Source of the DNA: a virus
Taxonomy: Duplodnaviria; Caudoviricetes
Reading direction: 5' to 3' (one strand)
Virus record (IMG/VR): IMGVR_UViG_3300047554_000702
Location: 1 to 58,348 of that record
DNA: 58,348 nucleotides
Below the pieces are notes generated by a model. It made no database searches, was not told the DNA's origin, and saw nothing but the letters and a program-made list of their open reading frames with translations. This document shows, in pieces, positions 1 through 58,348 of the stretch (position 1 is the stretch's first letter; each line of letters starts with the position of its first letter). The position numbers and the translations under genes were made by a program.

Positions 1-100
1 CCCTACGGCACCTGCCGAGCCCGCAGGATCGATCACGCTCGCCTGCCCTACGGCACCTGCCGAGCCCGCAGGATCGATCACGCTCGCCTGCCCTACGGCA
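1..100. repeat. 45-bp tandem repeat, left part (2 full units plus a partial)
   Basis: Unit CCCTACGGCACCTGCCGAGCCCGCAGGATCGATCACGCTCGCCTG at 1-45 and 46-90, partial at 91-100; the same unit recurs at the window end. Confidence 0.95.
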
Positions 101-233
101 ACTGGCAATCTAAGCCCCTTCGCGATGCGTGAAATGGCAGCTATTGCGACGCAATCGCAGAACAGAAACAGAACGACGCAACAAAATTACGCCTACATTT
201 GTAGATGTTGCGCTCAACGACCCGAAAATTGCT

Positions 234-336
234 TCAGGGGGGAAGCAATGCCACTCAGGGGGGAAGCAATGCCACTCAGGGGGGAAGCAATGCCACTCAG
301 GGGGGAAGCAATGCCACTCAGGGGGGAAGCAATGCC
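234..336. repeat. 21-bp tandem repeat x5 (iteron-like)
   Basis: TCAGGGGGGAAGCAATGCCAC starting at 234, 255, 276, 297 and 318 (last copy 19 bp). Confidence 0.95.
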
Positions 337-340
337 GCAA

Positions 341-369
341 TTGACGCAATGCAATTCGTGTGGTAAGTT
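341..369 (+). promoter_or_regulatory. sigma70-like promoter
   Basis: TTGACG-17 nt-TAAGTT upstream of SD AGGAG (384-388) and GTG at 399. Confidence 0.55.
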
Positions 370-398
370 TTCTTCAATTGAACAGGAGTGATTCGCAC

Positions 399-917
399 GT
401 GACCCAAGCAAATCTCATCACCAAATTCAACGCCTCGATCGTCCTAGACGTGCGCCGCGCTCGTGACACTTGGTGCGTCTATGAGCACCAGGTCGTCATG
501 CAACCAGGTGAACCACCCGAAACGATATTCATCGGCGCGTGCCGTGTGATCGATGTGTACGATATGGTTGATGCTCGATCGAACAGCGAATGGCAGAACA
601 TCTTTGCCAACGGTGGACAGGTGCTCATCAATATCATCGGCACGACGTTGAACCGTGTCGATGCAATGCGCACTGCGTCGGAAATGACCAAAACCGCACC
701 GGTTATCCCGCGCTGCAACCTTCTCGGACACAACCTGCGCAGTCAGCGTCGCCCGATCCTATGTCTGAACAACAACGTCCGATATGAAACACAGCTGCAC
801 GCATCGGCAGATCTTGGGATACACGCCAGTTCGATCAGCCGACACATGCGCGGTCAAGCGAGCCATGCCCAGGGCTACAAATTCATCTACGCTGTCGATC
901 GGAAGGACGAGGCATGA
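399..917 (+). CDS. degenerate GIY-YIG-like / NUMOD1-type DNA-binding protein (homing endonuclease-like)
   Basis: WCVYEH...IFIGA in the N-terminal part; C-terminal RRPILCLNNNVRYETQLHASADLGIHASSISRHMRG...GYKFIY resembles a NUMOD1/HTH domain; start chosen at the GTG after AGGAG. Confidence 0.55.
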   Translation: MTQANLITKFNASIVLDVRRARDTWCVYEHQVVMQPGEPPETIFIGACRVIDVYDMVDARSNSEWQNIFANGGQVLINIIGTTLNRVDAMRTASEMTKTAPVIPRCNLLGHNLRSQRRPILCLNNNVRYETQLHASADLGIHASSISRHMRGQASHAQGYKFIYAVDRKDEA

Positions 918-1222
918 CCACCCGCGAAGAACTCAAGGCACTGGCGGAGACTGTGCAGAAGCTGACGGGGCCGTGCCACGCAACCGATTGTGCGATTGAG
1001 CACATTGTTTGCCCGCGCTGGACTGGCGAGGGCGCTCCAAAGCCATACACCGCCTCACTCGACGCGGCCATGTCGCTGGCTGACGGTGGACGGGTTGTCG
1101 AGATATTGCTGAACGCGGTCAATGCGAACGGCCACGAACATGGATGGGTAGAAGCCTTGCCCCGCTACGTCACAGCCGCCGCCCTTCTCGCCCGCGCCGA
1201 ACAGATGGGAGAGGGGGCATGA
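914..1222 (+). CDS. hypothetical phage protein
   Basis: ATGA overlap with the upstream stop; GAGG SD; PYTASLDAAMSL motif of the kind seen in small phage proteins. Confidence 0.7.
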   Translation: MTTREELKALAETVQKLTGPCHATDCAIEHIVCPRWTGEGAPKPYTASLDAAMSLADGGRVVEILLNAVNANGHEHGWVEALPRYVTAAALLARAEQMGEGA

Positions 1223-1740
1223 GCGGGCGCGTTATCGAAGGCTATGCCGCCATCTTCAACATCCCCGACAAAGTGAACGACACTATTTTGCCGGGCGCGT
1301 TCAAGCGGACTTTGGGAGAAAGGAAGCCTGACTTTCGGCTTGATCATTTCGGCGGTTGCGCCGGTGAGATTATTGAGGCCCGCGAAGATGAAGAAGGGCT
1401 TTTCGTTAAAGCCCGACTTGATCGAGACGTGGGCGACATTGACGGCCTTAGCATTGGGTTTGTTGCTCAACGCACAAAGCGCGGCAAAAACTGGCGCAAA
1501 CTTTATGACGTTGATCTGATTGAAGTTAGCGTTTGCGCCGATCCCATCCATCCGCTTGCTCGTTTCAGGGACGCGCCCTCAATTGAACAAGACGACTTCG
1601 CGCCCCGTGATGCTGTGAAGGCGCTGGCGTGGGTAATCCTCGGGATTGTCGCTGGTTCCTACGCCCTTGCAGCGTGGGCATTGGCGGGATGGCCGAGCGT
1701 CTGGGCCTTTGCTGTGGAGGCGTTCCCATGCGCCTCGTGA
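1219..1740 (+). CDS. HK97-type prohead protease-like protein with C-terminal transmembrane helix
   Basis: IEGYAAIFN...DTILPGAF...LDH...EDEEGLFVKA...DGLSIGF...DLIEVSV...P matches peptidase S78 motifs with His and Ser present; hydrophobic tail LAWVILGIVAGSYALAAWALAGW. Confidence 0.8.
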   Translation: MSGRVIEGYAAIFNIPDKVNDTILPGAFKRTLGERKPDFRLDHFGGCAGEIIEAREDEEGLFVKARLDRDVGDIDGLSIGFVAQRTKRGKNWRKLYDVDLIEVSVCADPIHPLARFRDAPSIEQDDFAPRDAVKALAWVILGIVAGSYALAAWALAGWPSVWAFAVEAFPCAS

Positions 1741-1826
1741 CAGCCCTGCAATGCGTGACGGGCGGCGTCCTGATGCTGTTCCCGATATTCCTGCCGATGC
1801 TGGCGATGATTCTGAAGGAGATTTGA
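1728..1826 (+). CDS. small hydrophobic peptide
   Basis: MRLVTALQCVTGGVLMLFPIFLPMLAMILKEI; GGAGG SD upstream; fills the gap in the operon. Confidence 0.45.
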   Translation: MRLVTALQCVTGGVLMLFPIFLPMLAMILKEI

Positions 1827-1827
1827 T

Positions 1828-2292
1828 GTGAGAGGTTTTGCTTCAATTGGCCTGCATTGCCCGAAAACAGGGCACAACGTAGGAGCCGTTTTACGGGCCG
1901 CTCAATGCTATGGCGCAGCGGCGGTGGTAATCAGCGGCGAACGGGTCAACCGCACGCACATCAAGGCCGCGACCAATACCCTGCAATCCCACCGGCACAT
2001 TCCTGTGCTGCGTGGTGATCTGCGCGAGCTAGTGCCTTATGGTGCGGTGCCCGTCGCGGTCGATCTTGTCGAAGGCGCGGAAAGCCTGATTGACTTTGAG
2101 CATCCGCATTCGGCGTTTTACGTGTTCGGGCCTGAAGATGGAACGCTTGGCAAAGCTACGCTTGATTGGTGCCCTCGTCGCGTGATGGTACCTACTGCGT
2201 TTTGCATGAACCTTGCCGCTACCGTCAACGTCATTCTCTATGACCGCCTTGCCAAACAGCACCGGCGGGTTGCCGAAAGGATCGCAGCATGA
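1828..2292 (+). CDS. SpoU/TrmH-family (SPOUT) RNA methyltransferase
   Basis: SPOUT motifs: PKTGHNVGAVLRAA (motif 1), YVFGPEDGTL (motif 2), VMVPTAFCMNLAATVNVILY (motif 3). Confidence 0.85.
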   Translation: MRGFASIGLHCPKTGHNVGAVLRAAQCYGAAAVVISGERVNRTHIKAATNTLQSHRHIPVLRGDLRELVPYGAVPVAVDLVEGAESLIDFEHPHSAFYVFGPEDGTLGKATLDWCPRRVMVPTAFCMNLAATVNVILYDRLAKQHRRVAERIAA

Positions 2293-2990
2293 CCCACCCC
2301 GCCAGCGAACTGGACGCGGAAATCCAGAAGACCGAAGCCCGCCTCGCCGAATTGCAGGCCCAGCGGGAGGCGTTGGCAGTTGACCCGTTGCTGATTGAGG
2401 CGCGGGAGTTTGCTGCAAAGGCTTGCGAGGTTGAACAATTGTTTGGCACCGCAAAAGACATTCGTTCCGGGGGATTTGATTGCCTCCCGAGCGTTCAATC
2501 TGCCCTCGCAGCCCTTCGCAGCCGCACGGCCCTCGCCCCGCGCCCGGAGGTTGATGAGGGGTGGGTTGACGATGTGGCAAAGCGGTGCGCCGAGAATGCT
2601 GCCGCAGCTACCGGCAATCATCCCTTGAGCAATGCGGCTGCTGTTGCGTTCAATGCGCGCACCCTCGCCATCCGCGAGACCCTCACCCGCGCGCCGGGGA
2701 TAAGCTGGCCGGGGGGAAGGCCGCAAGAACACTGGACGGTTGTAGGCGCAATAAAAAGCGCAAGAGCCTTGATCGAGGCCGGTAACGACCTTTGTTTTGC
2801 TGCTGAAACTTCGGGCGGCACAGCGGGGCGTGACGCAGCCTTGTACGCAGCAATCGCGCAATGGGCAGCAGAGCGCGACAAACAAAAGCAGGTGCTGCGC
2901 ATCATTGAACTTGAAGGTGACAGTCCAGAGATAGGGGCAGGTTCGCCTGACCATCCTCTGCGCGAACACATGACGGGAGCCGCGTCATGA
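2289..2990 (+). CDS. hypothetical protein (N-terminal coiled coil)
   Basis: ATGA-coupled in the + operon; 233 aa. Confidence 0.65.
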   Translation: MTHPASELDAEIQKTEARLAELQAQREALAVDPLLIEAREFAAKACEVEQLFGTAKDIRSGGFDCLPSVQSALAALRSRTALAPRPEVDEGWVDDVAKRCAENAAAATGNHPLSNAAAVAFNARTLAIRETLTRAPGISWPGGRPQEHWTVVGAIKSARALIEAGNDLCFAAETSGGTAGRDAALYAAIAQWAAERDKQKQVLRIIELEGDSPEIGAGSPDHPLREHMTGAAS

Positions 2991-3352
2991 GCGCGCCCGA
3001 GCAGGTGCAGGTGAGCCGAGCGATTGAACTTTGGTTCTTCCGCGACATCAGCGACGAACAGCGCCGTGCCTTAATCGGTCTAACCTTGGGGGAAGCTGTG
3101 GCTGGCGAAGCGACAAACCATTCATGGCAGCGGCTTTGCTTGAAACGCATCCTACGCCACACCACGCAATCCGACCTGCTGGCGGCGATGCGGGAGGCGG
3201 CTGAGGCACTTAAGCCGTTTGCCTTTGCCGCAGCGCACGCACCCAAGATTGGTAAAAAGCCACACGACTTTGTGTTGACCAGCGAGTTCGACGCAGCCTC
3301 AGCAGCCCTCGCCAAGCTGACCGCCGCGATTGACCAGATGGGAGGCGGGTGA
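2987..3352 (+). CDS. hypothetical protein
   Basis: ATGA-coupled; GGGAG SD. Confidence 0.65.
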   Translation: MSAPEQVQVSRAIELWFFRDISDEQRRALIGLTLGEAVAGEATNHSWQRLCLKRILRHTTQSDLLAAMREAAEALKPFAFAAAHAPKIGKKPHDFVLTSEFDAASAALAKLTAAIDQMGGG

Positions 3353-3459
3353 TGCGGATCATAGTCAAGAAACTCACGCGAGAATTTTGGGACGGCTTCT
3401 TGAGCGGGTGGGCGGCGGCATTTCTGATTGCCTGCTTGATTGTGGGGCTGATCCCCTAA
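3352..3459 (+). CDS. small single-pass membrane protein
   Basis: My translation: MRIIVKKLTREFWDGFLSGWAAAFLIACLIVGLIP; TGATG coupling and GGAGG SD. Confidence 0.55.
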   Translation: MRIIVKKLTREFWDGFLSGWAAAFLIACLIVGLIP

Positions 3460-3499
3460 CCCCCGCGCACGAACCCGGTGCGCTGATATGGAGAATGTG

Positions 3500-3658
3500 A
3501 TGAACGAACATTGGAAGACATACGCCGCTGACTTCAACGCAATGACCGATGCGGAGATTGAGGCCGAAACCGAACGCGTGCAATCTGAAGTCAATGAACT
3601 CGAAGATTGGCTCGAAGCCGTCGCGTCATGGGAAGCCGCCGGGAAGCCGCGCGCATGA
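3500..3658 (+). CDS. small acidic helical protein
   Basis: My translation: MNEHWKTYAADFNAMTDAEIEAETERVQSEVNELEDWLEAVASWEAAGKPRA; GGAG SD. Confidence 0.6.
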   Translation: MNEHWKTYAADFNAMTDAEIEAETERVQSEVNELEDWLEAVASWEAAGKPRA

Positions 3659-3801
3659 CCGCCCGCTATCAGACCAGCCGCCCGGATCAGTGGACGTGTC
3701 CGCGCCCTACGCCTGATCCGCGCAAGTATGGCGCGATTATGCCTATGGAACAGCCCCGCCTCGGCCTGCTGCGTCGGGTGTTCGGGATATGGAGAACGTG
3801 A
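3655..3801 (+). CDS. hypothetical protein
   Basis: ATGA-coupled; MTARYQTSRPDQW...YGAIMPME. Confidence 0.55.
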   Translation: MTARYQTSRPDQWTCPRPTPDPRKYGAIMPMEQPRLGLLRRVFGIWRT

Positions 3802-4247
3802 TGGAAGAAGAACTTAAGGCGCTACTAGAAAAGGCGCGCAATCACAAGATGACACCCGGTGAACTGTTCGAGCAGCGCGTTTCATTCGTTTACAGTGCGT
3901 GCGGCGAAGGCGAGAGCAAGGAAAGCGTTCGCGCGCTATTGGCGGAAACTTACGGCGACCCGGCTGCATATGAAGCAGAGATCACCTCCCTTCGCGCCGA
4001 GATCGCCAGCCGTGACGCGGCACTGGTGAAGGCGCGGGAGGAACTGACAGAATGCGTGACCTCGCTGGATCGCCTCCAAAGCAATTCCGAAAAGCTACTT
4101 GTCGAAGCGCGTAGAGCGCGGGCTGATGCGTTGGAGGAAGCGGCGGTTGCTGGTTACATTGCCTGCGCTGAAACACGCCATGTTAGGCTAGGGGATAGAG
4201 TTGCCACCGCCATCCGCGCCCTCGCAACGCAGGGGGATGGGGCATGA
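3801..4247 (+). CDS. hypothetical coiled-coil protein
   Basis: TGATG coupling with GGAG SD; MEEELKALLEKAR...EQRVSFVYS. Confidence 0.65.
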   Translation: MEEELKALLEKARNHKMTPGELFEQRVSFVYSACGEGESKESVRALLAETYGDPAAYEAEITSLRAEIASRDAALVKAREELTECVTSLDRLQSNSEKLLVEARRARADALEEAAVAGYIACAETRHVRLGDRVATAIRALATQGDGA

Positions 4248-4528
4248 CGAATAGCATCGTCACCCGCGAACAAGTGATCGCCAAGATGCAGTTCTGGGCG
4301 GATCGCATAAACGAACAGAATGAATATGGTGCGCTCCATATCCTCATCGCGGACGGGAATTGCGATGATGAAAGCCGTGAATTTTGCCGCACCCGGCACA
4401 CCATAACCGCCGACGAAACAGCGTTTCTTGACGGGATCGAAGCCGACTTGACCGAAGAAGCCATTTTCGGAGCATGGGCGCTGGCACAGTATCCGAATAC
4501 CCAAGTTGCAACACAGCCCGAACCCTGA
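4244..4528 (+). CDS. hypothetical protein
   Basis: ATGA-coupled; GALHILIADGN motif. Confidence 0.65.
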   Translation: MTNSIVTREQVIAKMQFWADRINEQNEYGALHILIADGNCDDESREFCRTRHTITADETAFLDGIEADLTEEAIFGAWALAQYPNTQVATQPEP

Positions 4529-4718
4529 TAAACCCGCCGCATGTCAACAGCGCGCATCATTTCTGACATGCAGCAATCGAAGCAGGTTGTGCATATCGTG
4601 TCGGCCCGGACTGCTCGATCGCTCGTAAAGCGAGGGCTGGTTCGGGCCACTGTGATTCAACCTGCACCGATCGAAGGTGTTGCTGTCAACCTGACCGTGC
4701 TCGGCAAGTCGTACCGCG

Positions 4719-4862
4719 CTAAGAGCGCAACGTCCGAACAATTGCCCGCGCCTCAGCCGCAGACAGAGTCAGATCCCCCGGCTTGACCTTCGGGTTTGCA
4801 GGGGTTGCCTTGCGCTCGATCTTGCGCGCCAATGCTTCACGTTTCTGCTTGGGGCTACTCAT
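4719..4862 (-). CDS. small basic protein
   Basis: ATG overlaps the primase end; MSSPKQKREALARKIERK... Confidence 0.45.
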   Translation of the reverse strand: MSSPKQKREALARKIERKATPANPKVKPGDLTLSAAEARAIVRTLRS

Positions 4863-7179
4863 ATCCTTGATCCGTTCCGTACGTGCTGACATCTGCGACA
4901 GCTGCGCGCGAGTATAGCACCCCGCAAAGCGCAACGTCTTCCTGAAAATACGGCCTTAGTTGGCGACCGATCTCACGATAACCCATGCCTTCGAGCACGG
5001 CCCGGACGGCATGAGGCGGTACATTCCCGCGAACAACTTGCCGGTCGCGCAGATGCTTCATTGCTGCCAACTCGGACACCCATCCGGAGCGGAAGCCGGT
5101 GGCACCCGTCTCGACCGCTTCCTGGATGGCACGCTCGATCGGTGAGCGGCTGATTGCCACAGCCTCTGCCCAACTGGTCGTCCGAGGCGCGCGCATGGGT
5201 ATCGCGCCTTTGCCGATCGGATAATTGTGCAAGTAGTGCGAGATGTATTTGTGCCCGTCAGCTTCCAACCAACTGAACAAGCGCTTCATATAATCATCGT
5301 TCATGCCGAGCGCGAACAACATTTCCTCGGTCTGGATCGGGCTAAAGAACATCGCGTAGCGTCGCCCGTTTTTCGACACAGGTACCGCGTCTTTGTAGTT
5401 GGTGAAGAAACCCCAATTCGCAGGGTTGTCTTCCATCTGCTGATCGACACCCTTGGCCTGCACTTCGATCAACTTTTCGGAGATCAGCGGCTTGAGCACT
5501 TCGACCAGGTGACGCTTTTCATCGACGCGTATCTCGTCGGCCAGAATAAACACCTTGTTGCGCATCCACCCGTTGAACTTGCCGCCGCTGTCGCCCAACT
5601 GCTGCGCGTCCGGGAAGTGGACATACGGCAGTCCGATCGCCTGTGTCATAGCGTGCTTGATCACACCTTTGCCGATACCCTCAGCTGATTGGATCACCGG
5701 AGCCCATGGTATCTTGTAACCAGGATAACGAACCACGTGCGCCATCCAGTCGAGCAGGATGCGCAGATCGTTTTCATCGGGAATGATCAGGCGAAGGTGG
5801 TTCAAAAACGGGCTGACATCGCCCTGCAGCATCTCGATCTGTGGTCGGACGTAGGTGTTCACACCTTTACGACCCAGCACATCGGTTACGATCTCACCCG
5901 GCTCTCTGTCTGGCATGAATCGCAGGTGATCGACCTTTGGTACTGCCCATTGTGTCGATCGTGTAGCAGCGCGCCACGGTTCGTCGGTTGTCTTGCCGTC
6001 CGCTGTGATGATGAATTTCTTACCCGCGTAATGCGAACCGTTGAACTTGGTCGAGTCGTAAAGCTGACCGTTGGGTAGCAGCATCTTGCCCAGCGAACCG
6101 ACGAACACGCACCCCTTGAACCATTGCGCGCATTCGAGGTGGGTTAGCATCTCACCCCTGCAATCCAGTTCAGGCGGCTCGGTCTGACCCGCTGGCATGG
6201 GTGGTACACCCCCTGCGACCGGCGCAAGCGGCTGCGGTGACACACCCTCGCCGAATGCGACCACGGCCCGCAGGGACGGCACACGGCGTACCAGCGACGG
6301 CCAGCCCAACTCGGTACGGCGCAGGCTGTTCCACTGCTTGATGTTCTCGCCGATGTCGTTGCGCGTGTAGCGCGCGCACCAATTGGACCACATCGACACG
6401 AGGGTGGCTTCGTCGGTCAACGTCCAGCCCGCCTGCTTGATGGCAGCTGTCACAGCGATCCATTCGCCGCGATCGAGGTCGTTGGGGTCCATGAGATCCA
6501 GCGCACGCTTTAGCCATGCCAGCGACGGCGCGGCTTGGGCAGGGTCACCAAGTTCATGTCGCTCACCCGCACCACCTTCGAGCACCGTCACATGCGCTAC
6601 AGACGCTTCGAGTGCATCAACCGTGAGGGGTTGACCGTAACCGGGCAGCGCGTGGCAGGTGACCAAGTGACCAACCCCATACTTGTGATTGAGCGTGCCA
6701 GGGAGCCGCATGACGCGCGCTGCGTCGATCACGGCCTTGTCACCGTTGTAGGTCTGTCTGAGCCGCCGCTGAAGCCCTGAGAAGCGTTCCAGATCGGACG
6801 GGTAGTGCGTGACCGGCCAATAGACGTGATACTTGCCGGGGCTGCTCAGAACGGCAAACGAGGGCGGCGGCAGGTGCCGACCCGCTGCCTCGTATTGCTG
6901 CTGTGCATCAATGGCGTCGAGATCGATATAATGCGCGCGGATCATCGCCACGTTTTCGAGAGCCCGACCCACCCCGTCCAGAGCAGCGGGGGTCATGAAA
7001 ATGCCGTAGCCATGCTCGTTGTAGCCCTTGATCCACGGCCAGAGGCTGTGCAGGGTGCCGCGATTCGCATGGCCGGGGACGGATTTATCAGTGTCGTGAA
7101 GGGCGCGCAGATCGAGCGGTGTCGTGGCCGGATCGCAGCCGAGCGCTTGGACGAATGCTGTGGCGAGGTCGATGTTCAC
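4855..7179 (-). CDS. DNA primase-helicase (RepB-like primase + PriCT-2-like + P-loop ATPase, DUF5906-like)
   Basis: HYIDLD, SSPGKYHVYW and RVMRLPGT primase motifs; EWIAVTAAIK...WSNWC (PriCT-like); Walker A SAEGIGKG; Walker B ILADE; FFTN. Confidence 0.85.
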   Translation of the reverse strand: MNIDLATAFVQALGCDPATTPLDLRALHDTDKSVPGHANRGTLHSLWPWIKGYNEHGYGIFMTPAALDGVGRALENVAMIRAHYIDLDAIDAQQQYEAAGRHLPPPSFAVLSSPGKYHVYWPVTHYPSDLERFSGLQRRLRQTYNGDKAVIDAARVMRLPGTLNHKYGVGHLVTCHALPGYGQPLTVDALEASVAHVTVLEGGAGERHELGDPAQAAPSLAWLKRALDLMDPNDLDRGEWIAVTAAIKQAGWTLTDEATLVSMWSNWCARYTRNDIGENIKQWNSLRRTELGWPSLVRRVPSLRAVVAFGEGVSPQPLAPVAGGVPPMPAGQTEPPELDCRGEMLTHLECAQWFKGCVFVGSLGKMLLPNGQLYDSTKFNGSHYAGKKFIITADGKTTDEPWRAATRSTQWAVPKVDHLRFMPDREPGEIVTDVLGRKGVNTYVRPQIEMLQGDVSPFLNHLRLIIPDENDLRILLDWMAHVVRYPGYKIPWAPVIQSAEGIGKGVIKHAMTQAIGLPYVHFPDAQQLGDSGGKFNGWMRNKVFILADEIRVDEKRHLVEVLKPLISEKLIEVQAKGVDQQMEDNPANWGFFTNYKDAVPVSKNGRRYAMFFSPIQTEEMLFALGMNDDYMKRLFSWLEADGHKYISHYLHNYPIGKGAIPMRAPRTTSWAEAVAISRSPIERAIQEAVETGATGFRSGWVSELAAMKHLRDRQVVRGNVPPHAVRAVLEGMGYREIGRQLRPYFQEDVALCGVLYSRAAVADVSTYGTDQGYE

Positions 7180-7568
7180 TTTGAACCGCGATTGTACATG
7201 GTGTTCATCAAAGGTTTCTCGACTCGAATCGCTTCGCGTTCTGCTTCGATTGCTGCCGCTCTATTCGGTAGCGTCTCAATCGTAACAACGGCTATGTGTT
7301 GAAACCAAGGCGAGTGGATAGCGTGATCAACTAAGCGACGCCAAGCAGAATAAGAAAGACCAATGTACAGAAGGCGACCCTCTTTATCGTAATGACGATA
7401 CAATTGTGTCGGATCACTGTGACACTTGTTATTTCTGTGCCCAGCGTATCGCTTCTGCTTTTTTTGAAACTCAATGATGCAGGCTTTGCATCTAGGGAGT
7501 TCTTTTCGGTGAGTTTCATTGACCTTGCAATCACGACACATGCGGGGTGAATTCAACCACATCTTCAT
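7176..7568 (-). CDS. GIY-YIG family nuclease with N-terminal Cys motif
   Basis: LYRHYDKEGRLLYIGLS...RRLVDH...AEREAIRVEKPLMN; lower GC than its neighbours. Confidence 0.75.
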   Translation of the reverse strand: MKMWLNSPRMCRDCKVNETHRKELPRCKACIIEFQKKQKRYAGHRNNKCHSDPTQLYRHYDKEGRLLYIGLSYSAWRRLVDHAIHSPWFQHIAVVTIETLPNRAAAIEAEREAIRVEKPLMNTMYNRGSK

Positions 7569-7753
7569 GGTGTCGATTCTCCCACAAAACCCTCAACATC
7601 GATACGCCGCCACACGGGCGGTTCAATTCCAGCAATCGGTGAAACCGGACACACACCTTCTTTAACCCATTTTCTCAGGGTCTTAGGGTCTATTCCGAGG
7701 GCTCTTGCTGTTTCACCGCCGTTCATCAGCGGTTTGAGGGTTTTATCGGGCAT
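7565..7753 (-). CDS. MerR/excisionase-like HTH DNA-binding protein
   Basis: LMNGGETARALGIDPKTLRKWVKEG...WRRIDVE. Confidence 0.75.
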   Translation of the reverse strand: MPDKTLKPLMNGGETARALGIDPKTLRKWVKEGVCPVSPIAGIEPPVWRRIDVEGFVGESTP

Positions 7754-7847
7754 TTGGATGTGCATAATGAAGTCGCTCGCGGCTGACAACCCAAAATTTC
7801 CAGAAATTTCCCTTGACCCGAATCGGACGGGTGTGACAGGAGAACTC

Positions 7848-8012
7848 ATGAGCAAACACGATTATGCGCTTCACGATGCGATCAGTGGCAAAGGTAATGA
7901 GATCGCGAGGCGTAAAAGATGGTGGATGCAGAAACTGATTGGCCCGCAGCGTCGCAAGTACGCACGAATGTTGATGGGTTTGCCACCTGTGAGGAATACA
8001 TGCAATGACTGA
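7848..8012 (+). CDS. small basic hypothetical protein
   Basis: AGGAG SD; first gene of the divergent + operon. Confidence 0.55.
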   Translation: MSKHDYALHDAISGKGNEIARRKRWWMQKLIGPQRRKYARMLMGLPPVRNTCND

Positions 8013-8661
8013 CACCGTACACGTGATGCTCGACCTTGAAACTTGGGGCACCGAACCAGGTTGTGACATTCGCTCGATTGGCGCATGTGTGTTTGATCCG
8101 GTGTTGGGTTGGGTTGGTGCGCCGGGGCAGTTCGACCCGGAGCGCATCGAATTTTTCTACATCGCAACAGACAATCCACGTGGGTATTGGGGCAACGGCA
8201 GCAGCCGGGACAGGTTTTTCGTCACTGGCAAGGCGACCGACCGGCTGCGTTATCCGCTGACCCGCGATCCGGCTACCGCGCAACGGTGGTCCGAGCAGTC
8301 GGCTGAAGCACAGGCTGCGTTCGAGAACCCGGTCGATTTGCGGATCGCTTTGAGCCGCTTCAGCGTGTGGTTGGCTGACGTTTGCCCGGACGTCACCGCT
8401 TTGCGCCTCTGGTCACACGGTTCAGCGTTCGATCCGCCCATCCTCGCCGCAGCGTACAAGGCGGTCGATTTGCCCGTCCCGTGGCATTACCGAGCACCGC
8501 GCGACACCCGCACCGCGTTCGACATGGCGGGGATCGAGGACCACTCGGCATGGCTGGAGCAGACGCCGGGGCCGCTCGGTGTGTCACATCACGCTCTGGA
8601 TGATGCGATCTGTCAGGCGCGTGCGGTTGCAGCGGCTTACCAGCTTGTGACGCATGACTGA
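8005..8661 (+). CDS. DEDDh 3'-5' exonuclease (DUF5051 / RNase AS-like)
   Basis: VMLDLET, WSHGSAFD, RDTRT and HHALDDA motifs. Confidence 0.85.
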   Translation: MTDTVHVMLDLETWGTEPGCDIRSIGACVFDPVLGWVGAPGQFDPERIEFFYIATDNPRGYWGNGSSRDRFFVTGKATDRLRYPLTRDPATAQRWSEQSAEAQAAFENPVDLRIALSRFSVWLADVCPDVTALRLWSHGSAFDPPILAAAYKAVDLPVPWHYRAPRDTRTAFDMAGIEDHSAWLEQTPGPLGVSHHALDDAICQARAVAAAYQLVTHD

Positions 8662-8760
8662 TGCTATGCACGGGATGCTCGCAATGATCCGTGATACCCC
8701 TCACCATGTCGAAACACCGATGATGATCAACCAGCTTTTCGCTGATCTGGGGCGCTACGA

Positions 8761-9012
8761 ATGAACCCCATCCCGATCCGTCCCTGCACGCGCCGCATGA
8801 CCAGCCCGACCGGCATGGAGGACGAGTGTGGCACGCTGGAAATCTCCGATGTGAAAGACCCGATATGGGGCAACATGATGCAGTCTGCGTGGATGCCGAA
8901 CGATGAGGAACGCTCCGCTATTGCATCAGGTGCCCCGATTATCCTGAGCATTGTCGGGACTGGTCATCCGGTCGTATCGGTGTTCGTCGGAGAGATGACT
9001 AATGGGCGCTAA
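8761..9012 (+). CDS. hypothetical phage protein
   Basis: SAWMPNDEERSAIASGAPIILSIVGTGHPVVSV. Confidence 0.65.
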   Translation: MNPIPIRPCTRRMTSPTGMEDECGTLEISDVKDPIWGNMMQSAWMPNDEERSAIASGAPIILSIVGTGHPVVSVFVGEMTNGR

Positions 9013-9289
9013 ATCTCTCACGATCGAGCAGGAGAACCTAGTGCTCGACTGGCATCGTGCCGGGTGCAGCGCACGATCGATTGCGGATCATCTTGGTGTC
9101 GGTCGCACTTCGGTCGAACGCTGCATTCGTAACGGTGCCGCCATCATGACGCCGACCGATGAGGTAGCAGAACTGATGTCGCAGGGTCTGAGTTTTGCGC
9201 AGATCGCCGCACAACTTAACATGACGCTCGATGCGGTAAAATCAGCATTCAAGCGGATCAAACGGGCGCTTGGCCCACAAGCACGATAG
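9002..9289 (+). CDS. double HTH DNA-binding protein
   Basis: GCSARSIADHLGVGRTSV and GLSFAQIAAQLNMTLDAVKS. Confidence 0.7.
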   Translation: MGAKSLTIEQENLVLDWHRAGCSARSIADHLGVGRTSVERCIRNGAAIMTPTDEVAELMSQGLSFAQIAAQLNMTLDAVKSAFKRIKRALGPQAR

Positions 9290-9296
9290 GTGACGA

Positions 9297-9548
9297 ATGG
9301 TACGAAAGATTGACGCATTTCAGGACGGCAAAGGTGTGCTTCATACCTGCGCAGCAGACGCACATCGCGCGGATCTGTCCGCATGGTTTCACGCAACCGG
9401 TGTGATGAACGAAGCGGCTGCAGCGGCTCTTGCGAAAGCACTGGTGGACGATCGGGCCAAGATGTTCGAGTTGGTCAGCATGATGGAAACGCTGGCGCGG
9501 GACGTACCGGCTGAGACAGTCGATCTCAGAGCGCAAGGTGCAGCATGA
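9297..9548 (+). CDS. hypothetical protein
   Basis: Operon-coupled ORF with AGGTG SD. Confidence 0.6.
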   Translation: MVRKIDAFQDGKGVLHTCAADAHRADLSAWFHATGVMNEAAAAALAKALVDDRAKMFELVSMMETLARDVPAETVDLRAQGAA

Positions 9549-9703
9549 GCACTAAGGTAGCATACATCCGCAATCGCGCTGAAAAGCTGCGCGCCGCTGC
9601 ATCGGCAGTCATGGACCCTGATGTGCGGTCGGATTACACGTCCGGTGCGCGCTATCTGGAACTGGTTGCTGACGAGATCGACGCCGGAATGCATGAGTCA
9701 TGA
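9545..9703 (+). CDS. hypothetical protein
   Basis: ATGA-coupled at both ends; my translation MSTKVAYIRNRAEKL...GMHES. Confidence 0.55.
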   Translation: MSTKVAYIRNRAEKLRAAASAVMDPDVRSDYTSGARYLELVADEIDAGMHES

Positions 9704-9969
9704 GATACCGTGCTCAAGGCAAGCAGGTGTTCCAAGACGATCGGCATTTCGCGGATGCAGCGGGTGAGATCGAGGCCATGATGATCGTCAACGCGCTGCG
9801 GGCTTTGGATGAGCGTGATGTTGACACGCCTCGCATCGGCAACGTCGTTCGGAATGCAGTCATGCAGCGAAGGTGTGTCGGTCGGCGCGAAGGTGACGAA
9901 GATGCCTACTCGTGCGGCAGGCGTGTCACTGCGGGCGCTCGCGTCGGATGCGCCGACTGTGGCCGCTGA
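9700..9969 (+). CDS. hypothetical protein (Cys-rich C-terminus)
   Basis: ATGA-coupled. Confidence 0.55.
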   Translation: MRYRAQGKQVFQDDRHFADAAGEIEAMMIVNALRALDERDVDTPRIGNVVRNAVMQRRCVGRREGDEDAYSCGRRVTAGARVGCADCGR

Positions 9970-10086
9970 TCTGTTTCACGCCCCGGTGTATCAGTTGACT
10001 ACATCGAGCGGTGGCTGGCAGGTGCTACTCTGTGACGGTTATCCGGTGGCGCAGGGGTCACGCAGCACGTGCGAGCGGCACCCGGT

Positions 10087-10383
10087 CTACGCAGCCATCC
10101 AAGCGCGGCGGGCCGCTTCATCGAAGTGAGCCACAACCGGATCACCTGAGACAAGCAGCGACTGGATGACCATCTTGTCCCCGCGCTCCACCGCTGCGAT
10201 CTTCACTTGCTGTCTCAGGTCGTCGATCCCGTCGAAGTGGAACAGGACGCCTGCATGGGACAGGTTGATGCGCTTGCCGATCCCGCGCGCCGTCACAGCC
10301 CCGGCACCACCCTCATGCCAGAGGTCGATGCCCGCCTGGATCATTTTGGCTTTCTGCCGTTCGCCGTGCATATACTTGCCCAT
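10087..10383 (-). CDS. TetR-like HTH protein
   Basis: MIQAGIDLWHEGGAGAVTARGIGKRINLSHAGVLFHF is a TetR N-terminal signature. Confidence 0.75.
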   Translation of the reverse strand: MGKYMHGERQKAKMIQAGIDLWHEGGAGAVTARGIGKRINLSHAGVLFHFDGIDDLRQQVKIAAVERGDKMVIQSLLVSGDPVVAHFDEAARRAWMAA

Positions 10384-10398
10384 GTCGCGGTAATGCCT

Positions 10399-10605
10399 TC
10401 AAACCTTGCCGGGTGTCAAGTCATACAGGTCGTCAAGCCGCACCAACCGAGCGGCGGCACGAGGCGTGAGTGCGTCCGGTACGACTTCAATGACCCATCC
10501 GCGCCGCCCTTTTACCGCAGCCTCTGCGGCTGACCGGCGCAGGTGCGCGGAGCGAAAGTGATCACATTGATCTCTGACGATGAATGCGGCACCATAGTCG
10601 CTCAC
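10399..10605 (-). CDS. hypothetical protein
   Basis: GTGA-coupled to the VRR-NUC stop. Confidence 0.45.
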   Translation of the reverse strand: MSDYGAAFIVRDQCDHFRSAHLRRSAAEAAVKGRRGWVIEVVPDALTPRAAARLVRLDDLYDLTPGKV

Positions 10606-10988
10606 AACCGCACCAGTCCTGCTACCTGCGCCGGATCGGTCACGAACCCGCCGATGCCGCCGACGCTGCGCACCAGTTCGATGAACCGTAGCTGGGCTTG
10701 AGCGCGCTTGTCGCCGGGGGTCATGTGCCAATCGGAGTGCTTGCATTCCACGGCGGTGAAGACGCCGACAGTCTTACCCACCATGTCCTGTGTGATCGTC
10801 ACAGGCGTGACACCGATCAAGTCGCTGCTTTTGATGCGCGCATTGAGTTGCGCCGAATCGTTGCACAAACCGTAGCGAATGATCCGACCCGTCTTGTCCT
10901 CGCAGGCACCGACGTTGTTACGCCAAACTAAAGCACCGAAGCGTGCCAGTTCTAGTTGCACGCGCTGTTGGACTGCTGATTCAAGCAT
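10602..10988 (-). CDS. VRR-NUC domain nuclease
   Basis: ESAVQ...WRNNVGA...SSDLIG...FTAVECK...AQLRFIELV...GG. Confidence 0.85.
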   Translation of the reverse strand: MLESAVQQRVQLELARFGALVWRNNVGACEDKTGRIIRYGLCNDSAQLNARIKSSDLIGVTPVTITQDMVGKTVGVFTAVECKHSDWHMTPGDKRAQAQLRFIELVRSVGGIGGFVTDPAQVAGLVRL

Positions 10989-11281
10989 TACACCTTACCC
11001 TCGAAATCTAACGGTCGAAACAGCGGTCGCGTCCAGTCGCGTTCGGCCCGCACCGTGGTAAAACCCCGTTCGATCATGACACCTTGGATGTAGCCCAGCC
11101 ATCTCGACATTTTAGCGACCGGAAGACCGTCTCTACAACCGAACATCAGATCAAGCGTGAAATCCCAAATATCTTTGTGATCACCAGAAACTGTCATGTT
11201 ATGTAGCAGCATGTCATGGTATCTTTCGGCGCATTTGTGTATTGCACCGCGATACTTGTCGTCATGTGTCATCTGTACCAA
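10988..11281 (-). CDS. hypothetical protein
   Basis: KMSRWLGYIQGVM...ERDWTRPLF motif. Confidence 0.65.
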   Translation of the reverse strand: MVQMTHDDKYRGAIHKCAERYHDMLLHNMTVSGDHKDIWDFTLDLMFGCRDGLPVAKMSRWLGYIQGVMIERGFTTVRAERDWTRPLFRPLDFEGKV

Positions 11282-12909
11282 CCCTCCACCTTCTCAGCCA
11301 ACCCATCCATTTCAGCCCGCGATCCACCCATGACACTCAGCACGTCTGCACCGACTGTCAAATAGAACCGACGCATGATCGTAGCGTCCGTATCGCCCGC
11401 AGCGCGCCGGATGCCCGCCCACTGCTCGATCGCCCTGGTAAGGCGCTGTTGGGCCGCGTGGCGCTCGATGGCACGGTTCTTGGCACCCGCCGCCGCGACC
11501 GGCCCTGCAGCGAACTCCACGCGCGCCGCAACGTCACCGGGCGCTTCGAGCGTCATCTGTGCGCGCAGCTGGGCCAATGTCTCGCGATCGAGCAGCATGA
11601 GATCCCCGTCCACCTGCTCAATGCTCCGTGCGCCACCTTCCGGCACAGGTGGAGCCTCACCGCAATAGGGACAGGCTGGCAGGCAGCGCTCATACGGGCG
11701 GCTGCACGATCGGCAGGCGGTCAGGGGTATGTCGTCTGGATCAAGTTCACGCTTGGCTCGCTTTTCGCGCCGGTCGAGCGACCAGAGATGCTGCTTGTCA
11801 GGGAAGCCGTGGCGCTTCCAATTGCTCACATGATCAATGACCAGACCATATGGCTTACCGTCCAGAGGGCGCAGAGCACGGCCAAACTGTTGCAGATACA
11901 CAGCGAGAGAAGCAGTCGGTCGTGCCATAATAACGACTTCCACCGCTGGAACGTCAAAGCCCTCACCGAACAGATCGACATTAACAAGCATTGTAAGACG
12001 ACCGTCACGAAAACGTCGAATATAGTCATTTCGCACCTCATTTGGGGTTTTGGCACTGACAGCCGCAGCAGCAATACCTGCTTCGTTAAAACGGTGTGCC
12101 ATTTCATTCGCTGTCTCAACGTCGGTAGCGAAACAGATGCCGCGCTTGCCCGGTGCGCGGCGTTGGTACTCAATGACCACATCCCCCACGATGTGCGAGC
12201 GCTTCGATGCTTCACGCATCCGCTTGCTCGACCAGTCACCGGACGGGGCAAGTTGGTCATCGTCGATCTGGAAGTCGCTCTCAGGCACTGCGATTTCATA
12301 CTCACACAACGCACCCATGTCGATCAGATCGCGCATTGATGGGCCAAGGATCATGTCCTGGAACACACCGTCATGATGCTCGCCGAGACCCATGCCGTCC
12401 GCACGGCGCGGGGTTGCCGTCACGCCGAGCCCGTAGGCGTTGGTGAACATGCGGACTGCCTTGCCCCATTTATTCGCGCGCAGGACGTGGTGCGCTTCGT
12501 CGATCGTCCAGCGCTGGATCTGCGCGGCCCACGCTTGCAATTCTGCTTCACGCGCTACGAGCGTATCGACGCTGACCACACTACACCGTGCGTCGGGGTT
12601 GATGAACGATCGACCGAACTCACGACGGTGCTCGGCTGTGATCTGAGCGACGGACTGCTTGCTGGCGATAATGCGATGCGGAATGCCGCGCCGCGCGACA
12701 TGGAGTGACATTTGCCCCACGAGTTCATTACGGTGCGCAATGACACACTCGGACAGCCCCTGTTGATGGCCGTCGAGAATGATCTGAGATACGATGACGG
12801 ACTTGCCACCACCCGTGGGCAGCACGGCGAGTACGTTACGATTGCCCGCTTGGTACGATTGGTACGTGCGTGCGATCAGATCGGTCTGGTAGGGGCGTAG
12901 TTGGATCAC
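11269..12909 (-). CDS. SF2 (DEAH-box) DNA helicase with C-terminal Zn ribbon
   Basis: LRPYQ, PTGGGKS, DEAHH, TATP, EGFDVP, QQFGRALR and CxxC...CPYC; GTG start at 12909. Confidence 0.92.
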   Translation of the reverse strand: MIQLRPYQTDLIARTYQSYQAGNRNVLAVLPTGGGKSVIVSQIILDGHQQGLSECVIAHRNELVGQMSLHVARRGIPHRIIASKQSVAQITAEHRREFGRSFINPDARCSVVSVDTLVAREAELQAWAAQIQRWTIDEAHHVLRANKWGKAVRMFTNAYGLGVTATPRRADGMGLGEHHDGVFQDMILGPSMRDLIDMGALCEYEIAVPESDFQIDDDQLAPSGDWSSKRMREASKRSHIVGDVVIEYQRRAPGKRGICFATDVETANEMAHRFNEAGIAAAAVSAKTPNEVRNDYIRRFRDGRLTMLVNVDLFGEGFDVPAVEVVIMARPTASLAVYLQQFGRALRPLDGKPYGLVIDHVSNWKRHGFPDKQHLWSLDRREKRAKRELDPDDIPLTACRSCSRPYERCLPACPYCGEAPPVPEGGARSIEQVDGDLMLLDRETLAQLRAQMTLEAPGDVAARVEFAAGPVAAAGAKNRAIERHAAQQRLTRAIEQWAGIRRAAGDTDATIMRRFYLTVGADVLSVMGGSRAEMDGLAEKVEGWYR

Positions 12910-13340
12910 AACCGCGACACCACCCAAATTTCCCAATACCCGCACGACCCGACCTGTTTGATCGAGGTCGGCACCCATGCCGGATCATGAACCACTGCAC
13001 CACCCTTGCAGACCACGACATGATCTCCACCGGTCTGCGGTTGCCCCGGTCGCGCCGTGCTGCCGAACAGCAGCCATGTCGTATCGGGGTTCTCGGCGTT
13101 CATCCAGTGCATCACTGCTTCAAGCGGCTCATCTGGCACACCGAATGCAGTGACGGTATAACCAAAGCGATTGAGCCATTCGCGCGCAGCGGTACGGCTT
13201 TGTGAGCCACTGACACCATTGTCGGCAAAGTGCGGCACAAGTTCGCTGTCGAGATTCATGATCGTAGCGATGCAGGCGCGCAGACAGTCACCGTAGGACG
13301 TGGGTGGCTCATGACGCGTTCGGCACATTACTGGTTTCAC
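12906..13340 (-). CDS. hypothetical phage protein
   Basis: YGDCLRACIATIM...VPHF...HVVV...VHDP; GTGA-coupled. Confidence 0.7.
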   Translation of the reverse strand: MKPVMCRTRHEPPTSYGDCLRACIATIMNLDSELVPHFADNGVSGSQSRTAAREWLNRFGYTVTAFGVPDEPLEAVMHWMNAENPDTTWLLFGSTARPGQPQTGGDHVVVCKGGAVVHDPAWVPTSIKQVGSCGYWEIWVVSRL

Positions 13341-13942
13341 CGGCACCACCCCGGCACACTCGCAGCGACATGCGAACGCCCGTCCGTCACGCTCGGTCTG
13401 AAGAAAGCGACCCAATACGGCGAATCCGAATCACGTACACAGGTAGGTCGATTGCGCGGATCGAGGTGCTGTTCCAGCGTGACCACACCGGACGGCGCGG
13501 CGCGCAGCAGATCAACCAGCGAAGGGAGCGCCAGCGTCATGTGTCCGGTTGTTGTTTCGAGCGGTGTGCGGCACGGCTCCATGATCCGTTCGCGCCAATG
13601 GTCAAAGTCGCTCGGCACGGTCGGCCAATACCCGATATTCTCAGACACGGAGAAGCCGAGCGTCGTTACAGCTGTGGTATAGCGAAGCGCATCGACCGGC
13701 GTAAAATTGACGACGCTGTTGAATTGAGCCTCAGTGCGACATTGCTCGATAAACGCAGCATCGGCGCGAATGTAATAGATGCCTTGGAACGACTCGACTT
13801 CTTCGATCACCAGGTAGTTGCGGTCGCTCGCCATGATCATGCCGTTTTCGAGTCTGAAGCACTTGAATGCTTCGTCCACATCACTGTCTGGCGGACTGAG
13901 CACGTGGGACAGTCGGGCGATTGTGTCGCAGGGGATTTTCAT
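13337..13942 (-). CDS. hypothetical protein (possibly sliding-clamp-like)
   Basis: GGAG SD; MIMASDRNYL weakly resembles the clamp VATDGHRL motif; function unsure. Confidence 0.55.
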   Translation of the reverse strand: MKIPCDTIARLSHVLSPPDSDVDEAFKCFRLENGMIMASDRNYLVIEEVESFQGIYYIRADAAFIEQCRTEAQFNSVVNFTPVDALRYTTAVTTLGFSVSENIGYWPTVPSDFDHWRERIMEPCRTPLETTTGHMTLALPSLVDLLRAAPSGVVTLEQHLDPRNRPTCVRDSDSPYWVAFFRPSVTDGRSHVAASVPGWCR

Positions 13943-14048
13943 GCTGTGGGGCGCTCCATGGCTATAAACCTTCCACTATGTAACTTTTCCGTTGCGGTCA
14001 ACCCGAATCGTGTGTATCCGGTCATCAGAAACAACGGAGACTCAGCAC

Positions 14049-14918
14049 ATGAAGTTCAGTTTGACAATCACAGGATCAGCGGCGGCGTTGGCGGCTGCGA
14101 TGCGCGTCGTGGAAGACATTGACGGGTTCAAGGGTGGTGTCGGTGTTGGCTATGACTACAACCCGTCCGGGCTTGATACGGCTGCGACGGGAAACTCGCC
14201 GAGCGAACCGACGGTGACCCCTTCCATCAACACTGGTGCTGGTATTCCGCAACCGATGCCCGACCCGTCCGCAGCGAATGGGGTTGCATCGACGCCGACT
14301 GTCCCGATGCCCACCATGTCGCCCGTCTCGACTACCACCCCCAGTGGCCCGACTGGCGAGGGTGAACCGAGCGACGGCACCGGTCTGGACGCAGAAGGTC
14401 TGCCGTGGGATGCACGCATTCACTCATCGACCAAGACGAAGACCGCGAAGGGTCTTTGGACGGCGGTGCGCAACGGACCGAAGGGTGCAGAATTGGCAGC
14501 GATCAAGGCTCAACTGCGTGGTGCGCCTCAGCAACCCGTGCCGATGCCCGCAGTCAGCGAGCCGGTTGTGGTTGCACCCGTTCCGATGCCCGCAGTCAGC
14601 GAGCCGGTTGCAGCAATGCCGACACCGGCACCCGTTCCCATGCCGATCCCGATGCCCGCAGTCAGCGAGCCGCTGCCGGTCGCAGCAATGCCGACACCTG
14701 CACCTGCTGCACCCGTCGAGCCGGTTGCTGTGACCCAGGAATGGGACTTTGCAAAGTTGATGGGTGTCATCGGTCCCAAGATCGGCACAACGATCAGCAC
14801 TGAATATCTGGTCGGCGTGTGCCAGAAGTATGGCATTGCGGCAGTGACTGACACCGCGACCAAGCCGGAAGTGATTCCGCAATTGATCGCACAGTTCCAA
14901 GCGGACGGGGTGTGGTGA
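14049..14918 (+). CDS. Pro/Ala-rich protein of the recombination module
   Basis: GGAG SD; DAEGLPWDARIHSSTK motif; three PMPAVSEP repeats that are also DNA repeats (14541, 14583, 14649). Confidence 0.75.
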   Translation: MKFSLTITGSAAALAAAMRVVEDIDGFKGGVGVGYDYNPSGLDTAATGNSPSEPTVTPSINTGAGIPQPMPDPSAANGVASTPTVPMPTMSPVSTTTPSGPTGEGEPSDGTGLDAEGLPWDARIHSSTKTKTAKGLWTAVRNGPKGAELAAIKAQLRGAPQQPVPMPAVSEPVVVAPVPMPAVSEPVAAMPTPAPVPMPIPMPAVSEPLPVAAMPTPAPAAPVEPVAVTQEWDFAKLMGVIGPKIGTTISTEYLVGVCQKYGIAAVTDTATKPEVIPQLIAQFQADGVW

Positions 14919-14919
14919 T

Positions 14920-15504
14920 ATGACACGACTTACAAAGAGCCATCATGAGAAGATGGCAAAGGCTCTGGTGTTACATGCCTTTGCCGATCGTGCCAATGAA
15001 GTAATCGCTGAAAGCATTGATTTATTCTACGCGCTACACGAGCGAGAGCACTCGGCTAACGTTCGCAAGCACATGGACGCGATACTCGCTGTGAAGCCAC
15101 ACGCTTTCGAATGCGACAACAACTTCAACGTGAACCTCACCGGAAATCGTTTCAGTGTCGGGTCGCGTAGGATCAGTGACTACTGGCGGGCAGAAGCCAG
15201 TAGCCGTCCGGTGCTACATGGCGTCGATATGTATCCCGGTATTGGGATCAGTGCGGACGATGCGTTGCATGATCGCCTGTTGGCATTCTTCGACTCTGAA
15301 GCGCAACTCAAAGCCGACGCTCAGAAGGCACACGGTGAAGCACTCGCAACGCTGTCGCAGTTCAGGACTGTGAAGTCGCTGCGAGATTCGTGGCCCGAAG
15401 TGCTGTCCGTTGTCGAAAACCTGTTGCCCGAGGACAATCTGCTACTCCCGGTCGTCCAAGTTAAGCACCTTAACGACCGTTTCGGTCTTCCGGCTACTGT
15501 ATGA
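14920..15504 (+). CDS. Nmad5-like (nucleotide-modification-associated) protein
   Basis: MTRLTK...; RTVKSLRDSWPEV...LP...LNDRFGLP C-terminal pattern. Confidence 0.65.
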   Translation: MTRLTKSHHEKMAKALVLHAFADRANEVIAESIDLFYALHEREHSANVRKHMDAILAVKPHAFECDNNFNVNLTGNRFSVGSRRISDYWRAEASSRPVLHGVDMYPGIGISADDALHDRLLAFFDSEAQLKADAQKAHGEALATLSQFRTVKSLRDSWPEVLSVVENLLPEDNLLLPVVQVKHLNDRFGLPATV

Positions 15505-16610
15505 TCACGACAACCGCGACAGAACTGCCGCGTGTCATGCGGTGCATGGGCTCATTGTCTATGCCCGCAGCGATACCGGGCGGCGGTGACACGACCCAGC
15601 GCGACGAAGGGAATGCCGCACACTGGCTCGCGGAACAGATGTTCAACGGCGCACAGGTCGGGGCTGGCTCAGTCGCTCCAAACGGCTATGTCGTCACTGA
15701 TGACATGGTGGAGCACGTGAGCAACTATGTCAGCGCGCTGGACTGCGGCGAGATGGAAGTCGATACGTCTTACAGCGGCGCATCATGGGAAGTGCGGGGT
15801 CGGGCGGATCATTTGTCGTGGCGTTCGCAATGGGACGGTCAGATCAGACCCGGCAATGTCTGCAACGCTCAAAGCCTGCTCACCATCGACGACTTCAAAT
15901 ACGGGTGGCGTCCGGTCAGCCCGGTGCGCAATTTTACCCTAATGAGCCACGCAATCGGTTGGATCATCCGGACGCAGCAAAGACCTGATCGGATCACCTT
16001 TCGCATCCATCAGCCGCGACCGTATCATCCCGACGGGCCGCTGCGGGAGTGGTCGTGCAGCTTTGAGGAACTGATGGGCTATTACAGTCAGATCGACGCA
16101 AGGCTGTCCAATCCGACCGACGAACTGGTGACCGGGCTCGACCAATGCGCCAAGTGTCACGCGCTTGCCATTTGTCCCGCTGCTCGCACTGCCAGCATGA
16201 ACGCGATCGACGCTGCAGACGTGGTGTTCACGGACGACTTGCCGAAGCCCGTGCTGACCGCACAGATGGAGACGCTGCGGCAGGCAGTCACGATGATCGA
16301 AGCGCGCCGGGATGCGATCGAGGAACTTATCACGCACCGGATCAAGTCGGGTGAGGTGTTCGACGGGTATCTGCTCGAACGGTCGTATGGTCAGCGTCGC
16401 TGGAAACCCGGCTTGGGCGGCGCAGCACTGTCCGCATTGGCCGGTGTGGATCTGCGCAAGGACGGACTGGTCACGCCAGCTGAAGCAGAGCGCCGTGGTG
16501 TGTCAAAGGCGGCGGTTGCGGCACTGACTGACAGACCGCTGCTCGATCCGAAGTTGAAAGCTGTTGACGTTGACGCGCGTGCGCGTTCGGTGTTTGGAGA
16601 AGGCGGATGA
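15501..16610 (+). CDS. DUF2800 / Cas4-like PD-(D/E)XK exonuclease
   Basis: RCMGS, EGNAAHW, GRAD, DDFKYG, IHQPR and CAKC...CPA (Fe-S-type Cys). Confidence 0.8.
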   Translation: MITTTATELPRVMRCMGSLSMPAAIPGGGDTTQRDEGNAAHWLAEQMFNGAQVGAGSVAPNGYVVTDDMVEHVSNYVSALDCGEMEVDTSYSGASWEVRGRADHLSWRSQWDGQIRPGNVCNAQSLLTIDDFKYGWRPVSPVRNFTLMSHAIGWIIRTQQRPDRITFRIHQPRPYHPDGPLREWSCSFEELMGYYSQIDARLSNPTDELVTGLDQCAKCHALAICPAARTASMNAIDAADVVFTDDLPKPVLTAQMETLRQAVTMIEARRDAIEELITHRIKSGEVFDGYLLERSYGQRRWKPGLGGAALSALAGVDLRKDGLVTPAEAERRGVSKAAVAALTDRPLLDPKLKAVDVDARARSVFGEGG

Positions 16611-17473
16611 GTGTTCATACGCGCTGGCATAAATTCCTTGAAGCTTATGAGAGCCAACGTATCGGTGCTCCCACAACAGAGGTGGCCCAAGACACACTGG
16701 ACGCGATCAAGCAATCTGTGGTTTGGACTGTTGATGATCCTGCGGTTTTCATTCTACCTGTTGATCTTTCGACAGATAAAAGAGACGGTCTTGATTATTA
16801 CCTCGACGAGAAAGAACCCGAACAATACCGCTTGTTGGCTGACAACAAAGCGATCCAACTTCCCTTCGATCAATTTGTTGTTGAGCAACATCTTAGTAAC
16901 AGTGAAACACACATTGTCTGTGTAAGAAAAGCGGGTGAGAAAGTCGAAACCTGTGCTTTCAGGTATTTTGTCAATGAGTCTTCGTACTTTTGGGAGTGTT
17001 CAACCAACGGTCCGCATCACATAAGTCTTCATGGCGGTGAAATTTTATGTGGCCCAAGTCTTATTGATCACCTTGTTCAAGACATGGGGATATCACGATT
17101 GCAGGCAACCAGTGCCACCAATGCCGGTCAGGCGTTGCTGAAGAAACTGCTTTTGTTGATGGCCACAAAAGGCATGGTGCAGCAGCGCATCGACGCACCC
17201 AAAGCACTCAACGACAAGCGGGTAAAAAAGGGCAAGCCTCGCATCCCTAACGTGATCTACATGCGTCCCGGTCACTACTATGATCGGGCTGGAAATAGGC
17301 ACGACTATGACGAGCGCAAACCTGTAGCGATTCACTGGCGGCGTGGGCACATTCGCAATGTTTGGTGCGGCACAAGTGACAATCGCCGCAGAGAACCACG
17401 CTACATTCAGCCGTGCTTGGTGAACTACGATGGTGGTGACGTGCCGGAACACAAAGTGAGGGTTTTGCAGTGA
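16607..17473 (+). CDS. hypothetical protein
   Basis: C-terminal HWRRGHIR motif of a kind common in phage proteins; lower GC. Confidence 0.7.
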   Translation: MSVHTRWHKFLEAYESQRIGAPTTEVAQDTLDAIKQSVVWTVDDPAVFILPVDLSTDKRDGLDYYLDEKEPEQYRLLADNKAIQLPFDQFVVEQHLSNSETHIVCVRKAGEKVETCAFRYFVNESSYFWECSTNGPHHISLHGGEILCGPSLIDHLVQDMGISRLQATSATNAGQALLKKLLLLMATKGMVQQRIDAPKALNDKRVKKGKPRIPNVIYMRPGHYYDRAGNRHDYDERKPVAIHWRRGHIRNVWCGTSDNRRREPRYIQPCLVNYDGGDVPEHKVRVLQ

Positions 17474-17874
17474 ACCACTATCGAAACATCATGATCGCTG
17501 CCACGAACGCATGTCTTGAGAACGGCCTTAGTCTGGACCCGTCGAACGATCCTCTGCCACCAGCATACGGTCATGCACCGAAAGGTAATGACTTTAAGTG
17601 TATGATGTTCGGTGAACCAGCCTCGGTTTCATATGAATACCACGGATGGGACGAAGTGCTGGTAAGACTCAAGTGGTCGCTTAGTGACAACAAGCATGGG
17701 TGCAGGTTGATCCTAGCAGCATGGCTGGAACGTAGGACTGGTGCTTGGCTGCAAGGAAACGGAGCCAGTTACATCGGTCGTGATTACGTCGGTCAGGGTG
17801 TGGTATCACTTCTGAAGTCGTTTCCGCTGGTTGAGCCGAATGGTTATCTCGCCACCGGTAAGTTTTATTGCTAA
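17470..17874 (+). CDS. hypothetical protein
   Basis: GTGA-coupled; AWLERRTGAWLQ. Confidence 0.65.
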   Translation: MNHYRNIMIAATNACLENGLSLDPSNDPLPPAYGHAPKGNDFKCMMFGEPASVSYEYHGWDEVLVRLKWSLSDNKHGCRLILAAWLERRTGAWLQGNGASYIGRDYVGQGVVSLLKSFPLVEPNGYLATGKFYC

Positions 17875-17886
17875 AGGACCAACAAC

Positions 17887-18081
17887 ATGAAGATTAAAGC
17901 AATCGTTACCGCCGTCGAACTCGATAAATCTTCGCAGCATTGGGGTCGAACTAAGGTCTCAGTCCAAGATTTCTACGGTGCATTTCTCGGGACTTTTGAG
18001 GATGATCGTCATCACCCCGAGTTCAAAATCGGACAGTCAGTCACAATCACCATCACCCCCGTTACACAGGAGCAAAACTAA
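17887..18081 (+). CDS. small hypothetical protein
   Basis: AAGGA SD; TAATG coupling to the SSB gene. Confidence 0.6.
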   Translation: MKIKAIVTAVELDKSSQHWGRTKVSVQDFYGAFLGTFEDDRHHPEFKIGQSVTITITPVTQEQN

Positions 18082-19094
18082 TGCACACCACCCTACTACC
18101 CCTAACCGCCGCAGCCTATATGAGCGGCGATCCTGGCACGACCATCAAGCTGCCGGTCGGTCGAATCGTGTGGGGCCACCCGTGCAAGTCGCGGCCCGCG
18201 ACCGACAACAACAATCAGCCCAAGCTGGACAAGGACGGCAAGCAGATGATGGAAGTGTCCTTCGGGCTCGCCATCCCCGAAGCCGAGTTCCATGCGCAGG
18301 TGTGGCCGCACATGGCGGCTGAGATCAGCAAGGGCTTTCCGAGCGGTATCCCCGGCAACTTCAGCTACAAGATGACGCAGCCGCATGAAATCGACAACAA
18401 AGGCAAGCCCTATGCCGAGCGTGAGGGCTATGCCGGTCATGTCGTCCTTGCCGTCTCGACCGTGCTCGAAGCCCCGCCCGTGTTTCAGTGGAACGGGACG
18501 CAGTGGCAGCAGATGCAATCCGAAGCGATCAAGTGCGGCGACTACGTGCAGGCCGAAATCAACTTCAAGGTGAACGTGCCGACCAAGCCGACGCACACCC
18601 CTTCGATCTATGTCAACCCGCGCCAGCTTGCGTTCGTTGGTTATGGCACCGAAATCAAGTCGGGCATCCAGGCCGATCCGAATGCGACATTCGGTGCTGG
18701 TCCTGCCGCTCTGCCACCCGGTGCAAGCGCAACACCTGTGGGTGGTACGCCGAATGTCGGTATGCCCGGTGCTCCGGGTGCCGGAATGCCGGGAAACCCG
18801 GCTACGCCTGCGACGATGCCCGGTGCCCCGTCCGCGTTGCCGGTCGCAGCGGCTTCCCCACCTCCTGCAACACCTGCGATCCCCGCAGGCCCGCAGCGCC
18901 CGCTCGACCCGACCCATATCCATGACAACGGCAACGGGACGGAGCAGTGGTTCGTGAACGGCGCTTGGGACGGTGGCGCTCACCCTGTGCCGGGTGTGGC
19001 ACCTGCTGCACCGGCACTGCCGCCGCCCGCGACCGGGTTTGTGGCACAGGCTGCGGGTATGCCCGGTATGCCGGGTGCGATGCCCCCGCGATAA
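18081..19094 (+). CDS. single-stranded DNA-binding protein (DUF2815/Enc34-like) with Pro/Gly-rich tail and N-terminal AY leader
   Basis: PVGRIVWGHP...IKCGDYV...IYVNP...FVGYG; synteny with the DUF2800 gene; AGGAG SD precedes MHTTLLPLTAAAY. Confidence 0.75.
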   Translation: MHTTLLPLTAAAYMSGDPGTTIKLPVGRIVWGHPCKSRPATDNNNQPKLDKDGKQMMEVSFGLAIPEAEFHAQVWPHMAAEISKGFPSGIPGNFSYKMTQPHEIDNKGKPYAEREGYAGHVVLAVSTVLEAPPVFQWNGTQWQQMQSEAIKCGDYVQAEINFKVNVPTKPTHTPSIYVNPRQLAFVGYGTEIKSGIQADPNATFGAGPAALPPGASATPVGGTPNVGMPGAPGAGMPGNPATPATMPGAPSALPVAAASPPPATPAIPAGPQRPLDPTHIHDNGNGTEQWFVNGAWDGGAHPVPGVAPAAPALPPPATGFVAQAAGMPGMPGAMPPR

Positions 19095-19196
19095 TCAGGG
19101 TGTGTGCCAGCGGTGCGGTGCCGGTCCTCGTGACATCTGCCGCGCCGCTGGTGACCACACACCCTATTTCGACTGTATCCCGTTTTGAGGTGGTAA

Positions 19197-19427
19197 ATGG
19201 CGCACAATTTTGTGCTTGGAGATTTGGTTCGCTATGGTCACGGTCCGACCTCTCTCATGCGGCTGACATGCATCAGCGGTGACAGGTGTTACGGGCGCGC
19301 CTTTCACAGCACAGGCACCTGCACCAATCGAGATATTTCGGATTGCAAGCACGCATCTGATGAAGATCGTGTTCGTTGGTCTGAAGCGCACGATCAGAGC
19401 GATCAATGGATTAGAGGGAAGTGGTAA
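19197..19427 (+). CDS. hypothetical protein
   Basis: GAGGTG SD. Confidence 0.55.
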   Translation: MAHNFVLGDLVRYGHGPTSLMRLTCISGDRCYGRAFHSTGTCTNRDISDCKHASDEDRVRWSEAHDQSDQWIRGKW

Positions 19428-19428
19428 G

Positions 19429-19788
19429 ATGAGCGTTACAGGTGAACACGCGACAATGGTCGCAACACTGGTCAAGTCCGGTGCGGCTATTCTCGAACAA
19501 CTCGACCCGGCCAAGGTCGATGCGATGCACGCAGCGATCGGGATTGCAGGTGAAGCGGGTGAACTGCTCGACGGCGTGAAGAAACATGTGATCTACAACA
19601 AGCCGCTCGACCGTGAGAACCTGATCGAAGAACTCGGTGATCTTGAGTTTTACATGGAGCAACTGCGCCAAAACATCGGTGTGACGCGCGAGGAAACGCT
19701 GGTTGCAAACATGAAAAAGCTGGCCGTCCGCTACAACGGAATGCGCTACAGCGATCAAGCGGCTCAGGATCGCGCTGACAAACAGTGA
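19429..19788 (+). CDS. mazG: MazG-like nucleotide pyrophosphohydrolase
   Basis: GIAGEAGELLDGVKK...EELGDLEFY...NMKKLAVRY. Confidence 0.88.
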   Translation: MSVTGEHATMVATLVKSGAAILEQLDPAKVDAMHAAIGIAGEAGELLDGVKKHVIYNKPLDRENLIEELGDLEFYMEQLRQNIGVTREETLVANMKKLAVRYNGMRYSDQAAQDRADKQ

Positions 19789-19933
19789 CCAAAGAACACC
19801 TCGCACACTTTGTGGCGGCCTGCCTCGAATGTGATGCGAGGTGTCGCAGTCGTAATGCTCGTGCATGGGCGCATCATCACGCGCGGCACCACAAGCACCG
19901 CGTCGAATTGCAACTCGGATGGGAGGTTAAACC

Positions 19934-20179
19934 GTGAAACAGTCCAAGATCGACAGCTTCATGGAAGCGCTGGTCAATGTAGCCATCGGCTTCGGGATCA
20001 ACTTCGCGGCCAACATGCTCATCCTACCGTGGTATTTCGGCATTCCGGCAGATGCGGGCAGCTTTGCCGTGCTCGGCGCAATTTTCACGGTGATCAGCAT
20101 CGCACGATCGTATGTCATCCGTCGCGCTTTCAACGGTCAGACGGTGTGGGACGCTATCAAGGGGCGTGTGCGAGGGTGA
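19934..20179 (+). CDS. small two-TM membrane protein
   Basis: MKQSKIDSFMEALVNVAIGF...FTVISIARSYVIRRAFN; GGAGG SD. Confidence 0.7.
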   Translation: MKQSKIDSFMEALVNVAIGFGINFAANMLILPWYFGIPADAGSFAVLGAIFTVISIARSYVIRRAFNGQTVWDAIKGRVRG

Positions 20180-20349
20180 CAGACCCGCGCGGTCAGTGTG
20201 TCGGTAAAACCCGCTTCGTGTCAGGCACCGAAGCACATCGAGCGCTGCGCAAACGAAACAATAAGTACAGACGTTACGCCAAGGCGAGCGTGTATCACTG
20301 CGCCGAGTGCGGCGGGTTTCACATTGGACACAGGAATGATTTGAGATGA
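20176..20349 (+). CDS. small Zn-finger-like protein
   Basis: C.GKTRF...YHCAECGGFHIG; GTGA-coupled. Confidence 0.6.
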   Translation: MTDPRGQCVGKTRFVSGTEAHRALRKRNNKYRRYAKASVYHCAECGGFHIGHRNDLR

Positions 20350-22400
20350 TCGACCTCTCCACCGCGATCGTTTACGATGAGGAATGCCTGCCGAACGTCT
20401 GGACGATCTGCATGGAGCCGCTGTTCGGCGAGCAAGTGGACATCTACGAGATTAGCGAGTTTCGTGACGATCGCGCACAACTAATGCAGCGGCTCAATTG
20501 GATACAGCAGAACCAGATCGCGATGATCGGCTTCAACAACGAAGGCTACGACTATCCGCTGCTGCACCTGCTGTTCAACAATCCGAACACCACATACCGG
20601 CAATTGCACGCCAAGTCGCAGGAGATCATAACCAGCGGTTATGGTGACAACCGGTGGGCGCACACTATCTGGCCGCGTGATCGGTTCGCGCCGCAGATTG
20701 ATCTATACAAACTACATCACTTTGATAACAAGGCGAAGGTGACCAGCCTCAAAGCGCTACAGTTTGCGATGCGAGCGGACACCGTGGTTGAGTCGTCAAT
20801 ACCGTTCGACCGTGACGTTGAGCCGCACGAAGTTGACAGCGACCTGATACCCTACAACAAGCACGACGTGAAAGAGACGAAGCGGTTTGCGCTTTTCAGT
20901 CTGGACGCGATCAACTTCCGTATTGGTCTGGTGCAGCAGTTCGGGATCGAATGCCTGTCTTGGAATGACACAAAGATCGGCGAGAAAATGCTCGAACAGC
21001 GTCTCGGTGAAGACGTATGCTACGAGTGGGTCACACCGCAATACTCGGACGGTGCCGGTCGCCCCCGCAAGCAACGCAGACAAACCGTCCGAAGCAAGGT
21101 TGCACTGCGCGACATCATTTTTCCTTACGTGCAGTTTCAGAATCCTGAGTTTCAACGCGTTCACCGGTTCATGCTGGACCAAGTGCTCACACCCGACGAA
21201 CTTGACGGTGAAGACAGCACGGCGATCAAAACCAAGGGTGTATTCACCAATCTGCACGCTCATGTCGGCGGGCTGACGTTCCACTTCGGGACGGGTGGCG
21301 TCCATGCCAGCGTTGAGGCGCAGCGCTTCCATGCGACCGACGAATGGCTCATCAGAGACATCGACGTGGCGTCGCTGTACCCGTCCTTAGCGATCGTCAA
21401 CCGGCTCGCCCCGGAGCACTTGGGTCAGGCGTTCGTTGCCGAGTATGCCAAGATCCCTGCCGAGCGCAAAGAGCACGCCAAGGGCACCTACATGAACGCG
21501 GCGCTCAAGCTGGCTGCGAACGGTGCATGGGGCAAGTCGAACAGCCCCTACAGTGTGTTCTACGACCCTCAGTACGCGATGCAGATACCGATCAACGGTC
21601 AGTTGCTCATCTGTATGTTGGTCGAGTGGTTGCTGACGGTGCCGACCGTGGGTCTGGTGCAGTGTAATACTGACGGCGTGACCTATCGCATCCACCGTGA
21701 CCACCTATCCGCCGCGCAGCAGATCGAACGGCAGTGGCAGGATTACACGCATTTGGTGCTTGAGGACGCCTCTTATCGGTCGATGTGGATTCGGGACGTG
21801 AACAACTATGTCGCGCTCGATACCAAAGGCAACCTGAAGCAGAAGGGTGCGTATTGGCACCCCGATCCGCTCGATTATGCCGGGTCAATCTCGACCGCTT
21901 CGCCGCCCAGCTGGCACAAGGATCACTCGAACATTGTGAGCGTGCGCGCCGCAGTCCTCGCAATGGTCCACGGCATCGATCCCGAAGTCATCATCCGCGC
22001 GCACACTGACCCGTTCGACTTCATGTTGCGCTGTAAAGTGGGTCGCTCTGACACGCTCCTGCTCGGCGACAAGCAAGTGCAGCGCGTGTTTCGCTACTAT
22101 GTGGCTCGGAGCGGTCAGCCGCTGGTCAAGGTGTCCCCGCCGGTCGCAGGCGGCGTCGTAGGGCAGTGGAAGCGCGCTCAGGGTGTGACGAAGGCCGAGT
22201 ATGACCGCGTGATGCTTGAGACGGGTGGTGAGTGGGACGAAAGGGTCTGCACAAAGAATCGCAGCAAGTATGACGAGCGCCGCACCTCGATCGAGCAGGG
22301 ATGGCATGTCGCGGACTGCTGCGATGCTGCGATGTTTGATTGGTCGAATGTGAACTACGACTACTACATCGCTGAAGCGCGGAAACTGGTTATTGCTTGA
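20346..22400 (+). CDS. family B DNA polymerase
   Basis: Exonuclease motifs YDEE, GFNNEGYD and YNKHDV; polymerase motifs DIDVASLYPS, KLAANGAWGK and NTDG. Confidence 0.92.
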   Translation: MIDLSTAIVYDEECLPNVWTICMEPLFGEQVDIYEISEFRDDRAQLMQRLNWIQQNQIAMIGFNNEGYDYPLLHLLFNNPNTTYRQLHAKSQEIITSGYGDNRWAHTIWPRDRFAPQIDLYKLHHFDNKAKVTSLKALQFAMRADTVVESSIPFDRDVEPHEVDSDLIPYNKHDVKETKRFALFSLDAINFRIGLVQQFGIECLSWNDTKIGEKMLEQRLGEDVCYEWVTPQYSDGAGRPRKQRRQTVRSKVALRDIIFPYVQFQNPEFQRVHRFMLDQVLTPDELDGEDSTAIKTKGVFTNLHAHVGGLTFHFGTGGVHASVEAQRFHATDEWLIRDIDVASLYPSLAIVNRLAPEHLGQAFVAEYAKIPAERKEHAKGTYMNAALKLAANGAWGKSNSPYSVFYDPQYAMQIPINGQLLICMLVEWLLTVPTVGLVQCNTDGVTYRIHRDHLSAAQQIERQWQDYTHLVLEDASYRSMWIRDVNNYVALDTKGNLKQKGAYWHPDPLDYAGSISTASPPSWHKDHSNIVSVRAAVLAMVHGIDPEVIIRAHTDPFDFMLRCKVGRSDTLLLGDKQVQRVFRYYVARSGQPLVKVSPPVAGGVVGQWKRAQGVTKAEYDRVMLETGGEWDERVCTKNRSKYDERRTSIEQGWHVADCCDAAMFDWSNVNYDYYIAEARKLVIA

Positions 22401-22522
22401 CACCAGCGCTCGGAGTGGTAGGTATTGATTCGGCCTGCAAGCCTTGGCTCGGGAAAGCCAGAGGTGGGCACCGATCGGGACGGGTCACTGAACCTTGCGG
22501 TTGCAGTCCGATCTTCCGGTGC

Positions 22523-23020
22523 TCACCTCACCCAACCCATGGCCCGCATCCACCCATCCAACTGAGCATAAGTCTCAACTAGTGATCCGTTGTTGTCGAT
22601 CATGATCATCTGGTCCGATCGGAACGGGATGGTCAGGCTCGGATCGTTCGGTAGACCGCGCGCGGTCGCATCGACCCACATAACCGCGTCGAACAGCGAT
22701 CGAGCCGCCAAGTACTCTCGGTCGGTCCTCATGCCCACATAGCAGTCAGACACCGCCAGAACCGCCCGTGCGAGCCGCGCAGGATCGTCACCATTGTATT
22801 CGGCGATGATGTCGCGCCACAGGCACCGATGGTTCACCCGGTCTTCGTAGCACGCGTCCAGGCTGTCGTAGACAAGCCCGTGATCCACTAGCGCCGGTCG
22901 GATGACTGTCTCGGCCAGAAACAGGCTGGACGACACGAACGACACCCCGTGCCGGTCGCGTAGGTATTCGGCCACCGTGTCCTTTCCGTGCCGACCGTGA
23001 CCCAGGATGAGCAGTTTCAC
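22523..23020 (-). CDS. deoxynucleoside monophosphate kinase-like P-loop protein
   Basis: LLILGHGRHGKDTVAEYL...YVGMR...MIDNNG. Confidence 0.75.
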   Translation of the reverse strand: MKLLILGHGRHGKDTVAEYLRDRHGVSFVSSSLFLAETVIRPALVDHGLVYDSLDACYEDRVNHRCLWRDIIAEYNGDDPARLARAVLAVSDCYVGMRTDREYLAARSLFDAVMWVDATARGLPNDPSLTIPFRSDQMIMIDNNGSLVETYAQLDGWMRAMGWVR

Positions 23021-24276
23021 GCTCGCACCCGTGATTCATAGAGCGAGCCTTCACCGGGTGCTCCAACCATGATCTGACGACGCGTGGTGATACCGCGCTC
23101 CGGGTGGAAGTGCAGCAACCATTGGACAGGTGGTGAGGGCTTCGCACGCAGCCGCAGCCGCGCGTACTCCGAGAACCCCGGCAGGCATCCATTACCGAAA
23201 CCGTACTCCGTCTCGACCGCGACGTGGAAGTGGCCGGTGAGGACGCAATCGACTGGCTTACCGGCCTGCAGGTACGTCTCGGCCAGCTTCCTGTGACCCT
23301 TGCTGATCGGAGCGACCGCGCCAATGTAGCCCTGACCACCGCCCGTCCCCATCATGTCGCCATGGGTCAGCAGCACGTTCCAACCGGCCACCTTGAAATA
23401 TGCGTCGTTCTCTTTGGGAATGAGGAAAGTCACATTCGGATCGTCGGCGAATATCATTTCGAGGTGCCACGAGATCACGCTGTCGAAGCTGGTTTCGACG
23501 TATTTCTTGTGACGCGGCTTGGCCGTCGTCCGGTCATGATTACCTGGCACACGCACGACAACGATCGGGCAACCCAACTCGCGCCGCAGCGTCTCGATGC
23601 CCCAGCGCACATTTGCGCAATAGTCGCGCACGGCAGGGATGCTGGACAGGTCATTGGTCTCGGCGAGTTCTTCGTGGATCGAGCCGCTGATGCTGTCGCC
23701 GCCCATGCAGTAATAGAAAACGGGCGGTGCAGCGGCGCTGTGGGGCGGCAGGCAGCACTTAATGGTTGCTTCGATCAACCGTCGATAGCGTGCAGCTGCG
23801 ACATGCCGGTCATAGCGGTTCAACCCACCCATTTCCTCAAGATCGATCACCTCGCCCCACTGCTCGTCGCTCTGGAACAGCAGTGGCACTTCGGCGTGCG
23901 GGTCGGTCGAGGACGGGTTTATGACGTGAGACGCGGGATCAATGGGTTTACCGAGCCCGAAAACAGCCGAGCGCAGATCCTCTGCGGCATTGAGTTCTCG
24001 GTCGGCGCGGGAGAGTTCGGTCTTGAGACGCGCAATGTCGTCCTTATAGCGCCGCTCCTGCCGTGCTGCGAGAGGTTCTTCGGGTGGTCGCGGCTGTGAA
24101 ACACTGAGAGCGACAGCCGGTGCGGTTCGTTTCCAATCCGGCAATCTGTTGTACCATTCACGCAGTGTTTCGCGCCTGACTTTCAGTTCGGTCGAAGCGG
24201 CAATTAGATCACCGTTGTGTTTTTGAATGACCGCCAAACGCTCTGCGATCTGCTCGTCAGTAAAAGGCGCACCCAT
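23017..24276 (-). CDS. calcineurin-like metallophosphoesterase with N-terminal HTH/coiled coil
   Basis: SDEQWGE, GGDSISG, PGNHDR, LTHGD and GHFH motifs. Confidence 0.85.
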   Translation of the reverse strand: MGAPFTDEQIAERLAVIQKHNGDLIAASTELKVRRETLREWYNRLPDWKRTAPAVALSVSQPRPPEEPLAARQERRYKDDIARLKTELSRADRELNAAEDLRSAVFGLGKPIDPASHVINPSSTDPHAEVPLLFQSDEQWGEVIDLEEMGGLNRYDRHVAAARYRRLIEATIKCCLPPHSAAAPPVFYYCMGGDSISGSIHEELAETNDLSSIPAVRDYCANVRWGIETLRRELGCPIVVVRVPGNHDRTTAKPRHKKYVETSFDSVISWHLEMIFADDPNVTFLIPKENDAYFKVAGWNVLLTHGDMMGTGGGQGYIGAVAPISKGHRKLAETYLQAGKPVDCVLTGHFHVAVETEYGFGNGCLPGFSEYARLRLRAKPSPPVQWLLHFHPERGITTRRQIMVGAPGEGSLYESRVRA

Positions 24277-24279
24277 GTG

Positions 24280-24504
24280 TTACTCCTGTGCCGCTTGCTT
24301 AGCTGCGCACTCGGCGTAGAGCGCGATCAAAATACGCTCCCACTCCGAGCGAGCCGGATCAATCAGCGGGACTGGTGGCTTTGGTAGCAGGGGACACGAC
24401 GCTGACAGGTTGCCCGGTCGCGGCGGCGTTTGCGTCTCTGACCGCAGCGTCGAGCACGCTGACAACAGCAGCAGGAGCAGCACACTCGGTAGGAACTTGG
24501 ACAT
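24280..24504 (-). CDS. o-spanin (Rz1-like lipoprotein)
   Basis: MSKFLPSVLLLLLLSAC lipobox; Pro-rich; overlaps the i-spanin gene in another frame. Confidence 0.8.
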   Translation of the reverse strand: MSKFLPSVLLLLLLSACSTLRSETQTPPRPGNLSASCPLLPKPPVPLIDPARSEWERILIALYAECAAKQAAQE

Positions 24505-24751
24505 TGCGGTAAATCTCCCGGATCGTCTCGCGGTCGGTGCGCTCGCTGGCACGGATGCCTTGTGCGATCAGTTCGTATTGAAGGGACTGGTCTGCGAGTG
24601 CTTCAGTGAGCGCGGTGTATTGCTCGAACGTCTTTTGTTCGGTTTCGAGTGCGTCGCTGTCGGCTTTCCAGTCGCGGACAGTCCAGCCACCGAGCGCACC
24701 CGCCAACAGCAAGCCCGCACCGCCTGCGCCGTATATCCAGAGCGGGATCAT
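24359..24751 (-). CDS. i-spanin (Rz-like)
   Basis: N-terminal TM followed by a helical periplasmic domain; downstream of the endolysin. Confidence 0.75.
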   Translation of the reverse strand: MIPLWIYGAGGAGLLLAGALGGWTVRDWKADSDALETEQKTFEQYTALTEALADQSLQYELIAQGIRASERTDRETIREIYRNVQVPTECAAPAAVVSVLDAAVRDANAAATGQPVSVVSPATKATSPAD

Positions 24752-25023
24752 GTGTCGTCTCCCTTGTGCCGGTCATCTAGTTCAGCACCGTCACGGCTTA
24801 CCCGTGCCAGCATCCGGCGACCGAGAACCCATGTGAAGCCGCCGATCACCATGAACAGTTGAACATGCGCCGCGATGGCAAGCCAGAAGGTTTCCTTGAC
24901 CTGATCGCGCAGATGCCAAAGCCCCCACGCGATGAATCCCGTGAACACAAGCGAGGCACCAAACATAGCCAGAAATGACCATGCACGCCGTCCGTCCGGT
25001 GTGAGCATTGACGGCGGGATCAT
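24748..25023 (-). CDS. holin-like two-TM protein
   Basis: Two hydrophobic segments and a charged C-terminus; inside the lysis cassette. Confidence 0.6.
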   Translation of the reverse strand: MIPPSMLTPDGRRAWSFLAMFGASLVFTGFIAWGLWHLRDQVKETFWLAIAAHVQLFMVIGGFTWVLGRRMLARVSRDGAELDDRHKGDDT

Positions 25024-25775
25024 TCCCAGCCTCCCGCGATCAGTGCAGCCTGAAAGTCCATCGCTTCAAGCGCGATCTTGCCCGCCTTGTCCATCCCGTT
25101 GATGATGCGCCGTGCCTGTGTGAACTGCGTCAGTGTGGCGGGCCCGTCCTCAGGCAAGAATGTCACAAAACCACGCTCGGTGAACCATGCGCCGATCATA
25201 CCTTCGCGCATGATTTTGGCCGCAATATCGGGCTGCATTGCAAGATCAGGGTTGCCGATCAAATCGACACCCAACTTGACGGACGCCTTCGCATAATTGC
25301 GCCGTCCGGTCAGCTGGACATAGCCGCGACCGGCAAACAGCGCACCGTCCCCGATGACCGTGTTACCGAGATCCTTGGCGACATGCGGGCGCTGACCGGT
25401 TCGGTCGTACATCCGCATGAAATAGCGCTTGGCTGCTGCGGCGGAGAGCCAGTTAGCCTCTTTGACCGGCTGCATGGTTTGGTTTGTCTCATGCCAAGCC
25501 GTCGCCAACGCATAGGCGACCCAACTGATCGGAAGGCCGACCATCGCGGCAAGGATCGCATTGGTTCCGGCGACCTGACCGGTGGACTTGTGACGCAGAT
25601 CGCCGCCCCGTAGCGCCGCATAGAACGCTTCGGGCTCGGCCAGCCCCTGCTTGATCTGAGGTTCGGGAATGACAGGGGCACTGCGCAGCGCTTCATCGAC
25701 CGCCGCATCAATCCGTTCCTGCGGGGTCGGACGGGGGTCTTTGTTGAAACGCTTGAGCAGATTCCCGATCATCAC
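25020..25775 (-). CDS. endolysin, GH19/chitinase-like lysozyme fold
   Basis: YALATAWHET...GRGYVQLTGRRNY...NPDLA...ARRIING. Confidence 0.88.
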   Translation of the reverse strand: MMIGNLLKRFNKDPRPTPQERIDAAVDEALRSAPVIPEPQIKQGLAEPEAFYAALRGGDLRHKSTGQVAGTNAILAAMVGLPISWVAYALATAWHETNQTMQPVKEANWLSAAAAKRYFMRMYDRTGQRPHVAKDLGNTVIGDGALFAGRGYVQLTGRRNYAKASVKLGVDLIGNPDLAMQPDIAAKIMREGMIGAWFTERGFVTFLPEDGPATLTQFTQARRIINGMDKAGKIALEAMDFQAALIAGGWE

Positions 25776-26002
25776 CTGGCCCCCTTGTCCTGCTTGCCAT
25801 CCAACTTGCTCTCGATTCGGATCAGAGCGGCACGGATTTCGCCCATCGCATCACGGTGATCCGCTTTGGTCACATACTTCTCTGGCATCGTGCGGATGTC
25901 ACTGTCCAACTGATCGAGGGTCTTGGTGATCCGACCAATCACCCAGCCACCGAGGACGCCTGCGATTGCCATCGCGATGTTGAAAGCGGTCTGCCAATCC
26001 AT
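25772..26002 (-). CDS. single-TM holin/antiholin-like protein
   Basis: N-terminal TM plus coiled coil; first gene of the lysis cassette. Confidence 0.6.
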   Translation of the reverse strand: MDWQTAFNIAMAIAGVLGGWVIGRITKTLDQLDSDIRTMPEKYVTKADHRDAMGEIRAALIRIESKLDGKQDKGAR

Positions 26003-26075
26003 TGTTGCGACACCTGAAAAAGAGTTGGTTTATGGTGTCAGTTAATGACGGTGTTCGAGGTGCAAGTCAATCGGC

Positions 26076-28052
26076 TTAGGCGTCGAGGATGTTGGCGGGT
26101 CGCCAGACGGGGAGAACTGTGATCGTGCTGTCCTGACCACCGCCGAACAGATCGGCGACAGGGCCACGGACACGCGCGGGATGGCTGGCAACACCGCCAA
26201 TCGTGTAGGCCGCATCGGACAGAATGAAGTTGCCCGAACCGTCGATCACGCTGCTCTCATTCGCTGCCCAATCGATATAGGTGTCGGGCCAAAAAGCCGC
26301 CGCCGTGATCGAACCAGCAGGTGCCGCTTCGGAGCCAGGGAAGAACCCGTTCGGGATTTGGCTTGCCAGATAGTTGGGGGTGCAATCGCTGAAATTGACC
26401 GCGCTGTTGACGCTGGTGAAGGTCGTGCCAGTGCCGGTGTATGGCAGGTTCGCGCCGTTCAACCGGGCATTGCGAAGGCCAAGTTCCCAATCCATCGCCA
26501 GCAGCAAGGTGAACTCGACACCGGCTTGAATGACCGGCCCGCCCTGCACAAGGCTGCGCGACGTGGCATTGAGGACAAGCGTGTTGGCAGCATCGCGGGC
26601 GTTCAGCGTCACCCGGCCATCGGTTCCGACGCGCACGAAGATCGTGTCAGTCGAAGTCCCGCGTGCGATGTTCAAAAGCACTCGGTTGGCGGCGAGGCTG
26701 TCAATGCGGCCCCGGAACATGAACGAGAACTTCTTGGACGCGGCCACCTGCACCGAAGTGCGCGGGCCACGAATTGCAATTGGAGTGTTCCACGTCATCG
26801 GCGTAGGCACGCGAGCGCCGGAAGCGCCCATGACCATGACGCGCACAATCTCGGTGCGCTGGTAAATGCCCTTGACCACCGTGATGTAGAGCCGCTTTTC
26901 GCCCGGCGTTACAGGGACACCGGCGGTCTTTGTGATTGTCAGCGTGCCATAGCCGTTTGCATCCGGCCCGCCTGCCGTGACCGTGAAAGCCCCCTCAGGA
27001 TCGCCAAGGGCCACCGTGGCGCTATCGGCAACACCGCGCATCCGAACAACGCCAATCGTTGCCCCGTCCGCTACGTTGGATGTGGTGCGGAACCTGACAC
27101 CCGCCGGGATGAACGGTGCGGCGCCCTGTCGCCCTAAGAACCAATCTCGTGCAACCCGCGCCATGCCAAACTGACGGCCCCGCGAGTTGGGGTGAACCTT
27201 GTCGCTTTGAATGGTGGAGCCGGTGCCGTTCGCGCCGACCTTTTGGAACAATGCATAATCGCTGGATGAAGCATTGCGGGTAAGCGGGTCGCCTTCGTCG
27301 TGCAGCAACGTAAGCGGATTTTCGATCACGATGTCAGCCGACGAGCGCGCCAAGGTCAAACCGCTGGCATTGCCGAGCAACCCGAGCGGCGTTTCGTTCC
27401 ACTGCCGTAGTGTGGCTTCAAAGCCGGTTTCCAGCCCGTACCAGTCAATCATGTGCTGGCGAGCGTCAACGATGTCCGCCGAGTAGGGTTGCGCTTGTGC
27501 GCGCTCTTTCCAATGCGTGTAGTCCGCATTCGGAAAGCCCGCCGTTCCCGACCACGGATCGGACGGGGAAGCGACCAATAGCAGGAGAGTCTCAGCGCCG
27601 CCGGTTTGCTGTGCGCGGATCGCCTCGAAGTCGTCAAAGACTGCATCTGTGCGCCAGAAATCAAAGCGCGGGGTCGTCCATGTGACCTCGCCGCCGACGG
27701 GATCGGTCAGCACCAGATCCTCGGCCTTGTCGCCCGCAGTCCAGTTGGCGTTCAGGAACGTGAGCGCCTGCGCCATGTTGCTGCCAGCACCGGCCTGATA
27801 GTTAGTGCCGACACCAAAAGTCGCGCCGGGGTCAATCTCGGCTTGGATTGCGTCATTCGTGCTTAGGGATGAGCCAACGCTTGCCGACAGCGAATTGCCC
27901 GCCGTGTTGATCGTGCGGTCAGGCTCCCACGGCGGCGCGGTGTTAGCCTCACGCAAGGCTTGCGCGGACGCCCATTCGCTTGCGGTTACCGCCGAGCGCG
28001 CACCAAAAACAGACGATGAGAATCCGATCAGAGGCGATTGAAAACTACGCAT
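26076..28052 (-). CDS. tail fibre/spike with SGNH-esterase-like and LamG-like domains
   Basis: AGNSLS and DKVHPN (SGNH-like Ser...DxxH); beta-rich C-terminal FSFMFRGRIDS...; located in the tail module. Confidence 0.6.
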   Translation of the reverse strand: MRSFQSPLIGFSSSVFGARSAVTASEWASAQALREANTAPPWEPDRTINTAGNSLSASVGSSLSTNDAIQAEIDPGATFGVGTNYQAGAGSNMAQALTFLNANWTAGDKAEDLVLTDPVGGEVTWTTPRFDFWRTDAVFDDFEAIRAQQTGGAETLLLLVASPSDPWSGTAGFPNADYTHWKERAQAQPYSADIVDARQHMIDWYGLETGFEATLRQWNETPLGLLGNASGLTLARSSADIVIENPLTLLHDEGDPLTRNASSSDYALFQKVGANGTGSTIQSDKVHPNSRGRQFGMARVARDWFLGRQGAAPFIPAGVRFRTTSNVADGATIGVVRMRGVADSATVALGDPEGAFTVTAGGPDANGYGTLTITKTAGVPVTPGEKRLYITVVKGIYQRTEIVRVMVMGASGARVPTPMTWNTPIAIRGPRTSVQVAASKKFSFMFRGRIDSLAANRVLLNIARGTSTDTIFVRVGTDGRVTLNARDAANTLVLNATSRSLVQGGPVIQAGVEFTLLLAMDWELGLRNARLNGANLPYTGTGTTFTSVNSAVNFSDCTPNYLASQIPNGFFPGSEAAPAGSITAAAFWPDTYIDWAANESSVIDGSGNFILSDAAYTIGGVASHPARVRGPVADLFGGGQDSTITVLPVWRPANILDA

Positions 28053-28326
28053 GGCTGACAAACAGTGTAGTCGTCAGATTGTCAACGCGAGCCCACACAC
28101 GATTTGCACCGGATACGCCGGGGAATATCTCAGAAAGCGACCGATTGGCTTCGCCCTGACCGGGTTGGTAAACCAAGCCAGCGTCGTCGGTCGGTGAGGT
28201 CGTACCGCTGGTCGCCTGGATGATGACGGCCCGACCACCTGTGTTCTGGAAAGTGATCTCGGTAACATCGGCATTGGTGATTTGCTCCCAATCCAGACTG
28301 ACCTCTTGATCGGTATTCTTGGGCAT
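28045..28326 (-). CDS. small virion/tail accessory protein
   Basis: AAGGA SD; beta-rich; RVWAR near the C-terminus. Confidence 0.6.
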   Translation of the reverse strand: MPKNTDQEVSLDWEQITNADVTEITFQNTGGRAVIIQATSGTTSPTDDAGLVYQPGQGEANRSLSEIFPGVSGANRVWARVDNLTTTLFVSHA

Positions 28327-28448
28327 GGTGCAGATCCTTTCGCTTTCGTGTCATCGGTTCATATCATTCATGTGGTCGCTGGGTCAAACACCCCTCTCAG
28401 CCTGATCGGCGCTGATATATTCCCATACCTGCGTGACCTCGGCGAAGG

Positions 28449-28562
28449 TCACACCTTAATCTCCACGCACACGCGGCCATTTTCGCGCCACACGACCCAT
28501 TGGCCGGGCGCACAGATGCGTGCACCGTCTTTGCTGCCGAGTTCCTTGACCGCCTGTTCCAT
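28449..28562 (-). CDS. small hypothetical peptide
   Basis: TGATG-coupled to the tailspike stop; my translation MEQAVKELGSKDGARICAPGQWVVWRENGRVCVEIKV. Confidence 0.35.
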   Translation of the reverse strand: MEQAVKELGSKDGARICAPGQWVVWRENGRVCVEIKV

Positions 28563-30187
28563 CACCACGTATCCACCGTGGTCAAGGTAGCCGCAGCCCC
28601 CGGCCCGCTTGCGTTGTTGCCCGACTTTTGAAGCGTGATCGTGCCCGTAGTGCTGTCCTGCCGCAGGATGAAGCCGTAGCCATTATCGAGATGCTCCCAA
28701 CGGTTATCGACCAGATCGAACACAAGCCGCGCGGCAAAGACCGGGGTTGAGTTAGACAAGGTAATATCACCGCCGACGAACATGCGCGAAGTCGTGTCGA
28801 GCAACGTACCCGTACCAAAGCTGACAACGCCGTAATTCTCTTGCGACTGCGCCCCGCTCAGGTTGAACACTTCCAGGCTGCCACGGCTGAAGGTTGCCGT
28901 CGCACCAGCATCCGCCACCAGCGACACAAGCCCGCGAACCCTGAAGGCCCCGGTGTGCTGCGAGGTATAGGCGCGGCGGTAGGTGTTGCCCGATGCCGCA
29001 GCCCGAACCGTGGCTTGCAGGTTGACTTGAATATTGGCCGTCGCCGCATCAATCACGATTGCGTCAAAGGTGTTGTTGGTTTCGCGACCCGCAGCGCTGA
29101 CACAGACAGAGCCGGTTACAGAACCGCCCGAAATGACCATGCCGCTTTCCGCATTGTCATGAAGCTGCGCGCCCAGCACGATTTCGCCCGCCGTTTCGGT
29201 AACGACAAGCCCGAACCGCCCAGCGCCATCCGACTTCAAGGCAGGGGCGATGATCCCACCAGACCCGAGGTAATACGTGATGCCCGAACCGTTGTTCGGC
29301 TGATCGGCATCACGGAGCGTGTTGGAAAAGGCGCACGGCCCAATCGAGCATTCCGCGCCGCCCGCAAAGTCCACGATCAGGCCGTTGTAGTTGTCCTTGC
29401 CGGTGACGCTTTCGATGACCCCATCCGAAGCCGTGAGGATATTGACCACCCCACCCTTGCGGCCCAACTCGCCGAAAGCGGTGTAGTTCTGCACCCCGAT
29501 ACCGCAACCTTCGCCATAGATGGCCCGGAGACGCCAGTTCTTCGGTTCGCCCACGGTCTGCGTTGCGTTGAGAGGAGAACCCGCTGCTCCTGTGCCAGTG
29601 ACGGTGAACGACCCAACACCCACGCCGTTGACCCAAGTGTTCAGCAACACGCCCGTAAAGTCAAATTCGTCCCCGCCGAGCATCACCCCGTCACCGAAAG
29701 CAATCGCCACCTGATTTGCCACGACAGGGCCAGCAACACCCGAAGCGTTGTGATCCCACTTGATACCCCAGGAGCGGAACCTAGCGCCCGTCACGCGAAT
29801 AATCGGGACGACATAGCCGCGCGCCGTGTGGTCGCTGCGGATCGTCGCGCCCGAACCAAACATGATGCGGTCGTTTGCGGTAATCAGGAAGGTCGAGGTC
29901 ACGCGGTACACGTTCTCCAACCCACCGAAGTCCACCGACCTACCAGTCGCCAGCGCCGCGTTGATCGCCGCCGTGTCGTCCGCCACACCGTCAGCGACTG
30001 CGCCGAAGTCCTTGGGGCTTACCGTGTCGCGCAGCTTGGCTTGAACCGTGCGGCCTACCGCTCCTGTGCCGGATTGGGTGAAACTGACGTTCTCGGCTAC
30101 AGTTTCATCGAGTTGCAAAACAGTAGTGTCACCGACAGAAACATTGATGGGCGTACCATCCTGTACGGTTACATTGATATTCGCCAT
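28562..30187 (-). CDS. tailspike, pectate-lyase-like beta-helix depolymerase
   Basis: FTQSGTGAVGRTVQAKLRDTVSPKDFGAVADGVADDTAAINAAL followed by Gly-rich beta-helix-like sequence. Confidence 0.8.
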   Translation of the reverse strand: MANINVTVQDGTPINVSVGDTTVLQLDETVAENVSFTQSGTGAVGRTVQAKLRDTVSPKDFGAVADGVADDTAAINAALATGRSVDFGGLENVYRVTSTFLITANDRIMFGSGATIRSDHTARGYVVPIIRVTGARFRSWGIKWDHNASGVAGPVVANQVAIAFGDGVMLGGDEFDFTGVLLNTWVNGVGVGSFTVTGTGAAGSPLNATQTVGEPKNWRLRAIYGEGCGIGVQNYTAFGELGRKGGVVNILTASDGVIESVTGKDNYNGLIVDFAGGAECSIGPCAFSNTLRDADQPNNGSGITYYLGSGGIIAPALKSDGAGRFGLVVTETAGEIVLGAQLHDNAESGMVISGGSVTGSVCVSAAGRETNNTFDAIVIDAATANIQVNLQATVRAAASGNTYRRAYTSQHTGAFRVRGLVSLVADAGATATFSRGSLEVFNLSGAQSQENYGVVSFGTGTLLDTTSRMFVGGDITLSNSTPVFAARLVFDLVDNRWEHLDNGYGFILRQDSTTGTITLQKSGNNASGPGAAATLTTVDTW

Positions 30188-30594
30188 TACGCGATCTCCG
30201 TCACAAAACCAGAAACAGGGAAAAGCCCGGCAGCAATGCGCTGGGGCGAACCGCCGCTAAGGGTCAGCAGCAAATCATAGACGAATACAGCCACTCCGTA
30301 CCCGTCCGCATCAGCAGGAAGTGAACCAGTCGAATTGACGCCAGAACCCGCAGCAAGACTAAACGCCCAAGTAGTCACTTCGTCCGCAAAAATGGGTGTG
30401 CCAACGCTAAAAACAGCAAGTTCGCTAGGGGCATCGGGCGCGACTTTCACACTACCCACAAGGGTGGCGTCGGTGACATCGCCGGGGTAGGTCAGAGTAT
30501 GCGTGATAGATAGCCCGCGAACACACGGTGGTAGGTCAGCACGCCTACCACCCAAAGTGTTCAGCCACTCACTATGTCGATTGGTGGAGTACAT
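30187..30594 (-). CDS. tail/baseplate adaptor protein
   Basis: Between the tail tip and tailspike genes; VYDLLLT...G.F.V...VT ending. Confidence 0.55.
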   Translation of the reverse strand: MYSTNRHSEWLNTLGGRRADLPPCVRGLSITHTLTYPGDVTDATLVGSVKVAPDAPSELAVFSVGTPIFADEVTTWAFSLAAGSGVNSTGSLPADADGYGVAVFVYDLLLTLSGGSPQRIAAGLFPVSGFVTEIA

Positions 30595-30601
30595 CGCTCA
30601 C

Positions 30602-32425
30602 CTACTGCAGAACAGGATCAGGACCGCTCCAACCCGGTGGGGGGTTGGTTGGCGGCGGGAAGTCTACACCATCGCTAGTGAAAGCGTAACCCACAATCAC
30701 ATAGCGCGAACTTTCTAGTTCGATCGGCATTGTGCCGCTATCGAAAATGTATTCCTCATCGACCAGATCCCAAAAAATCGCGTACCGCGTCAACTGCATG
30801 AGCCCGGTCTGCATGATGGCCGGGAAACTGATGACGCGCCCGTCATCAAGCGTCCCGGTGAATGCAACGATGTCGATCTGGCCGTCACCCGGCTCGATCG
30901 GAAACTGTGGGTCAAAGATGCGGATCGAGTAAGCGCCACGCGGATTCTGCACCTCTGCAGCCAATTCGTCGCGCTCCTGAGAGGTCTGACCAATGGCGGG
31001 CGTGGGTGGTGCGACACCCGTGCGACCCAAGCAGAAGTCATGCTTTTCAGGTGTTTCGGTCATCAACTCGAACGTCACCTTCATCGTCACCGGGTCGATG
31101 TTGCGACTCAGAATGATCACGTCATGGTCCAGACCAAGTTCGTCCCAAGTGATGTGCAGACATTCACCGGGACGATAGTGGCGCAAGCGCGGTTTACACA
31201 CGACAGTTATGGGGCTGATCTCGCGACTATCAAACAAACGATACGCAGCAAGCTGTGCCGCCTGATCGACGTTCTTCACGAAGTTGAACGGCCACACGTC
31301 ACGCTTTTCTTCACCGTCGTCGGCCAGAAATACGCTGTTTACCACCGGCTCGGCATCGATCAATTCCCAATCATGATCGGGACTGCGATACTGTGGGACG
31401 ACGGTGTTGAGACGATCACGATACGGCTGCATCGTTACAACCGACATCTCATCGTCCGTTACAAGGTCGTCGATCGTGATCGTGTCGAGCGGCACTTTCG
31501 GTGCTGAATACTTGAAGGTCAGCACGCCACCGGGGACAGGTTCTGCACCGCCCGCGTAGCAGATTTCCTTGAGGTTCTGCCAACGATCACCCGGTTCAAA
31601 GATCACACCAAAGATGGTCCAATCGTTCGCGTCGCACACATTGGCCCATGCGGCGACAACATTCCAGTCGATGCCGTCAGCAGGCATACCGATACCGAAC
31701 ACACGATTGCCTGCTTGGTATCGACCATACGCATATGTGCCAGCGTGCAGCGCCGGATTTTCGGACCAGGTGTAGGTGCTTTCGTTACCCAAACGATGCG
31801 ATCCGCTACCACCCGGAAACGTGCTGTCCAAGCGCGGATCATAGACCTTCGCCCAACGACCATAGGCTGCGATGGGATCGATGCCGTTGGCGAACCGCCT
31901 GCCGTCACGATCGAACAAGAACGACCATCCGATAGCAGCCAAACCGGACAGCTTGTAATCAGTCCCCCATCCCGGCGTGCCCGACCATTGCGGGGACAGT
32001 GCCGTGGCTTCAGGCACCGCACCAAGCTGTGTGTCTGTGAACAGGAAGCCTGTGTACCAGCTGGTGACCGGCTGAAAGTTCACGTAAGGCGTGATGCTGT
32101 CGATCGGGCCGAGCGAATAGACAACCGCGATGAAGCGATAGGGGTTCGGCACCTTTTTGAGTGTCGGCCCGTATGCGACATCGTAGCGCATGACGCCACC
32201 CAACAAACCCTCTCCCATCCCGTATGGTGTCGGAGGGTTTGGATCTATGATTATCCTGGTTACCGACCCTCGCGCCGGTGGGGGTTTGGTCAGGGCTTGC
32301 GCACCGATGTTGGCAACGAGCGCCACAGTGGCCGCAATTGCTGCGACCAACGGGTTACCGAGCACCGTGGCAACGACAGCGACTGCGCCTGCAATTTTAC
32401 CGACAACGCGGAGTGCCTTAGCCAT
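30602..32425 (-). CDS. tail tip / central tail (host-specificity J-like) protein
   Basis: PYGMGE, LSGLA, KVYDPR, WSENPAL and AAQLA motifs; ~600 aa, downstream of the tape measure module. Confidence 0.8.
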   Translation of the reverse strand: MAKALRVVGKIAGAVAVVATVLGNPLVAAIAATVALVANIGAQALTKPPPARGSVTRIIIDPNPPTPYGMGEGLLGGVMRYDVAYGPTLKKVPNPYRFIAVVYSLGPIDSITPYVNFQPVTSWYTGFLFTDTQLGAVPEATALSPQWSGTPGWGTDYKLSGLAAIGWSFLFDRDGRRFANGIDPIAAYGRWAKVYDPRLDSTFPGGSGSHRLGNESTYTWSENPALHAGTYAYGRYQAGNRVFGIGMPADGIDWNVVAAWANVCDANDWTIFGVIFEPGDRWQNLKEICYAGGAEPVPGGVLTFKYSAPKVPLDTITIDDLVTDDEMSVVTMQPYRDRLNTVVPQYRSPDHDWELIDAEPVVNSVFLADDGEEKRDVWPFNFVKNVDQAAQLAAYRLFDSREISPITVVCKPRLRHYRPGECLHITWDELGLDHDVIILSRNIDPVTMKVTFELMTETPEKHDFCLGRTGVAPPTPAIGQTSQERDELAAEVQNPRGAYSIRIFDPQFPIEPGDGQIDIVAFTGTLDDGRVISFPAIMQTGLMQLTRYAIFWDLVDEEYIFDSGTMPIELESSRYVIVGYAFTSDGVDFPPPTNPPPGWSGPDPVLQ

Positions 32426-32844
32426 CAGACTTTCCAAGCCGCTTCGAGTTCACCCAGCCCGACATCGAGCAAGACGAGATCGGGTTCGTCTTCGCGCCAC
32501 CCAAACACTTTGAGCGGCCCCGCGCAAATGAAAATCGCATCGAGCCCGCCAGCACCCTTAATAAGCGCCAGATCACCCAGCATCATGAATGCGGCACCAG
32601 GACGGCGTTCAAGCAGTGAATCGAGCATGTCAGACACACTGTCCCACCCGTGCTCGCGCATCGCCCGTGCCGCACCGAGCGCGGTGTCGAACTCAGGAAT
32701 GGGTGGAAGATCGTAGCCCAACTCGACAAGATGCGACCGCGCGAGGTGGACGCAGGTGGCTGGTTGCGTCCAGTCGAACGTTACACCGCGCCATGCGTCG
32801 AGAGTGCGCTTTGTTGCGTCTCTGCGTTTGATCAACTGGTTCAT
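32425..32844 (-). CDS. tail assembly protein (DUF6950 / NlpC-P60-like)
   Basis: FDWTQPATCVHL...GDLALI...AWKV. Confidence 0.7.
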   Translation of the reverse strand: MNQLIKRRDATKRTLDAWRGVTFDWTQPATCVHLARSHLVELGYDLPPIPEFDTALGAARAMREHGWDSVSDMLDSLLERRPGAAFMMLGDLALIKGAGGLDAIFICAGPLKVFGWREDEPDLVLLDVGLGELEAAWKV

Positions 32845-33455
32845 CTGCGATTCACGATCTGATTAATGATGCTGCTGCCGAAACCACTCGCACTACCACT
32901 GCCGCCGCTGGCACGAACGCTAGGTGGTGCTTCAGTCCCCCAAGCCACAGGTCGCCCCAAACCGGTCGCGTTGTCATGTCCACGCTCACCGGGGAAATTG
33001 GACTTGTGCCAGGTCGGGTTCATCGTGTTACCGATATTACGCTCGAACAGTCGTTCGGCCAGCGACACAATCGAAGCGGTCAACTGCTTGCTGCCTGTGC
33101 CGACACTGAGGATTGTCTGGTCTAGTTGGCCGTCAAACTCGGTGTTACCGCTGCTGATGACACCTGTGTCGGCGTCATATTCAGCAATGATAATTCGAGC
33201 GCGTGATGTCTGATTTCCGGGCTGCGATATTTCAGACGCTGCGGTTGTGTCGGGTGGCAAAAGTGTTACGACCACGGCAGGCACGATGTCACCCACGCTT
33301 TCGGCCATGGTCTGCAGTCTGCCGATCGTGCCGAAAACATCATCGTCGCTGCGATATGTCTCACCTTCATAGATAAAAAAACCACCGTCGCAAAACCGCA
33401 GCGTGCGGTCAGGCAACTCGATTTTCATCAGTCCGGTGAGAGCGATGCGGTTCAT
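32841..33455 (-). CDS. tail tip/hub protein
   Basis: Synteny; FPGERG...VAWG motif. Confidence 0.65.
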   Translation of the reverse strand: MNRIALTGLMKIELPDRTLRFCDGGFFIYEGETYRSDDDVFGTIGRLQTMAESVGDIVPAVVVTLLPPDTTAASEISQPGNQTSRARIIIAEYDADTGVISSGNTEFDGQLDQTILSVGTGSKQLTASIVSLAERLFERNIGNTMNPTWHKSNFPGERGHDNATGLGRPVAWGTEAPPSVRASGGSGSASGFGSSIINQIVNRR

Positions 33456-34039
33456 TTGTATTCTTCGATCGTGATAGCAAGGGGTGTTTGACGCTGGTCT
33501 TCGAACGCGTAGGAGAACGTCTCGCCGAGCAATTCGCCTTGAATGAAGGGACGTGCGATCTCGACACGGTTACCGTCAGCAAACGGTGCTCGCAAAGGTG
33601 GCTCGATCTCAATCGTCGCTTCACCCGCTGTGCTTGCCCGCACCGTCTCAAAAACCGAATGAAGATATGCGGTGCCGTCTGCTTCGACCACTGTGATCCA
33701 GAAGTCCTCGCGGATGACATAGCCGGGTGTGATGTTTCGGACGGCAAGAGTCGATCCGCTCTGACCCGCACCATCGACAACCGGCGCACCTGCCCCGGCC
33801 TGTGGCACCGGCAGCAACAGGTCGATCTGGACGCCTTGCCGTTTGCCGCGCTTGAGACGCGATGTGAAGCGTTGTGTGGTGCCGGGGCGCATGACCTCGC
33901 GCGGCCAAGACAGGGTGATCCTGTGCCGCCCACCTGGGCGCTCCACGCGCAGAGATGCTGCGCCGCGCTGCGTGAACCCGAAGTCCAGCACTTCGACTGT
34001 CATTCGGTTCGGGCGCGGGTCAGATGGCAACTCGATCAT
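33452..34039 (-). CDS. distal tail protein
   Basis: Directly after the tape measure gene; VDGAGQSGSTL...IEPPLRAP. Confidence 0.7.
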   Translation of the reverse strand: MIELPSDPRPNRMTVEVLDFGFTQRGAASLRVERPGGRHRITLSWPREVMRPGTTQRFTSRLKRGKRQGVQIDLLLPVPQAGAGAPVVDGAGQSGSTLAVRNITPGYVIREDFWITVVEADGTAYLHSVFETVRASTAGEATIEIEPPLRAPFADGNRVEIARPFIQGELLGETFSYAFEDQRQTPLAITIEEYK

Positions 34040-36705
34040 CGACTGCTCAACCTTCTGCTGTTCGTAAACGCCGTCTCACGCGAACTAATCACAGATCCGG
34101 CGCGAGCGATCGTGGGCGCACTGGCATCGATGCGGTCGTCCACGTAAGCGTCGAAGCGCTCATCGTCAGTGACAATGCGGACGGTGACCATCTGCGGCTC
34201 CATGGCCTGCACCTGCACACCCAGCGAGCCGTCCGGGCCGCGCTTGAGCGGCATGACAGCTTCCGGCCCAGCTTCACCCATGACGCCGAACTTGCCGCCG
34301 TTGGCAAACTTGAACATCGTCGGGTTGCTGAACACACCGTTGGTGAACGCCCCACCCTTGGCGAACTTCTGCACCCCACCGTCGAACGCCCCACCCTTGG
34401 CGAAGATGTCGGGGTTGGCTGCGATCGTCGAGTTTGCATCATCGAGCAGACTTGCCTGTGGTGATGCGCCGCCGAACGCACTCAAGATAGCGTTGAACGC
34501 CTGATCAGCAGCGAAGTCGAGCAAGCGGTCAATGATGCTGTTCACTACGTTGAGGACGGCGTTACCAAACGCCTGCCACGCACTTTGGCCCTGTTGCAGA
34601 TTGCCGATCAAATCACCGAAGAAACTGCGGAGCGTCTGCCGCGAGATGTCCATCAGTTCCTGCTGCTCGGTCACTTCCTCGTTGACCATTGAATACGCGC
34701 GGGCTTGTTCACCGATCGCAGCAACCTGCGCGGGGCTCAACTCGATACCTTGGCGAATGGCGTCGTTGAGCAACTGCGACTCGATGCGATACGCAGTGAG
34801 CGCAGCACCAGTCAAACCCCACTCACCGCGTTGTCGCATCAATGCATCAGTCTGCACAGCCAAGTCAGCGGTCAGGTTGGCAACGAACTCTGCACCACGG
34901 TTCGCCTCAGCGCCCTGTGCCAGCACCAGCGCCTGATCGCCGAGAGTGGCGACATACGCGCGCATCGCATCATCCATGTTGTTCACGTCGATGATGCCGC
35001 GCGACACTGCGTCATTGAACAAGCGCTGACGTTGTGCGTTGTATTCGAGTTCAAGACCAGACAGACCAATCAAATCTGCCTGATCGGACAGTGCTTGCTT
35101 CTGCTCATTGAAGGCATTGGTCATCTCGCGGATTTCCACCGCGATTTCTGACTGGCTGATCGCACCGGCCAGCAACATCAATTCGTTCTTCTGATCGGCG
35201 GTCAGCTTGATATTCTGTTCCGCAGCCTGTGCAAGCAAGTCCTGCTCGTTGCGAAACTTGCGTGCTGCAAACTCGGACATGCCGAGCGCCTTCGCCTCGT
35301 TGACCAATTCAGCCACACGAGCACGTGCCTTCATTGTCAGGTCTTCGTATGCTTCAGCCTGCTTCTCCGCTTCGGTTTGACCGGTGCTACCGCGAGCCGC
35401 CTTCTCGGTCTTACCTTCAGCAGCTTCAGGTGCGAAAGCGTTGCGCAGGAAACCAGCGCCGCGTGACGCAGCGTTACGGACGAAATTGACGCCCTCACCG
35501 ACGAAATCTCGACCGGGATCGGTGTTGATCTGCGCGCCGCTGAAATCGACCTGACCAACCTTAACGTCGAAACCGAGCGCACCGCTTACACTGTTGAAGA
35601 TCGACACGATACCGTTCGCGGCAGACTGAGCGCGTTGAATTACCGCGTTAAAGGCGATGGCGAAAAAACGAATGATGGCATTTGCGACGTTCTTTACGGT
35701 CGCAAGAATGTCAGTGAATACACCACCAAACGTGTCATTCAGCACGATCATCGCACCGATGACAAGACCGATGGCGAGAACAACGGCGGCGAAAGGGTTA
35801 GCGATTGCAAACGCAATCATCGCGGCAGTGGCCGTTTTAATTGCTCCAACCAAAGCAACACCGATGCTGGCGGTCGTGCTTGCAATTAGAGCGAGCAGTC
35901 GTGGTGCAAAAGCAATCGCTAGAACCACACCGAGATAAGCGGCAGCAAGTGCAACTTCCTCAAGCACGTCTGCGAGTGCGAGACTCAGCGTACGGGCCAG
36001 CGCCATCCAGTCCACTGCCTGCAAGCCCGCTGCAGCCAGACCAACCAGCCCGACAGTCAGAATAGTGGTCAGCGTGAACAACTCCCGGAACCCGGCAAAG
36101 AGGTTGCCGATACCACCGGCCATCGCGGACGAAAGTTGAGTGCCCTGCTGCAGAGCGATCAACAGCGGGTCCATGCCACCGGCTGCGGTGACGCCGATGT
36201 CCTGGAACTGCGCTGCAATGTTGCCCGGTGTGGACTGCAGTCGGTTGATGTTGTCGTTGGCGGCTGCACCGAGACGGTTGAGGCTGCTGGTTGCACCCGC
36301 CGCCGCAGCCGGAACACCCGCCAAGGATGCCTTGTACGCCTCAACGTGCGCGTCGGCCTGCTGAAACGTCGTTCCGACACGTGCCGTGGTCGCCACAAGG
36401 TTTGCGAGCGGCGCGGCTGCACCGGCTGCGGCGCGACCCACGGTGCCCATGGCTGTCCCTGAAGCCAGCGCGGCTTTGCTGAGGCGATCCGTACCCATGG
36501 CCGCGCCAGATGCTGCGGCACTGAAGGACTTAATACCTGCTGCAGCACCGCCCGATCCGGCAGTGATGCCCGCAGCCGCTTTGTTGAACCGGTCAGTCGC
36601 CTGCTCGGCGCGCTTGGCTGCGGGGACCAGCTTTTCGAGGTCGGCGCGGGCGTTCTTGAGGGCGGACGTATCGGCACTGAAGCCCAAGCGTGCAATATCG
36701 GTCAT
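34036..36705 (-). CDS. tail tape measure protein
   Basis: 889 aa, Ala-rich and helical; NIAAQFQDIGV...ALQQGTQ; FAKGGAF repeats; GVMGEAGPEAVMPL. Confidence 0.93.
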   Translation of the reverse strand: MTDIARLGFSADTSALKNARADLEKLVPAAKRAEQATDRFNKAAAGITAGSGGAAAGIKSFSAAASGAAMGTDRLSKAALASGTAMGTVGRAAAGAAAPLANLVATTARVGTTFQQADAHVEAYKASLAGVPAAAAGATSSLNRLGAAANDNINRLQSTPGNIAAQFQDIGVTAAGGMDPLLIALQQGTQLSSAMAGGIGNLFAGFRELFTLTTILTVGLVGLAAAGLQAVDWMALARTLSLALADVLEEVALAAAYLGVVLAIAFAPRLLALIASTTASIGVALVGAIKTATAAMIAFAIANPFAAVVLAIGLVIGAMIVLNDTFGGVFTDILATVKNVANAIIRFFAIAFNAVIQRAQSAANGIVSIFNSVSGALGFDVKVGQVDFSGAQINTDPGRDFVGEGVNFVRNAASRGAGFLRNAFAPEAAEGKTEKAARGSTGQTEAEKQAEAYEDLTMKARARVAELVNEAKALGMSEFAARKFRNEQDLLAQAAEQNIKLTADQKNELMLLAGAISQSEIAVEIREMTNAFNEQKQALSDQADLIGLSGLELEYNAQRQRLFNDAVSRGIIDVNNMDDAMRAYVATLGDQALVLAQGAEANRGAEFVANLTADLAVQTDALMRQRGEWGLTGAALTAYRIESQLLNDAIRQGIELSPAQVAAIGEQARAYSMVNEEVTEQQELMDISRQTLRSFFGDLIGNLQQGQSAWQAFGNAVLNVVNSIIDRLLDFAADQAFNAILSAFGGASPQASLLDDANSTIAANPDIFAKGGAFDGGVQKFAKGGAFTNGVFSNPTMFKFANGGKFGVMGEAGPEAVMPLKRGPDGSLGVQVQAMEPQMVTVRIVTDDERFDAYVDDRIDASAPTIARAGSVISSRETAFTNSRRLSSR

Positions 36706-37121
36706 TTGCTACGCTTCCCTTTCTTGCCGATCTCGTCCTGATGAGCGAGCCTCTTGTCCTCCAATTCTTTACCCATTTCGACGCAGAAAGCAACGTCCAT
36801 AGCCCAAAGGATGCGCTGCTCCCACTCGTGGATAATCTCGCCGGTCAACATGCGCCAAGCGAGCCATTCGGACGGTGGGATGGGATGACAAACGCCGTCG
36901 CGTATCCGACCAACACGAGCAGCTATGTCACTGTACCAATCCCACAGGTGATCGCCGCCGCCCGGTATGTCGAGTGGTGGAGCGTCTTGGTTGAAGCGAG
37001 GGTATGCCTCGCGGCGGGTGAGCATTTCTCGCTGTCCACCCTCGACTTCGAATTTACGCCAGGGCGTGTCGTAGCGGACGTAGACGGTGATCGCCTCGAC
37101 CAGATCCGCTTCTAACTGTCG
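36702..37121 (-). CDS. tail assembly chaperone, C-terminal (gpT-like) part reached by -1 frameshift
   Basis: The -1 frame is open from the slippery site at 37121 into the 36702..37025 ORF; HLWDWY...EWLAW motif. Confidence 0.75.
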   Translation of the reverse strand, partial: RQLEADLVEAITVYVRYDTPWRKFEVEGGQREMLTRREAYPRFNQDAPPLDIPGGGDHLWDWYSDIAARVGRIRDGVCHPIPPSEWLAWRMLTGEIIHEWEQRILWAMDVAFCVEMGKELEDKRLAHQDEIGKKGKRSK

Positions 37122-37534
37122 AAAAAACTCTTGGTTTCTCCGATAGCCTCGGAAATCTGCTCACCGATCCATCCGAGTTCACTGACGAGCGCGATGAAAT
37201 TCTTTTGGTTGTAATCCGGCTGCTCACCCTTGAATGCGGGCATGGCTTCAGCGTCGTAGCCCTCATCGCCTTCGCTGCCGGTCGGGTTGTACCATTCCCA
37301 GCCCAGCGTGCCGCCGAACATCAGATTGTGTGCGTTGCGCTCGATTTCGTCAGCCTTGAACGCCTTACCCTTCGACTGCAGCTTGAGACTCTCGTCGGTG
37401 ATCTGGCGCTTGATGCGCTTCAGCCGGTCGTCTTCGAGCGACATGACGCGGACGCGCAGACCGATCGGTTGGCCGGTCGCCGGTCCCACGATCTCAATGG
37501 TGCGGTCGGTCGGCTTGAGTGCAGTCAGTTCCAT
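37112..37534 (-). CDS. tail assembly chaperone (gpG-like)
   Basis: GGAG SD before MELTALK; lies between the tail tube and tape measure genes; ends KSFFDS. Confidence 0.8.
   Translation of the reverse strand: MELTALKPTDRTIEIVGPATGQPIGLRVRVMSLEDDRLKRIKRQITDESLKLQSKGKAFKADEIERNAHNLMFGGTLGWEWYNPTGSEGDEGYDAEAMPAFKGEQPDYNQKNFIALVSELGWIGEQISEAIGETKSFFDS
37121..37127 (-). other. programmed -1 frameshift slippery heptamer T TTT TTC
   Basis: Minus strand reads AAG AGT TTT TTC GAC AGT TAG; the -1 frame reads CGA CAG TTA GAA... and joins ATG 37025 in frame (96 nt away). Confidence 0.8.
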
Positions 37535-37549
37535 GTGTTGCTCCAACAG

Positions 37550-37582
37550 AAAAGGGTGCCGACACAAATGCGCCGACACCCT
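37550..37582 (-). terminator. intrinsic terminator after the tail tube gene
   Basis: Minus strand AGGGTGTCGGCGC ATTT GTGTCGGCACCCT followed by TTT. Confidence 0.65.
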
Positions 37583-37604
37583 CAAACTGTCAAGGTGGTA
37601 AGTG

Positions 37605-38135
37605 TTACGGTGCAGCGACCGGATCAACCTTGATCTGCTTCTGCACCAGACCCAGCGTGAAGATTTCGAGGTCGAAGTCTTCGTTGCGACCGTTGGGCTC
37701 GCGAGGACCGGCCACCAAGCCACGGTTGTACCGAATGGTCGGGGTGCTGGCCGGATCGCTGTCGGGAACGTCGGTGCCCTCGATCTTGAAGGCGTAGTAG
37801 AAATTGGTACCCGCAGCTGTACGCAGAATGTCCTGACCGGCATCGGACGGATCGCGGGCCACTTCGATTTCCGGCGATCCGGCGTCGGTCAGACCCTTCG
37901 CCTTCTGCACCACTTCATCATCCCACGTGTCGTAGTTGAGGATGTTGGTGCTGTCGCCGGTTTCACCGACTGAGCCAACGCCGCCGACGAGAACCCAGGT
38001 CAGCGCAGCATAGGCCGCTGCGTTGAGGTCGGTCGGCTGCGGCGTCGAGCAAACGTACAGCTTGCTCCCGGCGTTGGTGTTGAAATAGGCGGTGCCGACC
38101 AGTGCGATCGGCGCGGCGAGGATGGTGGTTTTCAT
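37605..38135 (-). CDS. major tail tube protein with N-terminal AY leader
   Basis: TNAGSKLY...VGETGD...QKAKGLTDAG...DAGQ; leader MKTTILAAPIALVGTAY after an AAAGGGG SD. Confidence 0.85.
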   Translation of the reverse strand: MKTTILAAPIALVGTAYFNTNAGSKLYVCSTPQPTDLNAAAYAALTWVLVGGVGSVGETGDSTNILNYDTWDDEVVQKAKGLTDAGSPEIEVARDPSDAGQDILRTAAGTNFYYAFKIEGTDVPDSDPASTPTIRYNRGLVAGPREPNGRNEDFDLEIFTLGLVQKQIKVDPVAAP

Positions 38136-38209
38136 GGCTCAAGCCCCTTTACGATACGACTGGTTCGTGTCCGCGCAGATTTGGCACAATCGGAGCGGGT
38201 TGGCAAGAC

Positions 38210-38959
38210 CTACGGCGCAACCTGATACCATGCCGTCGCGCGCCAGATGACGTTCGTGGTCGCAGGGCAAACAACCGTCACAGCGGTGTTCTGCGCGTTC
38301 GCCATCAGCGGGAAAGCGAAGTCCTCGACAACCTCTTGCACCGATACACCTTGCGCCAAGGCTTCCGCACCGACGCTGAAGGCAATCGAGCCGGGGAGGT
38401 TCGTGGTCGTGATAGTCACCGGCGTTGCAGCAGCGGTCAGCGTAGCAGCGGCAAAGCGGCGAATGCGCAGCGCCGTGATGTATTGGCGAAGGCCAGCACC
38501 GGGAGCGGGAAGGGTCAGCGTCACCGCCGCGCCAGATGCCCCAACAGCCGTTGCAGCGAGAGGTGATACGCCCGAACCGAAGAACTCATTCAAAACAGCG
38601 TTGCTGACACTCAAAGTCGCCGCCGCGCTGCCGCTGGTAAAGGTGATGCACCGCGCCCGGATGCGATTGAAGCCCGCGCAATTCGCCACATAAGCGGTCT
38701 GCGTTGAAGCTGCCGTGACAATAAGGAATTGCCCGCCAAGGATCGGGCGCAACGGAATGAGTATCCAATTCGTGCCGTCAACCGTGCCCGCCAATTCTAC
38801 AGTAAGGTTGAACGTCCCGCGCAAATCGAGCGCAACCGTGCTGGCACCGTCACAATCGACAAACACCTCTGCGTTGGCTGCGGCAAGGTTGCCAGTAGCG
38901 AACAGGTTTTCGCGCGGGTGCAGCGTCCCGGCTTCAAGGTCTTTGGACAGCTTTGCCAT
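38210..38959 (-). CDS. beta-rich virion accessory protein
   Basis: Ala/Thr-rich; LRGTFNLTVELAGTVDGTNW...RIRAR jelly-roll-like pattern. Confidence 0.6.
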   Translation of the reverse strand: MAKLSKDLEAGTLHPRENLFATGNLAAANAEVFVDCDGASTVALDLRGTFNLTVELAGTVDGTNWILIPLRPILGGQFLIVTAASTQTAYVANCAGFNRIRARCITFTSGSAAATLSVSNAVLNEFFGSGVSPLAATAVGASGAAVTLTLPAPGAGLRQYITALRIRRFAAATLTAAATPVTITTTNLPGSIAFSVGAEALAQGVSVQEVVEDFAFPLMANAQNTAVTVVCPATTNVIWRATAWYQVAP

Positions 38960-39768
38960 TACAGGGCACTCCAATTGAGCCGGATCGATCCAGCGTGAGG
39001 GGTTGCGAATGATGCGATGACGGTAATTTCATCCGTTCCGGGTGTAGCAGAAACGCTTAAAAGGTCGATAAGGTCAGTCGCGTTTTCGTCACTGTCAGAG
39101 TGCGGCGCAAGGCCAATCATCACGACATTCGTCGGGGTCACGCCCCTAGCGGTCAAGGTGGCTTCAGCGCTGATTGAATTGTTCGGGACGGGGAGAGAGA
39201 CTTGGCCTGCTAGGCCACCGCTTCCCGTGTCGCCCTTAGCCCCGCCCAGCTTGGCGAAAAACAAGTCCGGCGCGTGGTCACCCTGTGTAATGACGTTAAC
39301 CGCCGTTCCCATCGAATGACGCGCCTGCGCCTTAATCACCGTACCAGCCGCGAAAAACCTTTGCGTGGCAGGATGCAACGAGTCCAGTGCACCCGCTGGC
39401 ACGGTTTGAATATCGGACGCCACTTCATTACCGTTGGCCGTGATGCGCGCCTCTGCTGTCACATCAATGAGAAACCCAGCCCCATCAAACGTGATTTCAG
39501 CGCCGATTTCGTAATACCCATCCTCGGTAATTGTTACGGTCGCGCCGCTCGTCCAGTACGTCCCACCTTGCTGATAGTCAGCCGTGTCCCAAGCAATGTC
39601 AGTCCAAGCCGTGCCAGAGGGGATGCTTTGGTTAGTCGAGCGCCGAATGCGCGTGGCTACGACGCTTGTGGCACCCCCACCGCCAAGCGCGGCCACCTCA
39701 GCAGCGGTCGCCTTGTGCAGCACACCGCCGCGCTCCACCATCAGTAGATCCGTGCCGGTGACAGCCAT
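38959..39768 (-). CDS. fibre-like protein B (N-terminal docking motif, C1q-like domain)
   Basis: MAVTGTDLLMVERGGVLHKATA; NQSIPSGTAWTDIAWDT...GYYEIGAEITF; GAKGDTG. Confidence 0.6.
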   Translation of the reverse strand: MAVTGTDLLMVERGGVLHKATAAEVAALGGGGATSVVATRIRRSTNQSIPSGTAWTDIAWDTADYQQGGTYWTSGATVTITEDGYYEIGAEITFDGAGFLIDVTAEARITANGNEVASDIQTVPAGALDSLHPATQRFFAAGTVIKAQARHSMGTAVNVITQGDHAPDLFFAKLGGAKGDTGSGGLAGQVSLPVPNNSISAEATLTARGVTPTNVVMIGLAPHSDSDENATDLIDLLSVSATPGTDEITVIASFATPHAGSIRLNWSAL

Positions 39769-40346
39769 TACGGGGCGCTCGTCAGATTGGCGATACTGAA
39801 GCCGAGTTGCTGCCCGGAAAGGGTGAGCGGGTTAGTGCTCGCGCTACCACCGAGCGTCACAGCAGCGTGTGAAGCGGTGCGGATGGCGTCGAGATCAGTC
39901 GCGCCGGTGACAGTCAGGAAACCCAACTTGTTGAACTGAGCCGGAACCATCAAGCCTGCGTTTGTGCCGTCCGCAGCCGGAATGGTCGCGTCAGTGCCTG
40001 TGCTGCTGGTCACGACACCGTTTGTTGCGCCGGGTGAATACGAGAGATTCGCTCCACCCACAACAACATCCAGACCCTCTTGCTCGGCGGTCTTTGTCCA
40101 TGAAGAACCGCGCCAAACATAGATTGCCCAACCGCTGCCGACAGTCGCATCACCAGTCGCATCGACAACGAACACACGATCACCAACCGAAACATTGGTC
40201 AGTGCGTTGCGCGCGGTGATGTTCACCACCTCAAACTGTGTGGTGCCGATTTGAGTTTCCATGTAGGACAGGATGTCGCTGGCGAGCACCTTGTAAAGTG
40301 CACCGCCCCGCGAAATCATGAAACTGTCTGAACCTTGCACTGCCAT
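39768..40346 (-). CDS. fibre-like protein A
   Basis: MAVQGSDSFMISRGGALYKVLA; ARNALT...GDRVFVVDATGD...WAIYVW; IPAADGTNAGLM. Confidence 0.6.
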   Translation of the reverse strand: MAVQGSDSFMISRGGALYKVLASDILSYMETQIGTTQFEVVNITARNALTNVSVGDRVFVVDATGDATVGSGWAIYVWRGSSWTKTAEQEGLDVVVGGANLSYSPGATNGVVTSSTGTDATIPAADGTNAGLMVPAQFNKLGFLTVTGATDLDAIRTASHAAVTLGGSASTNPLTLSGQQLGFSIANLTSAP

Positions 40347-40348
40347 TG

Positions 40349-40918
40349 TTATGCCCCTGGTGCTGCTGGTAGTTCTTCGATGTTCACATGAATCCGACCA
40401 CCGGTCATGTCCAAACCGTCGCTTGTATCACCCGCAACCGGTGCGATGACCGGCAGATTGCTTCCACCGATCGTTTCAGCGCTGGTCGTCTGCACGCGAT
40501 ACGACTGATACAAGATAGAAACCGGCAACAGGACTTCATTGCCCTGCTCGATCACACCGGTCGGATCGGGAGTGCCATAAATCTGCACGCCGTTCAACAG
40601 TTGACCGTTCCAGAAGAACGCGCAGATCGAGGCCAGAGCAGCGACCGGAGCATAAATCCCGCCTCCATCGTTCGGCCAATGCAGCACGAGACGCAGGATG
40701 CCACGGTGGTTCTTCTCGTTGCCCCGGAAATCACCGATACGGTTGTTCGGGAGCCATACGAGTTCAAGGTACTTCTGGTCAGCGGGCGGCGTGAATGCAG
40801 CACCGTTTGTGCTACCGACCAACAGGTACTTGATCGGCAAACTCGGCACGGTGCTGTCAGCCACGGCGGCAGTGACGGCCTGCTGCAGAGCAGAGATAAT
40901 CTCAGTCTCGTTAACCAT
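40349..40918 (-). CDS. tail terminator-like protein with C-terminal extension
   Basis: FTPPADQKYL...RGILRLVLHWP...G...PVSILY core plus about 45 extra residues. Confidence 0.7.
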   Translation of the reverse strand: MVNETEIISALQQAVTAAVADSTVPSLPIKYLLVGSTNGAAFTPPADQKYLELVWLPNNRIGDFRGNEKNHRGILRLVLHWPNDGGGIYAPVAALASICAFFWNGQLLNGVQIYGTPDPTGVIEQGNEVLLPVSILYQSYRVQTTSAETIGGSNLPVIAPVAGDTSDGLDMTGGRIHVNIEELPAAPGA

Positions 40919-41352
40919 CAGGTGCCTCGGAAGCGCTCAGAGTTGATCGTGACGTAGTTCTGCCAGTTTTGGATCGCTGTGTCCATGAATCCGTCGTAGA
41001 CCTCGCGCACTTCTGCGTATGCCGCCGTCCATCCCCAAAAGAACGTCTCGCCGATCTGAAGATCGAGCAGGACGGCATTGAGAGCGGTGCCGTCGTATGT
41101 GTCGAGCGCGCCCGTGTACTGACCAGTAGGTGCGCCTGCTGGCTTCTGATTCGGGCCGCTGGGGACGCTGCCGATCGCGGCGCGGCCCGACGCCCGCAAG
41201 AATCCGGTATCGACACGCATCCGGCCACCTTTGCCGGTCGGGGTCTGCATGTCTTCAACCATGTCGCGCACACTGTTGCGAACGACCGCCAGCAGACGCG
41301 CATCGGACTTGGCGACGAAATCGGCAATGTCAGCTGAAAGCGTCTGTTTCAT
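40918..41352 (-). CDS. HK97 gp10-like neck/tail-completion protein
   Basis: RVDTGFLRAS...WTAAYA...FMDTAIQNW. Confidence 0.75.
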   Translation of the reverse strand: MKQTLSADIADFVAKSDARLLAVVRNSVRDMVEDMQTPTGKGGRMRVDTGFLRASGRAAIGSVPSGPNQKPAGAPTGQYTGALDTYDGTALNAVLLDLQIGETFFWGWTAAYAEVREVYDGFMDTAIQNWQNYVTINSERFRGT

Positions 41353-42374
41353 CACGCCACCCCATGAGCAAAGTCGATCACATAGCGAACCCGGCACCGG
41401 CACAGCACGACCTCGCGCGGTGGAGCACCGAGCGAGGTGTCGTGCGGGTGCATCATCCTTGCACCCGTCACAGGCGACACGAACGGCTCGTCGATGCCCA
41501 CCCGTTGCCCGTCCATCTCAGCGTGAGAATGGCGCACGCGGCTGTCCCCGGCGCTGTCCCACACCTTCTCTGCGGCAGCGAGCGGCAGATCGGACTGCAG
41601 GAGCGCTTGCCTGGTCGCCTCAAACTCGCTGCGATTGAGTGCAGCGAGCGCTTCGCTTCGACCGATTGTTTCACCGCGATGCTTGAGTGCATTGTCCTCA
41701 TAGCGCGTGATAAGCCGTTCGACCGTTTCGAGCGGTAGAGGTCTGTTTTCCTCGATCGCCTTGCGCACCACGCTGTCGAACCGCTTGTCCCGCAGACCCA
41801 TGTCGAAATAGCCCGGATCGAGCGTGAGCAGCTTCTGACGCGCGCTCTGAGCCCATCCGATTTGGCCGGTCGTCAAACCGACCGCACCGCCTTCACGCCG
41901 CCCGGTTTCGCGATTGACACGGCCAACCAGATCCAGCGCAATGTTTCGAGGGTTGCGACCTTCTGCCAGACCGCGCTGAAGTGATGTTCGGACGGATTGA
42001 CGCACGTCTTCGCCGATCTCGGTCACAAGTCCGCTCGACCGCTCTTGCAGCCACGCTTCCGCTTCCCTGTCTCGCACGTTGAATCGCATCACGGTTCTAA
42101 CTCCGTCGCGTGCAGTAGCATATTTCGGTAGACCCGCGATTAACGCCAAACCGCCCGCTTCAAAGGTCTGTAGCATTGCAACATAGTAGCCGCTGAATAC
42201 AGCCGGGTTGTAACCGAGAGCACGCAGCACACCCTGTTCGTCACCGCGTTCGATCATGCGGATCAATTCGGCCAATATCGCACTGTCGCGAATTTCACGC
42301 AGACCGTTGAGAATAGCGTCGCGCACAATCGGCGCGAACTTCTCAAGCAGTTCTCTGAGTTGCTTTTCGGTCAT
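41352..42374 (-). CDS. minor head protein (MuF / SPP1 gp7-like)
   Basis: RGETIGRSE...KVWDSAGDSRVRHSH..MDGQ...PF...HPHD...CRC. Confidence 0.85.
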   Translation of the reverse strand: MTEKQLRELLEKFAPIVRDAILNGLREIRDSAILAELIRMIERGDEQGVLRALGYNPAVFSGYYVAMLQTFEAGGLALIAGLPKYATARDGVRTVMRFNVRDREAEAWLQERSSGLVTEIGEDVRQSVRTSLQRGLAEGRNPRNIALDLVGRVNRETGRREGGAVGLTTGQIGWAQSARQKLLTLDPGYFDMGLRDKRFDSVVRKAIEENRPLPLETVERLITRYEDNALKHRGETIGRSEALAALNRSEFEATRQALLQSDLPLAAAEKVWDSAGDSRVRHSHAEMDGQRVGIDEPFVSPVTGARMMHPHDTSLGAPPREVVLCRCRVRYVIDFAHGVA

Positions 42375-42375
42375 G

Positions 42376-42741
42376 CTACTTCCTGACCATCACAGTCCAA
42401 CTGACGGGGTTGCCCGCAGCGGGTCGAGCCATGATCATAGTAATCTTATGGTCCACACCGTCGATGCGGACGATGTGACCGAGTACCGGTACAGGTGATA
42501 CACCATCGTTCGGAATGCTCAACTGCTTGTCGGTGACGAGCACATTGGTTCCGTCCACGTATTTCGTGCTGACCGGTCGAGCCGTGGCATTGAGCGCGAC
42601 AGGTGTACCCGGCGCGGACGTAGATGGTAGATCAGGCCGTGCGCCGGGTGTGACATTGATCGGCACATACCGCACATCGCCCTGCTTGAACTCAGCGTGC
42701 AACTCGCTCGAAACCTGTCGCAGATCATCATATATCGACAT
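42376..42741 (-). CDS. head-closure/stopper protein
   Basis: YVDGTNVLVTDKQL...VRK; synteny. Confidence 0.7.
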   Translation of the reverse strand: MSIYDDLRQVSSELHAEFKQGDVRYVPINVTPGARPDLPSTSAPGTPVALNATARPVSTKYVDGTNVLVTDKQLSIPNDGVSPVPVLGHIVRIDGVDHKITMIMARPAAGNPVSWTVMVRK

Positions 42742-42746
42742 AGAAC

Positions 42747-42780
42747 TTGACCACCCTGTAAGTTATGCTATTAGCGATTC
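42747..42780 (+). promoter_or_regulatory. promoter of the opposite-strand moron gene
   Basis: TTGACC-17 nt-GCTATT/TATTAG upstream of AGGAG and GTG at 42812. Confidence 0.5.
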
Positions 42781-42811
42781 GTCACACACCAACTCAGACA
42801 GGAGAAACATC

Positions 42812-43150
42812 GTGGCGAACACCGAACCGATCGTGATGGTCGGCGACATTGACATTGCACTTCCCCCGAAGCCGTCGCGCGGCGGCACCGGCAAGACCAA
42901 GTATCCGTTCGACAGCCTTGAGGTCGGCAAGTTCTTCTCGCTGAAGAACAAGACGCGACGTGCAATGGCTGGCCCGGTCGGGCTTGCAAACAAGCGCTTC
43001 CGTGACGTGCTCAAGAACGAAGCCGGTGAAACCGTCAGCACCAAGCAGAACCGTGAATTTTACGCGGCCGATGTTGATGCTGAACTGGCGAAGTCGCTCA
43101 AGGGTACGCCGCACGAAGGTGCGATTACCCTCGTCATTCGCAGCGTGTAA
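42812..43150 (+). CDS. small basic putative DNA-binding protein (moron)
   Basis: AGGAG SD; LPPKPSRGG...KYPFDSLEVGKFF motif; has its own promoter and terminator. Confidence 0.7.
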   Translation: MANTEPIVMVGDIDIALPPKPSRGGTGKTKYPFDSLEVGKFFSLKNKTRRAMAGPVGLANKRFRDVLKNEAGETVSTKQNREFYAADVDAELAKSLKGTPHEGAITLVIRSV

Positions 43151-43182
43151 TCCCCCCCTTCTCTCAACGCACGCTGCGCACT

Positions 43183-43222
43183 GCCCCCGCGCTCGCTTCG
43201 GCTGAGTTGCGGGGGCTTTTTT
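43183..43222 (+). terminator. intrinsic terminator
   Basis: GCCCCCGC...GCGGGGGC followed by TTTTTT. Confidence 0.75.
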
Positions 43223-43718
43223 ATCCACGGACGATGCCGCTCGAAATGGACGAAACGCCGCCGTTGCCTTCCATGATCGGCGCGAGAATTTGTCCGATGA
43301 TCGGAAACTGAGCCTGTACCTGCTGTGCGCTCAGATTGAGGTATTCAGCGCTCACCGAGCCCTCGATCGAAACCCGCTTGTATCGCGGCGGCGTGTAATC
43401 GGTCTGCAGCACCGCAGGGTTTTGTAGGTGGCGCAGTGCAGCTTCGTATGTCGCTTGCTCGATCTCGACCGGCACAGTCTCTGAACTGACAGGGTATCCT
43501 TCGCGGTCCTGCACCCAGCTGCGCGGCCAGTCGCGGATCTGCTGCTGCCGGTCGCCGACCTTGTATCCAGGCCAACGATAGCCAAAAGCCCCGTCCAGCC
43601 ATTCAGACGCGACGAGCAGAGCCACGTTGACCTCTGAGTCGGTGTAATCGCTGGCGTCTCGACCGCGCGCCGTGTGGTACGCCTGAAACGCCGCCGCTGT
43701 GCCGTAAAATTCGGTCAC
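43221..43718 (-). CDS. head-tail adaptor (DnaT-like putative adaptor family)
   Basis: YGTAAAFQAYHTARG...ASEWLD...WPR...VPVEIEQATYEAAL. Confidence 0.8.
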   Translation of the reverse strand: MTEFYGTAAAFQAYHTARGRDASDYTDSEVNVALLVASEWLDGAFGYRWPGYKVGDRQQQIRDWPRSWVQDREGYPVSSETVPVEIEQATYEAALRHLQNPAVLQTDYTPPRYKRVSIEGSVSAEYLNLSAQQVQAQFPIIGQILAPIMEGNGGVSSISSGIVRG

Positions 43719-43732
43719 CTGTCACTCCATCG

Positions 43733-43763
43733 AAAAAGGGCGGCAGGATCGCCCGCCGCCCCT
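43733..43763 (-). terminator. intrinsic terminator
   Basis: Minus strand GGGGCGGCGGG CGAT CCTGCCGCCC followed by TTTTT. Confidence 0.7.
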
Positions 43764-43787
43764 CATATCACGCTGTCTGCGCAGGCG

Positions 43788-44150
43788 CTAGGCTTGCTTG
43801 GCGGTGATCTCAGCCAGCGCCGCCTTGGCCTTTGCTTCGGTCTGATAACCATCGACCACGATGCCGAGTGCTTCAGCCGCTTCACCGTCGATCTTCGCAC
43901 CGAGTTCGTTCACGATGAAGAACTTGGCACCGGACTTCATCACGAGCAGCTTTTGCGCCGGGGCCGGATCGGGGTTGGTCGCCGCAGGGTCTGCCGGAAC
44001 CGGATCGGGTTCGACGGCATCGTAAAGCGCCATCGTTTCCGGGTCGAAATCTTCCTCGTTGATGCGGACGGGGCCGTTCTCGGTTTTGATCGTGACGGTC
44101 GGCAGGATGCCGCTGGAATATGCCAGCGCGGTCAGTGCAATGAGTTTCAT
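43788..44150 (-). CDS. small head-region protein with N-terminal AY leader
   Basis: GAGGA SD; MKLIALTALAY then PTVTIKTENGPVRINEEDFDPE. Confidence 0.7.
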   Translation of the reverse strand: MKLIALTALAYSSGILPTVTIKTENGPVRINEEDFDPETMALYDAVEPDPVPADPAATNPDPAPAQKLLVMKSGAKFFIVNELGAKIDGEAAEALGIVVDGYQTEAKAKAALAEITAKQA

Positions 44151-44216
44151 GTGCGGTCCTCGTGTTGATGAGGTGAAAACCTTACCACACAAAAAACAAC
44201 CCCGCCACCCTTTCGA

Positions 44217-44894
44217 TCAGCCAGCGGCAACTGCTCGCTCGACGTCCCAACCTCTTTCTAGAATACGCTTGCGCAGCTTTTTCTCGGGGATGCCCGTTCT
44301 CTGCCCCAACTGTTTCATTGTGTGCATCGCGCCTTCGTATTCAACACGACGTTCGATGCGTCTTGGTATCATCGACTTTTTTGTAATGTAAGGTTCGTCG
44401 GCGGGTATGCCGCGCTCCTGCTTCATTCTAGCCAGACGAGTATCGCGCGCTATCTTCATGCGTTCATGTGGTCCCATGATGTCCTCAGTGAGTGCCCGCT
44501 CTACACTCCACCCTTTGATCTGTAGTCTAGTGTGCAGAGTACCCGCGTTGATTCCTATTTCTTCGGCCCAAGTCGATATGTTCTGAGTTTTTCCGTTGAA
44601 CTCGATCATTACTGACGACCGTCTATTTTGATGATTTTGCTTGGCCGTGACCCATCTTACGTTGTCAGGTGTATAGTCACCGTTGTTGTTGATCCGATCT
44701 AAGTGAGCACCATCGAAATAACCACCGGGTAGTTGTCGAGTGTAAGTGTAAGGATCGTGCCAATCATCACACACCTTAATGCCACGACCCCCGTAGTTCT
44801 TGAAGGTGGAGCATTCAGGGTTGTAACAACGATCCATCATGTTTTGCCAGCGACGAACGAATGGCTTGATGCGCGTCCAAGTTTCAAAATCCAT
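44217..44894 (-). CDS. HNH homing endonuclease
   Basis: WQNMMDRCYNP...YGGRGIKVC..W...LDRINNNGDYTPDNVRWVT...N; repeated C-terminal GWSVERA/GWDVERA modules. Confidence 0.85.
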   Translation of the reverse strand: MDFETWTRIKPFVRRWQNMMDRCYNPECSTFKNYGGRGIKVCDDWHDPYTYTRQLPGGYFDGAHLDRINNNGDYTPDNVRWVTAKQNHQNRRSSVMIEFNGKTQNISTWAEEIGINAGTLHTRLQIKGWSVERALTEDIMGPHERMKIARDTRLARMKQERGIPADEPYITKKSMIPRRIERRVEYEGAMHTMKQLGQRTGIPEKKLRKRILERGWDVERAVAAG

Positions 44895-44897
44895 AGA

Positions 44898-44934
44898 TAA
44901 GGCCACCTTGCTAATTGGTAGCAAGGTGGCCTTA
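44898..44934. promoter_or_regulatory. perfect 16-bp hairpin covering the HNH gene's ribosome-binding site
   Basis: TAAGGCCACCTTGCTA attgg TAGCAAGGTGGCCTTA. Confidence 0.75.
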
Positions 44935-44967
44935 ATTCGTTGGGGTGTCAAGGCTTACAAGCCTAAG

Positions 44968-46203
44968 TTACCCAAGCAGAAGGGCGATATGCTCCGTTTT
45001 CGAAGCGTGCGCGCCCCATGCGAGACCAATCTCACCGTACATCATGCGGTAGCCTGGATAGATGGCGAACTCGAAGGTGAGCCCGCTGCGCGGATCGGTC
45101 ACCAGCATCACATCGACCGCGAGATCACCGCTTTCGGGGCGAGCAGGCGGGCGAGCAGCAAGGTGGAGCGCATCCATCGAGAAACCGACACCGGCCACAG
45201 CGTAGCTGTTGGTGACGGTGATCGCGGTAGCCGATGCCGGAATGGCCTGAAGCAGACCCGGAGCGGCCAGAACGATCGTGCCACCACCCGACACATCTGC
45301 GTCGCCAGTCACAACCCGATAACGATTGGGATCGCCCGCGAAGCTGACGAAATCGTTGGCAAGGATCGTGCCGGTGCCTGCCGAAGCGAGCGTGATGGTG
45401 CGTGCGCCGACAGCATAACCGGCGTTGTTGGTGGTAGCGCTGGCTGCGGTGCCCTTGGTGTGCGAGCGCGGCTGACCGGTTTCCTTCACCGAGAAGTTGA
45501 AGATGTCCATCAGTTCACCCTGACGCAGGGTCATCTGATCACCGGCTTCATTCACGCGGGTCAGGTTCTTGGTCGAACGCAGGTTGGCACCAGCGGACGT
45601 GTTGAGCACCAGCGAGCGGCCCGACGCAGGTGCGCCGTTGTCGTCCAGAATCTTGCGGATCTGAGCGATGTCGCCGAGGTGATCGACCGAAGTGCCGAAC
45701 GGTGTGGTGCCTGCGGTGCCGAATGCACGCGATGCAGCGCGAGCCGCAACCGTCGAAACGGTGCTTTCGACCGCGTTGGTCAGAGTGCGCAGCGACTGTG
45801 CAACGATCATCGCCTGTGCCGACTGGTACGACGGACCCGAACCGGCATTGAGCGAACGCTGTTCCTCAGCGACGAAGTTGAACTTCGCAGCCTTGGCATC
45901 AGTGATCGTCATGGTGCCCGTCTCGAACACGTTGTCGAAGTTGCTGGGCGGGGTCATCGCCGGAACGATGTCGCTCAAGGTCTGCGGCGGCGCGATCGGA
46001 TACTGCACGGTCTGGCCGACAGCAGCGGCTTCGACGCCGGGTGCACGCATGACGGACGGGATGTAGCCGACCAGTTCGCGCGAAACCACATCCATTGCGG
46101 TGTAGATGTCGCCGACGATCGCGGTCAGGGTGTTGGCATATGCGGGCATGTGACCGATCATCGGTGCGGTGCGCGCAAGCAGGATCTGCTTCATGTTGGA
46201 CAT
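44968..46203 (-). CDS. major capsid protein (P22 coat-like, with an inserted Ig-like segment) carrying an N-terminal AY leader
   Basis: ANTLT...DVVSRELVGYIPSV...RKILDDNGAP...LRQGEL...DPRSGLTFE...YPGY...LAWG...ALLLG; start at MSNMK after GAGGT. Confidence 0.88.
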   Translation of the reverse strand: MSNMKQILLARTAPMIGHMPAYANTLTAIVGDIYTAMDVVSRELVGYIPSVMRAPGVEAAAVGQTVQYPIAPPQTLSDIVPAMTPPSNFDNVFETGTMTITDAKAAKFNFVAEEQRSLNAGSGPSYQSAQAMIVAQSLRTLTNAVESTVSTVAARAASRAFGTAGTTPFGTSVDHLGDIAQIRKILDDNGAPASGRSLVLNTSAGANLRSTKNLTRVNEAGDQMTLRQGELMDIFNFSVKETGQPRSHTKGTAASATTNNAGYAVGARTITLASAGTGTILANDFVSFAGDPNRYRVVTGDADVSGGGTIVLAAPGLLQAIPASATAITVTNSYAVAGVGFSMDALHLAARPPARPESGDLAVDVMLVTDPRSGLTFEFAIYPGYRMMYGEIGLAWGAHASKTEHIALLLG

Positions 46204-46239
46204 GATGAACCTCATGGTTGAAGATGTGGGGGTTTCGCC

Positions 46240-46284
46240 CGTTCATCTCGAACTGCGGCTCAAGGTGCGATCATCTCGATCTGC
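46240..46284 (-). promoter_or_regulatory. tandem covarying hairpins in the capsid 5' UTR
   Basis: Minus strand GCAGATC-GAGAT-GATCG and GCAGTTC-GAGAT-GAACG. Confidence 0.5.
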
Positions 46285-46329
46285 CACGCTCATGCACGTT
46301 ACACGTGTGGTGTGTTGTTAGTCAACAGC

Positions 46330-46357
46330 AAAAGGGCGCACCTTTCGATGCGCCCTC
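46330..46357 (-). terminator. intrinsic terminator downstream of the tmRNA
   Basis: Minus strand AGGGCGCATC GAAA GGTGCGCCCT followed by TTT. Confidence 0.7.
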
Positions 46358-46449
46358 CCAGCGTGCCAACGCTTAACTCTCGGGGGGGGGGCTGGCACCT
46401 CCCCTTCCCTCACAGTGAATGCCAGACACCGTTCGGAGTACCTGTGAAA

Positions 46450-46790
46450 CTCTGTGGCCCGTCCTGTTTCCCGGTGGAGCCGTACCGATGTTTCGTGCCG
46501 TTAGGCGGCGAGACGATGTGCCATTGCTGGCTCGTTGTCGTTGACAGTTAAGTCTTCTGTGCCGTTGCGGTGGCCCAAGCCGGATCGCGCTCAATTTCGC
46601 TCCACACCGTCGATCCTAGTTCACGCCCATCAACTGCACCGGACAGCAACGCCTATCCGTTCTGTTCAGCGTATCACTCGGTCATAACCTCACGGGCCGA
46701 GCCGGTGCAAATGGTGGACGTGGCGGGTACTGCCCCCGCGTCCGGTGTTTCCCTACGTTGATCGAGTTACGATCATCGACAGACTATATG
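46450..46790 (-). ncRNA. ssrA: circularly permuted (two-piece, alphaproteobacterial-type) tmRNA
   Basis: Acceptor piece ends GCGGG-GGCAGTA-CCCGC-CACGTCC-ACCA (3' end 46712). Coding piece starts GGGCGTG-AACTAGGATCGAC (46628), giving a 7-bp acceptor stem with G3.U70. Tag frame 46545-46501 reads VNDNEPAMAHRLAA-stop. Outer ends are approximate. Confidence 0.93.
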
Positions 46791-46832
46791 TCCTCAATGC
46801 GTCCCTGCGGTCTGCCAGCGCCGCATTCGAAT

Positions 46833-46861
46833 CACCTAGAACAAGTGGTAAGTTTTGTCAA
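46833..46861 (-). promoter_or_regulatory. promoter upstream of the tmRNA
   Basis: TTGACA-17 nt-TAGGTG. Confidence 0.55.
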
Positions 46862-46950
46862 GCCCTGTTACAACAATGCACCGGAAGCGGTGACGAGACA
46901 CTTCCGGTGCATTGGATCGACTGGTCAGCTTGGCCCTGACCAGGATACTC

Positions 46951-47760
46951 TTACACGATCTGCAGTTCGCCCTTGGCGACACGCTGTCCGATGATCGCCT
47001 TGTCGTGTTGACCCAGCTTGTCGAAGTCGGCGCGCGTCATGACCTTGCCGTTGCCGCGATTGCCGCCACCGCCGCCCGATCCTGTGCCGCTCTGTGTCGG
47101 TGCGAGCAGCAACTTGTCCTTGTCGGGGCGCTCGTTGATGAACATCTCGATTGCCTCATCGACCGAAGCGATTTCACCCTTGCCGTTGTAGACCGTTTCG
47201 CCATTGGGTCGGACTGGTACGAGTTGACCGTCTTCGATCTTGAAGTTGTTTTGAAACGCGGCTTCAACGAAGTCACGGGGTACAGCGAGGCGTTCGTTGA
47301 GGAAGGTCGAAGAACTGAAAGCGCTCTTGCGCAGCAAGTCGTTTGCCCGCTGTTCGGCTGCAGTCAGCTTCTCGCTCATTTCCTTGATCTGAGGTTCGTA
47401 CTGACCGACAATGCTGGTCTTGATCTTCTCGATCTCGCCTTTGTTCACCAGATCGTCAAGGTTGATGTCCTTGGTCTTCTCGATCGCGGCACGCGCTGCT
47501 TCAGGATCAAGATCACCGAACTTTGCCAGCTTCGCCTTTGCCTCGGTGAGTTCGGTGCGCCGTGCGGCGCTCTCGGCATTGATACGTTGCACGTAGCCGG
47601 GTGCAATCGAAGTTTCCTTGCCTGCATCGTCAAGCATGATCGGGTTGCCGCTGGAATCGGTGACGAGTGCACCACTGTCATCGGTCTTCCATCCCGCCTT
47701 GTTTTCGTAAGCAACGGCGTTGAGCGCCGTGGTCAGCAGCATGATTTTTTGCAGTCGCAT
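46951..47760 (-). CDS. capsid scaffolding protein with N-terminal AY leader
   Basis: Coiled coil; INAESAARR...GSGGGGG...MTRADFDKL C-terminus; lies between portal and capsid; AGAGGA SD. Confidence 0.8.
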   Translation of the reverse strand: MRLQKIMLLTTALNAVAYENKAGWKTDDSGALVTDSSGNPIMLDDAGKETSIAPGYVQRINAESAARRTELTEAKAKLAKFGDLDPEAARAAIEKTKDINLDDLVNKGEIEKIKTSIVGQYEPQIKEMSEKLTAAEQRANDLLRKSAFSSSTFLNERLAVPRDFVEAAFQNNFKIEDGQLVPVRPNGETVYNGKGEIASVDEAIEMFINERPDKDKLLLAPTQSGTGSGGGGGNRGNGKVMTRADFDKLGQHDKAIIGQRVAKGELQIV

Positions 47761-47810
47761 CGGATTTCCTCTTTTGACGTGTGAGCCACACCTACCATGC
47801 GGTAAGTGTG

Positions 47811-49337
47811 TCAGTCAACCGTGTCTGCGCCATCACTCGGCACATCTTCGAGCAGACGCTCACGCTCACGCTCAATGGTGAAATTGCTCGACAGGACGCC
47901 TCGACGCAGCAATTCCTCGCAATACGTCTCATGGCTGATGTCGCGCCGCTCACGAGCCTTGTCCAGAGCGTCCAAGTCTTCGCCTTCCATCCAGTCGTCG
48001 AACTCGGCGAACACATGAACTGTCGGGTCGTAATCGACAGCCATCCACTTCGCGGTCAGCAGCAAAGCGTTCTCAAGCGTGTTGGACAGCATGAGAGCCC
48101 ATGCCTTGACCGCGCTCTTGGCCTTGCCAGCTGCGACCGCTGCCGTGATGACGGTGATGTTGCTGCTCGACGCGGTGAGCGGCTGACGACCGAGTTCGCG
48201 CAACCGTCGCTCCGTCGATTCGATCCGCGCCTCAAGGAACTTCAGGCTCTCAGCGTTCGGCTCAACGTAGCCCCAACTACCAGCTGGCCCACCGTCAGGG
48301 CGCGGCGGTGACCAAAGCACCCGGTTCGGGCCGACCGCGACCTTTGTCTCAGGTTTGCCGTCGCGGCCCTGCGGAGGCATGATGCCGTTCGCGGCCAGCA
48401 TGGGGTAGGCGGTCAAGTTGCAGGCGTATTCGAGCCCGCTTTCCTGCTTGAACATCTGGATCTGCAACTCGACAGCCGCGCGCATCGGCGGGTCGAACCG
48501 CCACTGACGACCCTCGCGCCGCCCTGTGTAGAACGACACGAGGGGGATTTCACCGATCGAAATGTTGCCGCTGTCCACCTGCACGTATTCGCGCTCTTTG
48601 GTGTTCTTTTGCCAGAGCCGCCATTCGACCACAGTAACCAGATTGCCGCGCTCGTCGAACGAATCGAACCGCTCGATCTCGCGAATGTGATCCGGTTCAC
48701 CTGGTTCGAGGATTTTGGCATAGGTCAGCACTTCGTCGCTGCCGACCATCTTGGAGCGGACGGCAAGCATGTTCCGACCGAGAATGTGCGTCCAATAAGG
48801 GCGCAGACCCATGGTTCGCGCCTGCTCCATGGTGACGGGTGTTTCCGGCCCCTTGGCGTAGTCAACCATGATCCAATCGATGGCATGGTTGATGCCGTTG
48901 AAAAACGTCTGCGACGCAAAAACCGTCAGATTGTTGCCTGAGCCGTCCACGTTGTACACGAAATCCTTGATCGGGTCCGGGACGGGTGGTGCGTCAGCGT
49001 TCTCATCTGAAACCAGCATCACAGGCTGCTCGAACGGCTTACCAGCCAAGGATTCGGCGATGTCGCGATACACGTTCGTCATAACTGCGGACTGGCAGCG
49101 GAATTTGTAGTCCTCGTCTTCCTCACTGCGGAAGCGCGGCAGAAAGTCGCTGGCACGCAGCTTCATGCCCTCAATGCCATCGAGCACCGCGTCCACGTTG
49201 TCCCAATAGGTCAGCATGTAGGCGCTGTCCGGGTCGCGCTTCTCCATCACGTCGATCGCGACCCCCGCGCGCTCCGTGGGCGGCTGAGAGGCGTAGGCGA
49301 TGGCCGTCAAGCTGACGAGACTGGTGCGCTGGGTCAT
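47811..49337 (-). CDS. portal protein (DUF4055-like) with N-terminal AY leader
   Basis: 508 aa after the terminase; FLPRF..E..EDY..R; RPYW; IPLV; ISHETY.EL.RRG. Confidence 0.88.
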   Translation of the reverse strand: MTQRTSLVSLTAIAYASQPPTERAGVAIDVMEKRDPDSAYMLTYWDNVDAVLDGIEGMKLRASDFLPRFRSEEDEDYKFRCQSAVMTNVYRDIAESLAGKPFEQPVMLVSDENADAPPVPDPIKDFVYNVDGSGNNLTVFASQTFFNGINHAIDWIMVDYAKGPETPVTMEQARTMGLRPYWTHILGRNMLAVRSKMVGSDEVLTYAKILEPGEPDHIREIERFDSFDERGNLVTVVEWRLWQKNTKEREYVQVDSGNISIGEIPLVSFYTGRREGRQWRFDPPMRAAVELQIQMFKQESGLEYACNLTAYPMLAANGIMPPQGRDGKPETKVAVGPNRVLWSPPRPDGGPAGSWGYVEPNAESLKFLEARIESTERRLRELGRQPLTASSSNITVITAAVAAGKAKSAVKAWALMLSNTLENALLLTAKWMAVDYDPTVHVFAEFDDWMEGEDLDALDKARERRDISHETYCEELLRRGVLSSNFTIERERERLLEDVPSDGADTVD

Positions 49338-49375
49338 TGCACCGGTTTATCAGGCTGCACGGGGTGTTGCAAGTA

Positions 49376-50083
49376 TCACCCCCAAGCGATCCAATTAATC
49401 CGTTCCAGTGCTTCTAGCGCTAAATCTCTGCCTGCGTGTCGCTGACGGATTCGCTCTGCGTGTGTCGCTCGCCTCTCCGGCGTCCAAGAAGCGCGCATAG
49501 ACTCAATTCGTGTGCGTCGGTGATCTTGATCTCTCCATATCTTTTGATTGATGTGCGAAACTTGATCACGCTCACCGTTTGCCCACTGTTTTCGCATTGC
49601 CTGACTTCGCTTCTTGCGCTCTTCAGCGGTCCAGACAATGTTGTTGGTGCCCTTTTTACCCGCACTTATCGCAGCCGCGTGAGCTTCAGACTTAGGTCGG
49701 CGCATCTTAAATCTTGTTTTATCACTGACTTTTCTACCGATCAAAGCGTCGGAAATCTTCTTTTTGGTGTGTTCCGACAGAGGGTTTCCGGTGTTTTCTG
49801 CGGTAAGTCTGCTGTTAAGTAGAATATCACCGTTGATGATTGTTTGGTCTATCCACCATTGTTCTCGTTGCATCAACTCAGAAGCACCGCAGTATTCTAC
49901 GACTGTGAAAATCATTTTATCGCCGTACTTTCGCCACGCCCTGTTCAATGCTTCACAGTGATGCCGCCCGTGCCGCATATCACTAAAGTGCCGGACTTTC
50001 CGGCGATTCAAACGAATCGAAGAGCCCACGTATACCGAACCACTCGGTGCAGTAATGAAATATATCCCTGAATTAGCCGCCAT
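49376..50083 (-). CDS. GIY-YIG homing endonuclease with NUMOD3 motifs
   Basis: SGIYFIT...VYVGSS...R...H...REQWWID...N; LSEHTKKKISDALIG; lower GC. Confidence 0.88.
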   Translation of the reverse strand: MAANSGIYFITAPSGSVYVGSSIRLNRRKVRHFSDMRHGRHHCEALNRAWRKYGDKMIFTVVEYCGASELMQREQWWIDQTIINGDILLNSRLTAENTGNPLSEHTKKKISDALIGRKVSDKTRFKMRRPKSEAHAAAISAGKKGTNNIVWTAEERKKRSQAMRKQWANGERDQVSHINQKIWRDQDHRRTRIESMRASWTPERRATHAERIRQRHAGRDLALEALERINWIAWG

Positions 50084-51782
50084 ACGACCCGATCATAACC
50101 TCGCTGCCCTGTCGCGGTGCAGGGAAGTAGCACTGTACAACAGCATCCGCAATATTAGGGCTGCGAGCACCATTGGGTTTTTTATCCACGAGCATGCGAA
50201 GTGACGACGCGCTGCGAATACTGGTTGGCTGGGCCAACTCTTTCATCACTTGGTGTAGCGCCGGGATGTCACTGGCGATGCTTATCAACTCGTGACCCTC
50301 GTACAACTCACCCTGCGTCCGAGCACGCCACGTCTTGTAGAACCGGTTGCGGACGGACCACCACGCCTGCGCCTTGAAGTTGTGATAGAAATCGCGATTG
50401 AGAGGGCTGTTGTCGTCGCCCGGAATGACGCGCTCGAACTGCCGCTGCACCGCGCCGCCCGCGTTCCACGGAGTTAGCACGAACTCGTCGAAATCCACGG
50501 CACCCGACTCAACCAGCCGGTTGTACTCACTCTTGACCGCCGACCCGACACCGATGCTGTCGTACTGGATCTCGATGCCGCGCAGGTTGCGGTCGCGCAG
50601 ATCGCCGAGCATGTTCCGACACGCGACGCCTGGATCGCGCTCGCCCCAATCACGTGCATGGCGTAGGACGTAACCCTGCCGGATCGCTATGGCGTTCTTG
50701 TCCATACCTTCGTCGGCAACGTCGAGCCCCGCCATCCACTGCGTGCTGTCGGCGATTGCGGCCAGCGCCGGGATGTAAAGGTGCGCGTCAATGGCAGCAG
50801 TGATCCACTCGTAGGAGATGATCGTGTTCTCGACAGCGGCTGAATAGTTGCGATCGACTTCCTGTGCGAAGACGTGCTGCATCCCTTCACGCTCAGCCTT
50901 TGCCTTGCGCTGATCGTACCACTCCTGTGTCTTCTCAGGATGGTCACGCCAATCCATGATGAAGACGCGCGGTGTGCCTTTGGGGATCGAGACACCCGGT
51001 TGCCATATCTCACCCGACTCACGCCGACGATGGAACACATTGCCGAGCCCGTTCACGCTCGAAATATCGACTTGGACGTTGGTGTTGTCACCAAGTGCAG
51101 CTTCGATCAGTTCGGGTCGTTCGTAGTGCGCCGCTTCGTCCTTGAAGTAGATCGCCTTACGACCACCGCGACCGATGTTGTCACCGCTTTCACCTGCAAT
51201 GATTGCACCGTTCTCGGTGTTGATGATCTTCATCAGCGCAGTGTTCCAGAGAGGTCGGAACTCCGGTGGCAAGCGTCGAATTATCTGTCGCATCTTCTCG
51301 AAGATACTGTCGGCATCACCTAGCTTGTCCACCAAGTCCTGCTTGCGTGAACCCCAACCGATTGCGTCCTGTGAGATGTATCGCAGTCGCCAGACGCAGT
51401 AAGCACAGGCGAGCCACGTGGCACCCATGTCGCGCGCCTTCTCGATCAGACCGCTTTCATCCGTTTTGCGCAAATCCTCGAAGAAGTCGATCAGTGCCGC
51501 TTGCCGTGCGAAGAACACGAACGGCATCCACTTGTTCGTCTGTTTGCGGGGGTTGTAGGTGTCGCACCAGTCCTGTATGAACTGCGCAGGCCGTGTCGCA
51601 TAGTATGTGTGAGCCTCGCGCAGCAGTGTGCGATCTGATCGCAGTGATGTGAGTGTTTGCATCCGCCAAGCGTAGACTCGTCGATAATCAGGGGGCCATT
51701 GGTCGTGTGTCAGCGCGCGAGGACGCCAAGGTTTGACGACTTGCTCGGTTTGTGCGTTCGGTGGATTGAACAGGTCGATCAC
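50073..51782 (-). CDS. terL: terminase large subunit
   Basis: EKARDMGATW (Walker A variant), GRGGR, FKDEAAH, ISSVNG, GLDVADEG and SPNIADA. Confidence 0.92.
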   Translation of the reverse strand: MIDLFNPPNAQTEQVVKPWRPRALTHDQWPPDYRRVYAWRMQTLTSLRSDRTLLREAHTYYATRPAQFIQDWCDTYNPRKQTNKWMPFVFFARQAALIDFFEDLRKTDESGLIEKARDMGATWLACAYCVWRLRYISQDAIGWGSRKQDLVDKLGDADSIFEKMRQIIRRLPPEFRPLWNTALMKIINTENGAIIAGESGDNIGRGGRKAIYFKDEAAHYERPELIEAALGDNTNVQVDISSVNGLGNVFHRRRESGEIWQPGVSIPKGTPRVFIMDWRDHPEKTQEWYDQRKAKAEREGMQHVFAQEVDRNYSAAVENTIISYEWITAAIDAHLYIPALAAIADSTQWMAGLDVADEGMDKNAIAIRQGYVLRHARDWGERDPGVACRNMLGDLRDRNLRGIEIQYDSIGVGSAVKSEYNRLVESGAVDFDEFVLTPWNAGGAVQRQFERVIPGDDNSPLNRDFYHNFKAQAWWSVRNRFYKTWRARTQGELYEGHELISIASDIPALHQVMKELAQPTSIRSASSLRMLVDKKPNGARSPNIADAVVQCYFPAPRQGSEVMIGSYGG

Positions 51783-52198
51783 GGTCGCACCAGAAAATCC
51801 ACCCCGCCACCGCTGTAAATGTCGCGCTGAGACGCAATGTGAACCGCATCAACAGGTGATGCACCGGCCAGCATGGCACCGTATGCAACCGCACCCCCTG
51901 ATCCAAGTGCGGCAGGTGTCTCGTGCTCGAAGAACCGACCTGTGTCGTTGTAGCAGAACACTTTGCCGTCGGTGGTGAGAACCAATGCTTCGCTTTTCTC
52001 CCACATTTGCAGTGGTTCCGAGCGATCGGAATTATACCACGCTAGGAACGCTCCGAGGTCGAACGCGCTGCCAGCGACACCAATGATGTCACCGTTGGTC
52101 GCCCTTGCAATCTTGCGCGTGTTGCAGTGGATCAGTCCATCACCTGTAACACGTCGATCTGCGGCCATCGTCCGACCGTCTGTCACCACCGTACTCAT
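51779..52198 (-). CDS. Ntn-hydrolase (proteasome-beta/HslV-like) protein
   Basis: MSTVVTDGRTMAADRRVT...K...GVAGS...ALGSGG..AYGAM...AV..A...DIYSGG. Confidence 0.7.
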   Translation of the reverse strand: MSTVVTDGRTMAADRRVTGDGLIHCNTRKIARATNGDIIGVAGSAFDLGAFLAWYNSDRSEPLQMWEKSEALVLTTDGKVFCYNDTGRFFEHETPAALGSGGAVAYGAMLAGASPVDAVHIASQRDIYSGGGVDFLVRP

Positions 52199-52827
52199 TC
52201 ATCGTCTCCGATAAGTCGGGCATATGCTTCACCTGCTTCAGTTGCGCTGACGCTTTCGGTGATGAGGGGCATTTCCTGTGCTGCACGTTCGGCGCGGCGG
52301 GACGTGCTGTCGCCCGTGTCGAGCCCCATGTATGCGGCCCACATCTTGAGTGCGGCGATTTTGTCGTGCGCCTGGATGCGGATCTTGACACGCTCACCAC
52401 CGCGTCCCTCGACATAATCCACGTCGATTTGCTTGATTGCACCGGATTTGCCGTCGCTTTGCAGCCGCACCATGTCGATGCTGGGTCGTCCGAAGTCGTC
52501 AATCGTCATGTAGTCGGTGATGTCGAACGTGCCGATCCCGACAATTTCGCTCAGATACGACTGCGGATTGACCTCGTCTGCATCGGCACGCTGCAGCACG
52601 CGCTCGGCAATTGCGGCCTGTACAAGCGGTCGATCGAGCCAGCCGTGATGATCGTTCCGGCGCACACTGTCGGGCAGTGCATGACTGAGCATCAAACGAA
52701 TCGACTGATTCGCCTGTCGCGCTGCCTCTGCCAGTCCATCAACCAGCCGATCGACAAACCGTCGTTCCGCTGCTGAAATTTGACCGTAGGCAGATCGGAA
52801 CATTGTCATAGGTGCTACCGCGTTCAT
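52195..52827 (-). CDS. terS: terminase small subunit
   Basis: WLDRPLVQAAIAER...EIVGIGTFDITDY...KIRIQAHDKIAALKM; upstream of terL. Confidence 0.8.
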   Translation of the reverse strand: MNAVAPMTMFRSAYGQISAAERRFVDRLVDGLAEAARQANQSIRLMLSHALPDSVRRNDHHGWLDRPLVQAAIAERVLQRADADEVNPQSYLSEIVGIGTFDITDYMTIDDFGRPSIDMVRLQSDGKSGAIKQIDVDYVEGRGGERVKIRIQAHDKIAALKMWAAYMGLDTGDSTSRRAERAAQEMPLITESVSATEAGEAYARLIGDDE

Positions 52828-52845
52828 TGTGCGGCATTATGACGA

Positions 52846-53226
52846 TCATGGGTTGGGGGTCAAGGTATACCGCGCACCGGCCTGACGACCTTTGCCTTCA
52901 TTGGTGTTGCGGACGGCGTATCCCAGCTTGCGCAGCGCCTGTACGTCGCTGACCACTGTGTGCCAAGGCCACGGTGGTCCTGCGCCTTCGCGGACTGTGC
53001 CAGAGCGCAGCATATCGAGCAACACGGCACGTCGCGCTGTAGCCGGTGGGATCGAAGCGGGCCGGGGTGGGATATACGGTTGCTTGACTGGTCCGTGCCT
53101 GACGGGTGGGTCGGACGGCAGGGGTATGTCGGTCGTTGCGCTCAGGATCTCACGCAGCAGCCGGTGCGCCCCGATGCTGTAGGGCAGGGACAGGGCGTGG
53201 GTCACTGTGTCGCGGTTGGGGGTCAT
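52846..53226 (-). CDS. winged-helix-like hypothetical protein
   Basis: LLDMLRSG...VVSDVQALRKLGYAV...YTL. Confidence 0.55.
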   Translation of the reverse strand: MTPNRDTVTHALSLPYSIGAHRLLREILSATTDIPLPSDPPVRHGPVKQPYIPPRPASIPPATARRAVLLDMLRSGTVREGAGPPWPWHTVVSDVQALRKLGYAVRNTNEGKGRQAGARYTLTPNP

Positions 53227-53873
53227 CCCACTGCATCCTTTATCATCTTATACCCCTTGTCTGGTGGGTGCCTTTGCAGCAAGTTAATCACTGTGCTGTG
53301 ATCCTTGCGCCCGATCAGACGTGCAACTGTGCCGAGCGCAACACCGCGCTCTCGCAAAACACGTGCGACAGCTGCGCGCGCCCGAACCGCAGGAGCGTAG
53401 CGGGTCACTCCGAACACCATGCGCGGTGTGACGCGGTAATGTGGTGCAACGAGCCGCACCATCTCTCGCGCACCCATGTAGCCATCCGGTACATAATCCG
53501 GTGCATCTGCTGCGTATTTGTACCCGAACCACTCGTAAGCGCATCGGACGGTTTCCTCACTTAGACACAGGGCTCGTGCGGTTGTCTTGATCGGCGCTCC
53601 GGTCTGCCATGCTGCTTGTAAGTCGGCCTGATGCGGCCAGCGTTGTCTGACCGGGACGGGTGTGGCGCGGCTGGGTGTGTGACCCCGGCGCATTCCGTTC
53701 GGTAGCCGCAAGCGCAGCTTTTCACAGCGCGCAGACACTGCATCGGGTGTGCGATTGCCGAGCCGGTGCGCGATCTCAAGTGCGGACAGACCAAGCGTAC
53801 AACGCATGTGTGTCAATTGCTCGATTTCATCGTCTGTCCATGGTCGGTTCACGTATCGTCTCCGGTCAGCCAA
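53223..53873 (-). CDS. GcrA-like HTH fused to a DnaA domain IV-like HTH
   Basis: PWTDDEIEQL...GLSALEIAHRLGNRTPDAV...LRL; C-terminal RAR..AR.LR...VARLIGRKDHSTVI. Confidence 0.7.
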   Translation of the reverse strand: MADRRRYVNRPWTDDEIEQLTHMRCTLGLSALEIAHRLGNRTPDAVSARCEKLRLRLPNGMRRGHTPSRATPVPVRQRWPHQADLQAAWQTGAPIKTTARALCLSEETVRCAYEWFGYKYAADAPDYVPDGYMGAREMVRLVAPHYRVTPRMVFGVTRYAPAVRARAAVARVLRERGVALGTVARLIGRKDHSTVINLLQRHPPDKGYKMIKDAVG

Positions 53874-53922
53874 TCGCCGATGTGACGCGGTATTCGAGTC
53901 GTAATGGGTTTACCGGTTATCT

Positions 53923-54264
53923 TCACCGTCCCATCTCCTGTGCCAGATCGGTGATTGCTCGGTACACCCGTGCGTCGTTCATGGTGCGCAGCGGCCAGAG
54001 CCGTCCGACCAGTCGAAGCAACAGTACGCACGCTGCCCTGCGCAACTCACCAATCAGTGTGTCACGTGTGGGTGGTGACCGCAGCATTACCGTGGCTGGC
54101 TGTATCGCTCGCTGCAGAGCCTGTTGCGGTGTGTTATCGACCCAGCAGGTGACACGCTTGTCGCGCTCGTCGAATCCTTCGCACCTCCATGCGTTAGGGA
54201 CGGGTTTACCTGCATCGACCGCTTCGGGGTGCATCTCAATCGTGTATCGAATGGTGCGGGTCAT
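53923..54264 (-). CDS. hypothetical protein
   Basis: GAGGTG SD; first ORF of the leftward operon. Confidence 0.55.
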   Translation of the reverse strand: MTRTIRYTIEMHPEAVDAGKPVPNAWRCEGFDERDKRVTCWVDNTPQQALQRAIQPATVMLRSPPTRDTLIGELRRAACVLLLRLVGRLWPLRTMNDARVYRAITDLAQEMGR

Positions 54265-54784
54265 GCTTCACCTCTCAGTTTTTCGCCGCGCAGGGCCGAC
54301 TGCACGTCGTTTCGGTGATCCCATGCGCCAGCGAGAACTTCGCGAGCGAACACGATGTGTCCGTCGGCCTTCGCGAGATTTGCTACACGACTGCGCGCCT
54401 GCTCGATTGGTGTCACTCTACGATCTCCTGTGTCTGTGAGTCGATCCCTACCACACGGTAAGTTTTATTCAACCGAAAAATGTGCGGGGTGCCGGTGCGG
54501 ATTTCGAGGGGGTATACCCATTCTGACCAACCGGTTAGTTTTTGATTTTCGGTTCGTGTGGAAAATTTGTGTGGCGGTCATTCGCAACAATATTACGGGG
54601 TGGGGGGGGGGTCCACGCAACAATATTGCGCAAACCGGCCAACTCATTGATTTTGTTAGGGTTTATCGTGTGGCCTGTGGCGCGCCGATAATTATCGCTG
54701 ATCCACGTGCACCGGTCGCGCCAGGTCGAGCATCGTCACAGGTCGAGCGTCGCCGATGATTATCGGCCAAACGTCACGCGATTA

Positions 54785-55090
54785 ACGTCATTGCGCAATC
54801 TTTTCACATTCGGCACGAAAACCGCAATGTAGCGATTGCGCAATAAGTTGCCACAGGAAATGTTGCGATTGCGTTTAATGCTCATTGTGGGGACTGTTTA
54901 ATGTGTAATTGAGAAACAACATTCTAAACGGGGACATAAACGGTTTACTTTGCAATCTGACAATCGCAACTATGACAAACCCACAAGCAACAAACGAACC
55001 ACATGAACCATGGCGACGCAACTTTAGCATAGAATTGCGTTTTCGCACAGAAAACAAAATCCGCAATGTGAAAAGATTGCGCAATCACGT
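54785..55090. repeat. 26-bp inverted repeats flanking an AT-rich core
   Basis: ACGTCATTGCGCAATCTTTTCACATT (54785-54810) versus AATGTGAAAAGATTGCGCAATCACGT (55065-55090); one mismatch. Confidence 0.85.
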
Positions 55091-55185
55091 CAGGGCAAAC
55101 CATAATTATCGATATTTCACTTGATAAACGTCATGATTTAGCGAATAACAGTCCTACGGCGAATCACCGCCCTGGAGCGTAACAC

Positions 55186-55482
55186 ATGGCCCACCTGCTA
55201 GAAGTTAGACCACATGGCGCAAATTCCACTTTGGGCGCGCTTCCCGCAAATTCTTTGCGCGAAGCTGAGAACTTGCATCGCATTTTCGGGGGCTCAATTG
55301 TGAGCCCTTCCACGGGTATCGATTACACACCTTACACCGGCCCACTGTATAATCGTCATGGCCGCGAATATGCCGACGCTATCGCCCGCGCAGCTGATGC
55401 GCGCCGTCCGTTGAGCACGGCCTCAATTGCAGCACAGCAATCCGCTGCTTGGCAGATCCACGGCGCAAGGGCGGCACTGTGA
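55186..55482 (+). CDS. early hypothetical protein
   Basis: GGAGCGTAAC leader motif before the ATG. Confidence 0.6.
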   Translation: MAHLLEVRPHGANSTLGALPANSLREAENLHRIFGGSIVSPSTGIDYTPYTGPLYNRHGREYADAIARAADARRPLSTASIAAQQSAAWQIHGARAAL

Positions 55483-55676
55483 AACGCGTCACACTGGCAC
55501 TAGCCGCGCTCGCAACGCTTGCGCTGCAGGTCACACATGGCCCGCGCCTGATAGGCTATCACTGCAGCGACGCGCCTAGCATCGCCGGGATCACATACAC
55601 CGGACCGCGCCTGGCACGCGAGGAATCGGATTTTATCGGCACATGCGCTGAGATAGCGCCAATTTTTGGAGAGTAA
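55479..55676 (+). CDS. early hypothetical protein with hydrophobic N-terminus
   Basis: GTGA-coupled; VKRVTLALAALATLAL. Confidence 0.55.
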   Translation: MKRVTLALAALATLALQVTHGPRLIGYHCSDAPSIAGITYTGPRLAREESDFIGTCAEIAPIFGE

Positions 55677-55680
55677 CCAT

Positions 55681-55989
55681 ATGGCTTACACAGTGACGAC
55701 ATTTGACGATAGCGCGGACGGGATGGAGCGCTTGCGCAATCAATCCGAATTTATCTTGCTGGCATATCCCGCAAGCGATTCAACGCCTGACGACGTGCTG
55801 CAGCAATTCATTGACGACATCCAATCGTGTGACCGATTCGACGGTTTCGACTATGACGCGGCGCGCGCTGCAGTGAATGAATGGTACGACTCGGACATGC
55901 TCGCACGCGTCCTGCAGTCGACCGAATGGCCCGATGACGACGAGTCAGAATGGTGGCCCACATTTCGCCTTTATGTTGAATCGGAGTAA
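55681..55989 (+). CDS. early acidic hypothetical protein
   Basis: GGAGAGTAAC motif; Asp/Glu-rich. Confidence 0.7.
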   Translation: MAYTVTTFDDSADGMERLRNQSEFILLAYPASDSTPDDVLQQFIDDIQSCDRFDGFDYDAARAAVNEWYDSDMLARVLQSTEWPDDDESEWWPTFRLYVESE

Positions 55990-55995
55990 CCGCAC

Positions 55996-56535
55996 ATGAC
56001 ACAGATATTCAGCACGGGATTCGGTCCATACACCTTCCCCGGCGACACAATCACCGCAGAGCGCGACGGGTTCACCATTACCGCCACTGTGCACGCTGAC
56101 TCGCACCACGGCGCACCATGGGAAGAATGCGACGGGCACGGACCTGTCAGTGACTGGCGCAATTATAACTACAGAGGATATTACAATAAGCGCCCTGGTG
56201 AATTACTCCTATGCGAGGATCACGGGCGCGCACGCTTCTATGACTTCAAAGAGGCTTGCCGCATCGCATTGCGTGACGGTTGGGGATTCTTGCCGCATCC
56301 CCTGACAATTGAGCGCGATACACCAAGCAATGGTGATTACACGGCTTGCGGTGGTTGGGCGCGTGCTGGCGATTTTTCGGCTTACGATCCGCAAAATTTC
56401 AATCGCGCTGAATTCACGCGCTGTAATTGGTCAAAAGACTGGCACGGTTCACACTGTGACACCTATTTTTCAGGTGTGTTAGTTAGTTTAGCAAGTGACG
56501 GTGAATCCGTAACCGTAGGGAGATTCTATTCGTGA
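55996..56535 (+). CDS. early hypothetical protein
   Basis: GGAGTAAC motif; PWEECDGHGPVSDW...KRPGE...RDGWG. Confidence 0.7.
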   Translation: MTQIFSTGFGPYTFPGDTITAERDGFTITATVHADSHHGAPWEECDGHGPVSDWRNYNYRGYYNKRPGELLLCEDHGRARFYDFKEACRIALRDGWGFLPHPLTIERDTPSNGDYTACGGWARAGDFSAYDPQNFNRAEFTRCNWSKDWHGSHCDTYFSGVLVSLASDGESVTVGRFYS

Positions 56536-56747
56536 CACTAATCGCAAAAGCCCTCGCATCACCCTACACCGCCATGACGTTTCGCACCCTGGCACGTCAC
56601 CGCGACTCAGCGCGCGGATTAGACACAACTGCAGCATTGCGATTGCTGAAGCGCAATGTTAGAGATGTATCACCGCACGCGAGTCGCGCGTTGCAATGGA
56701 GCATTGCGCGACAAATGCTTGCACACTGGCAGGAGAGTAACACATGA
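56532..56747 (+). CDS. early hypothetical protein
   Basis: GTGA/ATGA-coupled. Confidence 0.55.
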   Translation: MTLIAKALASPYTAMTFRTLARHRDSARGLDTTAALRLLKRNVRDVSPHASRALQWSIARQMLAHWQESNT

Positions 56748-56986
56748 CAAGCACATATATAGGCACACTTCGCAATGTGGAGCGCTTGCCTAGCAGTCGA
56801 AACGGCAACCCGCGTTATGCTGCATTGATTGTCACAGACTCGGGTGCAATCCTTCAGGTCCGGACTGCAGTCGACTCGTCACTCGGTTACAGTTTCACTA
56901 ATCACCGTGAAGGTTCGCGCGTTAGAGTCACTGTATCACTGCAGCGCGGCTATTGGGTCATTCAGCATATGGAGCAAGCGGCATGA
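56744..56986 (+). CDS. early hypothetical protein
   Basis: GGAGAGTAAC motif; ERLPSSRNGNPRY...T.VDSSLGY. Confidence 0.7.
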   Translation: MTSTYIGTLRNVERLPSSRNGNPRYAALIVTDSGAILQVRTAVDSSLGYSFTNHREGSRVRVTVSLQRGYWVIQHMEQAA

Positions 56987-57165
56987 AACCACACTAAGCG
57001 ATAAAGAGCGCGAACGTATATGCGCTCAATGGTTCGACATGCTGGCAATGCATCTCACGCGCGCATGGCGCAAACAGGGTCTGTACCCTGAAATTTAGTG
57101 TCACCCGCGTTGCGGTATGGTCAGAGCGTGCCGCAATCGGTTAACATTGAAATGGAGAGTAACCT

Positions 57166-57810
57166 ATGACAAACGACACTCAGACTCGCACCGCATCAAT
57201 CCCCTTCAGCGGCTTTTACGAATCGTCGCATGATGCGGCACTAGATCAAGCGCTTGAACAAATGTTCAGCGACGACTCAGGGTGCGAGCGCACGCCTAGC
57301 TATGACATTGCCAGCGATGCAATCGACTGGCGCGCCGCACACCTTGCCTATGCGCAAGAATACGCCAAGAATCTCGCACTTGAGACTGAATCAACTTGGC
57401 AATTTGCTAAGTTGGATTCACCGCGCTTCTATAACTATCGCACTAATGAAATTGACGTAACGCTGAGCCTGTCCGAATTGCAGCGCATGCGCGACTATGT
57501 TGCAGCTGAGCACGAGTCGGCATGGCTTGAATTGTGCCGCGACCGACTCACCGCGCGTGACGGATTCATTCCGTTCTATGACAGCAATCCTTACACATGG
57601 GGCACGCTTGACACTTGGGAATCGCCGCAACTGTCCCTGCTAGTCGAATGCTACGTAGTGGCGAAACTCGGCGAGACTGAATCAGATGTGCAATGGTGGC
57701 TCAATTATGAATGTGTTGAAGATTGCAACGGTGACATCACTAGGTGCATTGAAAGCGCGATTCCGCAAGCCGCATGGGACAAAATTAACGCAATGGAGAA
57801 CGTGGCATGA
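57166..57810 (+). CDS. early acidic hypothetical protein
   Basis: GGAGAGTAAC motif; IPFSGFYES...LDSPRFYNYRT...RDGFIPFY. Confidence 0.75.
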   Translation: MTNDTQTRTASIPFSGFYESSHDAALDQALEQMFSDDSGCERTPSYDIASDAIDWRAAHLAYAQEYAKNLALETESTWQFAKLDSPRFYNYRTNEIDVTLSLSELQRMRDYVAAEHESAWLELCRDRLTARDGFIPFYDSNPYTWGTLDTWESPQLSLLVECYVVAKLGETESDVQWWLNYECVEDCNGDITRCIESAIPQAAWDKINAMENVA

Positions 57811-57998
57811 GTCGCCGCGCAGATCGTGAAGGCGTCCCGCGCATTCGTTATCTAGATTGGCCGCAACCAGCGCATTGCAGTCTGGCCAAGCGTGACGGGT
57901 TAGGCGCGTTTCGCAGATGTGGCATGTTTGACGCGTGTCGCGCCTATCTGAGAGACTTGCGAGCGTATCGCTTGCGCCACACGGAGCAACAGGCATGA
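57807..57998 (+). CDS. early hypothetical protein
   Basis: ATGA-coupled; GGAG SD. Confidence 0.5.
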   Translation: MSRRADREGVPRIRYLDWPQPAHCSLAKRDGLGAFRRCGMFDACRAYLRDLRAYRLRHTEQQA

Positions 57999-58150
57999 CA
58001 CATTGGACACAAGCGGAACGCGATCTAGCAATTAGTGGCCGGGTATACTTTCGGTACATCTGCGAACCGGATATGCGCCGCAAGGTTTGTCGCGATCTTG
58101 ACAGCGTAAAAAGCGGTCACGGCGCACTTGTTTTCGACTGGCCAGACTAA
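57995..58150 (+). CDS. early hypothetical protein
   Basis: ATGA-coupled; MTHWTQAERDL...; GGAG SD. Confidence 0.5.
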   Translation: MTHWTQAERDLAISGRVYFRYICEPDMRRKVCRDLDSVKSGHGALVFDWPD

Positions 58151-58183
58151 CCCCCCCCCCCCTACATATCCGCGCCGAGTAAC

Positions 58184-58221
58184 TAGCGCCGCGTCCTATA
58201 CGGATTGCGGCGCTATTTTTT
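58184..58221 (+). terminator. intrinsic terminator closing the early region
   Basis: TAGCGCCGC...GCGGCGCTA followed by TTTTTT. Confidence 0.75.
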
Positions 58222-58261
58222 CAGCATGGAGCACGTGTAACAGCATGAACCATTAGCGCCG

Positions 58262-58348
58262 CCCTACGGCACCTGCCGAGCCCGCAGGATCGATCACGCT
58301 CGCCTGCCCTACGGCAACTGCCGAGCCCGCAGGATCGATCACGCTCGC
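58262..58348. repeat. 45-bp tandem repeat, right part
   Basis: Same unit as 1-90: a full copy at 58262-58306 and a truncated variant at 58307-58348. Confidence 0.95.

Follow-up and report, generated by a model that had tools for sequence, protein, structure and literature searches.

Alphaproteobacteria time their cell cycles with CcrM methylation as the central epigenetic clock; this methylation is found in members of the class other than the Rickettsiales and Magnetococcales. To our knowledge, the dealings of phages with this methylation have barely been studied. Clusters of the Dam word GATC act as methylation-state sensors at E. coli oriC (with SeqA), at the pac site of phage P1 and at the mom promoter of phage Mu. 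Initiation of replication is coupled to methylation state by GATC clusters at E. coli oriC and by GANTC sites at the Caulobacter origin. Enterobacterial phages avoid the word of a host methyltransferase, as T7 avoids GATC, and we know of no local enrichment island described in such GATC-avoiding phages.

Methylated GANTC is used at the GcrA/CcrM-dependent sigma-70 promoters of Caulobacter crescentus. GcrA is reported to bind methylated GANTC and to act with sigma-70, and the promoters presented in these reports carry one or two sites at fixed positions within the word YGAKTCK (PMC4647560, PMC3667746). Under-representation of GANTC in the coding DNA of CcrM-bearing Alphaproteobacteria has been described (PMC3973325). 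Roughly half the pelagiphage genomes are reported to be depleted of GANTC genome-wide, the cause being left unexplained in that report (PMC9516812). Alphaproteobacterial phages that encode GANTC-specific methyltransferases, and in this way engage the CcrM mark, have also been reported (PMC5537653, PMC7139368). In the literature outside subscription journals, we came across no phage described as having a local GANTC island.

The window, by which we mean the whole stretch of 58,348 nucleotides analysed here, is the genome of an uncultured phage with a GANTC island at 55623..57813. A regular-expression count gave exactly 29 sites between 55623 and 57809 (13.2 per kb) against a mononucleotide expectation of 8.5 (O/E 3.42), in agreement with the first-pass annotation, which had counted about 29 sites in about 2.2 kb against about 8 expected. 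The remaining 56,152 bp hold 76 sites (1.35 per kb, O/E 0.37). The G+C content is 52.9% in the island versus 58.4% in the rest of the genome. The low counts given for other regions were also accurate: the single site in 914-4528 is at 1808, and the two in the tape-measure gene (34036-36705) are at 34778 and 35982. As had been noted, the island sites lie in several ORFs and use all four central bases. All 29 are inside plus-strand ORFs, seven in number (1, 5, 5, 2, 3, 12 and 1 sites, in order), and the central base on the plus strand is A in 8, T in 8, C in 8 and G in 5.

Dinucleotide-preserving shuffles of the island (n=2000) gave 8.1±2.6 sites with a maximum of 19. When 105 sites were placed uniformly over the genome, the densest 2,196-bp window held at most 17 (20,000 trials), and the Poisson tail for at least 29 sites in a window of this size is 5e-16. 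Amino-acid-preserving shuffles had been named beforehand as a check on the enrichment, and it persists in them. With the island proteins and the local codon pool kept, synonymous shuffles of the seven pooled ORFs gave 17.1±2.8 sites; 29 was reached in 0 of 5000 shuffles, and in 1 of 2000 in a repeat based on greedy ORF calls. When the island was recoded with the codon usage found elsewhere in the genome, 15.7±2.9 sites resulted, with a maximum of 27 (n=3000). The synonymous-shuffle results mean that about half of the excess comes from protein composition and the remainder from codon and context choice. Outside the island, synonymous shuffles gave 102±7.6 sites versus 51 observed, so the word is depleted there.

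The island is specific for GANTC. This word tops all XXNXX words in density relative to the rest of the genome (9.7-fold; the runner-up reaches 2.9), and among the 16 palindromic XXNXX words it alone is clearly in excess of the synonymous shuffles (z 4.27; next 2.42). GAWTC and GASTC are each enriched. The sole flank bias is a purine 3' of the site, which arises from the Ser TCR codons. The four central bases are used evenly, as recognition of double-stranded DNA would predict, and on this symmetry we reject an RNA-level motif. The spacing of the sites is random (CV 0.99) without a helical period, which rules out helical phasing, regular spacing and pairing. The selected unit is the CcrM/HinfI-type word GANTC with any central base, used as a palindrome and without an extended motif.

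DNA-level selection keeps GANTC dense in the island, against codon preference and, in places, against protein sequence. The island proteins contain 22 Asp/Glu-Ser dipeptides versus 8.3 expected, with 17 of the 22 coded as GANTC, and such codon pairs make up 17 of the 29 sites. In the rest of the genome there are 81 of these dipeptides versus 90.8 expected, and 22 of the 81 are coded as GANTC. Where Arg or Gly precedes Phe, Leu, Ile or Val, the coding is xGA-NTC for 7 of 25 such pairs within the island versus 10 of 488 elsewhere. In the protein of ORF 57166-57810, one site has Ser where the family has Ile, Leu or Val (Ser in 0 of 79 relatives), and the Asp/Glu-Ser density of 4.21 per 100 aa is about three times the family mean (1.42±0.93).

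The island covers a run of small plus-strand genes, and from their order and orientation we infer that they are early genes. The first, 55449..55676 (75 aa), has one site and no family match. It is followed by a very acidic ORF at 55666..55989 (107 aa, 5 sites), 56% identical to an ORF of the related phage L011, and by 55996..56535 (179 aa, 5 sites), which matches phrog_11104 and whose homologues in Pseudomonas PAK_P3-like phages show no GANTC enrichment. The start of the next ORF, 56532..56747 (71 aa, 2 sites; homologues in the relatives L005, L009 and L011), overlaps the stop of the preceding one. Then come 56744..56986 (80 aa, 3 sites; phrog_20597) and 57166..57810 (214 aa, 12 sites), a member of a large family without an assigned function or fold. 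The last site (57809) falls in a small ORF at 57807..57998, where the island ends.

The borders of the island are sharp, with a control region on one side and tandem arrays on the other. The divergent control region (54417..55185) is A+T-richer and contains palindromes of the TTGCGCAAT type in repeated copies as well as a 26-nt inverted repeat, with only two GANTC sites (54438 and 55161). It is about 93% conserved in contigs of two wastewater runs, in which the island body is not conserved. The public runs compared, four of five, all consist of contigs, and none of the five is an RNA run. Promoter and terminator scans of 54000-58348 gave no result above shuffle expectation. The distal border of the block is a 45-nt tandem array that begins about 450 bp past the island end, at 58257..58348, and continues across the record junction at 1-104. 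Together with a perfect 21-nt x4.9 array (234-336) it forms an iteron-like stretch at 1..336. The plus-strand gene block just beyond (337..4600) is the GANTC-poorest part of the genome, and 57816-58348 plus 1-4600 contain only two sites (390 and 1808).

We found islands at the matching position relative to the terminase genes in four related IMG/VR phages. L005 has 36 sites in 2.4 kb (synonymous-shuffle z 5.3), L009/G003 has 29 in 3.3 kb (z 4.8), L011 has 34 in 3.1 kb (z 4.9) and L015 has 15 in 2.1 kb (z 2.1). The genes beneath are mostly not common to the window phage and these relatives, so a comparison with relatives, which the first-pass annotation had proposed, finds the excess recurring over mostly unrelated genes. 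No other part of the genome is as mosaic as the island block. In aligned homologue pairs only 12 sites are common, out of 38 in the window phage and 31 in the relatives, and individual sites turn over. Selection acts on site number or density, and positions and spacing are not conserved. Homologues of island genes are known in beta- and gammaproteobacterial phages, and those in Curvibacter and Pseudomonas phages are not enriched (GANTC O/E 0.74 and 0.95). These values are unlike the island's 3.4 and speak against import from a non-alphaproteobacterial donor, which had been raised as an objection. Taken together, the specificity, the survival in shuffles, the four relatives and the non-enriched outside homologues leave DNA-level selection as the only fitting reading, and the earlier view that this DNA is marked on purpose was borne out to this extent.

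Sister lineages behave differently from the island-bearing phages. Rhizobium phage P106B has 0 GANTC sites versus 218 expected and RHph_X2_24 has 4 versus 217; the word is absent in 14 of 80 related loci. No island was found in the whole genomes of these two phages, in the first 50,000 of 51,963 bp of HMSP1-Susan or in the first 50,000 of 54,511 bp of RHph_I65, so none of the four cultured terminase relatives was found to bear one. No match came from scanning viral contigs with a single protein (ORF 360-917), nor from searching the phage collection with the DNA of 54000-58348. Two further contigs, L101 and L102, came from an alignment-based scan; neither has an upstream island, L101 having only 1.2 kb of upstream DNA.

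The host is probably an alphaproteobacterium. This is supported by an alphaproteobacterial-type permuted tmRNA gene at 46453..46855 on the minus strand (RF01849, 97.5 bits, E 2e-25), by the nearest cultured terminase relatives, which infect Rhizobium and Sinorhizobium, and by the prophage relatives. Five of seven prophages are in Alphaproteobacteria and have GANTC O/E of 0.27-0.71, while the other two have 0.89 and 1.11. The background depletion of the window phage (O/E 0.37) is host-like, within the alphaproteobacterial prophage range. A six-frame search of its genome gave no match to PF01555, PF02086 or PF05869, and the [ND]PP[YFW] motif was not found in a real ORF; judged by these searches, the phage appears to have no DNA adenine methyltransferase of its own. 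Its closest complete relative, G003, encodes a beta-class adenine methyltransferase, and therefore the writer may differ between lineages. In this respect G003, unlike the window phage, may resemble the phages reported to carry GANTC methyltransferases (PMC5537653, PMC7139368).

The island resembles the Caulobacter promoters (PMC4647560, PMC3667746) in its word and in its likely writer, CcrM, in a probably alphaproteobacterial setting. The window phage also has a GcrA-domain protein, by a weak match, encoded nearby. This ORF (53223..53873, minus strand, 216 aa) has an N-terminus resembling the GcrA DNA-binding domain (Pfam E 1.7e-5; 25.7 bits, below the cut-off of 26.9; PDB 5yiu, E 0.13). The match stops before the sigma-70-binding C-terminal part, and a DnaA-C-type helix-turn-helix is there instead. 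A near-length search of a 5.8-billion-protein set returned nothing but a 100%-identical entry, which is apparently this very protein, and tblastn against the phage collection gave no match. PF07750 occurs in 5 of 40 related records, was not found in the complete island-bearing G003, and L008 has only the C-terminal half in common with the ORF. The protein is a candidate GANTC reader only, and by these comparisons it does not appear to be conserved with the island. The annotation had placed a GcrA-like gene just across the divergent control region; the location holds, in a leftward operon diverging from that region with two small ORFs between, and the GcrA match is weak.

The annotation had also suggested that the sites could recruit GcrA and RNA polymerase, sense the host cell-cycle state, titrate CcrM or GcrA, or present a self methylation signature. 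We treat all four as hypotheses, and our counts do not support the first. Across five phages, 47 of 143 island sites (33%) conform to YGAKTCK versus 55 of 132 outside sites (42%), this being the word of Caulobacter GcrA, from which that of other hosts may differ. No -10/-35-like element was found at a fixed offset within ±45 nt of 142 pooled island sites. These results rule out an extended motif and internal promoters around the sites, and the control region itself has just its two sites. Compared with the Caulobacter promoters, the window phage has 29 randomly spaced intragenic sites, no YGAKTCK excess and no promoter geometry.

The Dam systems give a second comparison. Like the GATC clusters, the island packs the word of a host orphan methyltransferase into one DNA element, and that of P1 is also inside a gene. 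However, those clusters are 100-250 bp long, their sites are phased or fixed and their readers are known, whereas the island is 2-3 kb long, unphased and turning over, and its reader is only proposed. The window phage is also like T7 in its genome-wide counter-selection of a host orphan methyltransferase word. Like the pelagiphages, as far as they are described (PMC9516812), its family probably has alphaproteobacterial hosts, and in both GANTC density splits lineages; the sister lineages are purged in the manner of the depleted pelagiphages. The pelagiphages are described there with depletion only, in contrast to local enrichment inside a depleted genome.

We consider it a good possibility, somewhat short of probable, that the island is a field of CcrM sites acting in cis, the early operon being tuned by their methylation state. 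Host CcrM would write N6-methyladenine on the island GANTC sites, and the field would act in cis as an epigenetic label separating the early block from all other phage DNA. Most likely, the field would let methylation state govern early transcription. A factor that binds methyl-GANTC, with the host sigma-70 cofactor GcrA as the leading candidate, would be concentrated on the block and could distinguish an infecting, methylated genome, or a CcrM-positive stage of the host cell cycle, from unmethylated new copies. As infection starts, the early genes would have the advantage, and this would fade when replication outpaces methylation. A small conserved second cluster upstream of the primase gene likewise hints at a cis function close to control regions. 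Against a use of GcrA here stands that its known mechanism is at promoters, while the island sites are within gene bodies. No reader known to us, GcrA included, integrates dozens of intragenic sites at random spacing. A wider claim seems possible to us but rather doubtful, namely that in alphaproteobacterial phages of several unrelated lineages a kilobase-scale, coding-embedded field of CcrM sites is a replication-erasable epigenetic label and a developmental timer made out of the host's cell-cycle methylation system. The status of 'early' would then belong only to the infecting, methylated chromosome or to DNA that enters a CcrM-positive stage, unmethylated progeny copies would automatically lose this status, and the reader would be a factor that integrates many intragenic sites.

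The field could instead work in trans as a sponge. With rising numbers of phage genomes it would titrate the CcrM (or GcrA) of the host and so, to the benefit of the phage, disturb methylation-dependent cell-cycle genes. Selection on site number and not on position suits a titration device, as do the bare CcrM word without an extended motif and a phage without a methyltransferase of its own. We find this unlikely, since spread-out sites would serve better, yet the other 56 kb are depleted, and the way in which the field ends sharply at the control region and at the tandem arrays suggests action in cis. Moreover, 29 sites per genome copy are few against the ~11,000 reported for an Ensifer genome (PMC8725594) or the 4,542 for Caulobacter (PMC4647560). 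Similarly improbable is an origin-linked cluster, in which the island would flank a putative replication origin at the iteron-like arrays and couple initiation or re-initiation to methylation state. The 45-nt and 21-nt x4.9 arrays past the island, the likewise placed 39-nt x5 and 21-nt x5.1 arrays after the island of G003 and the DnaA-C-type helix-turn-helix of the neighbouring ORF 53223-53873 favour it. So does a secondary cluster of 5 sites at 7062..7820, upstream of the primase gene, which has counterparts in G003 (8 sites in 1 kb) and L101 (9 sites in 650 bp). However, a field of 2-3 kb within coding DNA is no compact origin, its sites are neither phased nor paired, the arrays of L005 are different and about 840 bp beyond its island, and none were found within the locus of L011.

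Restriction could be the driver, with a HinfI-type host enzyme causing the genome-wide shortage and the island serving as a tolerated or exploited breakage zone for recombination and the swapping of early, counter-defence genes. The purged sister lineages bear the classic mark of avoidance and the island block is the most mosaic, but 29 cleavable sites would be lethal where the enzyme is present, so avoidance cannot yield enrichment. The depletion of the clade (O/E 0.37) is also no stronger than that of alphaproteobacterial prophages, and no GANTC-specific nuclease was identified in our analysis. Restriction avoidance fits the DNA outside the island and the sister lineages, whereas the island's own O/E contradicts it for the window phage, and we regard the breakage-zone idea as very unlikely. 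We give equally little credit to a phage-encoded reader, in which the protein of ORF 53223-53873 would coat the methylated block and silence early genes while the genome elsewhere avoids the word to escape. Its GcrA-like N-terminus, the helix-turn-helix in place of the sigma-70-binding part and its position in the diverging operon would suit this role; the sub-threshold match, the lack of homologues apart from itself and the patchy occurrence of PF07750 do not. Least credible of all is the absence of any function, with the island as a by-product of acidic serine-rich early proteins, lower G+C or recent import from a non-avoiding donor. The Asp/Glu-Ser codon pairs, the lower G+C and the beta- and gammaproteobacterial homologues lend themselves to it. 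It is already contradicted by the synonymous shuffles, which stay well below 29, by the ordinary GANTC density of the homologues in other phages, by an Asp/Glu-Ser excess that is itself unusual for the family of ORF 57166-57810, and by the recurrence over unrelated genes in four relatives. A lack of avoidance could give an O/E of about 1, not 3.4.

Returning to the cis-acting field, the family of the window phage has GANTC purged either fully or everywhere but one early block, and that block accumulates it actively at a cost to codons and proteins. Therefore, selection runs in opposite directions within one genome. This speaks for a reading of the mark in cis and against restriction avoidance as the sole explanation. 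If a reader is found, this would be a new way for phages to sense or exploit the host cell-cycle state, and it might also explain the long-noted GANTC shortage in coding DNA. Features of this type can easily be sought in other genomes by the shuffling test.

The products of the island genes match no families in Pfam or NCBIfam, and nothing usable was returned when a protein atlas was searched with ORF 55666-55989. PHROG matches were obtained for three of nine plus-strand ORFs across 55186-58150, all of unknown function. The structure model of ORF 57166-57810 is confident (pLDDT 95); Foldseek returned nothing from the PDB at E <= 0.001, and the best match in a VIA-align wide search had a Z of 4.6 over 53 residues.

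The early-gene block contains exactly 29 GANTC sites in 55623-57809, distributed over seven ORFs and with every base represented at the centre (A 8, T 8, C 8 and G 5). Its assignment as early is deduced from gene order. The first-pass annotation had estimated about 29 sites in 55620..57815, and its comparison counts of one site in 914-4528 and two in the tape-measure gene were also right. The density in the island is 13.2 sites per kb, with an observed/expected ratio (O/E) of 3.42, while the remaining 56,152 bp carry 76 sites (O/E 0.37). Dinucleotide shuffles of the island (2000) gave 8.1±2.6 sites with a maximum of 19, and when the 105 genomic sites were placed uniformly in 20,000 trials, no island-sized window received more than 17. 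Since pieces of the island were present without differences on contigs of an independent freshwater-sediment run, the island sequence is not an assembly artefact.

Asp/Glu-Ser codon pairs account for 17 of the 29 island sites. Therefore, we ran the synonymous shuffle proposed in the first-pass annotation, which had considered that the excess might vanish once the amino acids were preserved. The enrichment survived: with every protein and the island codon pool kept, the shuffles gave 17.1±2.8 sites and none of 5000 reached 29. Recoding the island with the codon usage of the rest of the genome gave 15.7±2.9. For genes in the rest of the genome (41,631 nt, crude heuristic gene calls), the same shuffle gave 102±7.6 sites against 51 observed. 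Since the observed count lies above the shuffles inside the island and below them outside, codon choice favours the word in one part of the genome and disfavours it in the other. Asp/Glu-Ser pairs number 22 in the island proteins against 8.3 expected, and 77% of them are written as GANTC; elsewhere there are 81 against 90.8 expected, with 27% written in this way. The share of TCN among serine codons is nearly equal (59% in the island, 56% elsewhere). The codon pair for Arg/Gly followed by Phe/Leu/Ile/Val takes the form xGA-NTC in 7 of 25 cases in the island versus 10 of 488 elsewhere. In the early block, strong regional selection at the level of double-stranded DNA favours a high number of bare GANTC words.

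When all XXNXX words were ranked by island-to-rest density, GANTC came out on top with a ratio of 9.7, followed by a word at 2.9, and both GAWTC and GASTC were among the top pentamers. Of the 16 palindromic XXNXX words, GANTC alone clearly exceeded its synonymous shuffles (z 4.27; next 2.42). The flanks of the sites hold no further information apart from a purine after the site, which is due to the Ser TCR codons.

The largest island gene (57166-57810, + strand) encodes a 214-aa protein. Its family counts 1483 representatives at E ≤ 0.001, with F14, G16, Y89 and G133 invariant. The Asp/Glu-Ser density of the protein is three times that of the family. One GANTC site in this gene requires Ser at a position that is Ile, Leu or Val in most of the 79 aligned relatives and Ser in none. 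Neither Pfam nor NCBIfam has a name for the protein, and its AlphaFold model (pLDDT 95) matched none of the solved structures (best Z 4.6).

We fetched 80 terminase-related IMG/VR loci and checked the closest ones with enough upstream DNA for islands; their ORF sets are greedy longest-ORF calls. The closest loci carry islands at the matching position, on the strand opposite to the large terminase gene and 2.2-7 kb upstream of it, with 29 sites in 3.3 kb in L009 (terminase identity 81%), 34 in 3.1 kb in L011 (76%) and 15 in 2.1 kb in L015 (63%). In L005, related through the 214-aa island protein (74% identity), the first 2.4 kb hold 36 sites and the next 4.8 kb hold 8. The complete record of L009 (G003, 51,804 bp) has 93 sites versus 191 expected, 29 of them within 48202-51546. 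The synonymous-shuffle z was 5.3 for L005, 4.8 for L009/G003, 4.9 for L011 and 2.1 for L015. The long upstream stretches of L014 (64%) and L022 (59%) have no island. Of the nine + strand ORFs across 55186-58150 of the window, two are common to G003 and none was found in L015, and in aligned homologue pairs only 12 sites coincide, of 38 in the window and 31 in the relatives. The sites are spaced at random (CV 0.99 for 138 gaps), with no helical period. Within the clade, the selection for GANTC persists despite turnover of genes and sites, alongside counter-selection elsewhere.

The 58,348-bp record is rated 100% complete, with topology class linear. Both ends lie inside one 45-nt tandem array, so the assembly has cut a circular map at an artificial point. 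The record encodes tailed-phage genes for small and large terminase, portal, capsid, tape measure, primase, helicase and polymerase. Judged by the large terminase, its closest cultured relatives are the Rhizobium phages vB_RglS_P106B and RHph_X2_24 of the genus Rigallicvirus (58-59% identity), which have most replication and structural genes in common with the window at 40-60% identity. A full-length, permuted tmRNA gene of alphaproteobacterial type lies within the structural module (46453-46855, - strand; RF01849, 97.5 bits), where ARAGORN made no tmRNA call. Five of the seven prophage relatives of the terminase are in Alphaproteobacteria. A GIY-YIG/NUMOD3 homing-endonuclease-type gene (49376-50083, - strand) between the portal and large terminase genes is absent in G003, P106B and RHph_X2_24. 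Three + strand ORFs of the early/replication region, encoding a stray prohead-protease-like protein (1144-1740), a SpoU-type RNA methylase (1828-2292) and a nucleotide-modification-associated Nmad5 domain protein (14920-15504), have no homologue in G003 or the Rigallicvirus phages.

GANTC is missing altogether from 14 of the 80 related loci (L019-L021, L023-L026, L035, L053, L063, L065, L068, L071 and L077), and five more have one or two sites. The Rigallicvirus phages (NC_023566.1, MW960031.1; L001-L004) are purged, with 0 sites against 218 expected in P106B and 4 against 217 in RHph_X2_24. The first 50 kb of the further cultured relatives HMSP1-Susan and RHph_I65 have O/E of 0.38 and 0.16 and no island. 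Prophage relatives show O/E of 0.27-0.71 in Alphaproteobacteria, and 0.89 and 1.11 in Marinobacter and a Zixibacteria MAG. Alphaproteobacteria with CcrM have fewer GANTC sites than expected in their coding DNA (PMC3973325 and PMC8725594), and pelagiphage lineages are split by GANTC depletion of unexplained cause (PMC9516812). In the literature searched, no phage was described as having a local GANTC island. A composition or import artefact was excluded by the shuffles and by non-alphaproteobacterial homologues. Around the homologous early genes of Curvibacter phage PCA1 and Pseudomonas phage P3_CHA, the DNA has an O/E of 0.74 and 0.95.

According to PMC5537653 and PMC7139368, phages of alphaproteobacterial hosts often encode GANTC methyltransferases. 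In six frames the window gave no N6_N4, D12 or T1-type Dam methyltransferase family match, and no real ORF has a catalytic [ND]PP[YFW] motif. The replication module of G003 encodes a predicted beta-class adenine methyltransferase of 234 aa with a DPPY motif (L088 9060-9764, - strand), between homologues of window genes 10602-10988 and 11269-12978. At this position the window has no remnant of it and an unrelated 97-aa ORF instead. On the reader side, phiCbK-like phages encode GcrA homologues (PMC3556154). The window ORF 53223-53873 fuses a weak GcrA-type N-terminal domain to a DnaA-C-type helix-turn-helix, the GcrA match being sub-threshold (Pfam 25.7 bits vs cut-off 26.9; PDB 5yiu E 0.13). 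Its only match in a large protein set is 100% identical and apparently the ORF itself. Just 5 of 40 related records gave a match to the GcrA family, which was not found in G003. YGAKTCK, the word of Caulobacter GcrA (PMC4647560), makes up 33% of island sites vs 42% of outside sites. No promoter element was found at a fixed distance from the island sites.

Restriction avoidance accounts for the purged sister lineages, but it has no way to yield an excess. We tentatively rank first a cis-acting methylation label controlling the early operon, a reading we hold to be somewhat less than an even bet. The host would have CcrM, the CcrM-type sites of the island would be methylated, and a methylation reader would act in cis on the early block; host GcrA is the leading candidate for this reader. 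Next comes a sponge that titrates CcrM or GcrA, which is rather unlikely and leaves the depletion of the other 56 kb unaccounted for. Level with the sponge, and thus equally doubtful, is an origin-linked cluster. Right of the island, two small site-free ORFs are followed by iteron-like tandem arrays, one of 45 nt with at least 4.4 copies across the record junction (58257-58348 plus 1-104) and a perfect one of 21 nt (234-336, x4.9). G003 has 39-nt (x5) and 21-nt (x5.1) arrays in the same place past its island. These arrays may be an origin, packaging or entry signal.

The island itself runs through the bodies of + strand ORFs that are tightly coupled and extend from 55449 to 57810. The divergent control region on its left (54417-55185) is richer in A+T. 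It has many copies of TTGCGCAAT-type palindromes, an inverted repeat of 26 nt with its arms at 54785-54810 and 55065-55090, a G10 run and only 2 GANTC sites. In two wastewater metagenome runs this region recurs at ~93% identity, but the downstream block of genes is different. Past the arrays, on the same strand, the genome is at its poorest in GANTC, with 2 sites over about 5.1 kb. A small secondary cluster, located upstream of the primase gene, is shared by three genomes: the window (7062-7820, 5 sites), G003 (4789-5788, 8 sites in 1 kb) and the related locus L101 (5408-6062, 9 sites in 650 bp). Several of the few sites outside the island form close pairs 5-9 bp apart (7221/7226, 13422/13428, 50005/50014 and 52698/52707). 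One pair precedes the primase start by ~45 bp, and another sits within the small terminase gene, in its 5' part.
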